A stretch of 64,000 bases of DNA, from contig CAVTRC010000001.1 in NCBI GenBank assembly GCA_963737065.1, positions 2,240,001 through 2,304,000 of the forward strand, written 5' to 3'. Positions 1 through 64,000 of the stretch are shown one piece after another (position 1 is the stretch's first letter; each line of letters begins with the position of its first letter). This DNA comes from Candidatus Eremiobacteria bacterium (GTDB lineage: Bacteria; Vulcanimicrobiota; Vulcanimicrobiia; Vulcanimicrobiales; Vulcanimicrobiaceae). The notes under the pieces are model-generated. The model made no database searches and was not told the origin of the DNA. It saw only the letters and a list, made by a program, of their open reading frames with translations. Made by a program: the position numbers and the translations under genes.

Positions 1-1974
1 ATCGCGGGTTGCGCAGTATTCGCATCGACGTGGTTGCGCCGTTCGCAGGTGCAATGGCGCCGCTCGAAACGGTCGCGCGAACGGCGTTGAAACTCTCCAA
101 CGACGTGCACACGTCGCTCGTGTTCACCAACGTGCGCAGCCAGGCGGAACGCGTCGCGCACGTGATGTCCGAAGCGATGGAAGAGATGGAAGCGCCGGCG
201 GCTTCTCCAGCCGAGGTTGCGGAGCCGAGGGTGGAGCACGTGTTAGAACAAACGCGGCCGCCGAAGAACCTTGGTTCTTTGGGCGTCCACCACTCGGCAT
301 TGGAACGGAGCGTTCGCCATCGCGTCGAAGCGGCGTTGCGCGCCGGACATTTGCATACGGTCGTCTGCAGTTCTAGTCTGGAACTCGGCGTCGACATCGG
401 CTTCATCGATCGCGTGCTTCTCGTCGGCGGCGCGCGCGGAATGACGTCGACGCTGCAGCGCGTCGGACGTGCCGGACATCGTCCGGGTGCAATAGCGCAA
501 GGAACGATCATCGCGCAGGATCGCGACGACATCATCGAAGCGGCGGCGACAAAGCGCTGCATCGCCGACGGCATCATCGACGAGGTCGCAATCCCGCAAG
601 CGCCGCTCGATGTGCTGGCGCAATGGATGGTGGCCTCCGTCTGTTACGACAAGCGGTTGACGATCGACGCCGTTCTCGCGACGGCGCGACGTGCCTATTC
701 GTATACCTCGCTGACGCGTGACGACGTGATCCGCTGCGCGCAGTATCTCTCGGGCGGCGGAGCCGGCGGTGATGAAGCGCACGTGCGCCGCCTGGGATTC
801 GACGGCGAAGCGATCTTCGGATTAGGCCGCGACGTCTGTTCGGCGTTTTTCGAAAACGTCGGCACGATCCCCGACGAATCGTCGGTTGTCGTACGCGTTG
901 ATGGTTCGGACATCGGCCGCGTGGAAGAGGGGTTCGTGAACGAACTGCGCGTCGGCGACGTCTTCGTACTCAATGGCCGCACGTTGCGCGTGAAAGAATT
1001 GAGCGCCTACGTCTGTCGCGGCGGAACCCTTCGCCGCGCGCCCGACCGTTCCGCAGTGGAGTTCGCATCTCAAAGGCATTCCGCCGCCGCTTGCGCGTGA
1101 AATCAACCGTTTGCGTGTCGGCATTGCGGAACGTCTGCGCCGTCGCGACGCCGGCGGCGCTTTAGATTTTCTGCGCGTTCGCTACGCGCTCGACGGTCCG
1201 GAGGCGGCGCACGTCGTCCGGTACATCGCACAGCAGCAAGCGCTTTCGGCCGTGCCCGGCGAGGGGCGGCCGGTAATCGAGATCTATCGCATGGACGCGC
1301 GACAAACCGCGGTGTTTCACACGTGCGCGGGCCGCCGCGTGAACGAAACGCTCGCGCGCATCGTCGGTGCGCGCGTATTCCGTATCGCGAACGCGAATTC
1401 ACAGATCACAACCGACGACAACGGCTTCTTGTTAACGCTGCCCGCCGGCAAAACGCTGCCCGATGCCGCATGGGCGGAGATGCTGCGCGTCGACCGTTTC
1501 AACCGCGACCTCATGGATGGTTTGCGCAGTTCGCACCTGCTGCGCAATCACTTCCGCTACGTCGCAAACACGGGATTGCTGGTCTTGCGGCGCGCGGCCG
1601 GGCGCGCGCTGCGGCGGGGAGCCCAAAGCTGGAACAGTCAAAAAATCTTCGATCGTCTTTATCGCACCGACCGCAGCTTTCCATTACTGCGTGAAACGAT
1701 CCGCGTCGTGACGCGCGACCTGCTCGACGCGCCCTCGGCACGCGAGTATCTGGAATCGATCGTCGAGGAGCCACGCGTCCTGCATCCGATCGCCGCATCG
1801 CCGTTTACGTTCGGCATCATTACGTCGTCATTCGGCGATTCGGTCGTGTTGGATGACCGCGCGACCATGGTGGAAGCACTGCACGACCGGGTCTTGCAAC
1901 TCCTCGGCGAACGCGCCGCGGCCGGCGACGAGCCGGTCGACGAACCGCAGCTGTCGCTGACGTGGGGAACATGA
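1..1974 (+). CDS. lhr: Lhr-family DEXH-box helicase (ligase-associated DNA damage response type), 5'-partial, one frameshift near 1010
   Basis: Motifs VFTNVRSQAER, HHSAL, SSSLELGVDIG, QRVGRAGH, PLDVLAQ and GTIPD in ORF 9..1100. The protein continues (PTVPQWSS...) in the frame of ORF 1111..1974. Confidence 0.85.
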
Positions 1975-2744
1975 ACGCACCGCAGCCGTCGGCCGAATCC
2001 TTTGAGCTTCTCCACGGCGCAATCGCATTGCCGCGCGGTGTACTGTGGCTTTCGTGCTCGAAAGCGATCGTGGCGGCCGACGCACACCTCGGATACGAAG
2101 ACGTCATCGGCGGCGCATTGCCGTTGTGGAGCACTACGGAGACCACGCAAACGCTGCTGGTGGCGGCACGTCGCATGCAGGCAGAAGAGATCATCTTCCT
2201 CGGTGACATCATACACTCGACTCGTATGAGTGCCGGCGCTGCACACGCAGTTGACGGTGCGCTCGAACTATTGCGTAAGGAGTTCCTCGTCACGCTCGTT
2301 GCGGGGAACCACGAGGGACGAAGCCGCGGCGTCGGGGTATTGGGCGAAACGCAAGAAGCAGTTGAACGCGACGGGTGGCTCTTACTTCACGGGAACGAAC
2401 CGGTACGCGGACGCCGCTGCATCATCGGCCATCTGCATCCGAGTCTTCCGCTCGATGACGGCTACAGCATCCCCGTCTTTCTGGCCGCAGCTCATCTCAT
2501 CGTCGTTCCGGCGCTTACGCCGTACTCGAGTGGGCTGAACGTCCTCTCCGCCGCGTGCACGGAAGCGTTGCGCGAGTTCGGTGAAACGAGCGACCTGATC
2601 GTCGTTGCAGCGACGGATGACCGCATCTATCCGTTCGGCAACCGTCAAGATCTCCAACGCATCACGCTACAAACGGCTCGCTACGATGAGTCGGCGCCAT
2701 TCACGACAGCGCCACGAAGGGCGTCACGGTTGCGTCATTGGTGA
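1971..2744 (+). CDS. Calcineurin-like metallophosphoesterase (ligase-associated endonuclease, PdeM/MPE type)
   Basis: ADAHLG, LGDIIH, GNHE and GHLHP motifs. ATGA overlap with the lhr stop. Confidence 0.85.
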   Translation: MNAPQPSAESFELLHGAIALPRGVLWLSCSKAIVAADAHLGYEDVIGGALPLWSTTETTQTLLVAARRMQAEEIIFLGDIIHSTRMSAGAAHAVDGALELLRKEFLVTLVAGNHEGRSRGVGVLGETQEAVERDGWLLLHGNEPVRGRRCIIGHLHPSLPLDDGYSIPVFLAAAHLIVVPALTPYSSGLNVLSAACTEALREFGETSDLIVVAATDDRIYPFGNRQDLQRITLQTARYDESAPFTTAPRRASRLRHW

Positions 2745-2758
2745 GCGTTAACGAACGT

Positions 2759-3081
2759 ATGGATAGGCAGCGAAAAAATTGACGCCGTCCGCGCCCTGTT
2801 CAAAGCCTGAAGAGTTCACGTTTACGAGTCCCTACGATGACCACATCGACAAAGCGGCGTACTTCAAACGTTGCTGGCCCAACAGCGAGCAAATCTTACA
2901 ACAAACGATTGAGTCAATCTCTCTCGCCGACGATGATGTGTTCGTCATATATCGCTGCAAAACGCGCGACGGCAAAGCCTTTCGAAATACAGAACTCCAC
3001 CACGTCGAGGCCGGCAAAATCAGAAGCGTCGAAGTGTTCTTCGGAAGAACCGACGAGGTTAAACCGACGATGGTTGTATGA
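2759..3081 (+). pseudogene. NTF2/SnoaL-like protein with damaged 5' end
   Basis: FTFTSPYDDHIDKAAYFKRCWP...FRNTE...IRSVEVFFG. The typical N-terminal helix (EKIDAVRALFKA) lies in another frame and a segment appears deleted. Confidence 0.6.
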
Positions 3082-3254
3082 ATGAGGTGGGGCCTCACCT
3101 CGGTACGGGGGCGTCTGATTTTTGCGACCACACAGGAGGTGTGTTTCAAAACTTGTTCCGCGCAAAAATCAGTCGAGCGCAAAAACTACACGGACGTCGT
3201 TTTTGCGCGTCCCCCGAACCGGGGTGAGGTCCCACCTCATTCATACAATCATCG
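3068..3254. repeat. Nested inverted-repeat element (MITE/REPIN-like)
   Basis: 44-bp terminal inverted repeats at 3068-3111 and 3211-3254 (4 mismatches) enclose inner IRs 3115-3126/3161-3172 and 3177-3186/3199-3208. Confidence 0.8.
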
Positions 3255-3272
3255 ACGGCCACCACAACGCGC

Positions 3273-3833
3273 CTACAAGCGCCCCAAACGCTCGAGTGCA
3301 GCATACGCAACCGCAATAGACGGCACCGCGCCAATCTCACCGGCACGTAGCCGCCGTGCGAATTCATCGACGGGCATCAGCGTAAACTCGACTTCTTCGC
3401 CGTCGTCGAGATGCTGCTCGTGCGTTCGCTTCGCGTCACGTGCAAGGTACGCGTGCATAATGGAATTCGAACGCACCGGGTCGGAGGGCGCGATCATCAG
3501 TTCTTCCCAGTCATCCGCGGTGAAGCCCGTCTCTTCGATTAGCTCGCGTTGCGCGCAACGTAACGGATGCTCTTGCTCTTCGATTGCACCGGCCGGCAGC
3601 TCCAGCGTGATGTCGTCGATGCCGTAGCGATACTGATACACGACGACGACGTGATCGTCGTGCGTGATCGCGAAAACGATGATGAATCCCGGTGATTCGC
3701 GGATGAAGTAATCGGTAATCCGCTTGCCGTCAGGCAGCTCGATTTCGTCCTTACGTATCTTGAGAAACTCCGAGTCGATCACCAACGTACGGGATCGCAC
3801 GTTCCACTGCGGTTTTTCCATGCGCCGTTTCAT
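3273..3833 (-). CDS. NUDIX hydrolase (ADP-ribose pyrophosphatase-like)
   Basis: Nudix box GAIEEQEHPLRCAQRELIEETG and QYRY motif. Start at 3833 or 3821. Confidence 0.9.
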   Translation of the reverse strand: MKRRMEKPQWNVRSRTLVIDSEFLKIRKDEIELPDGKRITDYFIRESPGFIIVFAITHDDHVVVVYQYRYGIDDITLELPAGAIEEQEHPLRCAQRELIEETGFTADDWEELMIAPSDPVRSNSIMHAYLARDAKRTHEQHLDDGEEVEFTLMPVDEFARRLRAGEIGAVPSIAVAYAALERLGRL

Positions 3834-3865
3834 ACCGCACGAAGCGTTTTGCGCCCCCCTCGCGA

Positions 3866-5473
3866 ATGAAACGGCCCGTGCAAGAGAAGGTCCTTGTAGC
3901 GGGCGGCGGCACGATGGGCGCGGGCATTGCGTTCGTCGCGGCACGCGGCGGTTATGCCGTAGAGCTCATCGAGCCCGACAGCGGCGCGCGCACGCGGGCG
4001 CAGGAACGCTGGCGCAAAGACGCAGAGCGCGCAGGCGATGCGGCGATCTTCGAACGTCTAACGTTTCTCGACGACGTCCCCGCAACAAGCGACGCGGCTA
4101 TTGCGATTGAAGCGGTGCCCGAACGGTTCGACGTCAAACGTCAGGTCTTGTTGAAGTTCGAATCCGCGCTTGCAAACGATGCGATCGTCGCAACGAACAC
4201 GTCGTCGCTCTCCGTCGATGAACTCGCTGATGTCGTCGATCATCCGGAGCGTGTCGTCGGTCTTCACTTCTTCAACCCGCCGGTCGCGATGAAGCTCGTC
4301 GAAGTGATTGCGGCCAACGCAACGTCCGATGATGTCCTCGACCGCGCGCACGCGTTCGTGGAGCGTCTCGGCAAGACGGGCGTCGATGTTGCCGATACGC
4401 CGGGATTTATCGTCAATCGTGTGGCCCGGCCGTTCTATTTGCAATCGATGCGCGCGCTCGATCTGGGCGTTGCGAGCGTACCGGAGCTCGATGCGCTCGC
4501 GCGTGCGGCGGGGTTTCGCATGGGACCGTTCGAGTTGATGGACCTGATCGGGATGGATGTCAACTTCGCAACGACCCTCTCGGTGTACGAACGGCTTGCA
4601 GCCGAACGTTTGACGCCGATCGAACTGCAGCGGCGGATGGTTTCCGAGGGACGTCTCGGACGAAAAACCGGGCAAGGATTTTACGACTACGCGGGAGGCG
4701 ATCCCGAGCGTATCGATCTTCGCGTGGAAGCGGCCGCATCCGAGGAGCGCAATGAGGACGAAATCGTTTGCGTCGTCGGCTTCGGGACGATTGCGGAGCA
4801 GCTGACCGAGATGCTGCACGAGCACTATGCGAACGTCATTGGGATTCACAACGATGAGGCGCTCGATGAACTTCCGCTCGACGTGACGCTCGTCGTCGAT
4901 GCCGGTGACGGCATGAGCGATCGTTCGTCGGTCGCGCGCTCCCTTGACTCGCTGCTCGGTCCGGACACGATCATTCTCGTGGATGCGTATGCGACCGATC
5001 TTTCGGAAACGACGAAACGCATGCGCCATCCCGAACGCGTCGTCGGCTATGGCATCGTCGGCGCGCCGGAAACGCAATACGCGGTCGAAATCGTCGACAG
5101 TGACATCGTCTCCGATGATGCGCTTGCGCTCGCGCAAGAGTTGTTCGAATCGATTGGAAAAGGCGTGTGTTTGGTCGAGAACGTTCCGGGTCTCTTTCTC
5201 GGGCGCGTCATCGGCGCGATCGTCAATGAAGCGGTTACCGCCGTGCATGAAGGCGTTGCGACGGCCGACGATGTCGACACCGCGATGCGTCTCGGCGTAA
5301 ATTATCCGCAAGGACCGATCGCCTGGGGGCGCGAGATCGGCGGGCGTCGCCTAACGCACATCTTGCGTCGAGTCGCCGAAGCCGAAGGCGAAGCATTCGC
5401 GCCGCATCGCGCGCTCTGGGTGTTAGACGTTCGCGAAGAGGAAGGAGCGGACCAGATCGATGCAGGGATGTGA
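3866..5473 (+). CDS. paaH: 3-hydroxyacyl-CoA dehydrogenase (PaaH-like, duplicated C-terminal domain)
   Basis: GGGTMGAGIA, ATNTSSLS, GLHFFNP, PGFIVNR and MGPFELMDLIG motifs, plus a second degenerate HADH module. Confidence 0.88.
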   Translation: MKRPVQEKVLVAGGGTMGAGIAFVAARGGYAVELIEPDSGARTRAQERWRKDAERAGDAAIFERLTFLDDVPATSDAAIAIEAVPERFDVKRQVLLKFESALANDAIVATNTSSLSVDELADVVDHPERVVGLHFFNPPVAMKLVEVIAANATSDDVLDRAHAFVERLGKTGVDVADTPGFIVNRVARPFYLQSMRALDLGVASVPELDALARAAGFRMGPFELMDLIGMDVNFATTLSVYERLAAERLTPIELQRRMVSEGRLGRKTGQGFYDYAGGDPERIDLRVEAAASEERNEDEIVCVVGFGTIAEQLTEMLHEHYANVIGIHNDEALDELPLDVTLVVDAGDGMSDRSSVARSLDSLLGPDTIILVDAYATDLSETTKRMRHPERVVGYGIVGAPETQYAVEIVDSDIVSDDALALAQELFESIGKGVCLVENVPGLFLGRVIGAIVNEAVTAVHEGVATADDVDTAMRLGVNYPQGPIAWGREIGGRRLTHILRRVAEAEGEAFAPHRALWVLDVREEEGADQIDAGM

Positions 5474-6635
5474 AGTGTTCGTTGTCGACGCGGTGCGTAC
5501 GCCGATTGGACGGTTCGGCGGTGCGCTCGCGTCGTATCGTCCGGACGATCTTGCGGCAGCGGCCATCGCGGCCGTCGTGCAACGCGCGCAGTTGCCGTAC
5601 GATCGAATCGACGACGTGTTCTTCGGTGCGGCAAACCAAAGCGGCGAAGACAATCGCAATGTCGCGCGGATGGCCGCGCTGCTCGCCGGATTGCCGGTCG
5701 AAGTTCCGGGCGTCACGCTCAATCGTCTGTGCGGTTCGAGCCTGCAAGCAATAAACTCCGCTGCGCACGCGATCGCGGCCGGCGAGGCCGACGTCATCGT
5801 GGCGGGAGGCGTTGAATCGATGAGCCGCGCGCCGTACGTGTTGCCGAAGACCGACAAACCGTTCGGCCGCGGTCAGCAGCTGTTCGATACCGTGCTCGGC
5901 TGGCGGATGACCAATCCGAAGATGCTGAAAGACTGGACGATCCCGCTCGGCGAAACCGCGGAAAACGTTGCAAAGAAATACGGCATCACGCGCCAAGAGC
6001 AAGACGAGTTCGCGTACGCGTCGCAGATGAAGGCGAAAGCGGCAATCGAAGCAGGCCGTTTCGATGATGAACTGATCGCCGTCGGCGACGTGCGTGTGGA
6101 CGAACATCCGCGTGTCGATACGACGCTCGAAGCGCTCGCGAAGCTGAAACCGGCGTTCGCGCCAAACGGCAGTGTGACGGCCGGCAACTCATCGGGGATC
6201 AATGATGGTGCGGCGGCACTCGCGCTCGCCTCAGCGCACGCCGTCCAGGAATTGAACCTCAGGCGTATTGCGCGTATTGTTGCAACGGCATCGGCCGGCG
6301 TGGCGCCCGATGTCATGGGACTAGGTCCGATTCCCGCGACGCGCAAAGCGCTCAAAGCGGCGGGATTAGCGGGCGGGGACCTCGACCTCATCGAGATCAA
6401 TGAAGCATTCGCCGCACAGTCGGTCGCTTGTATGCGCGAGCTAGAATTGGATCCGCAAAAGACGAACGTCAACGGTGGAGCGATTGCGCTTGGCCATCCG
6501 CTGGGGGCGAGCGGGGCGCGTATCGCAACGACGCTTCTTCATGAACTGCGCCGCCGCGGCGGCCATTACGGCCTTGCGACGATGTGTATCGGCGTCGGTC
6601 AAGGCATTGCAACCATTTTCGAACGGACGGAGTGA
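5460..6635 (+). CDS. pcaF: Acetyl-CoA C-acyltransferase (3-oxoadipyl-CoA thiolase, PcaF/PaaJ type)
   Basis: ANQSGEDNRNVARM, NRLCGSS, NEAFAAQ, GHPLGASG and MCIGVGQG motifs. Confidence 0.9.
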   Translation: MQGCEVFVVDAVRTPIGRFGGALASYRPDDLAAAAIAAVVQRAQLPYDRIDDVFFGAANQSGEDNRNVARMAALLAGLPVEVPGVTLNRLCGSSLQAINSAAHAIAAGEADVIVAGGVESMSRAPYVLPKTDKPFGRGQQLFDTVLGWRMTNPKMLKDWTIPLGETAENVAKKYGITRQEQDEFAYASQMKAKAAIEAGRFDDELIAVGDVRVDEHPRVDTTLEALAKLKPAFAPNGSVTAGNSSGINDGAAALALASAHAVQELNLRRIARIVATASAGVAPDVMGLGPIPATRKALKAAGLAGGDLDLIEINEAFAAQSVACMRELELDPQKTNVNGGAIALGHPLGASGARIATTLLHELRRRGGHYGLATMCIGVGQGIATIFERTE

Positions 6636-6638
6636 TCG

Positions 6639-8087
6639 ATGAGCTCGACGCTGGAAGCATCCGGTACCACCTACGAAGACCGCAATCCGGCAACAGGCGC
6701 CGTCATTGCGCACGTGCACGAGACGACGCGCGAAGAACTCGATGCGGCGGTGAAGTCGGCGCGCTCAGCGTTCGACGGCGGCAGATGGTCGAACATGGCA
6801 GCTTCGCGCCGCGCGAAGATCGTCTATAAGATCGCGCAGCTGATCGCCGAACGCGCGCAAGAGTTGATGATGCTCGAAGTCCGCGACAACGGCAAAGCGG
6901 TTGCAACCGCAAAGGGCGAGATCGGTGCGATCGTCGATTGTTTCGAGTTCTACGCCGGCGCTGCAACAAAGAATTACGGTGAAACGATTCCGCCGCCGCT
7001 GCCGACGTATCTCGCGAATACGGTCCGCGAACCGGTCGGCGTCGTCGGTGCAATCGTTCCGTGGAATTTTCCGTTGCTGCTCGCGTCGTGGAAAGTCGCG
7101 CCTGCGCTCGCCGCCGGATGCACGGTCGTGCTCAAACCCGCTCCCTCTACGCCGCTCACCGCAATCGAACTCGGGAAGATCGCCCTCGAAGCGGGCGTTC
7201 CTGAAGGCGCCCTCAGCATCGTTACAGGTTCCGGACGCGAACTCGGACAGTGGCTCGTCGAACATCCGCTCGTCGATAAAATTGCGTTCACGGGCAGTAC
7301 CGCAACCGGAAAGATCGTCGCAAAAACCGCGGCCGAAACCGTCAAGCGCGTCACGCTCGAGCTCGGCGGAAAATCGCCGACGCTCGTCTTCGATGACGCC
7401 GACATCGATGCTGCGGTCGCGGGCGCGCTCTACGGAATTTTCTACAATGCGGGTCAAGCATGCGAAGCGCGTTCGCGCGTGCTGCTCCATCGTCCGATAT
7501 ACGACGCGTTCGTTGCGTCGTTCGTCGAGCGCGCGCAAAATCTGCGCGTCGGAAATCCGGAAGACCCGCAGACGCACGTCGGCGCGATCACGTTGGCCGA
7601 ACAATTCGAGAAGATCAAGTCGTACTGCGAGATCGGCCGCAGCGAAGGTGCGCGAGCATTGATCGGCGGAACGCCGGCCGCGCTCGGCGACGAGTTCGCG
7701 AACGGAATGTTCTGGACTGCGACGGCGTTTGAAGCGCAACCGGGACATCGCATCGCGCGTGAAGAGATTTTCGGGCCCGTCGTCACGTTCACACCGTTCG
7801 ACGATGAAGCGCAGGCGGTCGTACTCGCGAACGACGGTGACTACGGGCTCTCCGCGAGCGTCTGGTCGAACAACATCGGACGTGCCAACCGCGTTGCGCG
7901 GGCGATTCGCAGCGGCACCGTCGCGATCAACACGCCGTATGCGGTCTTTCCCGGCGTGCCGTTCGGCGGGTATAAGCAGTCAGGGTACGGCCGCGAACTC
8001 GGCATGGAGACGATGCGGCTTTACACCGAGACCAAGAGCGTTCTAACGTACGTCGGAGAGAAAGCGATGAACCCGTTCGGCCTATGA
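6639..8087 (+). CDS. NAD(P)-dependent aldehyde dehydrogenase
   Basis: PWNFP, FTGST, LELGGKSP, catalytic NAGQAC, EEIFGP and PFGGYKQSG motifs. Confidence 0.92.
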   Translation: MSSTLEASGTTYEDRNPATGAVIAHVHETTREELDAAVKSARSAFDGGRWSNMAASRRAKIVYKIAQLIAERAQELMMLEVRDNGKAVATAKGEIGAIVDCFEFYAGAATKNYGETIPPPLPTYLANTVREPVGVVGAIVPWNFPLLLASWKVAPALAAGCTVVLKPAPSTPLTAIELGKIALEAGVPEGALSIVTGSGRELGQWLVEHPLVDKIAFTGSTATGKIVAKTAAETVKRVTLELGGKSPTLVFDDADIDAAVAGALYGIFYNAGQACEARSRVLLHRPIYDAFVASFVERAQNLRVGNPEDPQTHVGAITLAEQFEKIKSYCEIGRSEGARALIGGTPAALGDEFANGMFWTATAFEAQPGHRIAREEIFGPVVTFTPFDDEAQAVVLANDGDYGLSASVWSNNIGRANRVARAIRSGTVAINTPYAVFPGVPFGGYKQSGYGRELGMETMRLYTETKSVLTYVGEKAMNPFGL

Positions 8088-8395
8088 TCAAAATCGGAGC
8101 GTACTACGAGACGACCTACGGCACGCTGTGGAAAGACGGTACGTATTTTCCGCGCGGCACGCGCGTGCTCGTTGTCGGCGTGCATCTCGATCAAGGTTTT
8201 TGCGTGCGCTTTCCGGCGGAAATCGAGGACGAGCCGCTCGAAACGTGGGAAGACTGGGGCGAATCGTCATTCCTTGCTGATGAAGGCAGCGTTCAACCCG
8301 CCGAACCGATCTCGCGCGCGGTCTTGAGCGAAGCGCGCGCCGTGCTTTCCGATGCCGAAGACGGCAGCCACCTGCATCTTCACGAAGAAGATTAG
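8084..8395 (+). CDS. Small acidic hypothetical protein coupled to the ALDH gene
   Basis: 103-aa ORF with ATGA overlap to the ALDH stop and plausible composition. Confidence 0.65.
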   Translation: MIKIGAYYETTYGTLWKDGTYFPRGTRVLVVGVHLDQGFCVRFPAEIEDEPLETWEDWGESSFLADEGSVQPAEPISRAVLSEARAVLSDAEDGSHLHLHEED

Positions 8396-8853
8396 AACGA
8401 TAGCGTTACGCCGACCGTCCCCCAATATGGCGTACAGTCGTATTGCGTGCGCGGCAGCGGTGTCGGACCCGGTGTCGATGACGGTCCCGGAGTTGGCTGG
8501 AATGTTGCGCTAAAACAATAGGTTACGGTCGGTGTGAGGTTGCTGAAAACGGCTTTGCCCGGCCCCGGGCTCGCGTTGCTGAACGGCGCCGTCGTCTGCG
8601 TTGCGAGCGGCGTGCCGACGCTTCCGTTTACCGACGTCGACAGCGTGACCGTTTGATTCGGTAGCGGAGATGACGAGTAGTAGACGGACACAACCGCTGT
8701 CGATGCACTCGGGTCCGGCGACGGCGACGCGGTCGATGTCGGAATCGGCGTCGGTGTTGCGGAACCGAACAAATCGTTGACGTCGCCGTTGTTGCAAGCG
8801 GCAAGCGCGAGCGCTGTGGCAGCGAAGGCAAACGCGAGATAACGTTTGGGCAT
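8392..8853 (-). CDS. Pro/Thr-rich lipoprotein, hypothetical
   Basis: Signal peptide with lipobox (MPKRYLAFAFAATALALAAC) and PTP repeats. Confidence 0.75.
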   Translation of the reverse strand: MPKRYLAFAFAATALALAACNNGDVNDLFGSATPTPIPTSTASPSPDPSASTAVVSVYYSSSPLPNQTVTLSTSVNGSVGTPLATQTTAPFSNASPGPGKAVFSNLTPTVTYCFSATFQPTPGPSSTPGPTPLPRTQYDCTPYWGTVGVTLSF

Positions 8854-8872
8854 GGCGCGGTGGCTTCGACGC

Positions 8873-9703
8873 TTATGCCGATGCTGCCTGGCCGGTTGCA
8901 TCGAAGAAGAATCTCAGCGATTTCCGATCGATCGCGGCGTAATATTCGCGGAAAAGCGCGGCCGCCGTCGTGCCCGGCCAGTGCGCCGGAAGCAGCGTGC
9001 TCGGAAGTCCCGGATCAACATACGTGAACTTGCGATAGTCATGAACGAGCCATAAGCGCTCGACGAACGCCTCCTCTTGCGAGAGGCCTCCTCGTTCACG
9101 CTCCCGAGCCAAGCGCGGCTCGTACATATGAATGAAGTCCCGATACGCCGATGCGATCGCTTCAAGATCCCAACACTTACTCAGCAATTCGCGATCGCTG
9201 CGCGGACCCGCATAGTCGCTTACGAACAAGTCGATGTTGTCCGCGACACCTGCAGACTCGACGATCTCGCGAACGTCTTCCATTGCATCGCGCGGTGACA
9301 ACCAGGTGGACGAAGATAGCGGCGCCCAACCGAGCACGGTGAGTTCTTTGCGCAACCGGTCGCGCCGTTCGCGTTGCGCTTCGGCTACGCTGTAGGTCAG
9401 CATGCGCCAGCGTCCATCCCACTCGACGACCGGTCCGTAAATCCGAGGGCTCAGGCCTTCGATGCGCCGGCGCCCGCGGTCGGTCACGGCATAATAGGCC
9501 CGATTCCCGGTTCGATGCGCCGACAGCCAGCCTTGTCGCGACATCCGCGACACCGCCTGGCGCACGGCCGCTTCCGATAGACCGAACGGCGCCATGAGGC
9601 GGACGAGGCCGCCGATCCACAGTGATCCCTCGGTCACATGGCGGTGCACCAAGTCACCGTATAAGGTGAAAATGAAGGAATTGGGCCTTGTTATTTGACG
9701 CAT
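8873..9703 (-). CDS. paaX: PaaX-family transcriptional regulator
   Basis: SFIFTLYGD, AVRQAVSRMSRQGWL, WDGRW, WDLEAI and DPGLPSTLLPAHWPG motifs. Confidence 0.92.
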   Translation of the reverse strand: MRQITRPNSFIFTLYGDLVHRHVTEGSLWIGGLVRLMAPFGLSEAAVRQAVSRMSRQGWLSAHRTGNRAYYAVTDRGRRRIEGLSPRIYGPVVEWDGRWRMLTYSVAEAQRERRDRLRKELTVLGWAPLSSSTWLSPRDAMEDVREIVESAGVADNIDLFVSDYAGPRSDRELLSKCWDLEAIASAYRDFIHMYEPRLARERERGGLSQEEAFVERLWLVHDYRKFTYVDPGLPSTLLPAHWPGTTAAALFREYYAAIDRKSLRFFFDATGQAASA

Positions 9704-9780
9704 TCGTCGCTAATATATCACTGTTCTCACGGAAACCATTAAATCCGTCATAACGGGGCGTCCCGGAAAGGCGTTGCACC

Positions 9781-10908
9781 ATGGCGCGCATCAGCACCTT
9801 CGACGACTGGATCGATCTCCTGAAGGATTGGCAGAAGGACATCGGCCTGGACCAAGAGCTCATCGAGCGGTTCATGCCGGGATACACGTTCCAAGCGAAA
9901 TACGGCGAACTCGCGACGCCGGAGATCTATTTCGGCGACTTCAAAGGCGAGCGGAGATGGGAGAAGGTGCGCGAGATCCCCGATCAGCGCATGCGCGATG
10001 CGGTGCTCAACATGATCGTCTATCAGGGCGATACGGAGTTTGCGTCGAACGAACAGCAGCGCTTTCTCGTCAACAACGCGCCGTCGGAGTACGATCTCGC
10101 CTCGCTCGTGCGCATCATGGTCGAAGAGACGCGTCACGGGTATCAAATGTGCCATCTGCTGGTCAATCAGTTCGGCAGCGAAGGTAAGATCGAAGCGCAG
10201 AAGATGCTGGAGCGCCGCGCATTCGGGAAGAAGAACCGGCTGCTCAACGCGTTCAACGACGACGTGACGCATTGGCTCGACTTCTTTGCATACACGAATT
10301 TCATGGATCGCGACGGCAAGTTCCAATTGACGATGCTCTCGCACTCGAGTTTCGCGCCGCTCGCGCAATCGATGGGTCCGATGCTGCGTGAAGAGTCGTT
10401 CCACATGGGCACCGGCATCACCGGGCTGCGTCGCATTGCGAAAGCCGGCATCATTCCGGTCGACATCCAACAGAAGTACTACAACAAGTGGATTTCGGGA
10501 TCGCTCGATCTTTTCGGAACGGATCACTCGGGTTCGGCGCAATGGGCGTACACCTGGGGAATCAAAGGACGCGTGGACGAAGATAAGACGGCCGATTCGG
10601 TCGACAAAGAACACTTGAACGAGCGCGCGCGTCAGCAGTTCCACGACGAAGTGCAGGCGACCGTCGATCGAGTCAACGAAGTGAACCCGAGCGAGACGAA
10701 GCTCTATGTCCCCGACATGAGATTCAACCGCCAGATCGGCGAGCATGCCGGTAAATTCTTTACCGTCGACGGTCGCCAACTCACGAAAGGCGAGTGGGAG
10801 TCGTACATGCCGAGCGTTCTTCCTACGCCGGCCGACGACGACGTCCTCAAGAGCTATTTCAAAGATTCCGACTGGATCGCACCCAAAGGCAATTTGAGCG
10901 CCAACTAA
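9781..10908 (+). CDS. Ferritin-like di-iron aryl-CoA epoxidase, BoxB-like (PaaA/PaaC superfamily)
   Basis: QGDTEFAS.EQQ, APS.YD, EETRH, DRDGKFQL and EESFH match the BoxB di-iron ligand pattern. At 375 aa it is shorter than canonical BoxB. Confidence 0.82.
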   Translation: MARISTFDDWIDLLKDWQKDIGLDQELIERFMPGYTFQAKYGELATPEIYFGDFKGERRWEKVREIPDQRMRDAVLNMIVYQGDTEFASNEQQRFLVNNAPSEYDLASLVRIMVEETRHGYQMCHLLVNQFGSEGKIEAQKMLERRAFGKKNRLLNAFNDDVTHWLDFFAYTNFMDRDGKFQLTMLSHSSFAPLAQSMGPMLREESFHMGTGITGLRRIAKAGIIPVDIQQKYYNKWISGSLDLFGTDHSGSAQWAYTWGIKGRVDEDKTADSVDKEHLNERARQQFHDEVQATVDRVNEVNPSETKLYVPDMRFNRQIGEHAGKFFTVDGRQLTKGEWESYMPSVLPTPADDDVLKSYFKDSDWIAPKGNLSAN

Positions 10909-10919
10909 GGGACAACGAT

Positions 10920-11780
10920 ATGAGCACGACAGCTAACGGTACCGCAACCCAAGCGACGCCCTTCGGGCGCGAAGGGCGCATCTTTGACGGCAAGCGCGTC
11001 ATCAACCACTGGAAAGACGGACACATCGGTTTCGTCGAAATGAATGATCCGCCCGCGAATACCTACACGCACGAAATGATGCGCCAGCTCGATGAAGCGA
11101 TTCTTGACGCGCGCTTTGACAGCGACGTGGAAGTGATCGTGCTCACCGGCGCGGGTGAAAAGTTCTTCTCTGCCGGCGCGAACATCAACATGTTGAACTC
11201 GGTGACGCCGGAGTTTAAGTACATGTTCTGCTTGCATGCGAACGAGACGCTCTCGCGTTTGGAACAGACGCCGAAACTCGTGATCGCCGCACTCAACGGC
11301 CATTGCGTCGGCGGCGGCATGGAGATCGCCATGGCGGCCGACATCCGGATTGCGCGTCAGGATTCCGGAAAGATGGGTCTACCCGAAGTTGCACTCGGCG
11401 TTTTGCCGGGCACGGGCGGGACGCAGCGCCTCGCGCGCCTCGTCGGTAAGGCGCGAGCGATGGAGCTTATGGTGAGCGGCAAGACGTTCAGCTACGAACA
11501 GGCACTCGACTGGGGCGTGATTAGCGACATTTACGAAGGCTCCGCCGACGAATTTCGCGAGCAGATCACCGACTACGCGCGTCAATTCTGTAGCCCGAAC
11601 AAGGCGCCGATGGCAGTCGGTCACATCAAGCGCAGCGTGCAGACCGGCGCGGAACTTCCGCTCAACGACGCGCTCGCGCTCGAACGGGAACTCCAGTCGC
11701 TGCTCTTCAAGAGCGAGGATGCGAAAGAAGGCATCTCCGCGTACAATGAAAAGCGCGTCGCGAGATTCAAAAATAAATAG
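10920..11780 (+). CDS. Enoyl-CoA hydratase/isomerase (crotonase family)
   Basis: FSAGAN, GGGMEIAMAAD and LPEVALGVLPGTGGTQRL motifs. Directly downstream of the epoxidase. Confidence 0.9.
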   Translation: MSTTANGTATQATPFGREGRIFDGKRVINHWKDGHIGFVEMNDPPANTYTHEMMRQLDEAILDARFDSDVEVIVLTGAGEKFFSAGANINMLNSVTPEFKYMFCLHANETLSRLEQTPKLVIAALNGHCVGGGMEIAMAADIRIARQDSGKMGLPEVALGVLPGTGGTQRLARLVGKARAMELMVSGKTFSYEQALDWGVISDIYEGSADEFREQITDYARQFCSPNKAPMAVGHIKRSVQTGAELPLNDALALERELQSLLFKSEDAKEGISAYNEKRVARFKNK

Positions 11781-11805
11781 CCGTTGCACGTCATCACGAC
11801 CGGCG

Positions 11806-11834
11806 GGCCGCTCGTCTCGAGCGGTCTTTTATTT
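11806..11834 (+). terminator. Rho-independent terminator
   Basis: Stem ggccgctcg/cgagcggtc followed by ttttattt. Confidence 0.65.
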
Positions 11835-11899
11835 GACCTTCTTACACCATCAAAACAAAAGCGCGAGGTTCTCTCAGGTTTCGTTCGTACCATGAGCGA

Positions 11900-12877
11900 A
11901 TGCGAATCGCGGGGCTCTTCCTTCACACCGCCTGGCGCAGTGCTGGAACGTGGATTTGGCAACAGTTCCGCGCGCGGGACAACGTCATGGGTTTTTGCGA
12001 ACCGCTTAACGAGTGGCTCGCAGACGCCAAGCCGAGTACGCTGCTCGAACCGCGGCCGGAAATTTGGCCTTCCGGCCATTCCGACATCGGGCCCTATTTT
12101 GCGGAATATGCGCCGCTCCTGACCCCACGAGGCGTCGCCGGCTACGATCGACGCTTCGCGTACGAGTCGTACTTCATGCCCGTATCGCAAGGCGTGTCCG
12201 GTCTCGAGCGCTACGTCCAAAGCCTCTGCGATCTCGCGCACGCGAACGGACGACTGCCCGTTCTCAAATTCACGCGATCGCTCGGACGCGTTGAATGGAT
12301 GCGCACGCACTTTCCGGACGCCGCGCACGTGGTCATCGTGCGCAGCCCGCTCGCGCAGTACCGCTCGGCCGCACACCTGTACACGCGCGGACATCGCGAT
12401 TTCCTGGCGTCGCCGATTGCGCTTCTGGCGCACTTCGAGGAACATCCGGTCGTTCGTGACGTGCTCTGCGGACTTCAATGCAACGTACGCGCCGTTCGAC
12501 GGCGCACGCTGGAACGGACGCGCGTCGCGGCCGAACAGTATGTCGCGCGGGGAAACCCGCAAGAAACGTATCGTACGTCGCTTGCGTTTTGGCTTGCAAC
12601 GGCGCTGACGTCGATGCCGTTCGCCGATCTCGTGATCGACGCTGAATGTCTGGCCGAGAACGCCGAATACCGTAGGCTCATCGAAGAACGGTTGGCCGAG
12701 CTTTCAGGTATCGACATTTCGTTGGCGTCCGCGTCTGCGCCGTCATCCGGCGACGTCGGCGGGCTGATGCCGCCGAATGACGTGCTCCGAACGCTTCACG
12801 AGTCCGGCCGATCGATTTCGGAGAGATTTGCCGCGCATAGCGACGTCAATGCCGAATTGCTCGCAAAACTAGCATAA
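11900..12877 (+). CDS. Sulfotransferase-like hypothetical protein
   Basis: N-terminal FLHTAWRSAGTW (PAPS-binding-like), EPLNE and VRSP..Q..S motifs. Confidence 0.6.
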   Translation: MRIAGLFLHTAWRSAGTWIWQQFRARDNVMGFCEPLNEWLADAKPSTLLEPRPEIWPSGHSDIGPYFAEYAPLLTPRGVAGYDRRFAYESYFMPVSQGVSGLERYVQSLCDLAHANGRLPVLKFTRSLGRVEWMRTHFPDAAHVVIVRSPLAQYRSAAHLYTRGHRDFLASPIALLAHFEEHPVVRDVLCGLQCNVRAVRRRTLERTRVAAEQYVARGNPQETYRTSLAFWLATALTSMPFADLVIDAECLAENAEYRRLIEERLAELSGIDISLASASAPSSGDVGGLMPPNDVLRTLHESGRSISERFAAHSDVNAELLAKLA

Positions 12878-12905
12878 CGCGCGGCATACCTGCCGGGCGT
12901 CCGGT

Positions 12906-13751
12906 ATGCCGGGAGGGGACGGACTGCGCGATTGCAAGTCCAAACGCGTGGGGCTGTATGCGTTTCCGTCGTTTCTGCTCTTGCTACTCGCAGTCGTCGT
13001 GGCGCCGGTGCTGGCGTGTGTTGGACAGTGGTTCGTCCATCGCAAGCTGAACCTTCGAAGGTTCTTCGTGGACAACGACGTCGCCGGATTTATCATTGCG
13101 GTCGTCGGCTCACTATATGCCGTGCTTCTCGGTTTTATGACCGTTATCGTGTGGACGCATTATGAAGCCGCTCGACTTCGCGTTTGGGACGAATCAGCGA
13201 GCGTCGCGGACGTCTGGCATGACGCTGTGGGTCTACCTCCCGCGCTCAGCCGTCGCGTTCGCCACGACATGCTCGAATATTCGAACACGATGATCGACAA
13301 AGAATGGCCCGCGATGCGCAGCGGAGGCTTTAGTGTCGTCGGTGATGAGCTCATTATGGACGCCGCGACGGTCGTCGGCCAGTTCGCACCGAAGACGTCG
13401 GCTCAGAGCAATGCGCAAGCGGCGATCATCGAACGCTTGAACGAAGTACACGACGCGCGTGGAGCTCGGCTCGCCTCGAATGCCGACGGAATGCCGGCGT
13501 TTCAATGGGCGGTGCTTTGGATCGGCGCGATTGTCGTGCTAGCGTTTTGTTATTTGTTCAGTGTCTCGCATTTGAACGCCCATATGTTGATGACGGGGTC
13601 CGTTTCCGTCTTGATCGCGACGATGTTCGTGTTGATCTTCGAACTGCAACTGCCGTTTCGCACGGACATCGGGATTAAACCGCAAGCGTGGCAGGCGTTG
13701 ATCGTACACATTCACTCGATGGACAAAATGCCGAACCCGATGTCGATGTAA
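12906..13751 (+). CDS. DUF4239 / bestrophin-like membrane protein
   Basis: VGSLYAVLLGF.TV.VW, EWPAM and LQLPF motifs with 4 TM segments. Start uncertain. Confidence 0.75.
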   Translation: MPGGDGLRDCKSKRVGLYAFPSFLLLLLAVVVAPVLACVGQWFVHRKLNLRRFFVDNDVAGFIIAVVGSLYAVLLGFMTVIVWTHYEAARLRVWDESASVADVWHDAVGLPPALSRRVRHDMLEYSNTMIDKEWPAMRSGGFSVVGDELIMDAATVVGQFAPKTSAQSNAQAAIIERLNEVHDARGARLASNADGMPAFQWAVLWIGAIVVLAFCYLFSVSHLNAHMLMTGSVSVLIATMFVLIFELQLPFRTDIGIKPQAWQALIVHIHSMDKMPNPMSM

Positions 13752-13839
13752 AGCATTATCGCGAGCTACGCCTGAGGGACCGCGAGCGAGCCTCGCTCGC
13801 AAGACGGACTATGCAGCGCCGCGACTTGCTTGCAGAGCG

Positions 13840-13867
13840 TGATATACTGACTAGACTAGTCAGGAGG
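13840..13867 (+). promoter_or_regulatory. TA operon promoter: extended -10, palindromic operator and SD
   Basis: TGaTATACT (-10 at 13843-13848) overlaps the palindrome CTGACTAGaCTAGTCAG (13847-13863). AGGAGG precedes GTG 13872. Confidence 0.7.
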
Positions 13868-13871
13868 CGAA

Positions 13872-14246
13872 GTGAAACGAGGTAAGGTGCGGGCGCCCGA
13901 CCAGAAGCAGCGCCGCGAAGCGACGCCGATTCGCAAGGCCACGCTCCATATGCCGCCTTTGCTTGGGGCACTGTGGAACACCATTGCACCGGGACGTTGC
14001 CGGCGGTGGCAACTGCAGGATGCAAAGTCGCAGTTCAGTGAGGTGGTCCAACGGGCGCTTGAAGGCGCACCGCAGTGCGTGACCAAGCATGGCAAAGATG
14101 CCGTCATCGTCATCGCGTACGAAACGCTGATTCAAGCGGTGCGACCAAAACAGAATCTCTACGAGTTCCTTCGATCTTCACCGCTCGTTGGCGCCGACTT
14201 AAATTTTGAGCGCCTTCCCGGGGACGTTCGCGAGGTCGACTTTTGA
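13872..14246 (+). CDS. Phd/YefM-family antitoxin
   Basis: WQLQDAKSQFSEVVQRA...PQCVTKHGKDAVIV. Confidence 0.85.
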   Translation: MKRGKVRAPDQKQRREATPIRKATLHMPPLLGALWNTIAPGRCRRWQLQDAKSQFSEVVQRALEGAPQCVTKHGKDAVIVIAYETLIQAVRPKQNLYEFLRSSPLVGADLNFERLPGDVREVDF

Positions 14247-14680
14247 GTGGGTTTTTGATGGACACCTGCGCCATTTCCGATGCAACGAAGGCACGTCCCG
14301 ATACGGGATTGACCGGCTGGCTGCGGTCCGTTGATCCCACACAAGTCTACATAAGCGTGGTAACGCTCGGGGAAATTCGCAAGGGAATCGAATGTTGTAC
14401 GAACGCAGTCAAAAAAGCAACGCTGGAAGCGTGGCTTACTAACGATGTCGCACAACAGTTCGCAGGACGCGTGCTGCCTTTCGACGCTGAAGTCGCAGAC
14501 CGCTGGGGTCGATTGGTTGCTGCGCTACAGCAAGGCGGTATCACCGCAGCGGCGATCGATTCCCTCATCGCTGCGACGGCGTTGGAACATAACCTGAGTG
14601 TCGTTACGCGGAACGAAAAAAATTTTGGACCGATGCGCATCTCAATCACAAATCCGTGGTTAGCATCTCCATCTCCGTAA
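14243..14680 (+). CDS. vapC: VapC PIN-domain toxin
   Basis: LMDTCAIS, SVVTLGEI, DSLIAATA and VTRNEK motifs. Overlaps the antitoxin stop. Confidence 0.9.
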   Translation: MSGFLMDTCAISDATKARPDTGLTGWLRSVDPTQVYISVVTLGEIRKGIECCTNAVKKATLEAWLTNDVAQQFAGRVLPFDAEVADRWGRLVAALQQGGITAAAIDSLIAATALEHNLSVVTRNEKNFGPMRISITNPWLASPSP

Positions 14681-14964
14681 CGAACGTACTGTTCCTTGTG
14701 ACGTTGAAACGACGGAAGATCTCCTTCGCGTTTTATCATAACGAAAACCGCGAGAATACATCGGACCTCCGAGAGCTATACCGAAACCGCTATACGCGCG
14801 TACTCGATCTAAATTTGACTACGCTGAAATTGCCGGCGTAACGACCCGATGGAACGCTTCGGTACTCCCTGGACAAATCGCCGTATCGGCCCCGCACTTC
14901 ACACACGGTTGGCACTTTGCAGCAGCCAATGGACGCGTTGGCACGAGCGGTCGCTGATTCATAA

Positions 14965-16373
14965 TCAGCTGCTTGGAGCGAAGCGGATACCGTCGACAAG
15001 GTTCGATTTCTTGTTGATCCACAAATAAAACTTGATGGTCGCGCTCGCAAATTCGACGCGATAGACGTACGCGTCGTCGTCGCCCATCTCGAACTTTTGC
15101 TTAAAGATCACGTTCTTCAACGCGCCGAGGGTCGCCAGTTGCTCTCCGATCTGTTGCTGCTGTTTTTGCGAAATCGTCTGACGAACGAGCGGCGAAAGCT
15201 GATCCGGCGGGAGCGAACCTTTGAGCGCCGCGTCAAGCAGCAGCTTCATGCGCGCCGTTACGCCCAAGTTTTCGCCGGCGCCCGGCTTCATCGCCGCGAG
15301 CGCGACTTGCGGGAACAACGTCTCGTAGATCTTTGTCGCGAGCGCTGCCGTAGCGGCCCCGTCTTCGTTTTCGAGCACGATCACGTCGACGCCGTCTTGC
15401 GGGAACGTGACGTTACTCGACGATGATCCGAACGTGCCGCCGTTATGCCAGACGCGTTCCCGCCCGTCGACCGTGTCGATTTGCCAGCCGAATCCATAGC
15501 CGTCGGAGGCGCCGTTCGCGAGTTTGCCGGGTGTCGTCATCAGCGCGAAGTCGGCCGGCGAGATAATTCTGTCCATCGTGCAAGGCGATATCCCACTTCG
15601 CGAGATCCCCGACGGTCGATACGATATCGCCGGCCGCGGATGCCCATGCATCGAAAAGCGGCTGCGCGGGCGAGACGCGTTGGCTATTTGTCATCCCGCG
15701 CCAGTACGGCGTAGCGAAATCGCTGAGCGAGGCTTCGTCGGCGATCGTGGCGCTATGCGTCATACCGGCCGGCGCAAAGAGATGCGTGCGGATGTACTGC
15801 CCATATGATTGCCCCGACACCACTTCAATCACGCGTCCGAGCGCAACGTAATTCGTGTTGCTGTACTCCCATTTCGTCCCCGGTTTGAAATGCAGCGGCT
15901 GCGCGGCAATCAGCCCTTCGATCTTTTCAAAACTTCCGGGCTGCCGCGCAATCGAGACGAAGTGATTGACGTCGGTATAATTGGGAAGTCCCGTGACTTG
16001 ATTCAGCAGCTGACGAAGCGTGATCTCGCGCGCGTGCGGAAACGAAGGAACGAATTTCGCCAGGCTGTCGTCGAGCGAAAGCTTCGCGTGTTCTTTCAGT
16101 TGTAGAATTGCCGCCGCAGTGAACTGCTTCGTGACCGATCCCACTTCGAAATCGGTATCGGCGTCCACCGGCATATCCGAGGCGATGTTCCGCAACCCGA
16201 ATCCCTTCGCGTAGATGATACGTCCGTTCGCGAACGACGGCGACGGCGCCGCCGGGCGCGCGTTGCGCATCGATCGCTTGGCCGGCGACCATGCTGAGAC
16301 GGTCATCGAGCGCAAGCGGCTGGGGCGACGCTGCCGGGTTAGCGACCGCTAAGAGCAGCGCAAGAACGAACAT
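14965..16373 (-). CDS. Secreted serine hydrolase (beta-lactamase/AmpC family), frameshifted
   Basis: Signal peptide from 16373 (SD GAGGAG), SVTK, YSNTNY and HNGG motifs, split over three frames (shifts near 16235 and 15575). Confidence 0.8.
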
Positions 16374-17606
16374 ACTCCTCCAATGCGTGTACGGTTGCAT
16401 CGATTTCCGCCGGCGTGTTGTAATGCGCCGCGCCGACACGGACGACGCCCGCGGCTTCATTTAAGCCGAGCGAACGAACGGGTTCCAGCGCAAAATTATT
16501 TCCGCTCCAGACGAAGATGTTGCGTCGTGCCATCGCGCGCGCGATGTCGTCCGTCGACGCAGCGGGATGAACGAATGACACGGTCGGCACGCGATGCGCC
16601 GCCGACGCCGGTTCGGTAATGCCGAAGATAGACGTGCCCTCGATGCGCTGCAGCCCTTCAATCAATCGACGTGCGAGTTGCTGCTCCCACTGCACGGACG
16701 CTGCAAACGCGGCGCGGATCTTCGCGCGCGCGTCGCCGTAGGTACCAACTTGTTCGCCCAGCCATTCGTAATAGGCAATCGTCGCGCTCAGCGCAGCGAA
16801 GAGTTCGATCTGCGGCGTGCCCAAGTCGAAGCGCCACGGAAGTTCGTCGCTTGCCGGGCGAACTTTGTCCGTCTCGAGGTTTTCGAGCAGCGATTCGCGT
16901 CCGTACACGATCCCGAGGTGCGGGCCGAAGAATTTGTACGACGAACACGCGAGAAAGTCGCAGCCGAGTTCGGTGACGTCGATGAATCCGTGCGGTGCGA
17001 ACTGCACCGCATCGACATATGCAAGGGCGCCGGCGTCATGGATTCGTTCAACGAGCGCGCGTACGTCATTGATCGATCCGGTAAGATTGCTCGCATAGTT
17101 CAGCGCGACGATGCGCGTGCGTTCGGTGAGCACACGATCGAGCGCATGCGGTTCGATACGCCAAGAATCCGGTCATAGTCGAGCCATCGCACGGCGAGTC
17201 CGCGGTCGGCGGCCGCCGCAAGCCAAGGTGAGATGTTGCCGTCGTGATCCATGCGCGTCACGACGATCTCGTCGCCCGGCTTTAACCGTCGCACCAGCGC
17301 GCGCGCAATCCCAAATGTAAGCGCCGTCATGCTCGGCCCGACGATGATTTCGCGCGATGACGCTGCGCCGAGAAACTGCGCCATTCGCTCGCGCGCGTCT
17401 TCGGTCGTTTGCTCCGCGAGACGGCTCGTGACGAAGTAGCCGCCGAGATTGGCGTTCGTCTCGATCAGGGCGCGCGCAGTGGCGTCTGCCACGCGCTTGG
17501 GCACTTGCGTTCCGGCGGGATTATCCAGGTAAATTCGCGGCGTTCCGGCGTCCGTAATTGAAAGGGATGGAAACTGCTCGCGGATCCGTTCGACGGGAAA
17601 ACCCAT
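16339..17606 (-). CDS. Cysteine desulfurase-like PLP protein (class V aminotransferase), frameshifted near 17160
   Basis: YLDNPAGTQVP, DHDGN, ASNLTG, VDAVQFAPH, SSYKFFGPH and HYNT motifs. Confidence 0.85.
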
Positions 17607-17662
17607 TTCTGACGATTCTCATCCGCGCATGGGAGAGCCTTGAAGCTACCGAATCTGCAAGC

Positions 17663-17899
17663 ATGCGCAGGTGGGAGACGCTCAGCGCACTGGCTGCAGT
17701 TGTCCTCGCGAGCGTGGGAAGCATTCCGCGCGTACCGTTTCGGGCGATGCTGACCGGCGGCGCCGTCGTATTGATTACCGTGGTCGGTATTTCGCGGGTC
17801 GCTGCCGCGCTCAATGCAAAGCCGAAGCCGCCCGCATCCTTCGATCCGGGTCAGCGCGCGAGAATGATTCGCGAGGAAAGAAGCAAACGGCGCTCCTAA
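17663..17899 (+). CDS. Small membrane protein, hypothetical
   Basis: Two hydrophobic segments and a basic tail. Followed by a hairpin with a T-tract. Confidence 0.55.
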   Translation: MRRWETLSALAAVVLASVGSIPRVPFRAMLTGGAVVLITVVGISRVAAALNAKPKPPASFDPGQRARMIREERSKRRS

Positions 17900-17922
17900 C
17901 CTCTCGCTTGCACAGTGGACCG

Positions 17923-17951
17923 AAACGGCCGGGCGCGAGCGCCGTTTTTTA
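17923..17951 (+). terminator. Likely terminator between convergent genes
   Basis: aaacggc...gccgttt followed by a T-run. Confidence 0.5.
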
Positions 17952-19623
17952 TGACCCGCTTATGCCCTCGCGTTCGAGCATTTCTTTGTAAATGCGATCC
18001 ACGTCGGCTAGCGTGTTGATTTGTGAAACGGGCTTATCGTCGCGGATGCGCACGATGCGCGGAAACCGAAGCGCGTATCCGCTTTCATGCAGATCGCTGC
18101 GCTGGACGACATCGAACGCCACTTCGAGCACGATCTTCGATTGCACGGCGATCGCGTAACCGCGCTTGCCGGTCTGGTGCTCCAGGAACCACGTCGTCAT
18201 TCCCGCGATCTCAACGTCCGTCAAACCGGAATATGCCTTTCCGATCGTCAGCAGGTTGCCTTCGTCGTCCTGTACGGCGAACGTATAGTCGGAGAGCACC
18301 TTCGCGCGGCGACCGTGACCCCATTCGACTGCGACAACCACCACGTCGAGGGTTGTCAACTCGCGTTTCAGCTTTAGCCACCACTTCCCGCGCCGGCCGG
18401 GAACGTACGGCGCGTCGACGCGTTTGAGCATCAGCCCCTCGTTGCCGCGCGCGCGTGCCGCTTCGAAGCGTTCGTTGATCGCTTCCGCGACGGCGTCATC
18501 ATCGATGCGCTCGAACTGCGCGAGCGCGGCCCGTTCGCTCGGCTCGAAGGCGCTCGCCAAGCGCGTACGGCGTTCGATCAACGGTTCGTCGATCAAGAAT
18601 TCATCGTCGATTGCGATCGCATCGAAAACGACGTATTGCAACGGAACGTCCTCCAGCAGCGATGGATCGATCTCCTTACGCTGCAGACGCGCTTGCAAGA
18701 TGCGAAAGGGCAGCGCTTTTCCGTCGCGCGATGCGATGATTTCGCCGTCGAGAATCATACGCCGCGACTGCATCGCGAGGCGCTTGCGCGATCTCCGGAT
18801 ACGACCGCGTTACATCGTTGAAATTGCGCGAGTATAAGGCAACGGTTCCGTCGTGAACGTGTGCCTGCGCCCGAATGCCGTCGAATTTATCCTCTGCGAT
18901 CCACGTTTGTCCCGCGAGCTCGCGATAGCGATCGCCGTACGGAATCGGCGAGGCGAGCATGAATCCGACCGGCGACCCGTACGCGACGTGAATTGCGTTC
19001 AGCCGTTTGTGTTTCGCTGCAACGGCAACTTCTCCGATGTCGCCCGAAGCCATCACCGCGCGATGAATCTCGCGATGCGTGCTCTCGAACGCCGAAGCGA
19101 TCGCGTCGTGAACGAGCCCTTCGCGCAATCCGATGCGCAAATCGCCGGTGATGATCTTGATGACGTACGTTGCTTCCAAGGCATCGGTGCAATCGCGAAG
19201 GATGCGCTCGAGAATTGCCTCACGCTTTCTGCCCGCGTTCTTCCCTGACTCATCGGCGATCTGCACGAAGAGCGCATCGAGGAACGACGGCGTGAGCGTC
19301 TCTTCGGAAAAGAGCATCAGATCGGCAGGGGGCCGCACGAGCGGCCCGAGCGCTGAACCTAAATCGCCCGTTTCGCGATAGCGCGCCGAAAGCGCCGCAT
19401 CGTCGAATCCCCACACGCGTTTGGCGACGGCAATGATCGCGCGACCGCCGAGATTCAAGTTGCGCTGGTCTCGCGCAGCGAAGGGGTTGCCGGTAAAGAA
19501 GCGTGCAGCGGCATGCAGATCCCCGTCGTCGAGTTCGCGCAGATACTCCGCGATCAGCGCGATCTTTTCGAGCTTGCCGCCGCGCGCCGCGACGGCGTTC
19601 GCGACATAGGCGAAGCGCCGCAT
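17949..19623 (-). CDS. lig: ATP-dependent DNA ligase, frameshifted near 18775
   Basis: DNA-binding domain (ETGDLG, LRIGLREG), motif I EDKFDGIRAQ, LDGE, EGLMLK, WLKLK and LRFPRIVRIRDDK. Confidence 0.9.
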
Positions 19624-19626
19624 ACG

Positions 19627-21354
19627 CTACGGCAGGTCGATACGATACAACGGCTGACCGTCGAGCCACAAGCGCTGCATTTTGCCGCCCGCATTTGTAT
19701 CGAAGCGCACCGCCGACGCGCCGAGCGCAAACGCTCCGTTTTTCGGAAGAAGCGGCTGCACGCCGTCAACGGTCAAGCGATCTTTGACGACGACGATGCG
19801 CATGACGAGCGGCGTTCCCCAAATGTCGGCCTCATAGCGCCCGGTAAGGCTGTTCCAGGCCGGCGGATACGAGAACGACGACGGGCCGCGGTAGCGTTCG
19901 TTGGTGAAAACCGTCGAACCGTGCGTGAAGCCGTCGACGACTTTGTTCGCATTTCGCGTGAACGCGACGTAGTAATTTGGGAAGTGCGGATCATCGGTCC
20001 AAAACAAGTCGTCGCCGCGCGGGTCGAGTGCGTACGTTGCTCCGCCGTCGAGAAGTTGAACGGTTCCGTTGTTGTTACGCACGCTAACGGCGCCGCCCGT
20101 TGGTCCGCGATAGGTTCCGGCGTACTCCGACGCCACGGCCTTCGGCGGTGGGATCGGCAAAGCAGTTGGTGCCGGCGGCAACGTCGTGCCGAGCTGCTGC
20201 GCGCGTAGTACGGCTATTGCATATTTGACGATCGCGCACGGATGCAGCGGAGCCTCGATGAGATTCGCCATCGCGATGACACCGAAGCCGCGCGTGAGAT
20301 TGGCTTGCATGCATGCCGTGTAGCCGTTGATGCCGCCCGTGTGTCCGATGAGATGATCGCCGTTCGTATTGAAGACCGCAAGCCCGTACCCGTAGCGCGT
20401 GTAAAATTCCGGCCATTCCGCGACTTCCGGCGATGCCGCACCTGCCGGCTTCCCGTTGCTGAGCCGGTCCGGGGTTGTCATTGCGGTGAACGTGGCGGCA
20501 TGCAGTAGTCGCGTGCCTTGCGCACTCTCGCCGTTATTCAGATAGAACCGCATGTACGCCGCCATGTCGCCGGGAGTGGAAATCACCGAGCCTGCCGGAT
20601 TGAGAAAGTCGACCGCCTGTGCGGGAATCAGCGCCGGGTTCGGCGGTGTTGCGACCAAATCTCCGTCGCGAAAAATATAGCCGGTTGCGGTATCGGCCAT
20701 CGTGCGCGCGTCAAAATATGCCGACGAGTGCGCCATGCCGAGCGGTGTGAAGACCGCCGATTCGATACCGTCTTGCCACGAACGGCCGGATACCGTCGCC
20801 TCGATCGCGCCGACCGTCGCAAAACCGTCGTTCGAATACGACCACTTCGTTCCCGGCGTAAAAATCGTATGCGCGTTTCGCAACGCTGCGATTTCATAGC
20901 TATAGCTGCCTTCGAGCGTGTAGTCGTCGGGAATTCCGCCCGTATGCGAAAGCAATTCATGAACGAGGACACGATCGCCACCGCCGATCGACCACCACGG
21001 AAGATATCGCTTCACCGGCGCGTTCAAATCGACGAGCCCGCGATCGTGCAATTGCAGGAGCGCGAGCGACGTCATGGACTTCGAAATCGACCCGATGGGG
21101 AAGCGGGTGTTTTCCGTGACCGGCGTTTTGCTCTCGACGTTCGCATAGCCGAACGTCAAAATTTTCAACGTATGCGTACGATCCGTGATGGCGACCGACA
21201 TGCCGGGCGCCCCTTGTTCGGCAAGCGCACGCGGTCCGTACGCGGCAATCGCGGCGATTGCGTCGTCGATCGATGGACCGCGCGACGATGTTTGCGCTTG
21301 CGCGCCAAATGGAAGCAGCGCGAAAACGAGGGCTATTGTGGCGGCTCTCTTCAT
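19627..21354 (-). CDS. Secreted serine hydrolase (beta-lactamase family) with C-terminal extension
   Basis: Signal peptide MKRAATIALV...AQA, SISK, YSNDG and HTGG motifs. Confidence 0.85.
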   Translation of the reverse strand: MKRAATIALVFALLPFGAQAQTSSRGPSIDDAIAAIAAYGPRALAEQGAPGMSVAITDRTHTLKILTFGYANVESKTPVTENTRFPIGSISKSMTSLALLQLHDRGLVDLNAPVKRYLPWWSIGGGDRVLVHELLSHTGGIPDDYTLEGSYSYEIAALRNAHTIFTPGTKWSYSNDGFATVGAIEATVSGRSWQDGIESAVFTPLGMAHSSAYFDARTMADTATGYIFRDGDLVATPPNPALIPAQAVDFLNPAGSVISTPGDMAAYMRFYLNNGESAQGTRLLHAATFTAMTTPDRLSNGKPAGAASPEVAEWPEFYTRYGYGLAVFNTNGDHLIGHTGGINGYTACMQANLTRGFGVIAMANLIEAPLHPCAIVKYAIAVLRAQQLGTTLPPAPTALPIPPPKAVASEYAGTYRGPTGGAVSVRNNNGTVQLLDGGATYALDPRGDDLFWTDDPHFPNYYVAFTRNANKVVDGFTHGSTVFTNERYRGPSSFSYPPAWNSLTGRYEADIWGTPLVMRIVVVKDRLTVDGVQPLLPKNGAFALGASAVRFDTNAGGKMQRLWLDGQPLYRIDLP

Positions 21355-21394
21355 GTAAGGGGGCGTTCTCCCGGACGTCCGCGAAGGCCTCGGC

Positions 21395-21673
21395 ATGGTC
21401 ACGGCCTTTATTCTGATGAACGTTTCGCGTCCGCGGCTCAAATCGATTGCCGATGATCTGCTCGCCATTGACGGCGTTGCCGAAGTCTATTCCGTCGCGG
21501 GGCCGTTTGATATCGTCGCCATCGCGCGCGTAAAAGAACATGAAGCGCTCAACGATCTGGTCACCGAGCACGTGGCTGCGCTCGACGGCGTGGACCGCAC
21601 CGAGACGCTGATCGCGTTCAAGACCTTCGCGAAAAAAGATCTCGGCATGCTGTGGGACATCGGCGTCGATTAA
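21395..21673 (+). CDS. Lrp/AsnC ligand-binding-domain protein
   Basis: IDGVAEVYSVAGPFDIVA...GVDRTETLIAF. Confidence 0.88.
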   Translation: MVTAFILMNVSRPRLKSIADDLLAIDGVAEVYSVAGPFDIVAIARVKEHEALNDLVTEHVAALDGVDRTETLIAFKTFAKKDLGMLWDIGVD

Positions 21674-21676
21674 GGG

Positions 21677-21997
21677 ATGGCGTCGATGAAGCAAGTCGAA
21701 GACGCGATCTTCGAAAAGGAAGGCTTTCGCGTGAAGCTCGCGGCGCTTGATGGCAAGAAGAGCGTCGCGTTGCCGCCGTACGACTACGAGTACATGGCTC
21801 CGAACAAATGGAAGTTAACGGACTGGCGGATGGTGCGTATGGCGCGGTACATCCCGTTCTTGAAGTCGCTCGAGACATTTCGCGGCGACGGCACGAAAAC
21901 GACGTCCGATATGCGGCTCGGGAATCTGCGCGATACGTACTTCAACGAGCACTGTGCGGATGAGGCTCGCGCGTTGGAGGAAGGCAACACGAACTAG
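21677..21997 (+). CDS. Hypothetical protein
   Basis: 106-aa ORF 3 nt after the AsnC gene, with normal composition. Confidence 0.7.
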   Translation: MASMKQVEDAIFEKEGFRVKLAALDGKKSVALPPYDYEYMAPNKWKLTDWRMVRMARYIPFLKSLETFRGDGTKTTSDMRLGNLRDTYFNEHCADEARALEEGNTN

Positions 21998-23019
21998 AAA
22001 AGCGTTAGTTGCGCGTTCGCTTCCATGTACTCCGCATCGACACCCAGTGTCCGAAGCCGATAGACGAAGTCGCGCCAGCCGTGATTGAGCAACACCTTCT
22101 TCGGCTGCGCGAGCTCGATATAGCGCAAGAGCGAAGGGTAGTCCGCGTGATCGGAAAGTGCGAACCCGTGTTCCGTCCCATAACGAAATAGCGCACCGCG
22201 ATCGACCGACCAACCCGTCAGCACTGCCGTGCGCACTTCGCGGTCCCGCAAAGCTCTCGGCAGCGCTTTTCCGCCCGGCGGCCACACGAGCGCGGATGAT
22301 GCGTCGAAGAGTTCCGCGTGATATCGCTTGTACGGCGGCATCGTCACTCCGCACTTTTCGTAAATGTTCGCGATCGTGTGGATCGCGCCGTGAACGGTCA
22401 CGGCAATCCCGGCGTTGCCGAGAATCGCGATCGCTTCTTGCGCCTTGCCGAGCGAATATGCAAAGAACACCGGAACCGCATCCGTTTCGAGCGCGCTGCG
22501 CGCGAACGCGATCATCGCACCGGCAACCTCTTCGCGCGGTGGAAAGGCGTAATGCGGACGTCCGTACGTGCACTCCATCAACAGTACGTCGCATCGTTTG
22601 ACTTCCGGCGGTTCGGCAGTGAGCGAATGCGACAGTTTGAAGTCGCCCGTGTACACGAACGACCCCGATTCGCCTTCGATCAGCAGTTGCGAACTGCCCA
22701 GAACGTGACCGGCCGAAAAAAGCGTCAGACGATGCTCGCCTTCGAGCCACGGCTCGTTATAGGCATGCTCTTCGAACGCCGGATCGATCCGCGGACGTTC
22801 CGCGCGCGGCAGCAGCGAGGGCTCCTGCGCGGACTGCTCGCGGCGCATGAAGCGCGCACGACAAATCTGCGCCGTATTCGGCGTCGTTACGAGGACCTGA
22901 TGCTCGCGCGCATGATCGCTATGTCCGTGCGAGACGTAGCAGCGATGGCGCGTGCTCATGCTGTCGATCCAAAGATCGAGCGCGTCGACGTACAGGGATT
23001 GTTCCGAGAGGCTAAACAC
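21994..23019 (-). CDS. MBL-fold / beta-CASP-like exonuclease (ligase-associated DNA damage response type)
   Basis: SHGHSDH, AGHVLGS, YTGDFK, ECTYG, YSLGKAQ and LSDHADY motifs. Confidence 0.88.
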   Translation of the reverse strand: MFSLSEQSLYVDALDLWIDSMSTRHRCYVSHGHSDHAREHQVLVTTPNTAQICRARFMRREQSAQEPSLLPRAERPRIDPAFEEHAYNEPWLEGEHRLTLFSAGHVLGSSQLLIEGESGSFVYTGDFKLSHSLTAEPPEVKRCDVLLMECTYGRPHYAFPPREEVAGAMIAFARSALETDAVPVFFAYSLGKAQEAIAILGNAGIAVTVHGAIHTIANIYEKCGVTMPPYKRYHAELFDASSALVWPPGGKALPRALRDREVRTAVLTGWSVDRGALFRYGTEHGFALSDHADYPSLLRYIELAQPKKVLLNHGWRDFVYRLRTLGVDAEYMEANAQLTLF

Positions 23020-23108
23020 GTTCGCCGCCCCTTCGCTTCGGCAGGGCTTCGGCCTTCGCAGGCTAAGCCTGCAAATCTCCTTACGCCAACGGGGTTTTAC
23101 GAAGCACT

Positions 23109-24074
23109 ATGGCACGCATATACGAGAATCTGGCCGATACATTCGGCAATACGCCGCTGGTGAAGATTCCGCGGCTGAACAAGGGGTTACCCGGGACGGT
23201 TCTTGTGAAGATGGAGTCGTTCAACCCGGCCGGCTCGGTCAAAGATCGCATCGGCGTTTCGATGATCGAAGCCGCCGAACGAGACGGCCGCCTGCTTCCT
23301 GGGATGACGATTCTCGAACCGACGAGCGGCAATACGGGTATCGCGCTCGCGTTCGTCGCCGCGGCCAAGGGCTATCGATGTATTCTCGTCATGCCGGACA
23401 CGATGACCGTCGAGCGCCGCAACTTATTGAAAGCGTACGGCGCGCAAGTGGTGCTGACGCCCGGCGCGGACGGCATGAAAGGCGCGATTGCGAAAGCGGA
23501 AGAGATTCGCGCCAAGGATCCGAGCAAATATTTCATTCCGCAGCAATTCGAAAATCCCGCGAATCCGGACGTTCATTACCGCACGAGCGGCGAAGAGCTT
23601 TGGCGCGATACTGACGGCAACATCGACATCCTCGTCTCGATGGTCGGAACCGGCGGTACGATCACCGGTGCGGGACGTCTGCTCAAAGAACGCAAACCCG
23701 GCGTTAGAATCATTGCCGGCGAACCCGATGCATCGCCTGTGCTCTCCGGCGGAAGCCCCGGACCGCACAAGATTCAGGGGACCGGAACCGGGTTCGTACC
23801 AAAGGTTCTCGATACGAGCATCTACGACGAAATCGTCCGCGTGACGGACGCCGATGCGATTGCAACGGCACGCCGCGCGGCGCGTGAGGAAGGCATGCTC
23901 GTCGGCATCTCGTCCGGTGCGAACATCGCTGCCGCGTTGCAAGTTGCCGCACGTCCCGAGTCGGCAGGCAAGACGATCGTTACGATTGCGTGCGACACCG
24001 GCGAGCGGTATTTGAGCAATCCGGTTTTCTCGGAACAGGAAGCGGTCATCGTAGAACCAGCCTTGGTTTCGTGA
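23109..24074 (+). CDS. cysK: Cysteine synthase A
   Basis: [33 protein letters not shown] and DTGERYLS motifs. Confidence 0.95.
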
Positions 24075-25085
24075 GAATTGAAGTTACACGCGGAGATCTC
24101 GTAGAGTCCGTCCATCACGTCGCCGCCGCAGCCGCAACACCGCGCGGCGACGTGATCCTCTCCACCGGCGATATTTCCTCGCCGGTGTTTTTGCGTTCGT
24201 CCGCAAAGCCGTTCATCGCGGCCGCCGCCGTTGAAGCGGGTGTCTGCGAGCGGTTTCGGCTTCGACATGCGTGAAATCGCCGTCATCGCGGCCTCGCATA
24301 CGGGCCAGCCGTTTCATGTGGCGGCGGTTGAATCGATTCTCAAGAAGATCGGCATCGATGAGTCGGCGTTGCATTGCGGCGCGCACTATCCTTACAACGA
24401 AGCGGCCGCCCATGCGCTGATCGAGCGTGGCGAAAAGCCACGCGCCGTTCACAACAACTGCTCCGGAAAACACGCCGGCATTTTAGCACTGTGCAAAGTC
24501 TTGGGTGGCGACCTCTCGACGTATCTTGAAGTATCGAATCCAGCGCAACAAGCGATTCTTTCGTTTTGTGCCCGCATGTCCGATGACGATCCGGCGACGT
24601 GGCCCATCGCAGTCGACGGGTGCGGAATTCCGGTGTACGCAACGAGCCTGCAAAAGGCGGCAACGGCATTCGCGCGATTCGCGTCGTTGACCGAGGTCCA
24701 GCCGCGCGATGCGCGGGCGCTGCTCGTCGTACGTGACGCAATGGTTGCACATCCCGAATATGTGTCGGGAAGAGGCGAATTCGATACGGCGCTGATGACC
24801 GCGGGCGGCGGCAGCGTTGCATGTAAGGCGGGCGCCGAAGGCGTCCACGGCGTGTCGTTGGTTCCCGACGGCGTCGGTTTTGCGAGTAAAGTGGCTGACG
24901 GCGCGAGCCGCGCGCGAGCGCCGGTGACAATGGCGGCGCTGAAGGCGCTTGGTTCGCCCGTAGCGGATGCGACGGAACTGCGCGCCTTTGCGCATCCCGT
25001 CGTGTATAATCGAGCCGGACGCGCGGTCGGCGAAATCCGCCTCGCGACCGACTTCGCCATCGAACAAGCGAGTAGCAGAATTTAA
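24071..25085 (+). CDS. Asparaginase (Rhizobium etli-type, Asparaginase_II), frameshifted near 24260
   Basis: [29 protein letters not shown] and KAGAEG motifs. Confidence 0.85.
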
Positions 25086-28000
25086 TTGCGAGACTATTTG
25101 CGGCCGCTGCAGGAGCGGGTTCTTATTTATGATGGCGCCATGGGCACGCAGCTCATGGCGCTCGACTTAACGGCTTCCGATTTCGGCGGTGAGCGCTATC
25201 ACGGGTGCAATGAAGCGCTCGTCCTCACCCGCCCGGACGTCATTCGCGCGATTCACACCGCGTATTTGGAAGCCGGCGCCGACGTGGTCGAAACCGATTC
25301 GTTCACCGCGTCGCGGTTGAAGCTCGACGAGTACGAACTCGGCGAAAAGACGTACGAGATCAACCGCCGCGCAGCCGAGATCGCACGCGACGCATGCGAC
25401 GCCGTTGCAACGCCGGATTGGCCGCGTTTCGTAGCCGGTTCAATGGGGCCGACCGGCATGCTCGTCTCGTCGTCCGACCCCGCGCTCTCGAAGATCACTT
25501 TTGAAGAGCTCGCAACGATTTACGGCGAGCAAGCGCGCGCGCTCGTCGACGGCGGTGTCGACGTGCTGTTGCTCGAGACGATGCAAGATCTGCTCGAGCT
25601 CAAAGCGGCGATTGCCGGAATCGTCCGTGAGTTTGCGCGCGGCCTGCGCCGTGTGCCCGTTCAAGCGCAGCCGACGCTCATCACCGAAGGACGCATGCTG
25701 CTCGGCACCGACATTCGCGCGATAACGGCGACGCTCGACGCACTGCCGATTGACGCGATCGGATTGAATTGTTCCACGGGGCCGGCCCAAATGCGCGACT
25801 CGGTTCGTTACCTGTCCGAAAACTCGCGTTGTTACGTCAGCGTCATTCCAAATGCCGGGTTGCCGCTCATGGGTCCGAAAGGCGAGACGATCTATCCCGA
25901 AACGCCGGACGAGCTAGCGCGCGAACTTGCGAACTTCGTCCAGGAATTTCACGTCAACATCGTCGGCGGATGCTGTGGCACGACGCCCGCGCACATCAAA
26001 GCCTTGCGTAAAGCGGTCGAGGAAATTCCGTTCAACGCAAAACGCGTCGTGCCGCGCGACTCCGAGGGCGACGATCGTCCGGAATATGTCGCGTCGGCGA
26101 TGACGGCCGTGACGCTCGAACAGCAGCCGAGACCGCTGCTCGTCGGCGAACGGATCAACAGCCAAGGCTCGCGCAAGATGAAGCGCCTCTTGCTCGACGA
26201 CGACTACGACGAGATCATGCTCGTCGCGCGCGAGCAAGTCGAAGGCGGAGCGCACGTCTTGGACGTCTGCTGCGCGCTGACCGAACGAACCGACGAAGAC
26301 GTGCAGATGCGCGAACTCGTCCGCCGTCTCGCGCAATCGATCGAAGCGCCGCTCATGATCGACTCGACGGAGCCGCGCGTACTGCAAGCTCGCGCTGGAA
26401 AACTATCCCGGCCGCGCGATCGTCAATTCCGTGCATCTCGAAGCGGGGCGCTCGAAGATGGACGTGGTGCTGCCGCTCGCGGTGGAGCACGGCGCGGCGG
26501 TCGTTGCGCTGACCATCGACGAAACCGGCATGGCGAAGACGGCGCAGCGCAAGCTCGAGGTGGCGAAGCGGATCTACGATATCGCCGTCGGTGAGTACGG
26601 CCTGCCGCCGGGCGCGCTGATTTTCGACGATTTGACGTTTACGCTCGCAACGGGCGACGCCGAGTTTCTCGAATTCCGCAATCGAAACGATCGAAGGCAT
26701 TCGCTCGATCAAACGCGAGCTTCCCGGCGTGTTGACGTCGCTCGGCGTTTCGAACGTGTCATTCGGATTGAAACCCGCGGCGCGCGCCGCATTGAATTCG
26801 GTTTTTCTCCACCATTGCGTGCAAGCCGGCCTCGATCTTGCGCTCGTCCATGCAAAAGAAATCACGCCGTACGCGGAGATCGAGCCGACCGTACGCGAAC
26901 TTTGCGACGATCTCGTCTTCAATCGCCGCGCGGATGCGTTGAGCGCGCTTCATCGAGCACTTTGAATCGGCTGTCGTTGCGACAAGGTCAGGATGACGCC
27001 GGCGGCGAGCGAAGAAGCGCAAGTTGCCGATCGAGCAGCAGATTCACAATGCGATTCTGCGCCGTCGCAAAGACGGCATCGAAGCGAAGATCGACGTCGC
27101 GCTGCAAGCGCGTACGCCGGTTGCCGTCCTCAACGAGATTTTGCTGCCCGCGATGAAGGACGTCGGCGACAAATTCGGCTGCCGGCGAATTGATTTTGCC
27201 CTTCGTGCTGCAGTCGGCTGAAGTGATGAAGAAAGCGGTCGCGCATCTCGAACAGTTCCTCGAGAAGAAAGAAGGGACGCGACGAAAGGCACCGTCGTTC
27301 TTGCGACGGTGTTCGGCGACGTTCACGACATCGGCAAGAATCTCGTCAACACAATTCTGACGAACAACGGCTACACCGTGCACGATCTCGGCAAACAAGT
27401 GCCGATGAACACGATTCTTCAGAAGGCGGTAGAAGTCGATGCCGACGCGATCGGACTATCGGCACTCCTCGTCTCAACGAGCAAACAGATGCCGATCTGC
27501 GTGCAAGAACAAGAAGCGCGTGGCTTGCAATTCCCGGTGATCGTCGGCGGCGCGGCGATTAACCGCGATTTCGGTCGCCGCATCGCGCTCTTGAATGATG
27601 GTGAGCGCTTCTTCGAGCCGGGACTCTTCTACGCAAAAGATGCGTTCGAGGGACTGGACATCGTGGATCGCTTGACCTCGGACGGTGCGGCTCGCAGTGC
27701 GTTGGTGGAGCGGATTCGTACCGAGGCGTTCGCGCAGCGCGATCGCGCGCGAATTGCTACCGTACACCGTTCGGAAACGCCATCGGTTTCCGCGGTGAAA
27801 AGCGAACTTGCGGACATTCCGCAACCTCCGTTTTGGGGCGCGCAGACACTCGACGCAATCGACGTCGAAGAGCTGTGGCCGTGCTTCGATCTCAAAAGTC
27901 TCTACCGGCTTTCGTGGGGCGCCAGCAATACCAAAGGTGAAGCGTTCGAAGCGCTGTTGCGCGATGAATTCCAGCCGCGGCTGCATCGCTATCAGCACGA

Positions 28001-28604
28001 AGCTGCGCGCGGCGGATTGCTCTTTCCGAAAGTTGCGTACGGGTATTTTCCTGCGGCGGGCGTCGGCAACGACGTGATCGTCTACGACCCGAACGATCGC
28101 TCGCGTGAAATCGCGCGCTTTCCGTTCACGCGCCAAATCGGCGGCGAACATCTGTGCCTCGCCGATTATTTGCGCGAGCCGCGCAGCGGCGAAGGCATCG
28201 ACGTCGTCGCGTTGCAAGTCGTCACGGTTGGTACGGTCGCCGCGCAACGTACGGAAGAACTACAGGCCAAGGGCGACTACAGCGAATCGTATTTCCTTCA
28301 CGGATTCTCCGTGCAATCGGCCGAAGCGCTCGCCGAATGGACGCACCACCGCATCCGCACCGAACTGCGGCTGGAACCGCAACGAGGCAAACGCTATTCG
28401 TGGGGTTACGGCGCGTGTCCCGATCTCTCGCAACACGAGATCGCGTTTGGTCTCCTCGAAGCCACGCAGCGCATCGGCGTCACGCTCACCGAAGCGTTCC
28501 AAATCATACCGGAACAATCGACAGCCGCAATCGTGATGCACCATCCGCGCGCCTCGTATTTCAACGCCGCCGCGGTGAGAGAAACCGCCGCCGCGGGAGT
28601 GTGA
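25086..28604 (+). CDS. metH: B12-dependent methionine synthase, with about 6 frameshifts
   Basis: DGAMGT, LNCSTG, GGCCGT, GERIN, GVSNVSFG, DVHDIGKN and RYSWGYGACP motifs. All domains are present across frames (shifts near 26385, 26675, 26945, 27000, 27180, 27280). Confidence 0.92.
26973..26997 (-). repeat. REP-like repeat copy inside metH
   Basis: gtcgttgcgacaaggtcaggatgac resembles the reverse complement of the 28601 copy. Confidence 0.55.
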
Positions 28605-28624
28605 TCCTGAGCTTGTCGAAGGAC
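28601..28624 (+). repeat. REP-like palindromic repeat (GTSATCCTGAGCTTGTCGAAGGA type)
   Basis: gtgatcctgagcttgtcgaaggac, which contains the metH stop codon. Confidence 0.65.
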
Positions 28625-28629
28625 GCTAA

Positions 28630-29526
28630 ATGAGCGTCCTTTCGATCGTTCTGGTCGCTGCTGGCGTTGCTCGCCATCGTGTACATCGTTATATGGGTGC
28701 GCGAGATGCCGAACGCCGGCGGGTTCTCGTTTCCCGGTGCGGGACGGCTCGGCATCGGGTTTCTCACCGATTTCCTCGACACGCTCGGCATCGGATCGTT
28801 CGCGCCGACGACGTCTCTCTTCAAGTTTTTCAAGCTCGTGCCGGACGAAAAAATTCCCGGCACGCTGAACGCCGGTCACGCGTTGCCGACGATTGCGGAA
28901 GCGCTCGCGTTGACACGACGGTCATCGGCGTCGATCCGCTAACGATGATGGCGTTGATTATTGCTTCCGTCGTGGGGGCGTGGCTTGGCGCCGGACTGGT
29001 TGCGCGCTGGCCTCGTCGCTACGTGCAGGTCGGGATGGGCGGCGCGCTGACGGCCGCGGCGCTGCTCTTCATCATGGAGAATCTCAAACTCGTCCCGGCG
29101 GCGGAACAGCGCTCGGCTTGACGGGCGGATTGCTCGTTCTCGCCATCGTCATCAACTTTTGTCTGGGTGCGCTCATGACGATCGGCATCGGATCTTTACG
29201 CGCCGTGCTTGATCATGATCAGCCTCCTCGGGATGGATCCGAGCGCAGCGTTTCCGATCATGATGGGCTCATGCGCGTTCCTTATGCCGCCGGCGAGCAT
29301 CCGGTTCATCAGCTTCAATGCCTACGAGCTGAAAGCGGCGCTCGGACTGACACTCGGCGGTATTCCGGGCGTACTCGTGGCGGCGTTCATCGTGAAGTCA
29401 CTGCCGCTCAAGCGCGTGCGCTGGCTCGTCGTCGTAGTGGTCGTCTACGCTGCGTTCACCATGTTGCGCTCGGCGCTTGCGGAACGCCGCGCGATTCCGG
29501 GAGAAGCCGCCGAAGTTCACGGCTAG
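28630..29526 (+). CDS. TSUP/TauE-SafE family transporter, frameshifted
   Basis: TDFLDTLGIGSFAPTT, IPGTLN and AFPIMMGSCAFLMP, split over several frames. Confidence 0.8.
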
Positions 29527-29579
29527 TCGAGGCCGAAAAAATCGCTCGTTTGATTCGTAGAGCGATTGATGTTTTCGCG

Positions 29580-30377
29580 ATGATACTTGCCGCGCAGATC
29601 GCGGCATCTTCAATTGCCGCGCCGGTCGATGCGCATGAACTATATGTCGCTGCGATTCGCGCAATGAGCGATTTGCGGCAACCCTCATATGTTACATATC
29701 GATTGGTCGGCCAGAGCGACGGCATGAAGGTCGGACTCATCGTGATGGGCGGAAATCTGTGGCTCGCCATGGGCGGCGGTGATGCGCCGTCCGATTGGTC
29801 CGTGGAGCATCGCACGTTCGACTACAAGAGCATCGTTAGCGATGCGACCACCGGAAAGCAATACACGACGGCACGTTCCTTTTTCGATCCGACGTGGTAC
29901 GGAACCGAACGCGCGCTGCGTTTAGGGATGTTGAATTCCCAAGATCCAGCCGCGGCTCATCACACCGAGAACGATCCGACGCCGCCGCCCGGACCGTCGC
30001 TTCGCACGATCGCCGTCACGACGGTCATGAGTCCGGCGCTGTACAACGTCGAGGATCGCGGACCAACGCAATGTGCGAACGGCGATGCCGGGCGAGCGCT
30101 GCACGTGTGGTCGCGCGCGCATAACGTGATGCATCAGCTTTCCGACGTGACGGTCGACCTCACATCGATGCGCTTCTGCATGATGCGTTACTCCATTGCG
30201 GACACATTCGGCTATCACGGCATCGTCGAGCAGCATTTCGCAAACGTCGGCGGTTACTGGATGCAAACCGACGGACTGCTCGACGGCACGCTGCGGTTCA
30301 TGGGGTTCGCAACGCACCACGGCGTCTGGCGCTACCGCTTCACGGATATGCGGTTTCCTTCGCAACTATCGATTTAG
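29580..30377 (+). CDS. Hypothetical secreted protein
   Basis: Signal-like N-terminus MILAAQIAASSIAAP. This is the 3' part of track ORF 28980..30377. Confidence 0.65.
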   Translation: MILAAQIAASSIAAPVDAHELYVAAIRAMSDLRQPSYVTYRLVGQSDGMKVGLIVMGGNLWLAMGGGDAPSDWSVEHRTFDYKSIVSDATTGKQYTTARSFFDPTWYGTERALRLGMLNSQDPAAAHHTENDPTPPPGPSLRTIAVTTVMSPALYNVEDRGPTQCANGDAGRALHVWSRAHNVMHQLSDVTVDLTSMRFCMMRYSIADTFGYHGIVEQHFANVGGYWMQTDGLLDGTLRFMGFATHHGVWRYRFTDMRFPSQLSI

Positions 30378-30631
30378 CGAACGACGAAACGCTGAGCAAT
30401 CGGCAATAGAATTGAAACAGCGATAAGTCCGATCAGCCACATGAACCGCTGATCGATCTGTGCAAAGCGTGCATCGGCTCGCGCAAATCGTTCGTCAATG
30501 CGTGCGAATCCGGCGTCCATTCGCGTCTCCAGGCTGCCGAGCCGCTGCTCCACGTTGCCGAGCCGATGGTTGATCTGCTCGTATCCACCCTCGAGGTGAG
30601 CCATCCGAACTTCAAGTGCTTGCGCGCTCAT
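30374..30631 (-). CDS. Small coiled-coil protein with C-terminal TM helix (CCDC90/DUF1640-like)
   Basis: Heptad repeats RLGNVEQ RLGSLET...GFARIDE RFARADA RFAQIDQ followed by WLIGLIAVSILL. Confidence 0.75.
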   Translation of the reverse strand: MSAQALEVRMAHLEGGYEQINHRLGNVEQRLGSLETRMDAGFARIDERFARADARFAQIDQRFMWLIGLIAVSILLPIAQRFVVR

Positions 30632-30698
30632 TACGCTAGATCTATCACGCGGCCGCCTCACGTATGCGCATCACCGCGCGTTATCCGAAACATGGGCT

Positions 30699-31009
30699 TC
30701 ATTTCGAGTCGGTCTCCGGCTCGTCATATGAGTCATGCCAGTTCCACCACTTGTATGGCTCGGTTTGGGGATAGCCTTCCGGCGAGTCTTCCCACAGCTC
30801 TTGACGTCCGAGCGGCGTGATATTGAGGTAGCTCCACGTGCGGCCCATCGCTTCATCGCCGCGGTTATTGATGAAGTAATCGCCAACCACGGCATGCGCC
30901 GCCGCTCCGCAGCCAATGCGTCACGCGCGCGGGCATGCGTTTTCTTTCACGGCAGCTGCTGCCGCGCAGCCTCCCATTGAGCGGCCGATACGACCGGAGC
31001 GGTTTTCAT
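30699..31009 (-). pseudogene. DUF899 (thioredoxin-like) remnant with a large internal deletion
   Basis: N-terminus MKTAPVVSAAQWEAARQQL*...RDALAAERRRMPW is joined out of frame to the C-terminus RGDEAMG.TWSYL..TPLGRQE.WEDSPEGYPQT..W..HDSY. Confidence 0.8.
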
Positions 31010-31037
31010 GTTGTGAGCAGCGCCGCCGCGATCTTTT

Positions 31038-31852
31038 TCACAGATACGTCAGCGCGTCCACATATTCCAGGTGAGGATTGAGACGGGCTAGCTCTCGCAA
31101 GAGATACTTGTGCCCGGCGCCCATGAGGACGACGACGCGGTCGCCCGGTTTAATCACGCTCAGAATGTTTGAAAAAATGTAACAGTTTCGCGCATACCAT
31201 TGCGCAACATACGCGCTCCCTGCGTAATCCGCGCTGCGTCCCATGCCGTCCATCACACTATACCATCCGGCGTTGGCTCGGATCCAATCCTCACCGTTGA
31301 GGTAACGTAACAAATCGAGATACGTGCCCGTTCGCTCCAAGGCATCTCCGCGTTTGTTTGCCTCATCGCTTGCGGGATCATCGACCTTCAAGAAATTCTT
31401 ATTCAGAAACGCGTAGATGCGCTTTCCGCTTGGCGGTGTTGTCGTCGATCAGGGTGGGACCGAACGTATCGATCGGATAAATCGTGTCGTTGCCGGAACG
31501 CGCGGCGAGTTTGAATCCGAACTGATACACTTCATCTGCACCGAGCTTGAATTGCCCGTCACGATATAACCGGTATCGTTCGGGATATTCCTTGTCCCCC
31601 ATCTGCTACTTCGACGAGCACTTTCGTGGGCTGGAAGCGTGCGAGGTGAGTCGATGACCTCGTCGACCTGGGCCTGACGCTTCGGCGAAAGCGGACTGTC
31701 GACGAACACGCTATTGTGAATATCGTGGCGAGCGACTAAATGCGCAACACCAACGATCATGATTTGTGCGCGATTGCCGGCGGCCACGCAGGCGCTACGC
31801 CCGCGGCGAGCAGACACACGAAAAGACAGGCGGTAGAAAACAGCTTCGGCAT
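31038..31852 (-). pseudogene. DUF5694-like secreted protein, multiply frameshifted
   Basis: AQIMIVGVAHL, SPKRQAQ, EVYQFGFKLA, WYARN and VVVLMGAGH, spread over 3-4 frames. Confidence 0.65.
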
Positions 31853-31879
31853 TTTACCCCCGGTGCGCGATATCCAGCG

Positions 31880-33149
31880 TCATGCGTAAAGATCGCGGCG
31901 CGTCATCGGAATGTCGACGTGCCCGTTGACGTCGGGCTTCGCAAGCAAGGATTGAAACACCGCGATGTTGCCCGCCTCGAAGTTGACCGCACTTGCGGCC
32001 ATGTAGAGACGCCACACACGGTACGCCGCAACGCCGCCCTGTGTTTCGGCGGCATCGCGGTTTCTTTCGATGTTGGAAACCCAGGCCCGTAAGGTTTGTG
32101 CGTAGTGCTCGCGCAGATTCTCGACGTCGCGCACTTCGAAGCCGTCGCGTTCGGCGATGCCGAGGATATCGCCGATGCACTGCAGATCGCCGTCTGGGAA
32201 AACGTAGCGATCGATAAAGCCGTTGTGCTGCGCTTTGCGTCCGGGACTCTGTTCCGTAATGCCGTGATTCAAAAAGAGTCCGGCCGGACGCAGCGCCGCA
32301 AACGCGCAGGAGAAATACTCCGGAAGTTGCGTTCGGCCGACGTGTTCCACCATGCCGACGCTCGCAATACAATCGAAGACGGCGTTGCCGAGTTCCCGAT
32401 AGTCGCGCAGCTCGACGCGCGCGCGGTCCGTTAAGCCGAGCTTCTTCGATTCGCCGGTTCGCGGTTTCGCATTGCACGCGGCTGAGCGTGATGCCGAGCG
32501 CCTGCGCCCCGCGTTGCGCGGCGCGAATAACGAGCGATCCCCACCCGCAGCCGATGTCGAGAAACGCCATCCCGGCCTGCAAACGGACCTTGCGCAGGAC
32601 GTGATCGAGCTTCGCCGACTGCGCGGAATCCAAGTCGCTGATCCCGTCGTCGAAGTACGCGCATGAATAGACGAGATCGCGATCGAGAAACGACCGGTAG
32701 AAATCCACCGGATGATCGTAGTGATACGAGATCGCCGCTTGGTCGCGTTCACGCGAGTGACGTTTTCCGTTCAGATGCGCGTGTGGCGGCGCAGGACGCG
32801 ATTCGCGGGGAAGCTGCGCGAGGAGAAGGCCGATGTGCGCGGTGCGGAGGGCCGAACGGTCGCTATTTATCGAATTCATCAGGGCAATCGCCGCACAGAG
32901 ATCGCCTTCGATCTCGAGCGAACCGTCGACAAACGCCGTGCCGGCGTTTAAATCAACCGGCGGCGTAAACGCATTGCGCAATGCGCCTGGTGAATTGATG
33001 CAGAGGACGAAGTTGCGCTGAGTCGTTTTACTCGGTGCGACGGTGCCGTCCCAGAGGCGCACGTCAAAATCGTGGAGATACCGTTCGCCGAAGACCGCTT
33101 CGAGAACGCGGAGCGTGCGGGAACTTGCGGCAGTATCCTCGCGTATCAT
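31880..33149 (-). CDS. cfa: Cyclopropane-fatty-acyl-phospholipid synthase, frameshifted near 32445
   Basis: ISYHYD, YSCAYF, LDIGCGWG, SVGMVEHVG, FIDRYVFPDG, LREHYAQTL and RVWRLYMA motifs. Confidence 0.9.
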
Positions 33150-33320
33150 ATCCCGCGCCCCTATAACGCGCTCGATGCATGGCGCATCGACATCTTCACA
33201 TCGACTTTCTTCGGACTGTGTTGTCGTTCTTCGGTCACGAAGCAGTGGCTTCGCTCCCTCATCGCTCCTACCATTCGAATAAAAGTCGACGCGAAGGAGT
33301 AGTGACACGCATCACTGCGC

Positions 33321-34472
33321 TCATGAGGCGAGAGTCTTCGTTCCCTCGTGCATACCGTAGACGACGTTGCCGCCGACCATCGTCCCGATGATGCCGTACT
33401 CATCGTCCCAGAGCGAGAGATCGGCGCGCATGCCGGGAGCGATGCGTCCCATTTCGTTCTCCACGCCGAGGAGTTTCGCCGGCGCGTGCGTCGCGGCCAT
33501 GACGGCTTGCGCGAAGGACGTCTCGGTATACGACATATAGTTGCGTACGGCTTGATCGATGCGCAGCGCGCTGCCGGCAATTGTGCCGTTTGCGTCGCGC
33601 ATAACGCCCCCCTCGATATGATAACTAGAGTCCGCGGGCGGCATGTTGTCGGTGCAAAGCACGACGCGGTCGCCGACCGTGCGATAGAGAATATCGACCA
33701 TAACCGGTGAAACGTGGTATCCGTCGCTGATCAATTGCACGAGCGTACGACGGTCTTGAATGAACGCGGCAAGAATCGACGGATCGCGATGAATGAGCGG
33801 CGGCATGCCGTTGAACGCGTGCGTCAGCGACCGGAAGCCGAGCCCGATCGCGAGCATGCCTTCACGATAGCGGGCTGCAGTATGTCCGGCGGAGCAAATC
33901 ACGCCGTGCTCCAAGAATACGCGCATCGCATCAGCGGCGCCATCGATTTCCGGAGCCATCGTCACCAGCAGGCAGCCGCCCTTGCACGCATCGATCATCT
34001 CTTTTGCGCGCGACGCCGATGCCGGAAGCAACCATTCGGGACGATGCACGCCGCGGAACTTCGAATTAAGAAATGGTCCTTCGAACTGCACGCCGAGACA
34101 GCGCGCACCGCGCGGAGCGTCTTCCTCTAAATCGTGCGCAGCATCAACGATTTGCGATGCAGCATGCAGCATCGACTCGAATGGTGCGGTCATCACGCCC
34201 GCGACAAACGCCGTTGCACCCATGCGGGCGTATTCCGTTGCGGCGACCGCAACGGCGTTCCCTTGATCGCGATTGAAGAGCATATCGGCGGCGCCGTTGG
34301 TATGTACGTCGATCAATCCCGGCGCGATGCTCGTGCCGTTAGGAAGTGGACGATCACTCGGCCCATCGGCGGGAAGAACCGCCACAACGCGTCCGTTTTC
34401 GATCTCAACGCGTCCGTACGTAGACGTACCGTCACCGACCGCAAGCAGGGCTGGTCCAAGCGTGATGCTCAT
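33321..34472 (-). CDS. nagA: N-acetylglucosamine-6-phosphate deacetylase
   Basis: PGLIDVHTNG, EGPFL, MAPE, GHT, THAFNGM, DGYH and IAGS motifs. Confidence 0.9.
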   Translation of the reverse strand: MSITLGPALLAVGDGTSTYGRVEIENGRVVAVLPADGPSDRPLPNGTSIAPGLIDVHTNGAADMLFNRDQGNAVAVAATEYARMGATAFVAGVMTAPFESMLHAASQIVDAAHDLEEDAPRGARCLGVQFEGPFLNSKFRGVHRPEWLLPASASRAKEMIDACKGGCLLVTMAPEIDGAADAMRVFLEHGVICSAGHTAARYREGMLAIGLGFRSLTHAFNGMPPLIHRDPSILAAFIQDRRTLVQLISDGYHVSPVMVDILYRTVGDRVVLCTDNMPPADSSYHIEGGVMRDANGTIAGSALRIDQAVRNYMSYTETSFAQAVMAATHAPAKLLGVENEMGRIAPGMRADLSLWDDEYGIIGTMVGGNVVYGMHEGTKTLAS

Positions 34473-34503
34473 TGCCGGAAGCCGGGGTTCGACGCCGCGG
34501 TTC

Positions 34504-37210
34504 TCACCGCCCCTTGCCGAACAGCCTCGAGAAGAAGTGACCTTTGGTTTCGTTTGTCGCAGGCTCCGCCGACGGTAATGGTTGCTCTTGCGCGGCGCGT
34601 GCAAGACGCGCGAGGCGCGCCATGTGTGTTTCGCCATGAGCGTCAAGCGTCGAACGTAACGCTTCGAGTTCGTTCCATCCCGCAGGCGCGCGTTTCTCGC
34701 GTTTGGCGTCGTCGTATTCGTGTGCCGAAATAACGAAAACACGTTCGGCTGGTATGTTGCGTTCGCGTAAGTACTGCTGCGCCAATTCAACGACGTGCCG
34801 CCGTTCGCTCGGCGCTTCGTTATCCGCGATCGTGTGTGCGAAGAGCATAGGCTTATGGAATTCAGCGGCACGTTCGTAGAGCGCGAGTTCGCGTTCGGAG
34901 AGCTGGCGCGAAAACAAGCAGAGGATTTCGCTCGCGTGTGAGGCGACGACGACGTTCACGTCTTCCGCGGACGGGTCGCCCGAATCAAACGCGGGCGCGT
35001 GCACGAGAACCAGTTCGCGGGGCAGCGACCATGGAACGAGCACGAGCACCGGTGACTGCGCCGCGCGTTGCGCAGCAGACTCGAACGGCACTTCGTGCCA
35101 CTGGGCGTCGTCGCCGAGACAGTACGCTGTTTCACGTTCGCCATATCGCACGTGAATCGGAAAGCGCGCGCTGCCGGCCACGTCGTCGGTTAGGATCGTG
35201 CGGCCCGCGAAGCTGTTGATGAGACTGGTTTTTCCTCGGCGAAGCGCGCCGAGGACGGCTATGCGCCAGCGCGACGGGCGCAATCCTTGATCGTAGAGCG
35301 CGGCATCAAACGTCGCGGTTCCATCACCGTCGGCATGCGCCAGGCGAACGACGTGCGAGCCCGGGTCCGCGGGCGCAATCTCTTCTTCATGCTCCATGAA
35401 GCCTGCAACGATGTGCGCAACGGCTGCGCGTTCGCGTTCGAGCGCGTCATGCTGGTCGCGAAGTTTGTTTTGCACGACGTCGTGCTCGTGCAATCGGTGC
35501 GCCGCCAGCGCGCGATCGATGCTGCCGACGTCCGCGTCGCGCTTTGCGACAACCGCTCCCGCCAGGCGTTGTCCGAGATCGTCGAACACTTCTCCGAGCC
35601 GCTCGCCGACGCGATCGGCGAACGCGAGCACTTCCGTCGCAAAGCGTGGGAAGATCTCCGAACGCAGATCTGCGGTCAATTCGCGCTTCATGTACGCGCC
35701 TTGCGCATGTGCGGCAAAGCGCGTTGCGATATCGTGAACCAGGCCGATCGCCGGTCCGCCGATTGCTCCGAGCACAATCGTCGCCGCGATCGCGGATGCC
35801 AGGTCTCCGCTCCATAAGCTCGTCCCTGGTTCGGCGCCGAGGGCGCGCGCGGCCGCATCGTTACTCGAGAATCGGAACGGAACGATGTCTTGCGTGCGCG
35901 CAAGCGCGCCGTTGAGGCGGTTGACGACGCGCGTCGCGACGCCTCGTGCGAATTCATCGACGACGCTCGTGAAGACGCGGTCGACGATAATATGCAGACG
36001 TGCGCGATCGCGCAGTCGCGCGACGTCCGCCGTGTCGAACGCTTGCGACAGTGCGCGCTCGAGATCGCCGGCGAGCTCCGTGCCGCGCTCGTGAGTCGCC
36101 GTGCGGGCTCGGATCGCCGCTTCGAGTAACGCGTTGCGTTCGCGCGCCGCACGTTCGTCGAGCGTTTGTAACTGGGGAACGATGGCCGCGCGCCGCGCAT
36201 TGAGCGCCGTTTCGTCGAGGGCTAACATCGCTTCATCCGCCGCGATTTGCGCGAGAGCATCGTCGATGGCGACCGAGACGCGCTCGCGCGCGCGCCGCAA
36301 TCGCGCGCGTCCCGTGCGCCGGATCAACGACGCATCGAGCGCCGCGAGGAACCTCGGGAAACGGCTCTGTTCGATCGCCTGCGCATCGTGCGCGAGCATT
36401 CCCTCGACATACTCGCGTGCCGAAACTGCGTAGACGTACGTCCCGGGAGCGTGAATCGCGGCCATAGTTGCAATGCGGTCGTAGGCATGCTCCCACGCCG
36501 GACGTCCGTCAGTCTGCGGTGTTTCCCACAAATCGATCTTCGTCTGCACGATGAAGATCGAATCGATATGTTGCCGCACGATTCCCAAAAACGATGCGTC
36601 GCCTTCCGTGAACGGTTGCTGGGTGTCGATTAGATAGAGGACCGCATCGGCCGTCGGCAAGAACTGCAGCGTTGCGCGCCTGTGCGCGGGATTGATCGAT
36701 GCAAGTCCCGGCGTATCCGCAACGACGAAGCCGCGCTGTAGGAACGGCGAGTTCGTCTTCACGACGACGCGGGCCGGCGCTTCGCTCTGATCCTTCGTCG
36801 CGTCGTGGATCGTTCCGATATCGCCGCTGCCGACGGCAATAAAGCGATTGAGGCGGTCGAGCGGGATGCGTTCTATTCGGCCGTTTTCGTAGACCGCGTT
36901 CGCTTCATCTTGCGCGCCGTAGTCGAGCACGGTAATCGTCGCGGTCGACGGATTGATATCCGTCGCGAGCAATCCGACGAGTTGGTGCGTGCCTCCCGTG
37001 CTCTGCTCGTAACGAAATTTTCCGAGCAGCGCGTTGAGCAAGAACGATTTCCCGCTCGAGAACTCACCGACGACCGCGAGCACGAACTTTCCGCGCTCCA
37101 GTCGCTCGCGCACGCGCGTGACGGGCGGCGTGTCGATTACCACCGAGAAGATCCTCGATGACGAGCAGACGCGCGACCAAACGGTCGCGCGTCTCTTCGT
37201 ACCGACGCAT
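34504..37210 (-). CDS. Bacterial dynamin-like protein with a second, degenerate GTPase domain; frameshift near 37150
   Basis: Domain 1 has GEFSSGKS, INPSTAT, DTPG and TKID, then a helical stalk. Domain 2 has GALRRGKT, HAPAFD and TIAD. Confidence 0.82.
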
Positions 37211-37248
37211 CGCATCCGTGTCTACCCTGGACACTGTTCGGAAAGCCC

Positions 37249-38598
37249 TTATCCTCTGATGATCGCGAGCGCTTCGTCGCGGTGACGCTCCATCAACGCT
37301 TTTGTGTCGCCTTCGACGTTCAAACGCAGCAGCGGTTCCGTGTTCGACGGACGCACGTTGAGCCACCAATCGGGATATTCAATCGTCACGCCGTCGAGGT
37401 GGTCGATCTTGGCATCCTTGTAGTGATCTTGCAGACGTTGAAGGGTGCCCGCGACATCGTCGACATGCGTGTTGATTTCGCCCGAGCGAAAACGCGTGTC
37501 GATCGGCGCGATGATTTCGCTTACCGGCTTATCGGATTCGCTGAACACCTCGAGACACTCCATGAGCGCGATCATTCCGGAATCGGCGTACCAATTGTCT
37601 TTGAAATAAAAATGTCCCGAATGTTCGCCGCCGAAAACGATGTCTTGCTCGCGCATCGTCTTCTTGATGATCGAGTGTCCGACTTTTGAGCGAATCGGAA
37701 TGCCGCCGGCCGCCTTGATCTGCTCCGGCACGCTGCGGCTGTTGATCAAGTTGTAGAGAATTTTCGCGCCCGGGTGTTTTTTCAGCGTGTTGAGGGCAAC
37801 AAGCAGCGTCACGGTGCTGCCGTCGATCAGGTCGCCCTTTTCGTCGACGATGAACATACGATCCGCATCACCGTCGAAGGCCGCGCCGAGATCGCATCCG
37901 TGCTTGCGCACCGCGGCCTGCAGATCGATCATATTCTCGGCTTCGATCGGGCTTGCCGGATGATTCGGGAACGTTCCGTCGAGTTCGAAATACAGCGGGA
38001 TCACTTCGCAGGGAAGCGCTTTGAAAACGTGCGGGACGGTTTCGCCGGCCATGCCGTTCCCTGCGTCGATCGCGATCTTGAACGGTTTGATCTTCGTGCG
38101 ATCGACAAACGAGAGGCAATGCTCCGCGAAATCATCGAGGACGTTTTTCTCGGTAATCGACCCGGGCTTGGTCGCCGCGGGCGGCAGTTCGCCCGAGACG
38201 ATGCGATCGCGAATGGTCGCGAGACCGGTTTCGAGCGAGATCGCTTCCGCGTTGGCCCGCGTAAACTTCATCCCGTTATATTCCGCCGGATTGTGCGATG
38301 CCGTGATCATGACGCCGCCGTCGAATCCGTATTGTCCGACCGCGAAATATAAGGCGTCGGTGGAAACCATGCCGATATAGGTAACGTCGGCCCCAGATTC
38401 CGTGGCGCCGCGCGCTAAAGCTTGGCACAGTTTCTCACCGGAGGGCCGCATATCGCGTCCCACGACGATGCGTTTTCCGTTGACGAGCGGGACGAAGTAG
38501 CGTCCGATGCGGTACGCGATGTCGTCATTGAGCTCTGACGGATAAATTCCACGGACGTCGTAGGACTTGAATAGGCCCGGATTTATCTGCATCTGCAT
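37249..38598 (-). CDS. Phosphomannomutase/phosphoglucomutase
   Basis: YDVRG, TASHNP, FDGDADR, GEHSGH and RPSNTEP motifs. Confidence 0.95.
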   Translation of the reverse strand: MQMQINPGLFKSYDVRGIYPSELNDDIAYRIGRYFVPLVNGKRIVVGRDMRPSGEKLCQALARGATESGADVTYIGMVSTDALYFAVGQYGFDGGVMITASHNPAEYNGMKFTRANAEAISLETGLATIRDRIVSGELPPAATKPGSITEKNVLDDFAEHCLSFVDRTKIKPFKIAIDAGNGMAGETVPHVFKALPCEVIPLYFELDGTFPNHPASPIEAENMIDLQAAVRKHGCDLGAAFDGDADRMFIVDEKGDLIDGSTVTLLVALNTLKKHPGAKILYNLINSRSVPEQIKAAGGIPIRSKVGHSIIKKTMREQDIVFGGEHSGHFYFKDNWYADSGMIALMECLEVFSESDKPVSEIIAPIDTRFRSGEINTHVDDVAGTLQRLQDHYKDAKIDHLDGVTIEYPDWWLNVRPSNTEPLLRLNVEGDTKALMERHRDEALAIIRG

Positions 38599-38677
38599 GG
38601 CTCTTATCGCTTTCGAAAGGCTGAATGTCCTTACCTACGCTCGTATCCGCAGCGATCGCGCTGCGACGTAGGTCGGT

Positions 38678-40063
38678 TTGGTGAAGACGCGGAGGTCGCT
38701 CTTCCAGATACCGGCCTCGTTCGTTTTGACCGCGTTTCTTGTAATCGCGGTCGTCGTTTCCGTTCAGGGGGCGTTCGCCACGCGCGCGAGTCTCGCGCAG
38801 ACGTTCGCGCGACAGTCTGATATCGTTCAGACGCAGCTTGCCTTGGAAGAGATGCGCCGCCTGCAGATCGATGCCGAAAGTTCGGTGCGCGGCTATTCGC
38901 TCACGCGTGACCCGTTCTACGTCCAGCAGTACGCGCACGTCGAGTCGCAGTTCGATCAGTACGCGTCGTCGGTACGCGCCACATTGTCGGGCGTGGGCCT
39001 CACGGGCGCCGTGCGCTCGTTGGATGATTACATTGCACTGCAGCGGAATTGGCGGACGAAAATCGCCGTTCCGCTGCTCGCGCACCCGGGCAAAGATATT
39101 CCGCTCATCGACAAGCGTAACAAAGCCTTTACCGACGTTGAAAACCGTAGCGTTCAATTGATCCGTAACGCGCTTGCCGATGCAAACGACCGGTTGGCTA
39201 GGACGGCGCAAGAGCAGGTGAACGTCAATGCCTACTCACGCGCCTTTTGGCTGATCGTGTTGGGATTGCTGGCGATCTTGCTCAACGGGTTCCGTTCGCG
39301 GCTCGCCACCGAATTGGTAGAAGAGCGCACGACGACCGAAACGCTGCAGCGCGCGTTTCGTAGTGAAGCCGCGCCGTTGCCGAACTGCGAAGTGGGAAGT
39401 GCGTATCTTTCGGCAAGCAGCCACCTGGCGGTCGGCGGCGACGTCTTCGACGTCTACCGCCTTTCGGACACGCTGGCGTTGATCTTTATCGCGGATGTGA
39501 GCGGTAAAGGCGTCGACGCTGCCGTTCTTACCGCGTTCATCAAGTTCACGATCCGCGGTATCGCGCTTCGCCGCCGCGATCCGGGTGCGATGCTTGCCGA
39601 ATTCAACACGGCGTTTTCGCAAACGGTAGAGAATCCGTATCTCTTCGTGTCGATGTTTGTGGGCGTGTTGGACACGGAAACCCTCGCATTGCGATATGCA
39701 AGCGCCGGGCACGATTCGGCGTTCATGCGACGTTCATCAGGCGTGATGCAGCAGCTCGCGGTAACGGGTCCGGTTCTCGGCGTGATGGAAGAGCCGTTCG
39801 AAACAAAGACGCTGCACCTCGAGGACATGGATACGCTCGTCCTGGCAACTGACGGGCTGACGGAGGCGCGCGATCGCAACGGCCGTGAACTCCAAGAAGC
39901 GGGAGCGATGCGCCTCATCGCCGCGAGCAATGCGCAGCCGCAGTTGCTCGCCGACGAACTCGTTGCGAAAGTCCGGACGCTCGGCGGAAATCAGCTGCGC
40001 GATGATTTGGCCGTGTTGGCGATTCGCGTACACGAAGCAGAGGTCATCGATGAAGGCGTGTAG
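38678..40063 (+). CDS. Membrane PP2C/SpoIIE-type phosphatase with CHASE3-like sensor
   Basis: Two TM helices around a CHASE3-like region (DAESSVRGY). VGGD, DVSGKG, SAGH, TDGLTEA and DDLAV motifs. Confidence 0.88.
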   Translation: MVKTRRSLFQIPASFVLTAFLVIAVVVSVQGAFATRASLAQTFARQSDIVQTQLALEEMRRLQIDAESSVRGYSLTRDPFYVQQYAHVESQFDQYASSVRATLSGVGLTGAVRSLDDYIALQRNWRTKIAVPLLAHPGKDIPLIDKRNKAFTDVENRSVQLIRNALADANDRLARTAQEQVNVNAYSRAFWLIVLGLLAILLNGFRSRLATELVEERTTTETLQRAFRSEAAPLPNCEVGSAYLSASSHLAVGGDVFDVYRLSDTLALIFIADVSGKGVDAAVLTAFIKFTIRGIALRRRDPGAMLAEFNTAFSQTVENPYLFVSMFVGVLDTETLALRYASAGHDSAFMRRSSGVMQQLAVTGPVLGVMEEPFETKTLHLEDMDTLVLATDGLTEARDRNGRELQEAGAMRLIAASNAQPQLLADELVAKVRTLGGNQLRDDLAVLAIRVHEAEVIDEGV

Positions 40064-40439
40064 CGCGATCTTCGCGATGCTCTTGTTGGCAGCCGCGTTG
40101 TCGCCGCGCATCGTGCATGCCGACTGCCGGTTGCGCATGGGCGACAAGATCGTGCTGTACGGAACGAGCGACGATCCGGACGTGTTCCTCTGGGACTCGC
40201 GCTTCCGGCTGCGCGATTATGAAGGCGGGTCGTTCGATCAGATGAACGCGCTTTTGCCGCATGCCGTGCTCGCGCGCCCCGGCACGCGGGCCGTCGTTGA
40301 AACGTGCGTCAAAGATTTCGTGCAGTCGAAGTATTTCACGAGCCCCGATGATGCCGTCGGCGTGCGCATTGTGGGCGGGCCGCTCAACGGCCAACGGGGG
40401 TGGGTGCTCGGTTCGAGCACACGCGACATCCGGCCATAG
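40050..40439 (+). CDS. Hypothetical secreted protein
   Basis: Signal peptide MKACSAIFAMLLLAAA...HA. Overlaps the phosphatase stop. Confidence 0.7.
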   Translation: MKACSAIFAMLLLAAALSPRIVHADCRLRMGDKIVLYGTSDDPDVFLWDSRFRLRDYEGGSFDQMNALLPHAVLARPGTRAVVETCVKDFVQSKYFTSPDDAVGVRIVGGPLNGQRGWVLGSSTRDIRP

Positions 40440-40454
40440 GAAAGAAAGTGGACG

Positions 40455-41228
40455 TCATGCACGAGCGATTGACGCAAAGACGCGTGGTCCGGCTGTCGTA
40501 TCGATTCGTTCCACCGCAATTCCATATGCCGACTCGATAAGCGCCGGTGTCATAACGGCGGCAGGTGCGTCGAACGCAAGCATTTGTTCGCAGCCGAGCA
40601 GCATCAGACGGTCCGCGTATGCGGCGGCATCATTCAAGTCGTGGAGCACGCAGATGACCGCGCGTTCGTGATGTGCAAGATCGCGCAGCAGCGCAAGAAT
40701 TTCGTGCGCGACACGCACGTCGAGATGGCTCGTCGGTTCATCGAGCAGAAGGATCGGTGTTTCTTGCGCAAGTCCCATCGCGATCCAAACGCGCTGGCGT
40801 TCGCCGCTCGAAAGCGTCGTGAAGAGCCGGTCGGCCAATTCGCGCATGTGGACTGCATCGAGTGCTGCATCGACCGCCGACTCATCGTCTTCGGTCGATC
40901 TCCACTGCCACCAGGCATGATGCGGAAAACGCCCGATCGACACGACGTCGCGCACGCGCAGCGTCTCGCTCATCACGTCGTCGCTCGTGACGAACGCGAT
41001 CTTTCTAGCGCGTTCCATCGAGGAACGTTGATGAACGCGTGTGCCGTCTACCGTAACGGAGCCCGCCGCCGGCGCTATGAGACCCGCGAGCACGCGCAGC
41101 AACGTCGTCTTTCCAACGCCGTTCGGTCCGAGGATGCCGACGAATTCGCCCGTGCGCATCTGCGCGTCGATATCGCGAACCAGCGCGCGTCCGCCCGCGG
41201 CGATCGTCAATCGTTGCAGCTCGATCAC
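40455..41228 (-). CDS. btuD: Cobalamin/iron-chelate ABC transporter ATPase (BtuD-like)
   Basis: GPNGVGKT, LSSGERQR, LLLDEPT and LHDLN motifs. Confidence 0.85.
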   Translation of the reverse strand: MIELQRLTIAAGGRALVRDIDAQMRTGEFVGILGPNGVGKTTLLRVLAGLIAPAAGSVTVDGTRVHQRSSMERARKIAFVTSDDVMSETLRVRDVVSIGRFPHHAWWQWRSTEDDESAVDAALDAVHMRELADRLFTTLSSGERQRVWIAMGLAQETPILLLDEPTSHLDVRVAHEILALLRDLAHHERAVICVLHDLNDAAAYADRLMLLGCEQMLAFDAPAAVMTPALIESAYGIAVERIDTTAGPRVFASIARA

Positions 41229-42208
41229 GCCGGCTGCTCCGTGGGGCGCGAATAGAGGTAAAGAAACGCCGGCACACCGATAAAGGCGAGGAGTACGCCG
41301 ATCGGTAATTCGGAGGGTGCTATCACGCTGCGCGCGACGGCGTCAGCGACGCTGCAGAGCGCGGCGCCGAGCAGCACGCACGCGGGCAGCATCATGCGCG
41401 CATCGGAACCGACGAAACGGCGCGACATATGCGGAACGATCAGGCCGATGAACCCGACCATTCCGGCGAGCGTGACGCTCGCCGCCGCGAGAAGCGCGCT
41501 GCTCGCGAGCAGTATCCATTGCGCGCGCTCGACGTTCAATCCGATCGTTCGCGCGCGAACGTCGCCGATGCGAAGCGCGTTGAGCGCAGGAATTGAAACG
41601 GCGGCGAGCATCAGTCCGGCACCGAGATAGGGAAGCGCGAACGCGAGATCGCTCCATACGCGGCCGGCCATCGAACCCGCAAGCCAGGCAAGTATCTGTT
41701 GCGCCGCGTCGAGCGACGTCGAGCGCGCAATCGCAAAGGCGATGACCGCCGAGAAAAAAGCCGACACTGAAACGCCCGCCAGAATCAACCGGTACGCATC
41801 GAGGCCGCTGCCGCGACGCGCAAGGGCCGCTACCACCAGTGCCGTTGCAAGGCCGGCCAAGAATCCGAGCGCGGGCAGCACGGGCGCCGCAATGCCGGCT
41901 AGAATCGCAAGCGCAATCGCGGCCGCTGCACCGGCGCTTACGCCGGTGAGGTACGGATCGACGAGCGGATTACGCAACATGCCTTGCATCAACGCACCGG
42001 CGATCGATAGTGCGGCGCCGACGGCCGCGGCGATGACGACGCGCGGCATGCGCAGTTGCCATACGATCGTTGTCACGTCGCTGCCGGAATGCGGATGCAC
42101 CAGGGCGCTCGCAACGCTTGACGCATCGAGAGATGAACCGCCGGCAAACAGACTCGTAGCGCACGCGACAAGCGCGAGCACCGCAAGCGCTGCGAACCGA
42201 ATCAACAT
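41225..42208 (-). CDS. btuC: FecCD/BtuC-family ABC permease
   Basis: LRMPR, RNPLVDP, GFIGLIVPH and ELPIG motifs. Confidence 0.88.
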   Translation of the reverse strand: MLIRFAALAVLALVACATSLFAGGSSLDASSVASALVHPHSGSDVTTIVWQLRMPRVVIAAAVGAALSIAGALMQGMLRNPLVDPYLTGVSAGAAAAIALAILAGIAAPVLPALGFLAGLATALVVAALARRGSGLDAYRLILAGVSVSAFFSAVIAFAIARSTSLDAAQQILAWLAGSMAGRVWSDLAFALPYLGAGLMLAAVSIPALNALRIGDVRARTIGLNVERAQWILLASSALLAAASVTLAGMVGFIGLIVPHMSRRFVGSDARMMLPACVLLGAALCSVADAVARSVIAPSELPIGVLLAFIGVPAFLYLYSRPTEQPA

Positions 42209-44029
42209 CAGTGCGTCGTAAGCTCGATGGTAAAGGTGCGTCCCGGCATCGGATAGCCGCTGACTTCAGCGTACCGCTCGTTCCCGACGTTATACGCGTG
42301 CAACGCCAAGAGCGCACGCGGCATCACGCGCAAGCGCACGAATGCGTCGCTGGTCGTGTAGCCGGCCGATTGCGCAAAGGGCGGAAGGGCCGCATCGAAC
42401 GGTTGACGTTGGCCCGCGGTGCGAATCGAAATGCCGCCGTCAGCGAACAGTCCGCGTTCGCGTCCGTGGAACGCAACAAGCGTGTTAACGCTCAGCACCG
42501 GATCGTTCGGAAGGCGCGTTGCGAGGAAGACGTCTTGTGCGCGATAGAGATCCGTAATGTTGAACGCGACCGTGATGCCGTGCATCGGACGCGTACGCGT
42601 CTCGATCGTAAATCCTTGCATGCGCGCCTGCGCCACGTTCTCGGGCGCGAAATTATCCTGCGGATTCGCAATGATCAGATCGTGCGTGTAGTTCGTGAAC
42701 CACGTGATCGCCGTACCGCCCAGTACGTCGTCGAAACGAAGGCTTGCGTCTCCTACGGCGGCGCGTTCCGATGCCAGGTTCGGATTGCCGTATCCCGGGA
42801 AATAGAGTTCGCTCGCGTTCGGCGCACGGAACGCGGATGCCGCATTGAGGCGCAACGATGTGCCGTTGCCCAATTCCGTTCGGAACCCGAAGGACGGTGA
42901 GATCTCTCCGCCAAGCGAACCGTCACGCTCGCCGCGCATGCCGGCATACAGATCGCCCGCGCGGAGCGCCCAGTTTCCTTGCGCGTACGCCGCCGTTTGC
43001 GCCATCGCATTGTACGAGATGCCGGACGGCGTTCCGTCGCCGGCGTCGCTGCGAACCGTGCCTCGCGAGAGATCGACGCCGTAAATCAACCGTGAAGACG
43101 CACCCGAGACGCTATTGCGGAATGCGAGGTCGCTCCGCGTTTCGCTGCTGACCGCTTGCGTCGTATAAAAACAGTTCGGATCGATGCCCGACGCGTCGCA
43201 GCCGAACGCGATACTTTGACGCGAAGCGCCGATCTGCAGCGTCGGTGCCGAGTGCGCGCCGGGTAGCGAGAATGTGAGCGAGCCGATGTTGTTGGTATCG
43301 GCTTCGCGGCTCGTCGTCGATTCGAATCCGTACGGACCGGGCGCGCCGATATGGTCGCTTTCGAGCGTACCGCGAAATGCTACGCCGACGATCCCCAGTT
43401 TCCGATCGAATCCGAGCCGCGCCGTCGTTTCTGCATAATCGTCGTCGACGCGATAGTTGTTGGCGGCGACGACGCGTTCGAGCGAAAAGCCTTTGCCTTG
43501 CGCGCGCAGTTGGGTGTCATTGAACGTTCCGTACAATATGCGTTGCGGCCGGTGCGGCATTCTGTGCGTCGGTAATGATATTGATGATGCCGCCGATCGC
43601 GCCGGTCCCATAAAGCGTCGAGCCGCCGCCTTCGACCACCTCGATCCGGCGCACGCCGCTGGTCGAAATCGTGCCGAACTGCACCGAGTTCGTGAACTCC
43701 CCCGGCGCGGGAAGACCGTCGACGAGCACGAGCACTTGCGTCGAGCTGCTGCCGCGTATGCCATAGGAGATATTCGAGCCGATCGCGCCGTAGCGGCTAA
43801 TTTCGACGCCGGGAATATCGGCGAGCGCATCTCCGACCGTGCGATAGCCGCGCGTGGCGATGTCTGCAGCGGTTACGACATACGTCGTGCGCGTCGTGGA
43901 ACGCAGTGTCTCGTCGGCGCGATCGCTCGTGACGACGTGCGTGATCTCCGGCGGCGCCGACGGTGTGGGCGAAGGTGAAGCAACGGCAACGGCTGCGGCA
44001 ATGACGCGCAGCGCATCGAAAACGTACAT
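42208..44029 (-). CDS. btuB: TonB-dependent cobalamin receptor (BtuB-like), frameshifted near 43545
   Basis: Plug domain (IRGSSSTQVLVLVDG, RIEVVEGGGSTLYG.GAIGGIINIIT) and barrel (FRAP..ELYFPGYGNPNL, YPMPGR). Lies downstream of a cobalamin riboswitch. Confidence 0.85.
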
Positions 44030-44064
44030 GATCCTGTCTTCCTTTTCGCGAGGAACGTGATGCT

Positions 44065-44222
44065 GCCGTCTGTGTCGGTATCCTGACTCGCGGATCGTTG
44101 CCGTCGTGCTCCAAGTCTTCCGACTCCTATAGGAGTTGTGACGATGGAGCGGCTTCCCGCATACAGTGGCGCGACCGTGCCGGCATCTCACCGGCTTCCC
44201 GCGCACAGACCACGGTTTGCGC
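44065..44222 (-). ncRNA. Cobalamin riboswitch
   Basis: The minus strand carries GGGAAGCCGGTGAGATGCCGGCACGGTCGCGCCACTGT, GGAAG and the B12 box GAGTCAGGATACCG, in the 5' leader of btuB. Confidence 0.92.
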
Positions 44223-44291
44223 GTTTAGTGCAAACCCATCCGCGCATCTTTGGCACAGGCGCGCGCTTCACCCTGCCGGAAAGAGCCGCGC

Positions 44292-45116
44292 ATGGTCCGC
44301 ATTCTCGCCGTGGCCCTCGCGATCGTATGTTGTATTGGCGCAGCACCGCGCTCACCGCGCATCGTCGCGCTCGTCCCGTCATTGGCTGAAGACGCATTTG
44401 CCGTCGGCGCGCACGTCGTCGCGGTGTCGAAGTTCACCGGCGATTCACCGCAAGCGCGCGGTTTGCCGGTCGTTGCAGATTCTCAGAGCGTCGACGCCGA
44501 GACGATTTTGCGCCTGCATCCCGATGCCGTCATCGGCATTCCCGCGCAAGCCCGTCTCACCGAACCGCTTCGCCGCGCGGGGCTGCGCGTCGTGTTGACA
44601 CCCGACGATTCGTATGATGACATCTTTCGCGATATACAGATCGTCGGAGCAGTAGCCGACCGAACGCCGCAGGCGCTTCGCGTGATCGCGCAGTTGCATC
44701 GCGAAACCGCACGGCTACACGCGAAGGCGTCGCGCGTATATCATCCGTCGGTGTTCTTCGCGCTCGGCACCGGTCCGATTTGGACTGTCGGTTCGCATTC
44801 GTATCTTGCAACCCTCATCGAACTCGCAGGCGGGCGCAATGCCGCGGACGATCTCACGACGGCGTACGGACAGTACAGTGCAGAAGCGCTCTTACGCGCG
44901 CAACCCGACGCGATCGTTGCGGGTCAAGAAACCGATATACGAGGCGTGATCGGGCGGGAACCATGGCGCAGCTTACACGCGGTTCGTGAAGGACACGTTT
45001 TCACCATAACCGACGAGCGTATCGCCAATGCGCTCTATCGTCCGGGACCACACTATACCGAGGGACTCCGCTGGCTGATCGAACGATTGTCGTCGCTGTC
45101 GACACCGAAGACGTAA
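44292..45116 (+). CDS. btuF: Periplasmic cobalamin-binding protein (BtuF-like)
   Basis: RIVALVPSLAE, ETILRLHPD, AGGRN, AVREG and RPGP motifs, with a signal peptide. Confidence 0.85.
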   Translation: MVRILAVALAIVCCIGAAPRSPRIVALVPSLAEDAFAVGAHVVAVSKFTGDSPQARGLPVVADSQSVDAETILRLHPDAVIGIPAQARLTEPLRRAGLRVVLTPDDSYDDIFRDIQIVGAVADRTPQALRVIAQLHRETARLHAKASRVYHPSVFFALGTGPIWTVGSHSYLATLIELAGGRNAADDLTTAYGQYSAEALLRAQPDAIVAGQETDIRGVIGREPWRSLHAVREGHVFTITDERIANALYRPGPHYTEGLRWLIERLSSLSTPKT

Positions 45117-46126
45117 AGCGACCGCTCGAACCCGAACTGATCGAGCTTGAAGCGCTGGCGGAAGCCGCGGGTGCGTTGGTCGTCGATCGCGTCGTGCAGA
45201 AACGGGCGCACGTCGATCCCGCCACGCTCGTCGGGTCTGGCAAGGCACGTGAGATTGCCGACCTCGTACGCGAGCGCCACGCCGCGCTCGTGCTCGTGCT
45301 CAACGATCTGCGACCGCGGCAACGAAAGAATCTCGAAAAGATCATCAGCGTGCCGATCGTCGATCGCACGATGCTGATTCTCGACGTCTTCGCGCGCCAC
45401 GCACGCAGCGGCGAAGGCAAGCTGCAAGTGGAGCTCGCGCAGTTGCGCTACCGTCAATCGAACTTGATCGGGGCCGGCGCGGATCTCTCACGGCTGGCCG
45501 GTGGTATCGGCACGCGTGGCCCGGGTGAAACCAAACTCGAAGTCGACCGTCGCCGGATCCAATCGCGCATCAGCGTTTTGCGCCGTCAACTCGAAACCGT
45601 CGAACGGCGGCGAGGCACTCGGCGCTCGGCTCCCCATCGTGACCCGTTGGTTGCGCTCGTGGGCTATACCAACGTCGGAAAGTCATCACTGCTCAACGCG
45701 CTCGCGCGCAGCGACGCGTACGTTGCGGATCAACCCTTTGCAACGCTCGACCCGACGATACGCCGTGTCTTCCTGGGTGACGGCCGATACGTACGGCTTG
45801 CCGATACCGTCGGCTTCATCACCGATTTACCGCGCGACCTCGTGAACGCGTTTCGCGCAACACTGGAAGAGTTGCGAGAAGCCGAATTGCTCGTGCACGT
45901 CCTCGACGCATCAAATCCCGACTGGGCGCGTCAACAGGAAGCCGTCGATACGATTCTTCATGAGTTACAACTCGATGCCGCCCCACGTATCGTCGTCTTC
46001 AATAAGATCGATGCGGTGCCGCAACGCGCCGCACCGAACGGCGCGCTCGGGGTGAGCGCTACGACCGGCCAGGGGCTCGACCTTCTACGCGCCGCCGTGG
46101 CCGAGCGGACCGCTACCTCGGCATAG
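45071..46126 (+). CDS. hflX: GTPase HflX
   Basis: EGKLQVELAQL, GIGTRGPGETKLE.DRR, GYTNVGKS, FATLD, DTVGF and NKID motifs. The frame stays open upstream of 45176 to a CTG at 45071. Confidence 0.92.
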   Translation: MADRTIVVAVDTEDVKRPLEPELIELEALAEAAGALVVDRVVQKRAHVDPATLVGSGKAREIADLVRERHAALVLVLNDLRPRQRKNLEKIISVPIVDRTMLILDVFARHARSGEGKLQVELAQLRYRQSNLIGAGADLSRLAGGIGTRGPGETKLEVDRRRIQSRISVLRRQLETVERRRGTRRSAPHRDPLVALVGYTNVGKSSLLNALARSDAYVADQPFATLDPTIRRVFLGDGRYVRLADTVGFITDLPRDLVNAFRATLEELREAELLVHVLDASNPDWARQQEAVDTILHELQLDAAPRIVVFNKIDAVPQRAAPNGALGVSATTGQGLDLLRAAVAERTATSA

Positions 46127-46146
46127 CGAACTCGCGACCTGCTCCC

Positions 46147-46848
46147 ATGCCTCGAATCGCGCTCGCGCTCGTTTGCGCGCTTACGTTTTTCACGTCCGCA
46201 TGTGCCGCCCGTTATCCCGACGACCGGTATGTGAACGCGGTGCATGCCGTGCGTCCGTCGGTCGTGTTGCTCACGATGAAAGTTCCGCCTGAGAAAAAAG
46301 AAGACAAATTCGACGACGAGTATGCAACCGGTGTCGTCGTCGCAAGCGGAACTTGGGGTGCCGACATTCTAAGCGTGTCTCACGCCGTGCAAGGCGCATG
46401 GGATATTCAGGCAACCATCGCCAACAAAACGCGCGTTCCCGTAAGCATCGTCGCGCGCGACAAAGATCTCGACGTCGCGCTGCTGCGCACGAAACACGCG
46501 GGACTTCCCGTGCTTGCGCTTGGATCGTCGCGAAACCTCAATTCGCAACTCGGCCGCGAAGTCGGACTTGTCGGGTACCCTATCCCCGACGAATTCGAAG
46601 ACGAAGATCTTGGGCTCGCGGCATCGTTCAACAGCGGCCACCTCTCATCGCTGCGCAAGCATGCCTTGGAGGTGTCGCTGCCGATCGTCCCCGGTGAAAG
46701 CGGCGCACCGATCTTCTTGATCGATACCGGCGCCGTCGTCGGCATCGCCGAATCACGCTTCGATGACGAACATTCGATCGGCTTCGCGCTTCCGATCGAC
46801 GACGCGAAGAAGTTTTTGCATACGTACGACGCGGCGCACGGATTCTAG
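46147..46848 (+). CDS. Secreted trypsin-like (S1) serine protease
   Basis: Catalytic triad SHAV, DVALL and PGESGAP, with a signal peptide. Confidence 0.82.
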   Translation: MPRIALALVCALTFFTSACAARYPDDRYVNAVHAVRPSVVLLTMKVPPEKKEDKFDDEYATGVVVASGTWGADILSVSHAVQGAWDIQATIANKTRVPVSIVARDKDLDVALLRTKHAGLPVLALGSSRNLNSQLGREVGLVGYPIPDEFEDEDLGLAASFNSGHLSSLRKHALEVSLPIVPGESGAPIFLIDTGAVVGIAESRFDDEHSIGFALPIDDAKKFLHTYDAAHGF

Positions 46849-46862
46849 TCCGGCGCAACGCT

Positions 46863-47336
46863 TCATTTCGTGCAAAGAGAATTAACGGCGGCTATTGCGT
46901 TTCTGTCCGGTTCACTCCCATCAGCATGCGCGTAGACGGCGCGGTAAGAACCGCCGTCGTTGCCGACCAGCGTTTCGTAGACGCGTTCGGTATTGTCGTC
47001 GACGTAATGATGATACGTCAGAACCCAGCCTCGGTCGTTGCCGCAGATCGTCTGTTCGTGATCTACGTCGATCACCGCATCGGGTACGTCGTGCTTGATG
47101 CGTTCGACCTCCAGGTACGCATAGTCGCCGATCGAGAGCCCGTGCAATGGGCCGCGACTGATCTCGATCGATTCGGGACCGCTTGCCGACTGGAACGAAT
47201 ACGTTTTTAGCAAGACCCAGCCGCCGTGCTGCTTCTGCTGCATCGACGCAGACGTCCACGCGGCAGGCGTCGTAACCGTGAAGTTCTCAGCAGGAAGTCT
47301 GGTAGCCGCAAGTAGTGCACCGAAAAGGAACATCAC
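46863..47336 (-). CDS. Hypothetical secreted protein
   Basis: 157-aa ORF with a short hydrophobic leader and an upstream AAGGA. Confidence 0.6.
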   Translation of the reverse strand: MMFLFGALLAATRLPAENFTVTTPAAWTSASMQQKQHGGWVLLKTYSFQSASGPESIEISRGPLHGLSIGDYAYLEVERIKHDVPDAVIDVDHEQTICGNDRGWVLTYHHYVDDNTERVYETLVGNDGGSYRAVYAHADGSEPDRNAIAAVNSLCTK

Positions 47337-47557
47337 CCCATCCTTTTACTGCGATTGCGCACAACGCGTTAGGAGATTATGCGAGGTCGTTCAACGTTCA
47401 CCCCGCGAAGGCATGCGTTATGCCGGTAAACAACACACGCGGGATCGCTTGCCGGGGCGAACGCACCAGGCCCCGCATCCGCGCGGGTCTTTCGTGACGT
47501 TCTAGGACGCATGAAACAGCGGCTCGCCCGTGCCCGCGCGCTCGGCATACCGGTCGA

Positions 47558-49150
47558 ATGAGTTCAGCGCTGCTTCTGGTGGTGCTGCTCTGCGCCACGG
47601 TCGCGGCAGCGATACTCGCAAAGCGCATCAACGTTCCGTATCCGATCGCGTTCGTGATCGGCGGAATTTTGTTGTCGTTCGTTCCGCATCTTCCCGAACC
47701 GCATATCGATCCACAGCTCATCTTCTTATTAGTGTTACCTCCGCTGCTCCACGCCGGCGGCTGGTCGACGGATCTCGAGGAGCTCAAGCGTAACGTTCGC
47801 CCCGTCGCGCTGCTCGCAATCGGCCTCGTACTTTTCAGCACGGTGATTACGGCGCTCATCGCGCATGCAACCCTCGGTCTGAATTGGGCAATGGCGTTCG
47901 TTCTCGGCGCGATTGTGTCACCGCCGGATGCGATTGCCGCGGAAGCGACGTTCGAACGCATGCACGTTCCGCGCCGTGTCGTAGCGGTACTCACCGGCGA
48001 AGCGCTTCTCAATGACGCGACGGCATTGCTTTTGTATCGCTTCGCGGTCATCGCGGCCGTTTCCGGAGCGTTTTCGTTCGTTGCAGCGCTTGTGTCGTTT
48101 CCGGCCGTTACGATCGGCGGCGTGCTGATCGGACTGCTTGTCGGGTTCCTCATCGAAAACGCGCTGCGACTGCTGCTGCGCGGTGATCTGCAAGACCCGG
48201 CGATCGGCAATGTCATCGTTCTTATCGCACCCTATGCGTCGTATCTACCGGCGGATGCGCTCGGCGCGTCCGGTGTGCTGGCCGCCGTTACGACGGGCAT
48301 TTATCTGAACCGGCGCGCGACGCGATTCATGACGTCTGAAGGGCGGGTCGGCGGCCTCGCGCTTTGGAACATGATGATCTTTTTGCTCAATGCGCTCGTC
48401 TTTCTGCTCATTGGACTCGAGCTTCCCTATATCATCAGTTCGCTCGGGAATTCGTTCACGCGTTTCCTCGTCGACGGGTTCGTCATCAGCATCGCAGTCG
48501 TCATCATCCGCATCGTGTGGGTCTTTCCGGCGGTATGGTTGCCGCGCGCACTTTCGAAACGAATACGCGAACGCGATCCGATGCCGCCGTGGGCCTGGGT
48601 GGCCGTCATTGCATGGAGCGGAATGCGAGGAATCGTTTCGCTTGCAGCAGCGCTGGCATTACCGTATCGCGACGCGGCGCATCATCCGCTGAGCGGACGA
48701 GCCGAGATCATTTTCATCACGTTGTGCGTCATCGTCGTTACGCTCGTCTTCCAAGGTCTTTCGCTCGGGCCGCTCATCTCGTGGCTCGGGATCAGTGAAA
48801 CGGCTGACCCGCAGCGGCGTGAAACGACGCTGCGCATCTGCGCGCTGGAGGCCGGCATGAAGCGATTGCACGACCTCGAGCCGACGTTTCACACCGCGGT
48901 GGAATGGGAGATTGCGGGCCGCGTACTCAGCGAGTACGAAAGGCGAATCGAGCATCTACGCGGTCACCTCAAAGATCAGGCGGAGCAAGACGAACGACTC
49001 GAAAACGCGACGGATCGCCGCCTGCAGCAGGAAGCGCTCGACGCCGAACGTCACGAGATTGCGCAGCTGCGGCGCGCCGGGCAGATTCCCGACGACGTCT
49101 TTCGCTCGATCGCCTACGACCTCGATTTAGCCGAACTACGGCTGCGGTGA
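47558..49150 (+). CDS. Na+/H+ antiporter, CPA1 family
   Basis: LPPLL, SPPDAIA, GEALLNDAT, SGVLA and GMRGIVSLAAAL motifs. Confidence 0.92.
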   Translation: MSSALLLVVLLCATVAAAILAKRINVPYPIAFVIGGILLSFVPHLPEPHIDPQLIFLLVLPPLLHAGGWSTDLEELKRNVRPVALLAIGLVLFSTVITALIAHATLGLNWAMAFVLGAIVSPPDAIAAEATFERMHVPRRVVAVLTGEALLNDATALLLYRFAVIAAVSGAFSFVAALVSFPAVTIGGVLIGLLVGFLIENALRLLLRGDLQDPAIGNVIVLIAPYASYLPADALGASGVLAAVTTGIYLNRRATRFMTSEGRVGGLALWNMMIFLLNALVFLLIGLELPYIISSLGNSFTRFLVDGFVISIAVVIIRIVWVFPAVWLPRALSKRIRERDPMPPWAWVAVIAWSGMRGIVSLAAALALPYRDAAHHPLSGRAEIIFITLCVIVVTLVFQGLSLGPLISWLGISETADPQRRETTLRICALEAGMKRLHDLEPTFHTAVEWEIAGRVLSEYERRIEHLRGHLKDQAEQDERLENATDRRLQQEALDAERHEIAQLRRAGQIPDDVFRSIAYDLDLAELRLR

Positions 49151-49633
49151 CGTGCCGGGAACCGGCGTCACGCCCGCGGTTGGCGACGGCGCCGCAGCCG
49201 GACTGGCGCTCGGAGGCGGCGCCTCCGGATTATAGGTTGGAATCACGGTCGCTTGGGGCGTCGGTGTCGGCGGCGGCGGAAGCGTCGCAACGGACGCCGG
49301 TTTCGTAATCGGCACCAAGCGCAGATATCCGACCTGTGACGTTTCATTCTTGCGTACGCGAATGGGAGCCGAATCCGTCGAGAACCCCGGCATGCGCGCC
49401 GAGACGGTCTGCTGTCCGATCGGAATGCGCCCGAGAGTGAATGCACCGTTCGCGTCGGCGGTTGCAGTGTAGAGCGATCCGACCGAGATGATTGCGTTTG
49501 CAATCGGCCGGTTCGTCATCGCGTCGAGCACGCGTCCGGCCACCTGGCCGTAATCTTGCACGCCCACGACGCCGTTGTTACAGCTGTCGGCAACCGTCAA
49601 AAGAAAAACGAAGGCGAGAAGCAGTCTGCGCAT
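49136..49633 (-). CDS. Lipoprotein with carboxypeptidase-regulatory-like domain and Pro-rich tail
   Basis: Signal peptide ending in Cys, G.V.D..T.RPIANA...TADANGAF, and a PTP tail. Confidence 0.75.
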   Translation of the reverse strand: MRRLLLAFVFLLTVADSCNNGVVGVQDYGQVAGRVLDAMTNRPIANAIISVGSLYTATADANGAFTLGRIPIGQQTVSARMPGFSTDSAPIRVRKNETSQVGYLRLVPITKPASVATLPPPPTPTPQATVIPTYNPEAPPPSASPAAAPSPTAGVTPVPGTSPQP

Positions 49634-49724
49634 GTGTTAACGATAGCAGACTCATCCAATCGCTAGCGAGCAACCCGCCAAAACGCCGAATTGGCTGGGC
49701 AATTACCCAGGTAAATGCAGGCGC

Positions 49725-49742
49725 TTGTGAAAAATTTCACAA
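49725..49742. promoter_or_regulatory. Rex-type operator (also fits the CRP box) upstream of nuoA
   Basis: TTGTGAAAAATTTCACAA equals TTGTGAA-N4-TTCACAA. The palindrome extends outward by CGC...GCG. Confidence 0.8.
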
Positions 49743-49745
49743 GCG

Positions 49746-50099
49746 ATGAACCCGTATGGACCGGTAGGAATTTATCTCGTCGTCGCGCTCGCGGCGGCAC
49801 TGCTCTTCACGTTTTTGCCCGGATTGCTCGGGCGCGCGAAACCGAATCCGCAGAAACAAGACGCGTACGAGTGCGGCGTCGAGCCGACCTCGGCGGTCGC
49901 CGGACGGTTCCCCGTGCGCTTCTATCTTATCGCGATGCTTTTTGTAATCTTCGATGTCGAAGCCGCGTCGTTCTATCCTTGGGCGGTTCAGATGCACGCG
50001 TTACGAGTCTTCGGCTTGGTCGAGATGGTCGTTTTCGTCATCGTGCTCGCGATTGGGTATGCGTATGTGTGGAAGAAGGGCGGCTTTGAGTGGAGATAG
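49746..50099 (+). CDS. nuoA: NADH-quinone oxidoreductase subunit A
   Basis: YECG and [14 protein letters not shown] motifs. Confidence 0.95.
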
Positions 50100-50569
50100 G
50101 TCCGGGGCAATTTTTACTCGCGCGATTGGACGACGTCGCGCGTTGGGCGCAGAGTTCGTCGGTGTGGCCGCTCACCATGGGCTTGGCGTGCTGCGCGATC
50201 GAGATGATGTCGGTCACCTCCGCCGAGTACGATATCGCGCGCTTGGGTTCCGAAGTGTTTCGTAGTTCGCCGCGTCAAGCGGATCTGATGATCGTCTCCG
50301 GTCGAGTTGCGCAAAAGATGGCGCCGGTCGTCAAGCGTCTCTACGATCAGATGGCGGACCCGAAATGGGTGATATCGATGGGCGCATGCGCAAGTTCGGG
50401 CGGCGTTTTCGATAATTACGCGGTCATCCAAGGCATTGATACGATCGTTCCCGTCGACGTTTACGTTCCGGGATGCCCGCCGACGCCGGACGGCTTGCTG
50501 TACGCCGTCAATTTAATTCAGCAGCAAATCCGAGAAGGTGGCCGCGGCGGCATCTTAGTCCGGTCATAA
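50090..50569 (+). CDS. nuoB: NADH-quinone oxidoreductase subunit B
   Basis: [15 protein letters not shown] and PGCPP motifs. Confidence 0.95.
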
Positions 50570-50579
50570 GGAAAACGCG

Positions 50580-51232
50580 ATGCCTAGTACACAATCACCG
50601 CCGATCGCGGGTGCCGCGATCGATCCTCCGAGCGTGCGCCCGGCGATCGATGACGCCGTCATCGAACGCGTCGAAGTGCAAGCGCTGCGCGCGCGGCTGG
50701 AAGCGCTCGAAGCCGAAGGATATACGATGCTGCTCGATCTCGCGGCGGTCGACTATTTGCCGCGCGACCCTCGGTTCGACGTCGTCTATCATCTCTTGAA
50801 GATGCCGGTGCAAGGACCGCTGAGCGTCGATCGCGTCGGCAAACCGCAACGCTGCCGTATCCTCTGCGGAGTTCGGGATGGCGAGCACGTTCCCAGCGTG
50901 ATGGATCGTTGGAAGAGCGCCGACTGGGCGGAACGCGAAATTTTCGATCTCTTCGGTATCGTTTTCGACGGCCATCCCGATCTGCGCCGGATTCAAATGC
51001 CGTACGACTGGGTCGGCCACCCGCTGCGTAAGGATTATCCGCTGCGTGGGCCCGCGCGCGAACGTTCACCGCGCCCCACGTTCGCGCTGAAAAGCAACGT
51101 ACAAGCCGGTACGCCGCCCTCGGGCCGCACGCTCGAAGCGCTGCAAGAGCAGATAAAACAAGCTCGGCAATCGAATCTGCGGATCGGCCGGAGGCCGAGC
51201 GTCACGGATTCGCCGGAGGCGAATCCAGATGA
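50580..51232 (+). CDS. nuoC: NADH-quinone oxidoreductase subunit C (true stop obscured by a probable frameshift; end approximate)
   Basis: [23 protein letters not shown] and GHPLRKDYP motifs. Confidence 0.88.
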
Positions 51233-52449
51233 GTATGTCGACGACTCCGCTCACCCCGGAGATCGTTTCGCAAGAAGGCAACTCGATGGTCCTTTCGATG
51301 GGGCCGCAGCATCCCTCGACGCACGGCGTGCTGCAAATCATGCTCGAGATCGAGGGCGAGTCGATCGTCAAAGCGGAGCCCGAGATCGGCTACCTGCATA
51401 CCGGCATCGAGAAGAACATGGAGAACCTGTTTTGGTCGCAAGCGCAGACCAATGCGGAGCGCATGGACTATCTCGCTCCATCTTCCAACGCGCTCTGCTA
51501 TGCGCTCGCCGTCGAGAAGCTTCTCGGCATTACGGACCGCATTCCGCCGCGCGCCCAACATATTCGCGTGTTGCAAGCGGAACTGACGCGCGTCGCCTCG
51601 CACTGTGTCTGGCTCGGAACACACGGCATCGACCTCGGCGCGATCTCCGTCTTCTTTTATTGCTTCGATCTGCGCGAGAACATTCTCGATCTGCAAGAAG
51701 CATCGGGCGGCGCGCGCATGCATCCGAATTACGTGCGCGTCGGCGGCCTCAACGGCGATTTACCGGACGGCTACATCGGCAAGCTCGACGCGTTGATCGA
51801 AAAATTTCCCGGCCGCATGAGAGAATTGCGCGGCCTCTTGCAAGCGAATCCGATCTTTCAAGACCGCACGATCGACGTCGGTGTGATATCTACCCAAGAA
51901 GCCGTGCAGTGGGGTGTGACCGGTCCGTCGCTGCGCGCCAGCGGCATCGCATATGATGTACGCAGAGCCTACCCGTACACGGGATACGAGCGCTACGAGT
52001 TCGATGTGCCGACACGTACGGAAGGCGACGCATACGCGCGCTTTCTCGTGCGCTTGGACGAGATGGAAGAGTCGATGCGCATCATTCGGCAAGTGCGCGA
52101 GGATCTCGATACGCCGGGTCCGGTCGCGATCGACGATCCGAAGATCTTCGCGCCGCCGAAAGAGACGATCGCGCTTTCGATGGAAGCGTTGATCCATCAC
52201 TTCAAGATCGTGAGCGAGGGGTTCCGCGTTCCGCCGGGCGACGTGTATTCGCCGATCGAAGGACCGCGCGGCGAAGTAGCGTTTTACATCGTCAGCAATG
52301 GTGAGAACCGCCCGTATCGCGCGCGCTTGCGCCCGCCGAGCCTCTATAACTTACAGTGCCTCAAAGGCATGGCGCCGGGAAATCTGATCGCGGACTTGGT
52401 CGTGATGATCGGTTCGCTCGACCCGGTATTCGGCGAGGTCGATCGCTGA
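51229..52449 (+). CDS. nuoD: NADH-quinone oxidoreductase subunit D
   Basis: [21 protein letters not shown] and DPVFGEVDR motifs. Confidence 0.96.
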
Positions 52450-53333
52450 TGCATGATATCGAACCGACGGGCGCGGACTTGCACGAAGACGGCTCGTTCG
52501 CGAGCCTCTACCATGCATTGCGTCCGCAGTGCGAAGCGCTGATCGCGCAGTATCCGGAGAAACGGTCGGCCCTTTTGCCGTTGATGCACCTCTTTCAAGA
52601 ACATGAGGGATACGTCTCGCAGAACGCAATGCGCGCCGCCGCGGAAATGCTCGACATCTCGCCGGCGGTCGTCGAATCGACCGTGTCGTTCTACACGTTG
52701 TTCTTCCGCAAGCCCGTCGGCAAGTACATGCTGCAAGTTTGCCGTGGATTGATGTGCGAACTGCGCGACGCGGACGATATCATGGCATACGTTCGTGAGA
52801 AGCTCGGCATTGGCCATCTCGAGACGACGGACGACGGGATTTTCTCATACGAAGAAGTCGAATGCCTTGCCGCCTGCGATCGGGCGACGTGCATGCAGGT
52901 CAACTTGGAATTCGTTTACGATCTGACGCCGCAGATGATCGACGATATGATCGCGGCCATGCGCGCGGGCACGTACAAAACGAAGTCGATGGCGCAAACC
53001 GCCAAGCCGCAACGCACGTGGAAGGTTGCGCAGGACGCGCAGATCAGTACGGGACGCAAATCGCCCGGGACGCTGAATTCGAGCGAACCGAATAATGCGG
53101 GCGGAATCGGCGATCCGAGCGGCATCATCATGCTCGACCGCTTCGTCACGCGCGACGTCTCCTTCACGGGGCGCACGAAAGAGCGCACGGTTCGCGATGC
53201 GCGCGGCGTGTATGAAATTGCTGAAGACGAAGCGGCGCCCGATGAGGCGCGCGCAGCCGAAGGCGCAGCGCCTGTTGAACCACCGGGGTCCCTAGCCGAC
53301 GTAGATCGATTGGGTGAGTATGCCGGTCACTAA
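52449..53333 (+). CDS. nuoE: NADH-quinone oxidoreductase subunit E with C-terminal extension
   Basis: RSALLPL, SFYTLF, VCRGLMC and ECLAAC motifs. Confidence 0.9.
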   Translation: MHDIEPTGADLHEDGSFASLYHALRPQCEALIAQYPEKRSALLPLMHLFQEHEGYVSQNAMRAAAEMLDISPAVVESTVSFYTLFFRKPVGKYMLQVCRGLMCELRDADDIMAYVREKLGIGHLETTDDGIFSYEEVECLAACDRATCMQVNLEFVYDLTPQMIDDMIAAMRAGTYKTKSMAQTAKPQRTWKVAQDAQISTGRKSPGTLNSSEPNNAGGIGDPSGIIMLDRFVTRDVSFTGRTKERTVRDARGVYEIAEDEAAPDEARAAEGAAPVEPPGSLADVDRLGEYAGH

Positions 53334-54582
53334 AGTGCTCACCGCGGGAATCGGCGAGGCGAATTTGCGCGATATAGACGTGTATCGCGCGCGCGGCGGA
53401 TATCGGCAGTGGGAACGCGCCGTGCGCGATCTCACGCCTGCGGCCGTGATGGAAGCATGCGATAAATCAGGATTGCGCGGACGCGGCGGCGCGGGCTTCC
53501 CGACCGGGCGCAAGTGGCAGTTTTTGCCGAACAACGGCAAGACGCGTTACATGGTGTGCAACTGCGACGAAGCTGAGCCCGGTACGTTCAAAGACCACAT
53601 GCTGCTCGAGCAGACGCCGCATCTGGTGCTCGAGGGCATCTTGATCGGTGCATACGGCATCGGTTGCAGCCATGCGTTCATCTATATCCGCGGTGAGTTC
53701 AAGGAAGGGTACGAAATCTTTATGCGCGCGGTCGCTGAAGCGCGCGCTGCGGGATTGATCGGCCGGAATCTCTTCGGAACGCAGTACGGCGTTGAGATTA
53801 CCGTGCACCGCGGCGCGGGCGCATATATTTGCGGCGAAGAAACCGCGCTGCTCAACTCGCTCGAGGGCAAGCGCGGTGAGCCGCGTCTGAAGCCGCCCTT
53901 CCCCGCCGTTGCGGGCCTGTATGGGATGCCGACCGTCGTAAACAACGTTGAGACGCTCGCGTATTTGGTCCCCATTCTGCAGAACGGTTGGGAGTGGTTC
54001 GCATCGGTCGGAACGGAGCGCAGTAAGGGTTACAAGATCGTTTCCGTTTCCGGTCACGTGCAGAAGCCGGGCAACTACGAAGTACCGCTCGGAACGCCCG
54101 TGCGCGAGATCATCGAGATTGCCGGCGGACTGCTGCCGGGACGCACATTCATGGCCGTGCAGCCCGGCGGCCAATCGTCGGCGTGCATTTTCGAAGAGCA
54201 TCTCGATTTTCCGTACGACTATGAGTCGATGGCGAAGGCAGGTTCGATGCTGGGTTCCGGAGCCTTTACCGTGTTCGACGACACGACCGATTGGGTGAAA
54301 GCCGCCCGTAACTCGATCCGTTTCTACGCGCACGAATCGTGCGGCCAATGCACGCCGTGCCGTGAAGGCGGACACTGGCTCGAACGCGTGCTCGACCGTT
54401 TCGTCGAAGGTTACGGTATACGCGGCGATCTCGACATGATCCGGCGCGTCAGCACGACGATTACCGGATTGAATCTCTGCGCGCTCGGCGATTCCATCGA
54501 GCCGTTTTTGATGTCCGTCTTCAAGCGCTTCCCCGAAGCGTTCGAAGCGCGCGTACGTAATGAAGAAGCAGTAGGAGTATGA
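53314..54582 (+). CDS. nuoF: NADH-quinone oxidoreductase subunit F
   Basis: SGLRGRGGAGFPTG, GAGAYICGEETAL and ESCGQCTPCREG motifs. Alternative start at 53320. Confidence 0.96.
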   Translation: MSMPVTKVLTAGIGEANLRDIDVYRARGGYRQWERAVRDLTPAAVMEACDKSGLRGRGGAGFPTGRKWQFLPNNGKTRYMVCNCDEAEPGTFKDHMLLEQTPHLVLEGILIGAYGIGCSHAFIYIRGEFKEGYEIFMRAVAEARAAGLIGRNLFGTQYGVEITVHRGAGAYICGEETALLNSLEGKRGEPRLKPPFPAVAGLYGMPTVVNNVETLAYLVPILQNGWEWFASVGTERSKGYKIVSVSGHVQKPGNYEVPLGTPVREIIEIAGGLLPGRTFMAVQPGGQSSACIFEEHLDFPYDYESMAKAGSMLGSGAFTVFDDTTDWVKAARNSIRFYAHESCGQCTPCREGGHWLERVLDRFVEGYGIRGDLDMIRRVSTTITGLNLCALGDSIEPFLMSVFKRFPEAFEARVRNEEAVGV

Positions 54583-56573
54583 ACCGGCCCGAACAACTGG
54601 TGTCGCTGACGATCGATGGTGTGCCGTTGCAAGTTCCGAAGGGAACGTTGCTGGTCGAAGCGGCCAAGAACATCAAGCAAGAGATTCCGGTCTATTGCTA
54701 TCACACGAAGCTTGGTCCGGCCGGGCTGTGTCGTGTGTGTTTGGTCGAAATCGAAGGGATGCCGAAGCTGCAGATCGCGTGCAACACGCCGGTCGCCGAC
54801 GGCATGGTCGTGCACACGCAAAACGACAAGGTAAATGCGGGCCGCGGCATGATCCTCGAACTGTTGCTCGTGAATCATCCGTTGGATTGCCCGATCTGCG
54901 ATAAAGGGGGCGAATGCGATCTGCAGGACTACGCGATGGCGTACGGCCGCGGCGCGTCCGACCTTGCCGATCCGAAGCTCGCGAAGCCGAAAGGAGTCGA
55001 TCTCGGCCCGACGATCGTTTTAGACGAGGAGCGCTGCGTCGTGTGTCAGCGTTGCGTGCGCTTCGACGACATCATCGCCGCCGAGCATCAACTCGTCGTC
55101 AAGGACCGCGGCCATCACGACATCATCGCTACATCGACGGGCGATCCGTATCGTCACAATTTCACCGGAAACGTCACCGAACTTTGTCCCGTCGGTGCAC
55201 TGACGTCCAAGACGTATCGCTTTAAATCGCGTCCGTGGGATCTCAATCGCGTGCAGACGAGCTGTCAGCAATGCGCGGTCGGATGCCAGCAATTCGTCGA
55301 TTCGCGTGCGGGCAGCATCCTGCGCACGATGATCGTCGAGACCGACGACAAGATCTCCGACGGATGGCTCTGCGATCGCGGACGCTACAACATCGGGTTC
55401 TATACGTCGCCCGATCGTATTTTGCAGCCGCTCTACCGGGATCCGCGCGGAGCCGAATTCATGCAGATCGGCTGGGACGACGCCTTCACGTTATGGGCGA
55501 AAGCGATCGGCGATGCGAAATCCGCCAACCAAGGAGTCGGTGCGATCGGCGGCGGGCGCTTATTGAACGAAGAAGCGTATCTTCTGCAGCTCGTATTCCG
55601 TTCGCTCGGCAGCGAAAATCTCGATTGGCGCGGCGGACGCCAGCGGGTCGCAACACCCGTACGGAGCGCTTCGTACGAAGATATCGAAAAAGCGGCGGCG
55701 ATCATTATCGCCGGTGAAACACCCGAGGAACGCGCGCCCGTTATGTGGCTGCGCGTCGTCAAAGCCGTAACGCGCAACAACGCGAAACTCGTTCGCTTGA
55801 CGTCGCTCGATCGCGCGCCGAACCTGCCGTTCGTCGACGCCGCAAGCATCGATGACGCCCTCCGTGCGCTGCCGCCTGAAGGGAACGTCGTCGTCATTTG
55901 GGACGGCATCGATACGCAACTCGGCGACGGCCTGCGCAGCATGCTCACCTCGCGCAACGGCGGCGCGCTTATTGCGAGCGAACAGCCCAACGCGCGCGGT
56001 GCCGAAGCGATGGGAATGCTGCCGCAGAACGGCGGCATGGATTCGCTCGCAATGTTTGAGGCCGCACGGCGCGGTGAGATCGGCGTGCTCTCGCTCTTCG
56101 GCGTGAATCCCGCGCGCAACGGAATCGATACGGCCGCCGTACGTGAAGCGCTGCAGAAAACGCCGCTCGTTGTGGTCAGCGAGCTGTTCATGACCGAGAC
56201 CGCCGAACTCGCGACCCTCGTGCTTCCCGCGCGCGCGGCGTTTGAGAAGAGCGGAACGTCGATCGATATCGCGGGCGATTTGATTCCGGTCAATGGGCCC
56301 GTGCAAGGCCCCGTCGGCACGTTGAGCGATTTCGAGATGCTGATCGGTCTCGCGCAGCACCTCAACGTACCGTTGCCGACGACCGAAGAACTCGAACGGA
56401 CGGTGCTTTCGCGCACCGCCCAGCATGTCGGCTCGCCGTCCGGCGATGCCGTTCGCGTCGAAGGACGCCCGGCGCGCAGCATCTGGGACGGCGGCGGCAC
56501 CGCCGCGCACGACGAACGCATTGCGGCGCTGCGCGCCGATCGTATCGTGCCGACGGAGTTGGTGGAAGCGTAA
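54579..56573 (+). CDS. nuoG: NADH-quinone oxidoreductase subunit G
   Basis: CRVC, HPLDCPICDKGGECDLQ, RCVVCQRC, CPVGAL and CQQCAVGC motifs. Confidence 0.93.
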   Translation: MNRPEQLVSLTIDGVPLQVPKGTLLVEAAKNIKQEIPVYCYHTKLGPAGLCRVCLVEIEGMPKLQIACNTPVADGMVVHTQNDKVNAGRGMILELLLVNHPLDCPICDKGGECDLQDYAMAYGRGASDLADPKLAKPKGVDLGPTIVLDEERCVVCQRCVRFDDIIAAEHQLVVKDRGHHDIIATSTGDPYRHNFTGNVTELCPVGALTSKTYRFKSRPWDLNRVQTSCQQCAVGCQQFVDSRAGSILRTMIVETDDKISDGWLCDRGRYNIGFYTSPDRILQPLYRDPRGAEFMQIGWDDAFTLWAKAIGDAKSANQGVGAIGGGRLLNEEAYLLQLVFRSLGSENLDWRGGRQRVATPVRSASYEDIEKAAAIIIAGETPEERAPVMWLRVVKAVTRNNAKLVRLTSLDRAPNLPFVDAASIDDALRALPPEGNVVVIWDGIDTQLGDGLRSMLTSRNGGALIASEQPNARGAEAMGMLPQNGGMDSLAMFEAARRGEIGVLSLFGVNPARNGIDTAAVREALQKTPLVVVSELFMTETAELATLVLPARAAFEKSGTSIDIAGDLIPVNGPVQGPVGTLSDFEMLIGLAQHLNVPLPTTEELERTVLSRTAQHVGSPSGDAVRVEGRPARSIWDGGGTAAHDERIAALRADRIVPTELVEA

Positions 56574-57559
56574 TGCCCGATTGGGTCATCGTTCTCATCA
56601 AGTCCGCGATACTGCTCTTCGTGGTCGTCACGACGTTCGCGTACGCGATGCTCGCGGAGCGCAAGGTGCTAGGCTGGATGCAATTGCGTCCTGGTCCAAA
56701 CCGCGTCGGTCCGTGGGGTATGCTCCAACCTGCAGCCGATGCAGCGAAGCTCATTCTGAAAGAAGATCTCACGCCTCGCACGGCCGATCCGCTGATCTAC
56801 CGCCTTGCGCCATTCATCTCGCTGCTGACGGCATTTTCGGTCTACGCGATCATCCCGTTCGGCGCGAGCAGCGCCGGCACGTGGGCAATCGGGAACGTGA
56901 ACGCCGGGATTTTGTTCTTGCTCGCGATTACGTCGATCGGCGTCTACGGCATCACGCTCGGCGGCTGGGCATCGGGATCGAAGTATCCGTTGCTTGGCAG
57001 CGTGCGCGCCACCGCGCAGATGATCAGCTACGAACTCGGGATGTCGCTCTCGTTCATCGGCGTCTTGATTCTCGCCGGTACGACGTCGCTCGACGGTATC
57101 GTGAACGCGCAGACGAAGTGGTGGTTCATTTTGCCGCAGTTCGTCGGCTTCATCGTCTACATCATCACGGCCGTCGCGGAAACCAATCGCGTGCCGTTCG
57201 ATCTCGTCGAAGCGGAGACCGAACTCGTCGCCGGATTTCATACGGAGTACTCGGGCTTGCGCTTCGGATTATTCTTCATCGCCGAGTACGTGAATATGCT
57301 CACCGTGTCGTGCATCGCGTCGTTGCTGTTCCTCGGCGGCTGGAACGCACCGTTCGGCCTCGAGAACCTACACGTTCCGGGCATCGTCTGGTTCATCATC
57401 AAGGTCGCGTTCTTCATGTTCTTCTACATGTGGCTGCGCGCGACGCTACCGCGCTTCCGCTACGACCGCCTCATGGCGTTCGGCTGGAAGTTTCTGCTTC
57501 CGCTCGCCACGCTGAATCTCGTCGTAACGGCGATCGTCGTCGCGTACGTGGGACACTGA
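56573..57559 (+). CDS. nuoH: NADH-quinone oxidoreductase subunit H
   Basis: ERK..GWMQLRPGPNRVGP, AETNRVPFD and PRFRYD motifs. Confidence 0.96.
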   Translation: MPDWVIVLIKSAILLFVVVTTFAYAMLAERKVLGWMQLRPGPNRVGPWGMLQPAADAAKLILKEDLTPRTADPLIYRLAPFISLLTAFSVYAIIPFGASSAGTWAIGNVNAGILFLLAITSIGVYGITLGGWASGSKYPLLGSVRATAQMISYELGMSLSFIGVLILAGTTSLDGIVNAQTKWWFILPQFVGFIVYIITAVAETNRVPFDLVEAETELVAGFHTEYSGLRFGLFFIAEYVNMLTVSCIASLLFLGGWNAPFGLENLHVPGIVWFIIKVAFFMFFYMWLRATLPRFRYDRLMAFGWKFLLPLATLNLVVTAIVVAYVGH

Positions 57560-57620
57560 GGATGCCTCCAATGAACTGCTTCAACCGATCGTTTGTGACG
57601 ATTTCATCGGAGGCCTCCTA

Positions 57621-58232
57621 ATGCGCAAGCATCTCTACAACGTCGGCGCGATCTTGAAGGGACTCTCGATTACGTTCAAGTTCATGTTTGCGAAACGTCC
57701 GACGATCGAATACCCGTCGGTGAAAAAGCAGCACGCGCCGCGTTTTCACGGCCTGCACGAACTGCGCCGCTATGCGGACGGTAAGGAACGCTGCATCGGC
57801 TGCGAGCTTTGTTCGAGCGCATGTCCCGCAAACGCAATCACCGTTATCGGTGCCGAGAACACGCCCGAAGACCGTAAGTCGCCGGGCGAACGTCACGCCG
57901 CGCGCTACGAGATCGACGAGCTACGCTGCATCTTCTGCGGGATGTGTGAAGAGGCGTGTCCGACCGATGCAATCGTGTTGACGCCGCGCTTCGAGATGTC
58001 CGACTATCGCCGCGGCGCGCTGATCTATTCGAAAGATCGGCTGCTCGTGCCGGCCGAGTCGGGTGTCGGCGCAGCTCCGGACGAACGTCCGAACGGCATT
58101 CCCGCCGACCTCGGTCGCGTTGCCGAGATCAAGTCGACCGTCGACGTCGACACGGGTTACGATGCGACGCACCGCGGCGAAGTGCTGAAGGTTCAACGCA
58201 AGGGCCTCGCGATGCTGAAGAGGGACGACTGA
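57621..58232 (+). CDS. nuoI: NADH-quinone oxidoreductase subunit I
   Basis: CIGCELCSSACP and CIFCGMCEEACP motifs. Confidence 0.95.
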   Translation: MRKHLYNVGAILKGLSITFKFMFAKRPTIEYPSVKKQHAPRFHGLHELRRYADGKERCIGCELCSSACPANAITVIGAENTPEDRKSPGERHAARYEIDELRCIFCGMCEEACPTDAIVLTPRFEMSDYRRGALIYSKDRLLVPAESGVGAAPDERPNGIPADLGRVAEIKSTVDVDTGYDATHRGEVLKVQRKGLAMLKRDD

Positions 58233-58834
58233 TGCTCGCGTTCTGGATTCTCGGCATTATCATGATCGGCTCGGCGATGTGGTGCATCGCGAACATCAAG
58301 CCGGTGTATAGCGTCGTCGCGCTGCTGTTGAACTTTGCTGCGCTCGCGGCGATGTATTTAACGCTCAATGCCGAGTTTCTCGCCGTCATTCAAATGATCG
58401 TGTACTCCGGCGCGATTCTCATTCTGTTCCTCTTCGTCATCGCGCTACTCTCGAGCGGTGTGAGGCCGTTCTCGGTTGGCCCGAACAGGCTGCCGAAAAT
58501 CGGAATTCCGGCGGTCGTTGTGCTGCTGATCGCGCTCGGCTTTTTGACTTATGCAGTGGGCTCGAAGGCGTTCACCATGCCGGCCGGCACGATCGCGAGT
58601 TCGCCCATCGGTCCGGTGGGAAGCGCCAATGTGTTCGGTTCGGTTAGTGATTTCGGCAAGGCGCTCTTTACAACGTACTTGCTCCCGTTTGAGATCACGG
58701 CACTTGTGCTGATGGTTGCGGTCATCGGCGTCATTCTGCTCGCCGGCGACCAAACGCCGTACGTTGCAACGAAGGCACGGGCCGAAGAAGTGCGGCGCGA
58801 GATGCGCGAAGCGATTTTACGGAGCGGCGAATAA
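58232..58834 (+). CDS. nuoJ: NADH-quinone oxidoreductase subunit J
   Basis: AEFLA.IQ.IVYSGAI and YLLPFE motifs. Confidence 0.92.
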   Translation: MLAFWILGIIMIGSAMWCIANIKPVYSVVALLLNFAALAAMYLTLNAEFLAVIQMIVYSGAILILFLFVIALLSSGVRPFSVGPNRLPKIGIPAVVVLLIALGFLTYAVGSKAFTMPAGTIASSPIGPVGSANVFGSVSDFGKALFTTYLLPFEITALVLMVAVIGVILLAGDQTPYVATKARAEEVRREMREAILRSGE

Positions 58835-59154
58835 TGGTTCTCCCGAACATGACCGTTCCCATTGCGGACTATGTTGCGCTTTCCGCCGTGATCTTTTTCA
58901 TCGGCGTCGCCGGCGTGGTCGTGCGGCGCAACCCACTCATCATGCTGATGGCAATCGAGCTGATGTTCAATGCCGCCAATCTGCTCTTCATCGCGTTTTC
59001 GCGAGCGTGGCTGCATAACGCGGGCCACATCTTCGCCTTCTTGGTTATCACGGTCGCCGCGGCGGAAGCCGCGATCGGTCTCGCGATCGTCGTGACCGTG
59101 TTCCGCACTGCGCGACACGTCGACGTCGACGACATCGCCTTGATGAAAGGATAG
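58834..59154 (+). CDS. nuoK: NADH-quinone oxidoreductase subunit K
   Basis: RRN, IELMFNAAN and VAAAEAAIGL motifs. Confidence 0.95.
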   Translation: MVLPNMTVPIADYVALSAVIFFIGVAGVVVRRNPLIMLMAIELMFNAANLLFIAFSRAWLHNAGHIFAFLVITVAAAEAAIGLAIVVTVFRTARHVDVDDIALMKG

Positions 59155-59157
59155 GTC

Positions 59158-61182
59158 GTGGGTTCCGTTCATCACGTGATGGGCAACGAGGGGACGTATC
59201 CGTACCTGATTGCTCTCTGGCTCTTGCCGCTCGTCGGTGCGATTCTGAACTGGGCGTTCGGGCCGCAGTTGAAGCGGGCGGCAGGAGCGCTCGGGTCGGC
59301 GGTGATCGGTGTTGCGTTCATCGCTACGGTGCTGATGTGGGGGGCAGCCACGCAAAGCGTCTCGGCCGGCGGCGTCAATCTCGTCGGCGCGCACCAAACG
59401 CTGTTCAGCTGGCTCCCGGGATGGGATTTCGGACTGTTGATCGATCCGCTCTCACTTTTGTGGGCGTTGATCATCACAGGCGTCGGATTCCTCATTCATG
59501 TCTACTCGATGGGATATATGGACGGCGATGACGCGTTCGCGCGGTTTTTCGCGTACATGAACTTCTTCGTGTTTGCGATGCTGACGCTCGTGCTCTCCGA
59601 CAATTTCGTCGGATTGCTCGTCGGCTGGGGCCTCGTCGGGCTCGCGTCGTATTTCTTGATCGGATTTTGGTTCTTCAAACCGAGTGCCGTCGCCGCGGCG
59701 CGCAAAGCCTTTGTCATCAACGTCGTAGGCGACGTCGCGATCATGTTCGCGATCTTCGCGATTTTCGCGTCGGTGCACTCGATTACGTTCGGCGATGCGT
59801 TCGCCTTTGCGGGGTCGTACAACACCGGCTGGCTGTTCGTCATCTGCCTTGCTCTTTTCATCGGCGCGGCCGCGAAGTCGGCGCAAGTCCCGCTGCATAC
59901 GTGGCTTCCCGACGCGATGGAAGGCCCCACGCCGGTCTCGGCGCTCATTCATGCTGCGACGATGGTGACCGCGGGGGTCTATCTCGTCGCGCGCTGCGCG
60001 CCGCTATGGAGTCAGAACGGAAACGCGCAGATGCTGGTCGGCATCATCGGTGCGCTCACCGCGCTTCTCGGCGCGATCTTAGGCTGCGCGCAGTGGGACA
60101 TCAAACGCATCCTCGCCTATTCGACGATGTCGCAGATCGGCTACATGATCATGGGCGTCGGCGTCGGCGCATACGAAGGCGGCGTCGCGCACTTCTTCAC
60201 GCACGCATTCTTCAAAGCACAACTCTTCCTCGGTTCCGGCATCATCATTCACGCGCTCGGTAACGAACAAGACGTGCGACGCATGGGCGGACTCATCAAA
60301 ACCATGCCGTTTGCGTTTGTCGCAATGCTCACCGGCGTCATCGCGATCTCCGGCATTCCATTCATCGGTTCCGGCTACTTCAGCAAGGATCTCGTGATTC
60401 AAGGCGCGCTCGATCACGGACATCCGATCATGTACGCCGTTGCGCTCGTCACGGCCGGCATTACCGCCTACTACATGTGCCGGATGCTCTTCGTCACGTT
60501 CCTTGGCCAGTATCGCGGGAACGTCGATCCGTCGGAGCTCGGCATCCGGCATCCGGAACTGGCCGGTCTGCCGTCACATGCGGAAGACCAGGATTCGACA
60601 GACTCAGAACACGCGCACGATCCGCACGCACCGGCATGGCTGATGAATCTTCCCGTTGCGATTTTGATCGTGCCGACCGTGTTGATCGGTTGGCTGATGT
60701 TCGGCGGCGAAACTTCGCCGTGGTCGCACTTTTTCGCGCAGCAGTTTCCTCGCCCGGCGCTTCCCGCCGCACCGATCAGCGAGACGCTTACGGCCGTTAT
60801 TGCGTTCGTCGCCGTGCTGATCGGCATCGGAATTGCATGGATGCGCTACGGCGTCGCGCCCGCACGGCAGAATTCGGTGGAGCGTCTACGCCGGGAGTCG
60901 ATACGCATGCCCGCGCTGCTCGCGAATGCGTTCTATTTCGATTACGCCCTCGATCTGCTGTTTGTGCGCACCGCGCAACTGTTCGGAACGCTCTTCGGCC
61001 GCTTCCTCGATCCGCAGCTCATCGATGGTGCGGTACGCGAAACGGCGTTCTCGGCGCAATGGCTCGGCACGCTCGTGCGTTCGTTCCAGACGGGACTCCT
61101 GCGCACGTACGCGTTCTTGCTCGTCATCGGGGCGACGTGTTTCATGATCTACTACGCCGTCGCCATGGGAGCAATGAAGTAA
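59158..61182 (+). CDS. nuoL: NADH-quinone oxidoreductase subunit L
   Basis: KSAQVPLHTWLPDAMEGPTPVSALIHAATMV and THAFFKA motifs. Confidence 0.96.
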   Translation: MGSVHHVMGNEGTYPYLIALWLLPLVGAILNWAFGPQLKRAAGALGSAVIGVAFIATVLMWGAATQSVSAGGVNLVGAHQTLFSWLPGWDFGLLIDPLSLLWALIITGVGFLIHVYSMGYMDGDDAFARFFAYMNFFVFAMLTLVLSDNFVGLLVGWGLVGLASYFLIGFWFFKPSAVAAARKAFVINVVGDVAIMFAIFAIFASVHSITFGDAFAFAGSYNTGWLFVICLALFIGAAAKSAQVPLHTWLPDAMEGPTPVSALIHAATMVTAGVYLVARCAPLWSQNGNAQMLVGIIGALTALLGAILGCAQWDIKRILAYSTMSQIGYMIMGVGVGAYEGGVAHFFTHAFFKAQLFLGSGIIIHALGNEQDVRRMGGLIKTMPFAFVAMLTGVIAISGIPFIGSGYFSKDLVIQGALDHGHPIMYAVALVTAGITAYYMCRMLFVTFLGQYRGNVDPSELGIRHPELAGLPSHAEDQDSTDSEHAHDPHAPAWLMNLPVAILIVPTVLIGWLMFGGETSPWSHFFAQQFPRPALPAAPISETLTAVIAFVAVLIGIGIAWMRYGVAPARQNSVERLRRESIRMPALLANAFYFDYALDLLFVRTAQLFGTLFGRFLDPQLIDGAVRETAFSAQWLGTLVRSFQTGLLRTYAFLLVIGATCFMIYYAVAMGAMK

Positions 61183-61183
61183 A

Positions 61184-62611
61184 GTGGTTGTCATCGCACT
61201 GATCCTGCTCCCGATCGTCGCCGGCATTATTGCGCTTGCGCTTCCGGTGCGCGAAGAGCATCCGCTGCTCGCCAAGAGCATTGGTACGGTTGTCGCATCG
61301 ATCGAGTTCGTGCTTGCCATCGGTTCGCGCAACTCGGAGTTTAGTTTGCGCCCGTGGCTCTCGCGTCCGTTCGAATCATCGTTCCACTTTGGTTCGACCG
61401 GCATTTCGTTCTGGATCGTGCTGCTGCTCGCCATCTGCACTTTCTCGGCGATTCTCGCGATGAGCGTGCCGCGTCAACGGCAATTCGTCGGCCACATGCT
61501 GATTCTCGAAGGCACGATGATGGGCGTGTTTCTTGCAAAGGATTTACTCGTCTTTGCGCTCTTCTGGGATCTCATGCTCTTGCCGGTGTTCTTCGGTCTC
61601 CTGGGCTGGGGCGAGCACCCGGCGACTGCGTGGCGGTACTTCATCTATAACTTCGCCGGCGGTTTGACGCTATTGCTTGCAACAGCGGCGTTTGGCGTGC
61701 TGTTCGGTTCGACGGACGTCATCGGGCGCGGCGACGTCCACGTCGTCGGTGCGTGGGTGCCGTGGATCTTTATCGGCTTCGCCTTCGCATTCTTGGTGAA
61801 GACGCCGGTGTGGCCGCTCCATACGTGGATGCCGCTGACGTATACCAATCTGCCGGCACCGATGGTGGCCGTCGTAAGCTCGGTGCAGTCGAAGGCGGGT
61901 CTCTACGGGTTGATCGTCGTCTGCATGGCCTTCATGCCGGACTACCTGAAAGCATACGCGATCGTCCTGATCGTGCTCGGCGTCATTTCGCTGCTCTACG
62001 GCGCGGTCGTCGCGCTCGTGCAAAACGATTCGAAGCGCATCGTCGCGTATTCATCGCTGTCGCACTTGGGACTCATCGTGGCGGCGATTTGCTCGTTCAA
62101 TCCCGTTGCGCTCCAAGGCGCCATCATTTACATCATCGCGCACGGCCTCTTCTCCGCGGCGTTATTCCTTACGCTCGGATACGTCGAAGCGCGCGAGGAC
62201 ACGCGTTCGCTGGTTCGCCTCGGTGGGCTCGGTGCCGCGAATCCGAAGCTCGCCGGCGCATTGTGCATCGCTTCGCTTGCCGCGCTCGGACTTCCGGGGC
62301 TTGCGGGATTCGTCGGCGAGATCGTTATTCTAACCGGCCTCTTCCAATCCGGACTGATCTGGGTGGCGATCGTCGCGCTCATCCCGATCGTGATCGCGGC
62401 CGCGTACATGCTGCGCTTATTCCAAGGCATCATGAATGGCGCGGAAGTTGAAGATCTGCCGGTGCGGCGCGACTTGAGTTGGGTCGAGGGCATAGCGCTC
62501 GCGCCGCTCGTGGTTGCGCTCGTGGTGCTCGGCGTAAATCCGCATGCGCTTACGACGTTCGATCCGGCGCACTACAACGCGACGCGCGTTGCGCAAGGAC
62601 TGACCCGATGA
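61184..62611 (+). CDS. nuoM: NADH-quinone oxidoreductase subunit M
   Basis: KTPVWPLHTW, AYSSLSH and GLPGLAGFVGE motifs. Confidence 0.94.
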   Translation: MVVIALILLPIVAGIIALALPVREEHPLLAKSIGTVVASIEFVLAIGSRNSEFSLRPWLSRPFESSFHFGSTGISFWIVLLLAICTFSAILAMSVPRQRQFVGHMLILEGTMMGVFLAKDLLVFALFWDLMLLPVFFGLLGWGEHPATAWRYFIYNFAGGLTLLLATAAFGVLFGSTDVIGRGDVHVVGAWVPWIFIGFAFAFLVKTPVWPLHTWMPLTYTNLPAPMVAVVSSVQSKAGLYGLIVVCMAFMPDYLKAYAIVLIVLGVISLLYGAVVALVQNDSKRIVAYSSLSHLGLIVAAICSFNPVALQGAIIYIIAHGLFSAALFLTLGYVEAREDTRSLVRLGGLGAANPKLAGALCIASLAALGLPGLAGFVGEIVILTGLFQSGLIWVAIVALIPIVIAAAYMLRLFQGIMNGAEVEDLPVRRDLSWVEGIALAPLVVALVVLGVNPHALTTFDPAHYNATRVAQGLTR

Positions 62612-64000
62612 TCGTCAATGTAACCAACGCCGATTGGAGCGCGATCGCACCGCTCTCGATCGTCGCAGTAACGGCGCTCGTCGTCCTCGTCGCGGACCTG
62701 CTCGCGCGCACACATATCAACCGCTATGCCGCAATCGTCATTGCCGCGATCGGGATCATTGTTGCCGGCATCGTGGCGTACGATCAATTCCGTAGCGGCG
62801 TGAATTACGGCGCCTTCGGCGGCGCGTTCATCCTCGGTGGGTTCAGCACCGTCTTCGAAGAGATCATTCTGATCGCCGCCCTCGGCTCCGTCGTGCTCTA
62901 CAGCGCAATCGGACGCGACGATCGCATAGCCGGCGCAATCTCGCTCGTGCTTTGGTCGACGAATGGCGCCATGTTGATGGCGGGTGCGGGGAACTTGATG
63001 ATAATCTTCCTCGGCCTCGAATTGCTTTCGCTTGCCCTTTACTGTTTGTGCGGTCTCGCCGATCGTCCGACGGCGCGCGAGTCGGCGCTCAAGTATCTGA
63101 TTTTGAGCTCGATGGCGTCGGGGTTTTTGGTGTACGGCATGGCCCTGCTCTTCGGCGCGAGCGGAAGCGTGGCACTTGCAGATCTCACGCAACCTGCAAT
63201 GGCAACGAACCCAATGTTTTGGATGGGAGCCGGCATGTTCTTCGTCGGTCTCGCATTCAAACTGAGCCTCGTACCGTTCCATGCATGGTCCCCGGACGTG
63301 TACGAAGGCGCTCCGCTGCCGGTCACCTCGTTCATGAGCGTGGCAACGAAAGCAGGAACGCTTGCCGTACTTGCGCGTTTCGTGTACGCCGCGATTCCGT
63401 CAGGCACCGGCGATACGCTGCTTCTTCCGATTTGGATCGTCGCCGCGATTTCAATGATCGCGGGAAACGTCGGCATGCTCGCGCAGCACGATCTCAAGCG
63501 CCTGATCGCGTACTCCGGTATCGCGCAGGTCGGCTACATTTTGACCGCGCTTGCGGGCGGCACGCCGCTCGGATTACGCTACGCGATCTACTACTTGGCG
63601 GCGTACACGTTCATGAATCTTGGGGCGTTCGCTGTGGCTGCGTTGATTTCGAGCGATCGTGAAGAAGGTTCGCGTCTCGCGAACTACCGCGGACTGGGAC
63701 GCCGCCATCCGGCGGGTGCGGCTTTCATGACGTTCTTCCTGCTCGCGATGGCGGGTCTGCCGCCCACCGCCGGATTTCTCGGCAAAATTCTCATTCTGTC
63801 GACGAGCGTCAGCGCCGGATATGCGTGGCTCGGCGCTGTTTTGATCGTCGGTACGGCGATCTCGCTCTACGCATATGCGAAGGTCATCCGTCTGATGTAC
63901 CAGCGCGACGATCACGCGCACGTTCACGAGGCGCAGCCGACCGTTCCGCTCGCGTGGGCGAGCGCGGTCGTGTGCTTCGTGCTCATCATCGCGATGACGT
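62608..64000 (+). CDS. nuoN: NADH-quinone oxidoreductase subunit N, 3'-partial
   Basis: Translated from ATG 62608 (MIVNVTNADW...): ESALKY, PFHAWSPDVYEGAP, KRLIAYS and GLPPTAGF. Runs off the window. Confidence 0.93.
   Translation, partial: MIVNVTNADWSAIAPLSIVAVTALVVLVADLLARTHINRYAAIVIAAIGIIVAGIVAYDQFRSGVNYGAFGGAFILGGFSTVFEEIILIAALGSVVLYSAIGRDDRIAGAISLVLWSTNGAMLMAGAGNLMIIFLGLELLSLALYCLCGLADRPTARESALKYLILSSMASGFLVYGMALLFGASGSVALADLTQPAMATNPMFWMGAGMFFVGLAFKLSLVPFHAWSPDVYEGAPLPVTSFMSVATKAGTLAVLARFVYAAIPSGTGDTLLLPIWIVAAISMIAGNVGMLAQHDLKRLIAYSGIAQVGYILTALAGGTPLGLRYAIYYLAAYTFMNLGAFAVAALISSDREEGSRLANYRGLGRRHPAGAAFMTFFLLAMAGLPPTAGFLGKILILSTSVSAGYAWLGAVLIVGTAISLYAYAKVIRLMYQRDDHAHVHEAQPTVPLAWASAVVCFVLIIAMT

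Follow-up and report, generated by a model that had tools for sequence, protein, structure and literature searches.

We found that a 64,000-nt stretch of the genome of a Candidatus Eremiobacteria bacterium, an uncultured soil organism (hereafter the window; GCA_963737065.1, CAVTRC010000001.1, 2,240,001-2,304,000; genome of 3.08 Mb, 95% complete) carries a two-gene unit at 9781-11780, a compact BoxB-type oxygenase followed by a crotonase, which together with a neighbouring aldehyde dehydrogenase (ALDH), dehydrogenase and thiolase probably, on balance, serves a BoxA- and BoxC-independent form of the aerobic ‘hybrid’ breakdown of aromatic acids via CoA thioesters. Each step of this route is proposed from homology and gene context. 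A ligase or CoA-transferase from elsewhere in the genome would convert an aromatic acid to the CoA thioester; the di-iron enzyme, using O2 and two donor electrons, would then oxygenate benzoyl-CoA or a near analogue on the ring, most likely by epoxidation; the co-conserved crotonase would help to open or hydrate the oxygenated product; the ALDH would oxidise the resulting semialdehyde; and hydratase, dehydrogenase and thiolase steps would produce succinyl-CoA plus acetyl-CoA. A PaaX-type repressor, probably released by an aryl-CoA, would govern at least the oxygenase-crotonase promoter. The initial annotation of this DNA had proposed a streamlined box/paa hybrid of this kind; a tree of the oxygenase, the failure to find boxA, boxC, paaE or paaK in the genome and the linkage to the crotonase speak for it, whereas a candidate ligase elsewhere in the genome and a PaaX linkage limited to the phylum depart from it in part.

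The ORF positions and gene order claimed earlier were all borne out by ORF translation and profile matches. On the forward strand lie a PaaH-like 3-hydroxyacyl-CoA dehydrogenase (3866..5473, 535 aa; Pfam 3HCDH_N plus two C-terminal 3HCDH stretches), a PcaF/PaaJ-like thiolase of the 3-oxoadipyl-CoA type (5460..6635, 391 aa), an NAD(P)-dependent ALDH (6639..8087, 482 aa; Pfam Aldedh, 571.8 bits) and a conserved 103-aa protein whose start overlaps the ALDH stop (8084..8395). A PaaX-family transcriptional regulator (8873..9703, reverse strand, 276 aa) is divergent from the forward-strand oxygenase gene (9781..10908, 375 aa), which is followed by a single crotonase of 286 aa, counted from a likely ATG start at 10920 (10920..11780, forward, within an ORF at 10794-11780). 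Downstream of the crotonase gene, a consensus scan found a terminator-like hairpin on the forward strand (11805..11837; 10 pairs, 7 of them G-C, with a T-rich tail), the longest stem of the 7 terminator-like sites in the region (10.3 expected).

The oxygenase belongs to the PaaA_PaaC family of ferritin-like di-iron proteins (PF05138, 41.4 bits, gathering threshold 28.5), and it matches the BoxB structure PDB 3PER over residues 47-353 (E 3.6e-53). It is 41-42% identical to canonical BoxB and lacks ~100 residues, missing in six segments; on the BoxB equivalog model TIGR03225 it scores 226.2 bits, below the cut-off of 499.1, and canonical representatives score 672-908 bits. Assignment to PaaA was rejected (TIGR02156, 38.8 bits vs. 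a cut-off of 280; PaaB, PaaC and PaaE partners not found in the genome). Excerpts of PMC5489048 name Glu120, Glu150, His153, Asp211, Glu240 and His243 as the BoxB iron ligands, and Gln116, Thr119, Ser123, Phe193, Phe203/Phe206 and Thr210 as residues of the second shell that position the benzoyl group. All four motifs reported earlier are present in the translation, with QGDTE aligning with Glu120, EETRH with Glu150/His153, DRDGK with Asp211 and EESFH with Glu240/His243, so that six of six ligands are identical. These ligands, along with Gln116, Thr119, Ser123 and Phe193, are kept in the window protein, in 21/21 short forms from the phylum and in 80/80 from other phyla; Phe203 is kept in the window protein, 15/21 and 76/80, respectively. 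The structural match and the conserved ligands and substrate-orienting residues support the BoxB-type reading.

The short forms nevertheless stand apart from ordinary BoxB, in which the oxygenase is not nested: in a quick IQ-TREE analysis of 39 rows the two formed separate groups, with an SH-aLRT of 97 for the 25-row short group. Five of the seven named pocket residues of the window protein are those of BoxB, and the other two change consistently, Phe206 to Tyr (21/21 short forms of the phylum and 75/80 from other phyla) and Thr210 to Met in the window protein and to a hydrophobic residue (Met/Ile/Val) in 21/21 of the phylum; canonical BoxB has Phe206 and Thr210 in 5/5 comparison sequences. 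In addition, two sister-family genomes (G055 and G150) hold both a canonical BoxB and a short form. These pocket differences and this coexistence speak for another substrate or another role, and the chemistry could be the same on another substrate, the short clade oxygenating substituted benzoyl-CoA (e.g. hydroxy- or amino-) and canonical BoxB keeping benzoyl-CoA itself. The clade-wide tyrosine would add a hydroxyl to the ring pocket, a salicylyl-CoA 5-hydroxylase cluster in the window genome places substituted aryl-CoAs in its repertoire, and a Terriglobia locus has Fer2_2 and molybdopterin-binding genes beside the operon (of xanthine-dehydrogenase or 4-hydroxybenzoyl-CoA-reductase type, at the level of Pfam matches). 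However, a reductase of the latter (Hcr) type would yield plain benzoyl-CoA and fits our main reading equally, and at one locus (L049) the gene directly after the crotonase best matches the general benzoate-CoA ligase family (TIGR02262, 571 bits, cut-off 375), the 3-hydroxybenzoate ligase model giving 335 vs. 1000 bits. We regard a substituted substrate as rather unlikely. Homologs of this ligase occupy the same position in two more genera-level loci (62-90% identical) and in two Binatia loci (44-45%); such benzoate-CoA-ligase-family neighbours support an aromatic substrate.

The crotonase belongs to the crotonase/enoyl-CoA hydratase superfamily (Pfam ECH_1, 184.6 bits vs. a gathering threshold of 27; best PDB match 2PPY, E 2.9e-71), and its 17 orthologs have a mean column identity of 81%, with invariant E135 and E156, which we take to be the catalytic glutamates of the crotonase hydratase motifs. 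It was rejected as a two-domain BoxC (~550 aa) on its length of 286 aa and its score of 85 bits vs. a cut-off of 712; it likewise falls far below the PaaG and alternative oxepin-CoA hydrolase models and is nearest to plain enoyl-CoA hydratases. Because both acidic hydratase residues are kept and ordinary enoyl-CoA hydratases are closest, the crotonase may be only a downstream hydratase, which would leave ring opening without an explanation. Its linkage to the oxygenase is conserved, as synteny and matching presence or absence by genus indicate: of 20 phylum loci chosen for diversity, 16 have the two genes side by side, a crotonase ortholog (58-82% identical) is found in 46/80 loci of other phyla (32/47 among those whose flanks each measure 5 kb or more), and the genus tallies of the two genes agree, the same 4 of 10 genomes holding both in a polymorphic genus.

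The hydratase-like character of the crotonase bears on a further explanation, that the oxygenase is not a ring epoxidase and instead hydroxylates or desaturates an alicyclic or aliphatic acyl-CoA, with the crotonase, dehydrogenase and thiolase running a cycle like beta-oxidation. This would agree with the hydratase-type motifs and the plain enoyl-CoA hydratases among the best matches, with the absence from the cluster and genome of any recognised enzyme for ring opening, whether like BoxC, like PaaZ or of another kind (by the BoxC model and E. coli PaaZ tblastn), and with the retention of the gene pair in small genomes of ~2 Mb at 80-94% identity within the family, which would suit a central role better than a peripheral one. 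We nonetheless consider it improbable, since the benzoyl-holding residues of BoxB are almost all conserved, a benzoate-CoA-ligase-family gene adjoins in several loci, the thiolase (PcaF/PaaJ) and the dehydrogenase (PaaH) belong to the adipyl-CoA type, and the ALDH is a constant companion for which a plain beta-oxidation cycle has no need. Strongly disfavoured is the remaining explanation, that the neighbours have no function in common and that the short protein is a relic of BoxB that has decayed and lost its activity: three window genes, each broken into two ORFs, do point to gene decay or assembly indels nearby, but the oxygenase ORF is intact and as long as hundreds of homologs (its relatives among the best 120 of 4920 90%-identity clusters at E≤0.001 are nearly all of 370-378 aa and 79-90% identical, so it is not a frameshift product), all iron ligands are invariant, and the crotonase linkage crosses phylum boundaries.

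The enzymes proposed for the lower pathway of the aromatic route score below the cut-offs of the NCBIfam models. The thiolase is a near miss on its best models, those of the 3-oxoadipyl-CoA thiolases (TIGR02430, 547.7 bits, cut-off 597), and is 54.6% identical to E. coli PaaJ; the dehydrogenase scores 411.8 bits on NF006124 (cut-off 508) and 367 on the PaaH model TIGR02279 (cut-off 669), and the ALDH reaches no NCBIfam equivalog, its best matches being BADH, HpaE and StyD. The dehydrogenase is syntenic in 6/20 phylum loci, the thiolase is present in 9/20 and in 31/80 loci of other phyla, and the ALDH in 10/20 and 35/80. Further beta-oxidation sets occur elsewhere in the window genome, which argues that the copies at this locus are additional and not housekeeping. 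It is uncertain whether the 103-aa protein belongs to the pathway; it has no Pfam or NCBIfam match, follows the ALDH in 7/20 phylum loci, and has 658 homologs, with source names, where given, mostly of Eremiobacterota type and with His34, Cys40, His96, His98 and His100 invariant.

The earlier statement that the window lacks BoxA, BoxC, PaaABCE and a ligase could be extended to the whole genome with family models, with two amendments. BoxA was not found (best match 31 bits vs. 459), nor was BoxC (best match the neighbouring crotonase) or PaaK; PaaE gave only a weak FNR-like match, and the PaaA_PaaC model found the oxygenase gene alone. E. coli PaaB, PaaD and PaaE had no tblastn match that spanned 40% or more of the query, and PaaZ matched only ALDH-type genes at 24-29% identity. 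The amendments are a ligase just below the benzoate-CoA-ligase family cut-off on the genome’s other contig, and a complex I operon including NuoE and NuoF within the window itself, the sole NuoF homolog of the genome being that of complex I. The cluster holds no reductase, ligase or CoA-transferase. In Binatia and Thermodesulfobacteriota (L084, L100 and L103), genes resembling NuoE and NuoF come after the short oxygenase gene, and these neighbours support a need for electrons; the oxygenases are of the same clade (55-57% identical by tblastn) and these loci likewise lack BoxA, but they encode their own candidate reductase and have no crotonase, whereas the window locus has a crotonase and no reductase. 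Among five canonical-BoxB genomes of the phylum, BoxA was not found in any and BoxC was confirmed in one (825 bits on the BoxC model).

PaaX control, as previously suggested, is plausible only for the oxygenase-crotonase unit. All three Pfam domains of the regulator (PaaX, PaaX_M and PaaX_C) pass their cut-offs; on the equivalog model TIGR02277 it scores 252.5 bits, under the cut-off of 264.55, and it is 34% identical to E. coli PaaX. Aligning the intergenic regions of 11 genera revealed a promoter-proximal block at 9711..9748 (forward strand) that comprises TAATAT (9711-9716) and a conserved inverted repeat, ACGGA-N10-TCCGT (9729-9748), the strict form of which has only 2 sites in the 3.08-Mb genome; a sigma-70 consensus scan did not call the block. 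We take the repeat as a candidate repressor operator that PaaX may bind. No such repeat was found upstream of the dehydrogenase-thiolase-ALDH operon. PaaX occurs in 14/20 loci of the phylum, in 13 of them next to the oxygenase gene and divergent from it, but in 1/80 loci elsewhere; its linkage is thus limited to the phylum.

Compared with the BoxAB/BoxC/BoxD system of Azoarcus (Aromatoleum) evansii (3PER and 3PM5), the locus shares a monomer-type PaaA/PaaC-family di-iron oxygenase that would act on a CoA thioester, its ligands and most of its pocket, an adjoining gene for a crotonase-fold partner, an ALDH, and then beta-oxidation enzymes of the adipyl-CoA type; it differs in the shorter oxygenase of a separate clade with Tyr206 and Met210, in the lack of a detected BoxA, in a single-domain partner in place of the 550-aa BoxC, and in a regulator of PaaX rather than BoxR type. 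With the E. coli PaaABC(D)E/PaaG/PaaZ/PaaF/PaaH/PaaJ/PaaX system it shares a PaaX-family repressor gene beside the oxygenase gene, PaaH-like (34% identical) and PaaJ-like (55%) enzymes, and what would be the same hybrid logic of CoA ester, epoxidation, hydrolytic ring opening and aldehyde oxidation. However, its oxygenase is 22% identical to PaaA and is one subunit rather than a multi-subunit complex, and PaaB, PaaC, PaaD, PaaE, PaaK, PaaI and PaaZ-type genes were not found in the window genome. In the alternative type of oxepin-CoA hydrolase, a crotonase takes the place of the hydratase domain of PaaZ and acts alongside a separate ALDH. This enzyme (NF046063) is a precedent for ring hydrolysis and semialdehyde oxidation by a stand-alone crotonase and an ALDH, yet the window crotonase scores 120 bits on its model (cut-off 300) and higher on plain enoyl-CoA hydratase models.

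The short oxygenase system is a widespread family and is not peculiar to the window genome. In a sample of 301 genomes of the phylum, approximately 175 encode the oxygenase, and the core of oxygenase, crotonase, ALDH, thiolase and dehydrogenase occurs in other phyla as well, Gemmatimonadota and Acidobacteriota among them; in the Gemmatimonadota loci the core genes lie on the same strand as the oxygenase, with two more crotonases and a TetR gene. Two families of the phylum (f18 and f19) have solitary homologs, 46-49% identical, in unrelated contexts. We found no description of this family in the literature, and no published activity for any member.

Excerpts of a review (PMC4498308) describe BoxB as monomeric and needing only minor amounts of BoxA, and the crotonase-fold BoxC as co-purifying with BoxB and relieving product inhibition, which gives a precedent for an oxygenase and crotonase acting together. 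Tentatively, and as a possibility that falls short of probable, the pair could be self-sufficient in oxygenating and opening the ring, and so constitute a third and as yet unrecognised kind of system for dearomatising aryl-CoAs aerobically, beside BoxAB/BoxC and PaaABCE/PaaG/PaaZ, with the crotonase as a new ring-cleaving hydrolase and electrons drawn from general cellular donors. If true, a major path by which aromatic acids are turned over in soils would have been overlooked, because the system is found in most of the Eremiobacterota sampled and in many genomes of Gemmatimonadota, Acidobacteriota and Binatia.

Mapping the cluster from an ORF listing and family scans confirmed the gene arrangement proposed in the initial annotation, together with the four motifs it reported for a 375-aa di-iron protein, all of which are present in the translation. 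On the forward strand, a 535-aa 3-hydroxyacyl-CoA dehydrogenase with a C-terminal domain duplicated as in PaaH (3866-5473) is followed by a thiolase whose top models are 3-oxoadipyl-CoA thiolases (5460-6635; 547.7 bits, cut-off 597), an ALDH (6639-8087) and a 103-aa protein without a family (8084-8395). A lipoprotein-like ORF of 169 aa (8392-8901) and a PaaX-family regulator (8873-9703) occupy the reverse strand, after which the forward strand carries the 375-aa PaaA_PaaC-family protein (9781-10908; here the short oxygenase), a 286-aa crotonase (10920-11780) and a strong terminator-like hairpin (11805-11827); a Nudix hydrolase (3273-3823, reverse strand) lies at the other end. The cluster is intact, unlike three genes elsewhere in the window, each of which is broken into two ORFs lying in different frames and could be pseudogenes or long-read assembly indel errors: an Lhr-type helicase (3-1100/1111-1974), a beta-lactamase-fold protein (14965-15651/15443-16315) and a cysteine-desulfurase-like protein (16339-17133/17100-17606). 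The helicase and a following PdeM-like phosphoesterase (3-2744) form a ligase-associated DNA damage response gene set, and a Phd/YefM-type antitoxin with a PIN-domain VapC toxin (13872-14680) lies 3' of a bestrophin-like gene (12906-13751).

Two small ORFs accompany the cluster. The 169-aa ORF, which shares 29 bases with the 3' end of paaX, combines a lipoprotein-like signal (Cys following a run rich in Ala) with a body rich in Pro, Ser and Thr, and its conservation beyond the genus is only weak. The 103-aa protein is acidic and conserved, its start overlapping the ALDH stop, and has 658 homologs; where a source is named, it is mostly of Eremiobacterota type. Metal binding is suggested by the invariance of His34, Cys40 and a C-terminal HLHLH motif. 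Of five AlphaFold models, one reached high confidence (pLDDT 84.7; 46-55 for the rest) and depicted a small beta-barrel, and Foldseek returned no significant structural match, with weak SH3/Tudor-like similarity only (best E 0.011); structure models and Foldseek gave no conclusion on a role as an effector or PaaB-like subunit.

Alignments show the short oxygenase to be a homolog of BoxB with an intact metal site and a pocket specific to its clade. It matches the solved Azoarcus evansii BoxB over residues 47-353 (E 3.6e-53) and is 41-42% identical to canonical BoxB across ~367 aligned positions; it lacks ~100 of the canonical residues in six segments (the first 21-25 residues, ~16 more close to the N-terminus, a 19-residue stretch, 18-23 internal residues, 7 close to the C-terminus and the last 9-12). 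A truncation artefact is ruled out by the lengths of its homologs, nearly all 370-378 aa among the 120 best-scoring 90%-identity clusters listed. Against the equivalog model for BoxB the protein reaches 226 bits (cut-off 499), and against the PaaA model 39 bits (cut-off 280). All six iron ligands as well as Gln116, Thr119, Ser123, Phe193 and Phe203 (BoxB numbering, with roles as given in PMC5489048) are identical in the window protein, whereas Phe206 and Thr210 of canonical BoxB are replaced by Tyr and Met (Tyr171 and Met175 in the numbering of the window protein). Tyr206 with Met, Ile or Val at position 210 occurs in 21/21 short forms collected from the phylum, Eremiobacterota, and Phe206 with Thr210 in 5/5 canonical sequences; outside the phylum, Tyr206 is found in 75/80 short forms, with Ile (49), Val (30) or Met (1) at position 210. 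A quick IQ-TREE analysis (LG+G4; 39 rows comprising 21 short forms, 5 canonical BoxB and 11 other 50%-cluster representatives, with E. coli PaaA and PaaC as outgroup) placed canonical BoxB in one group, the window oxygenase in a separate 25-row group (SH-aLRT 97) and homologs from two families, f18 and f19, in a third, with several long-branched rows and a deep order that is not settled. The window protein is not nested within ordinary BoxB, in agreement with the earlier proposal of a variant enzyme.

We assessed the distribution of the short form in a sample of 301 phylum genomes. Matches at E≤0.001 were found in 218, and a hand count that left out ~10 very weak matches, 22 whose strength was that of canonical BoxB, 9 divergent paralogs from families f11 and f20 and two others placed the true short form in ~175/301 (by family, roughly: 142/206 in the window's own, where identity is mostly 80-94%, 3/3 in f2, 21/22 in f3, 1/1 in f7, 2/3 in f18 and 5/5 in f19). 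From these carriers we fetched 20 loci picked for diversity (12 from the window's family, 2 f2, 3 f3, 1 f7, 2 f19 and 2 f18), high-GC loci being mapped by tblastn and same-strand ORFs, as longest-ORF calls there tend to antisense frames. The crotonase adjoins the oxygenase in 16/20, and the 4 crotonase-free loci hold f18/f19 homologs in unrelated contexts. PaaX is present in 14/20 (adjacent and divergent in 13), ALDH in 10/20, the thiolase in 9/20, the 103-aa gene in 7/20 and the PaaH-like dehydrogenase in 6/20.

Gene order and co-occurrence, read together, show the short oxygenase to be tightly coupled in evolution to one crotonase. Mean column identity across 17 crotonase orthologs is 81%, and the protein is found at E≤1e-80 in 183/301 phylum genomes, with genus tallies that mirror those of the short oxygenase: it is present in 58/59 genomes of the largest genus, in none of the genera without the short form, and, within a polymorphic genus, in the same 4/10 genomes as the oxygenase. 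Within the genus that carries canonical BoxB, the crotonase occurs in the sole genome having a short-form fragment, which it directly adjoins. Genomes of f11 and f20 hold a clear crotonase ortholog (E 1e-91 to 1e-114), yet their BoxB-like protein is distant (E ~1e-33 to 1e-38), so the crotonase may have partners in more than one oxygenase subclade. Complex prediction from the oxygenase and crotonase alignments scored 0.06 against a mark of 0.32, which gives no support and speaks neither for nor against binding.

Outside the phylum, a search through a single genome per species returned at least 592 relatives, of which we examined the best 80; these came from Gemmatimonadota, Acidobacteriota/Terriglobia, Binatia, Thermodesulfobacteriota and other 'delta' lineages, Zixibacteria, Chloroflexia, Eisenbacteria, Methylomirabilota, Verrucomicrobiota and Planctomycetota. 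Among the 80, locus L133 lies on the same contig as L056, and L150 (83% identical, with PaaX adjoining) is probably from Eremiobacterota. A crotonase ortholog (58-82% identical) is present in 46/80 loci, and in 32/47 of those with at least 5 kb of flank on both sides; ALDH is found in 35/80, thiolase in 31/80 and dehydrogenase in 28/80. The conserved linkage to both crotonase and PaaX that had been anticipated therefore held for the crotonase within and outside the phylum, but for PaaX within the phylum only, the regulator being found in 1/80 outside loci. Pfam scans of representative outside loci gave three layouts. Gemmatimonadota encode, on one strand, TetR, the crotonase ortholog, ALDH, thiolase, a second crotonase, the short oxygenase, GDPD and a third crotonase-containing ORF, to which tblastn also mapped the dehydrogenase; in Terriglobia a similar core precedes Fer2_2 and molybdopterin-binding genes; and in Binatia/Thermodesulfobacteriota the oxygenase, without the crotonase, precedes a thioredoxin-like [2Fe-2S] ferredoxin and a NuoF-like flavoprotein. 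The short oxygenase is thus repeatedly accompanied by ALDH, a thiolase of the adipyl type and a dehydrogenase, and now and then by aryl-acid-activating enzymes and NADH-type reductase modules. The activating genes include a benzoate-CoA-ligase-family gene with a two-subunit CoA-transferase directly 3' of the crotonase in three phylum loci (the L049 ligase scores 571 bits, cut-off 375; the CoA-transferase is found in two f3 loci), and, outside the phylum, a benzoate-CoA-ligase-like gene in 3/80 loci and a CoA-transferase in 2/80.

The absence of the known partners, claimed initially for the window, extended to the whole genome (3.08 Mb, 2 contigs, 95% complete), where BoxA, BoxC, PaaK, PaaE and a second PaaA/PaaC gene gave nothing above noise, and tblastn with E. 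coli PaaB, PaaD, PaaE, PaaI and PaaK gave no match covering at least 40% of the query. As for the CoA ligase, also reported missing, PaaK was indeed not found, but contig 2 holds a ligase candidate (339 bits on the benzoate-CoA-ligase family, cut-off 375). This gene lies in a second aryl-CoA 'hybrid' cluster (331630-341707) built round a bifunctional salicylyl-CoA 5-hydroxylase/oxidoreductase (1278.7 bits, equivalog cut-off 1078), with a PRK08258-type crotonase and an acyl-CoA dehydrogenase as further neighbours; a caffeoyl-CoA-type O-methyltransferase is encoded nearby. This cluster indicates that the organism handles aryl-CoA esters, with a candidate activating enzyme encoded outside the window. 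Further dehydrogenase, thiolase and crotonase sets occur at three other genome sites, so the window copies are extra. By the names attached to homologs of the short oxygenase, the genome probably belongs to Eremiobacterota, family Baltobacteraceae. No electron donor is encoded close to the oxygenase cluster. Binatia short-BoxB loci carry their own NuoF-like reductases, whereas the sole homolog of these in the window genome is NuoF of complex I (53314-54582), in an operon (50090-57621) with NuoB, NuoC, NuoE, NuoF and NuoG by Pfam.

Canonical BoxB scored above cut-off in 26/301 phylum genomes, concentrated in one genus (19/19), and two f2 genomes have both forms; the phylum tallies take in up to ten unpublished genomes, on which nothing stated here rests apart from canonical BoxB in one genome of genus g27. 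In genome G129, canonical BoxB occurs with a true BoxC (825 bits), an acyl-CoA synthetase/ligase and a BoxR/BzdR-like regulator. Searches for BoxA gave nothing above noise in any of five canonical-BoxB genomes (G011, G053, G129, G055 and G150; loci L071-L073), and its absence therefore characterizes the phylum rather than the short form; since BoxA is missing there, the classical Box system in this phylum must, by these searches, use another reductase.

When aligned across 11 genomes, the region between paaX and the oxygenase gene showed a conserved TAATAT (9711-9716) and, just 3' of it, an inverted repeat, ACGGA-N10-TCCGT (9729-9748), that is reasonably regarded as a candidate operator for the adjacent PaaX-type repressor. 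An inverted-repeat finder run on two intergenic regions alone had given nothing useful. The strict form has 2 copies in the genome, the second on contig 2 near 551584, where both strands have open ORFs; no copy lies upstream of the dehydrogenase operon. For 8800-11900, no public sequencing runs were listed, RNA included. The E. coli PaaX-box core, TGATTCGYG, was not enriched, with 2 window matches vs. 4.9 expected and none at promoters.

We reasoned that the short oxygenase would epoxidize the ring of benzoyl-CoA or a close analogue, that the crotonase would stand in place of BoxC, and that PaaX would sense the aryl-CoA. A dedicated crotonase partner is plausible because, according to a review (PMC4498308), traces of BoxA suffice for BoxB, and BoxC, which co-purifies with BoxB, relieves product inhibition. 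That the crotonase itself opens the ring is a tentative assignment on which the balance tips somewhat towards doubt, because its motifs are hydratase-type and it is distant from BoxC, PaaG and the alternative oxepin-CoA hydrolase.

The literature on BoxB-type systems, covered largely at the level of abstracts, yielded no description of the short family. New here are an Eremiobacterota short form under PaaX with a conserved, candidate operator-like site; its near-ubiquity in the window's family and genus-level co-occurrence with the crotonase; the Tyr206/hydrophobic-210 signature of the short clade; and canonical BoxB genomes of the same phylum that likewise lack detectable BoxA (5/5), with a BoxB-BoxC cluster seen in one. 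Box genes serve as markers of aerobic benzoate degradation in metagenome surveys, and at least one source annotates the short proteins as benzoyl-CoA oxygenase component B, even though they fail the curated equivalog model and neither known partner accompanies them. Should the substrate be non-aromatic, database labels would be wrong in large number. A minimal two-protein ring-opening system, if true, would be of enzymological interest for its substrate-setting residues, its use of a 286-aa crotonase for BoxC and its electron delivery. Should the short clade prove to be a functional aryl-CoA oxygenase partnered by a small crotonase, then the ability of abundant uncultured soil phyla to break down plant-derived aromatic acids has been mislabelled and its mechanism misunderstood.
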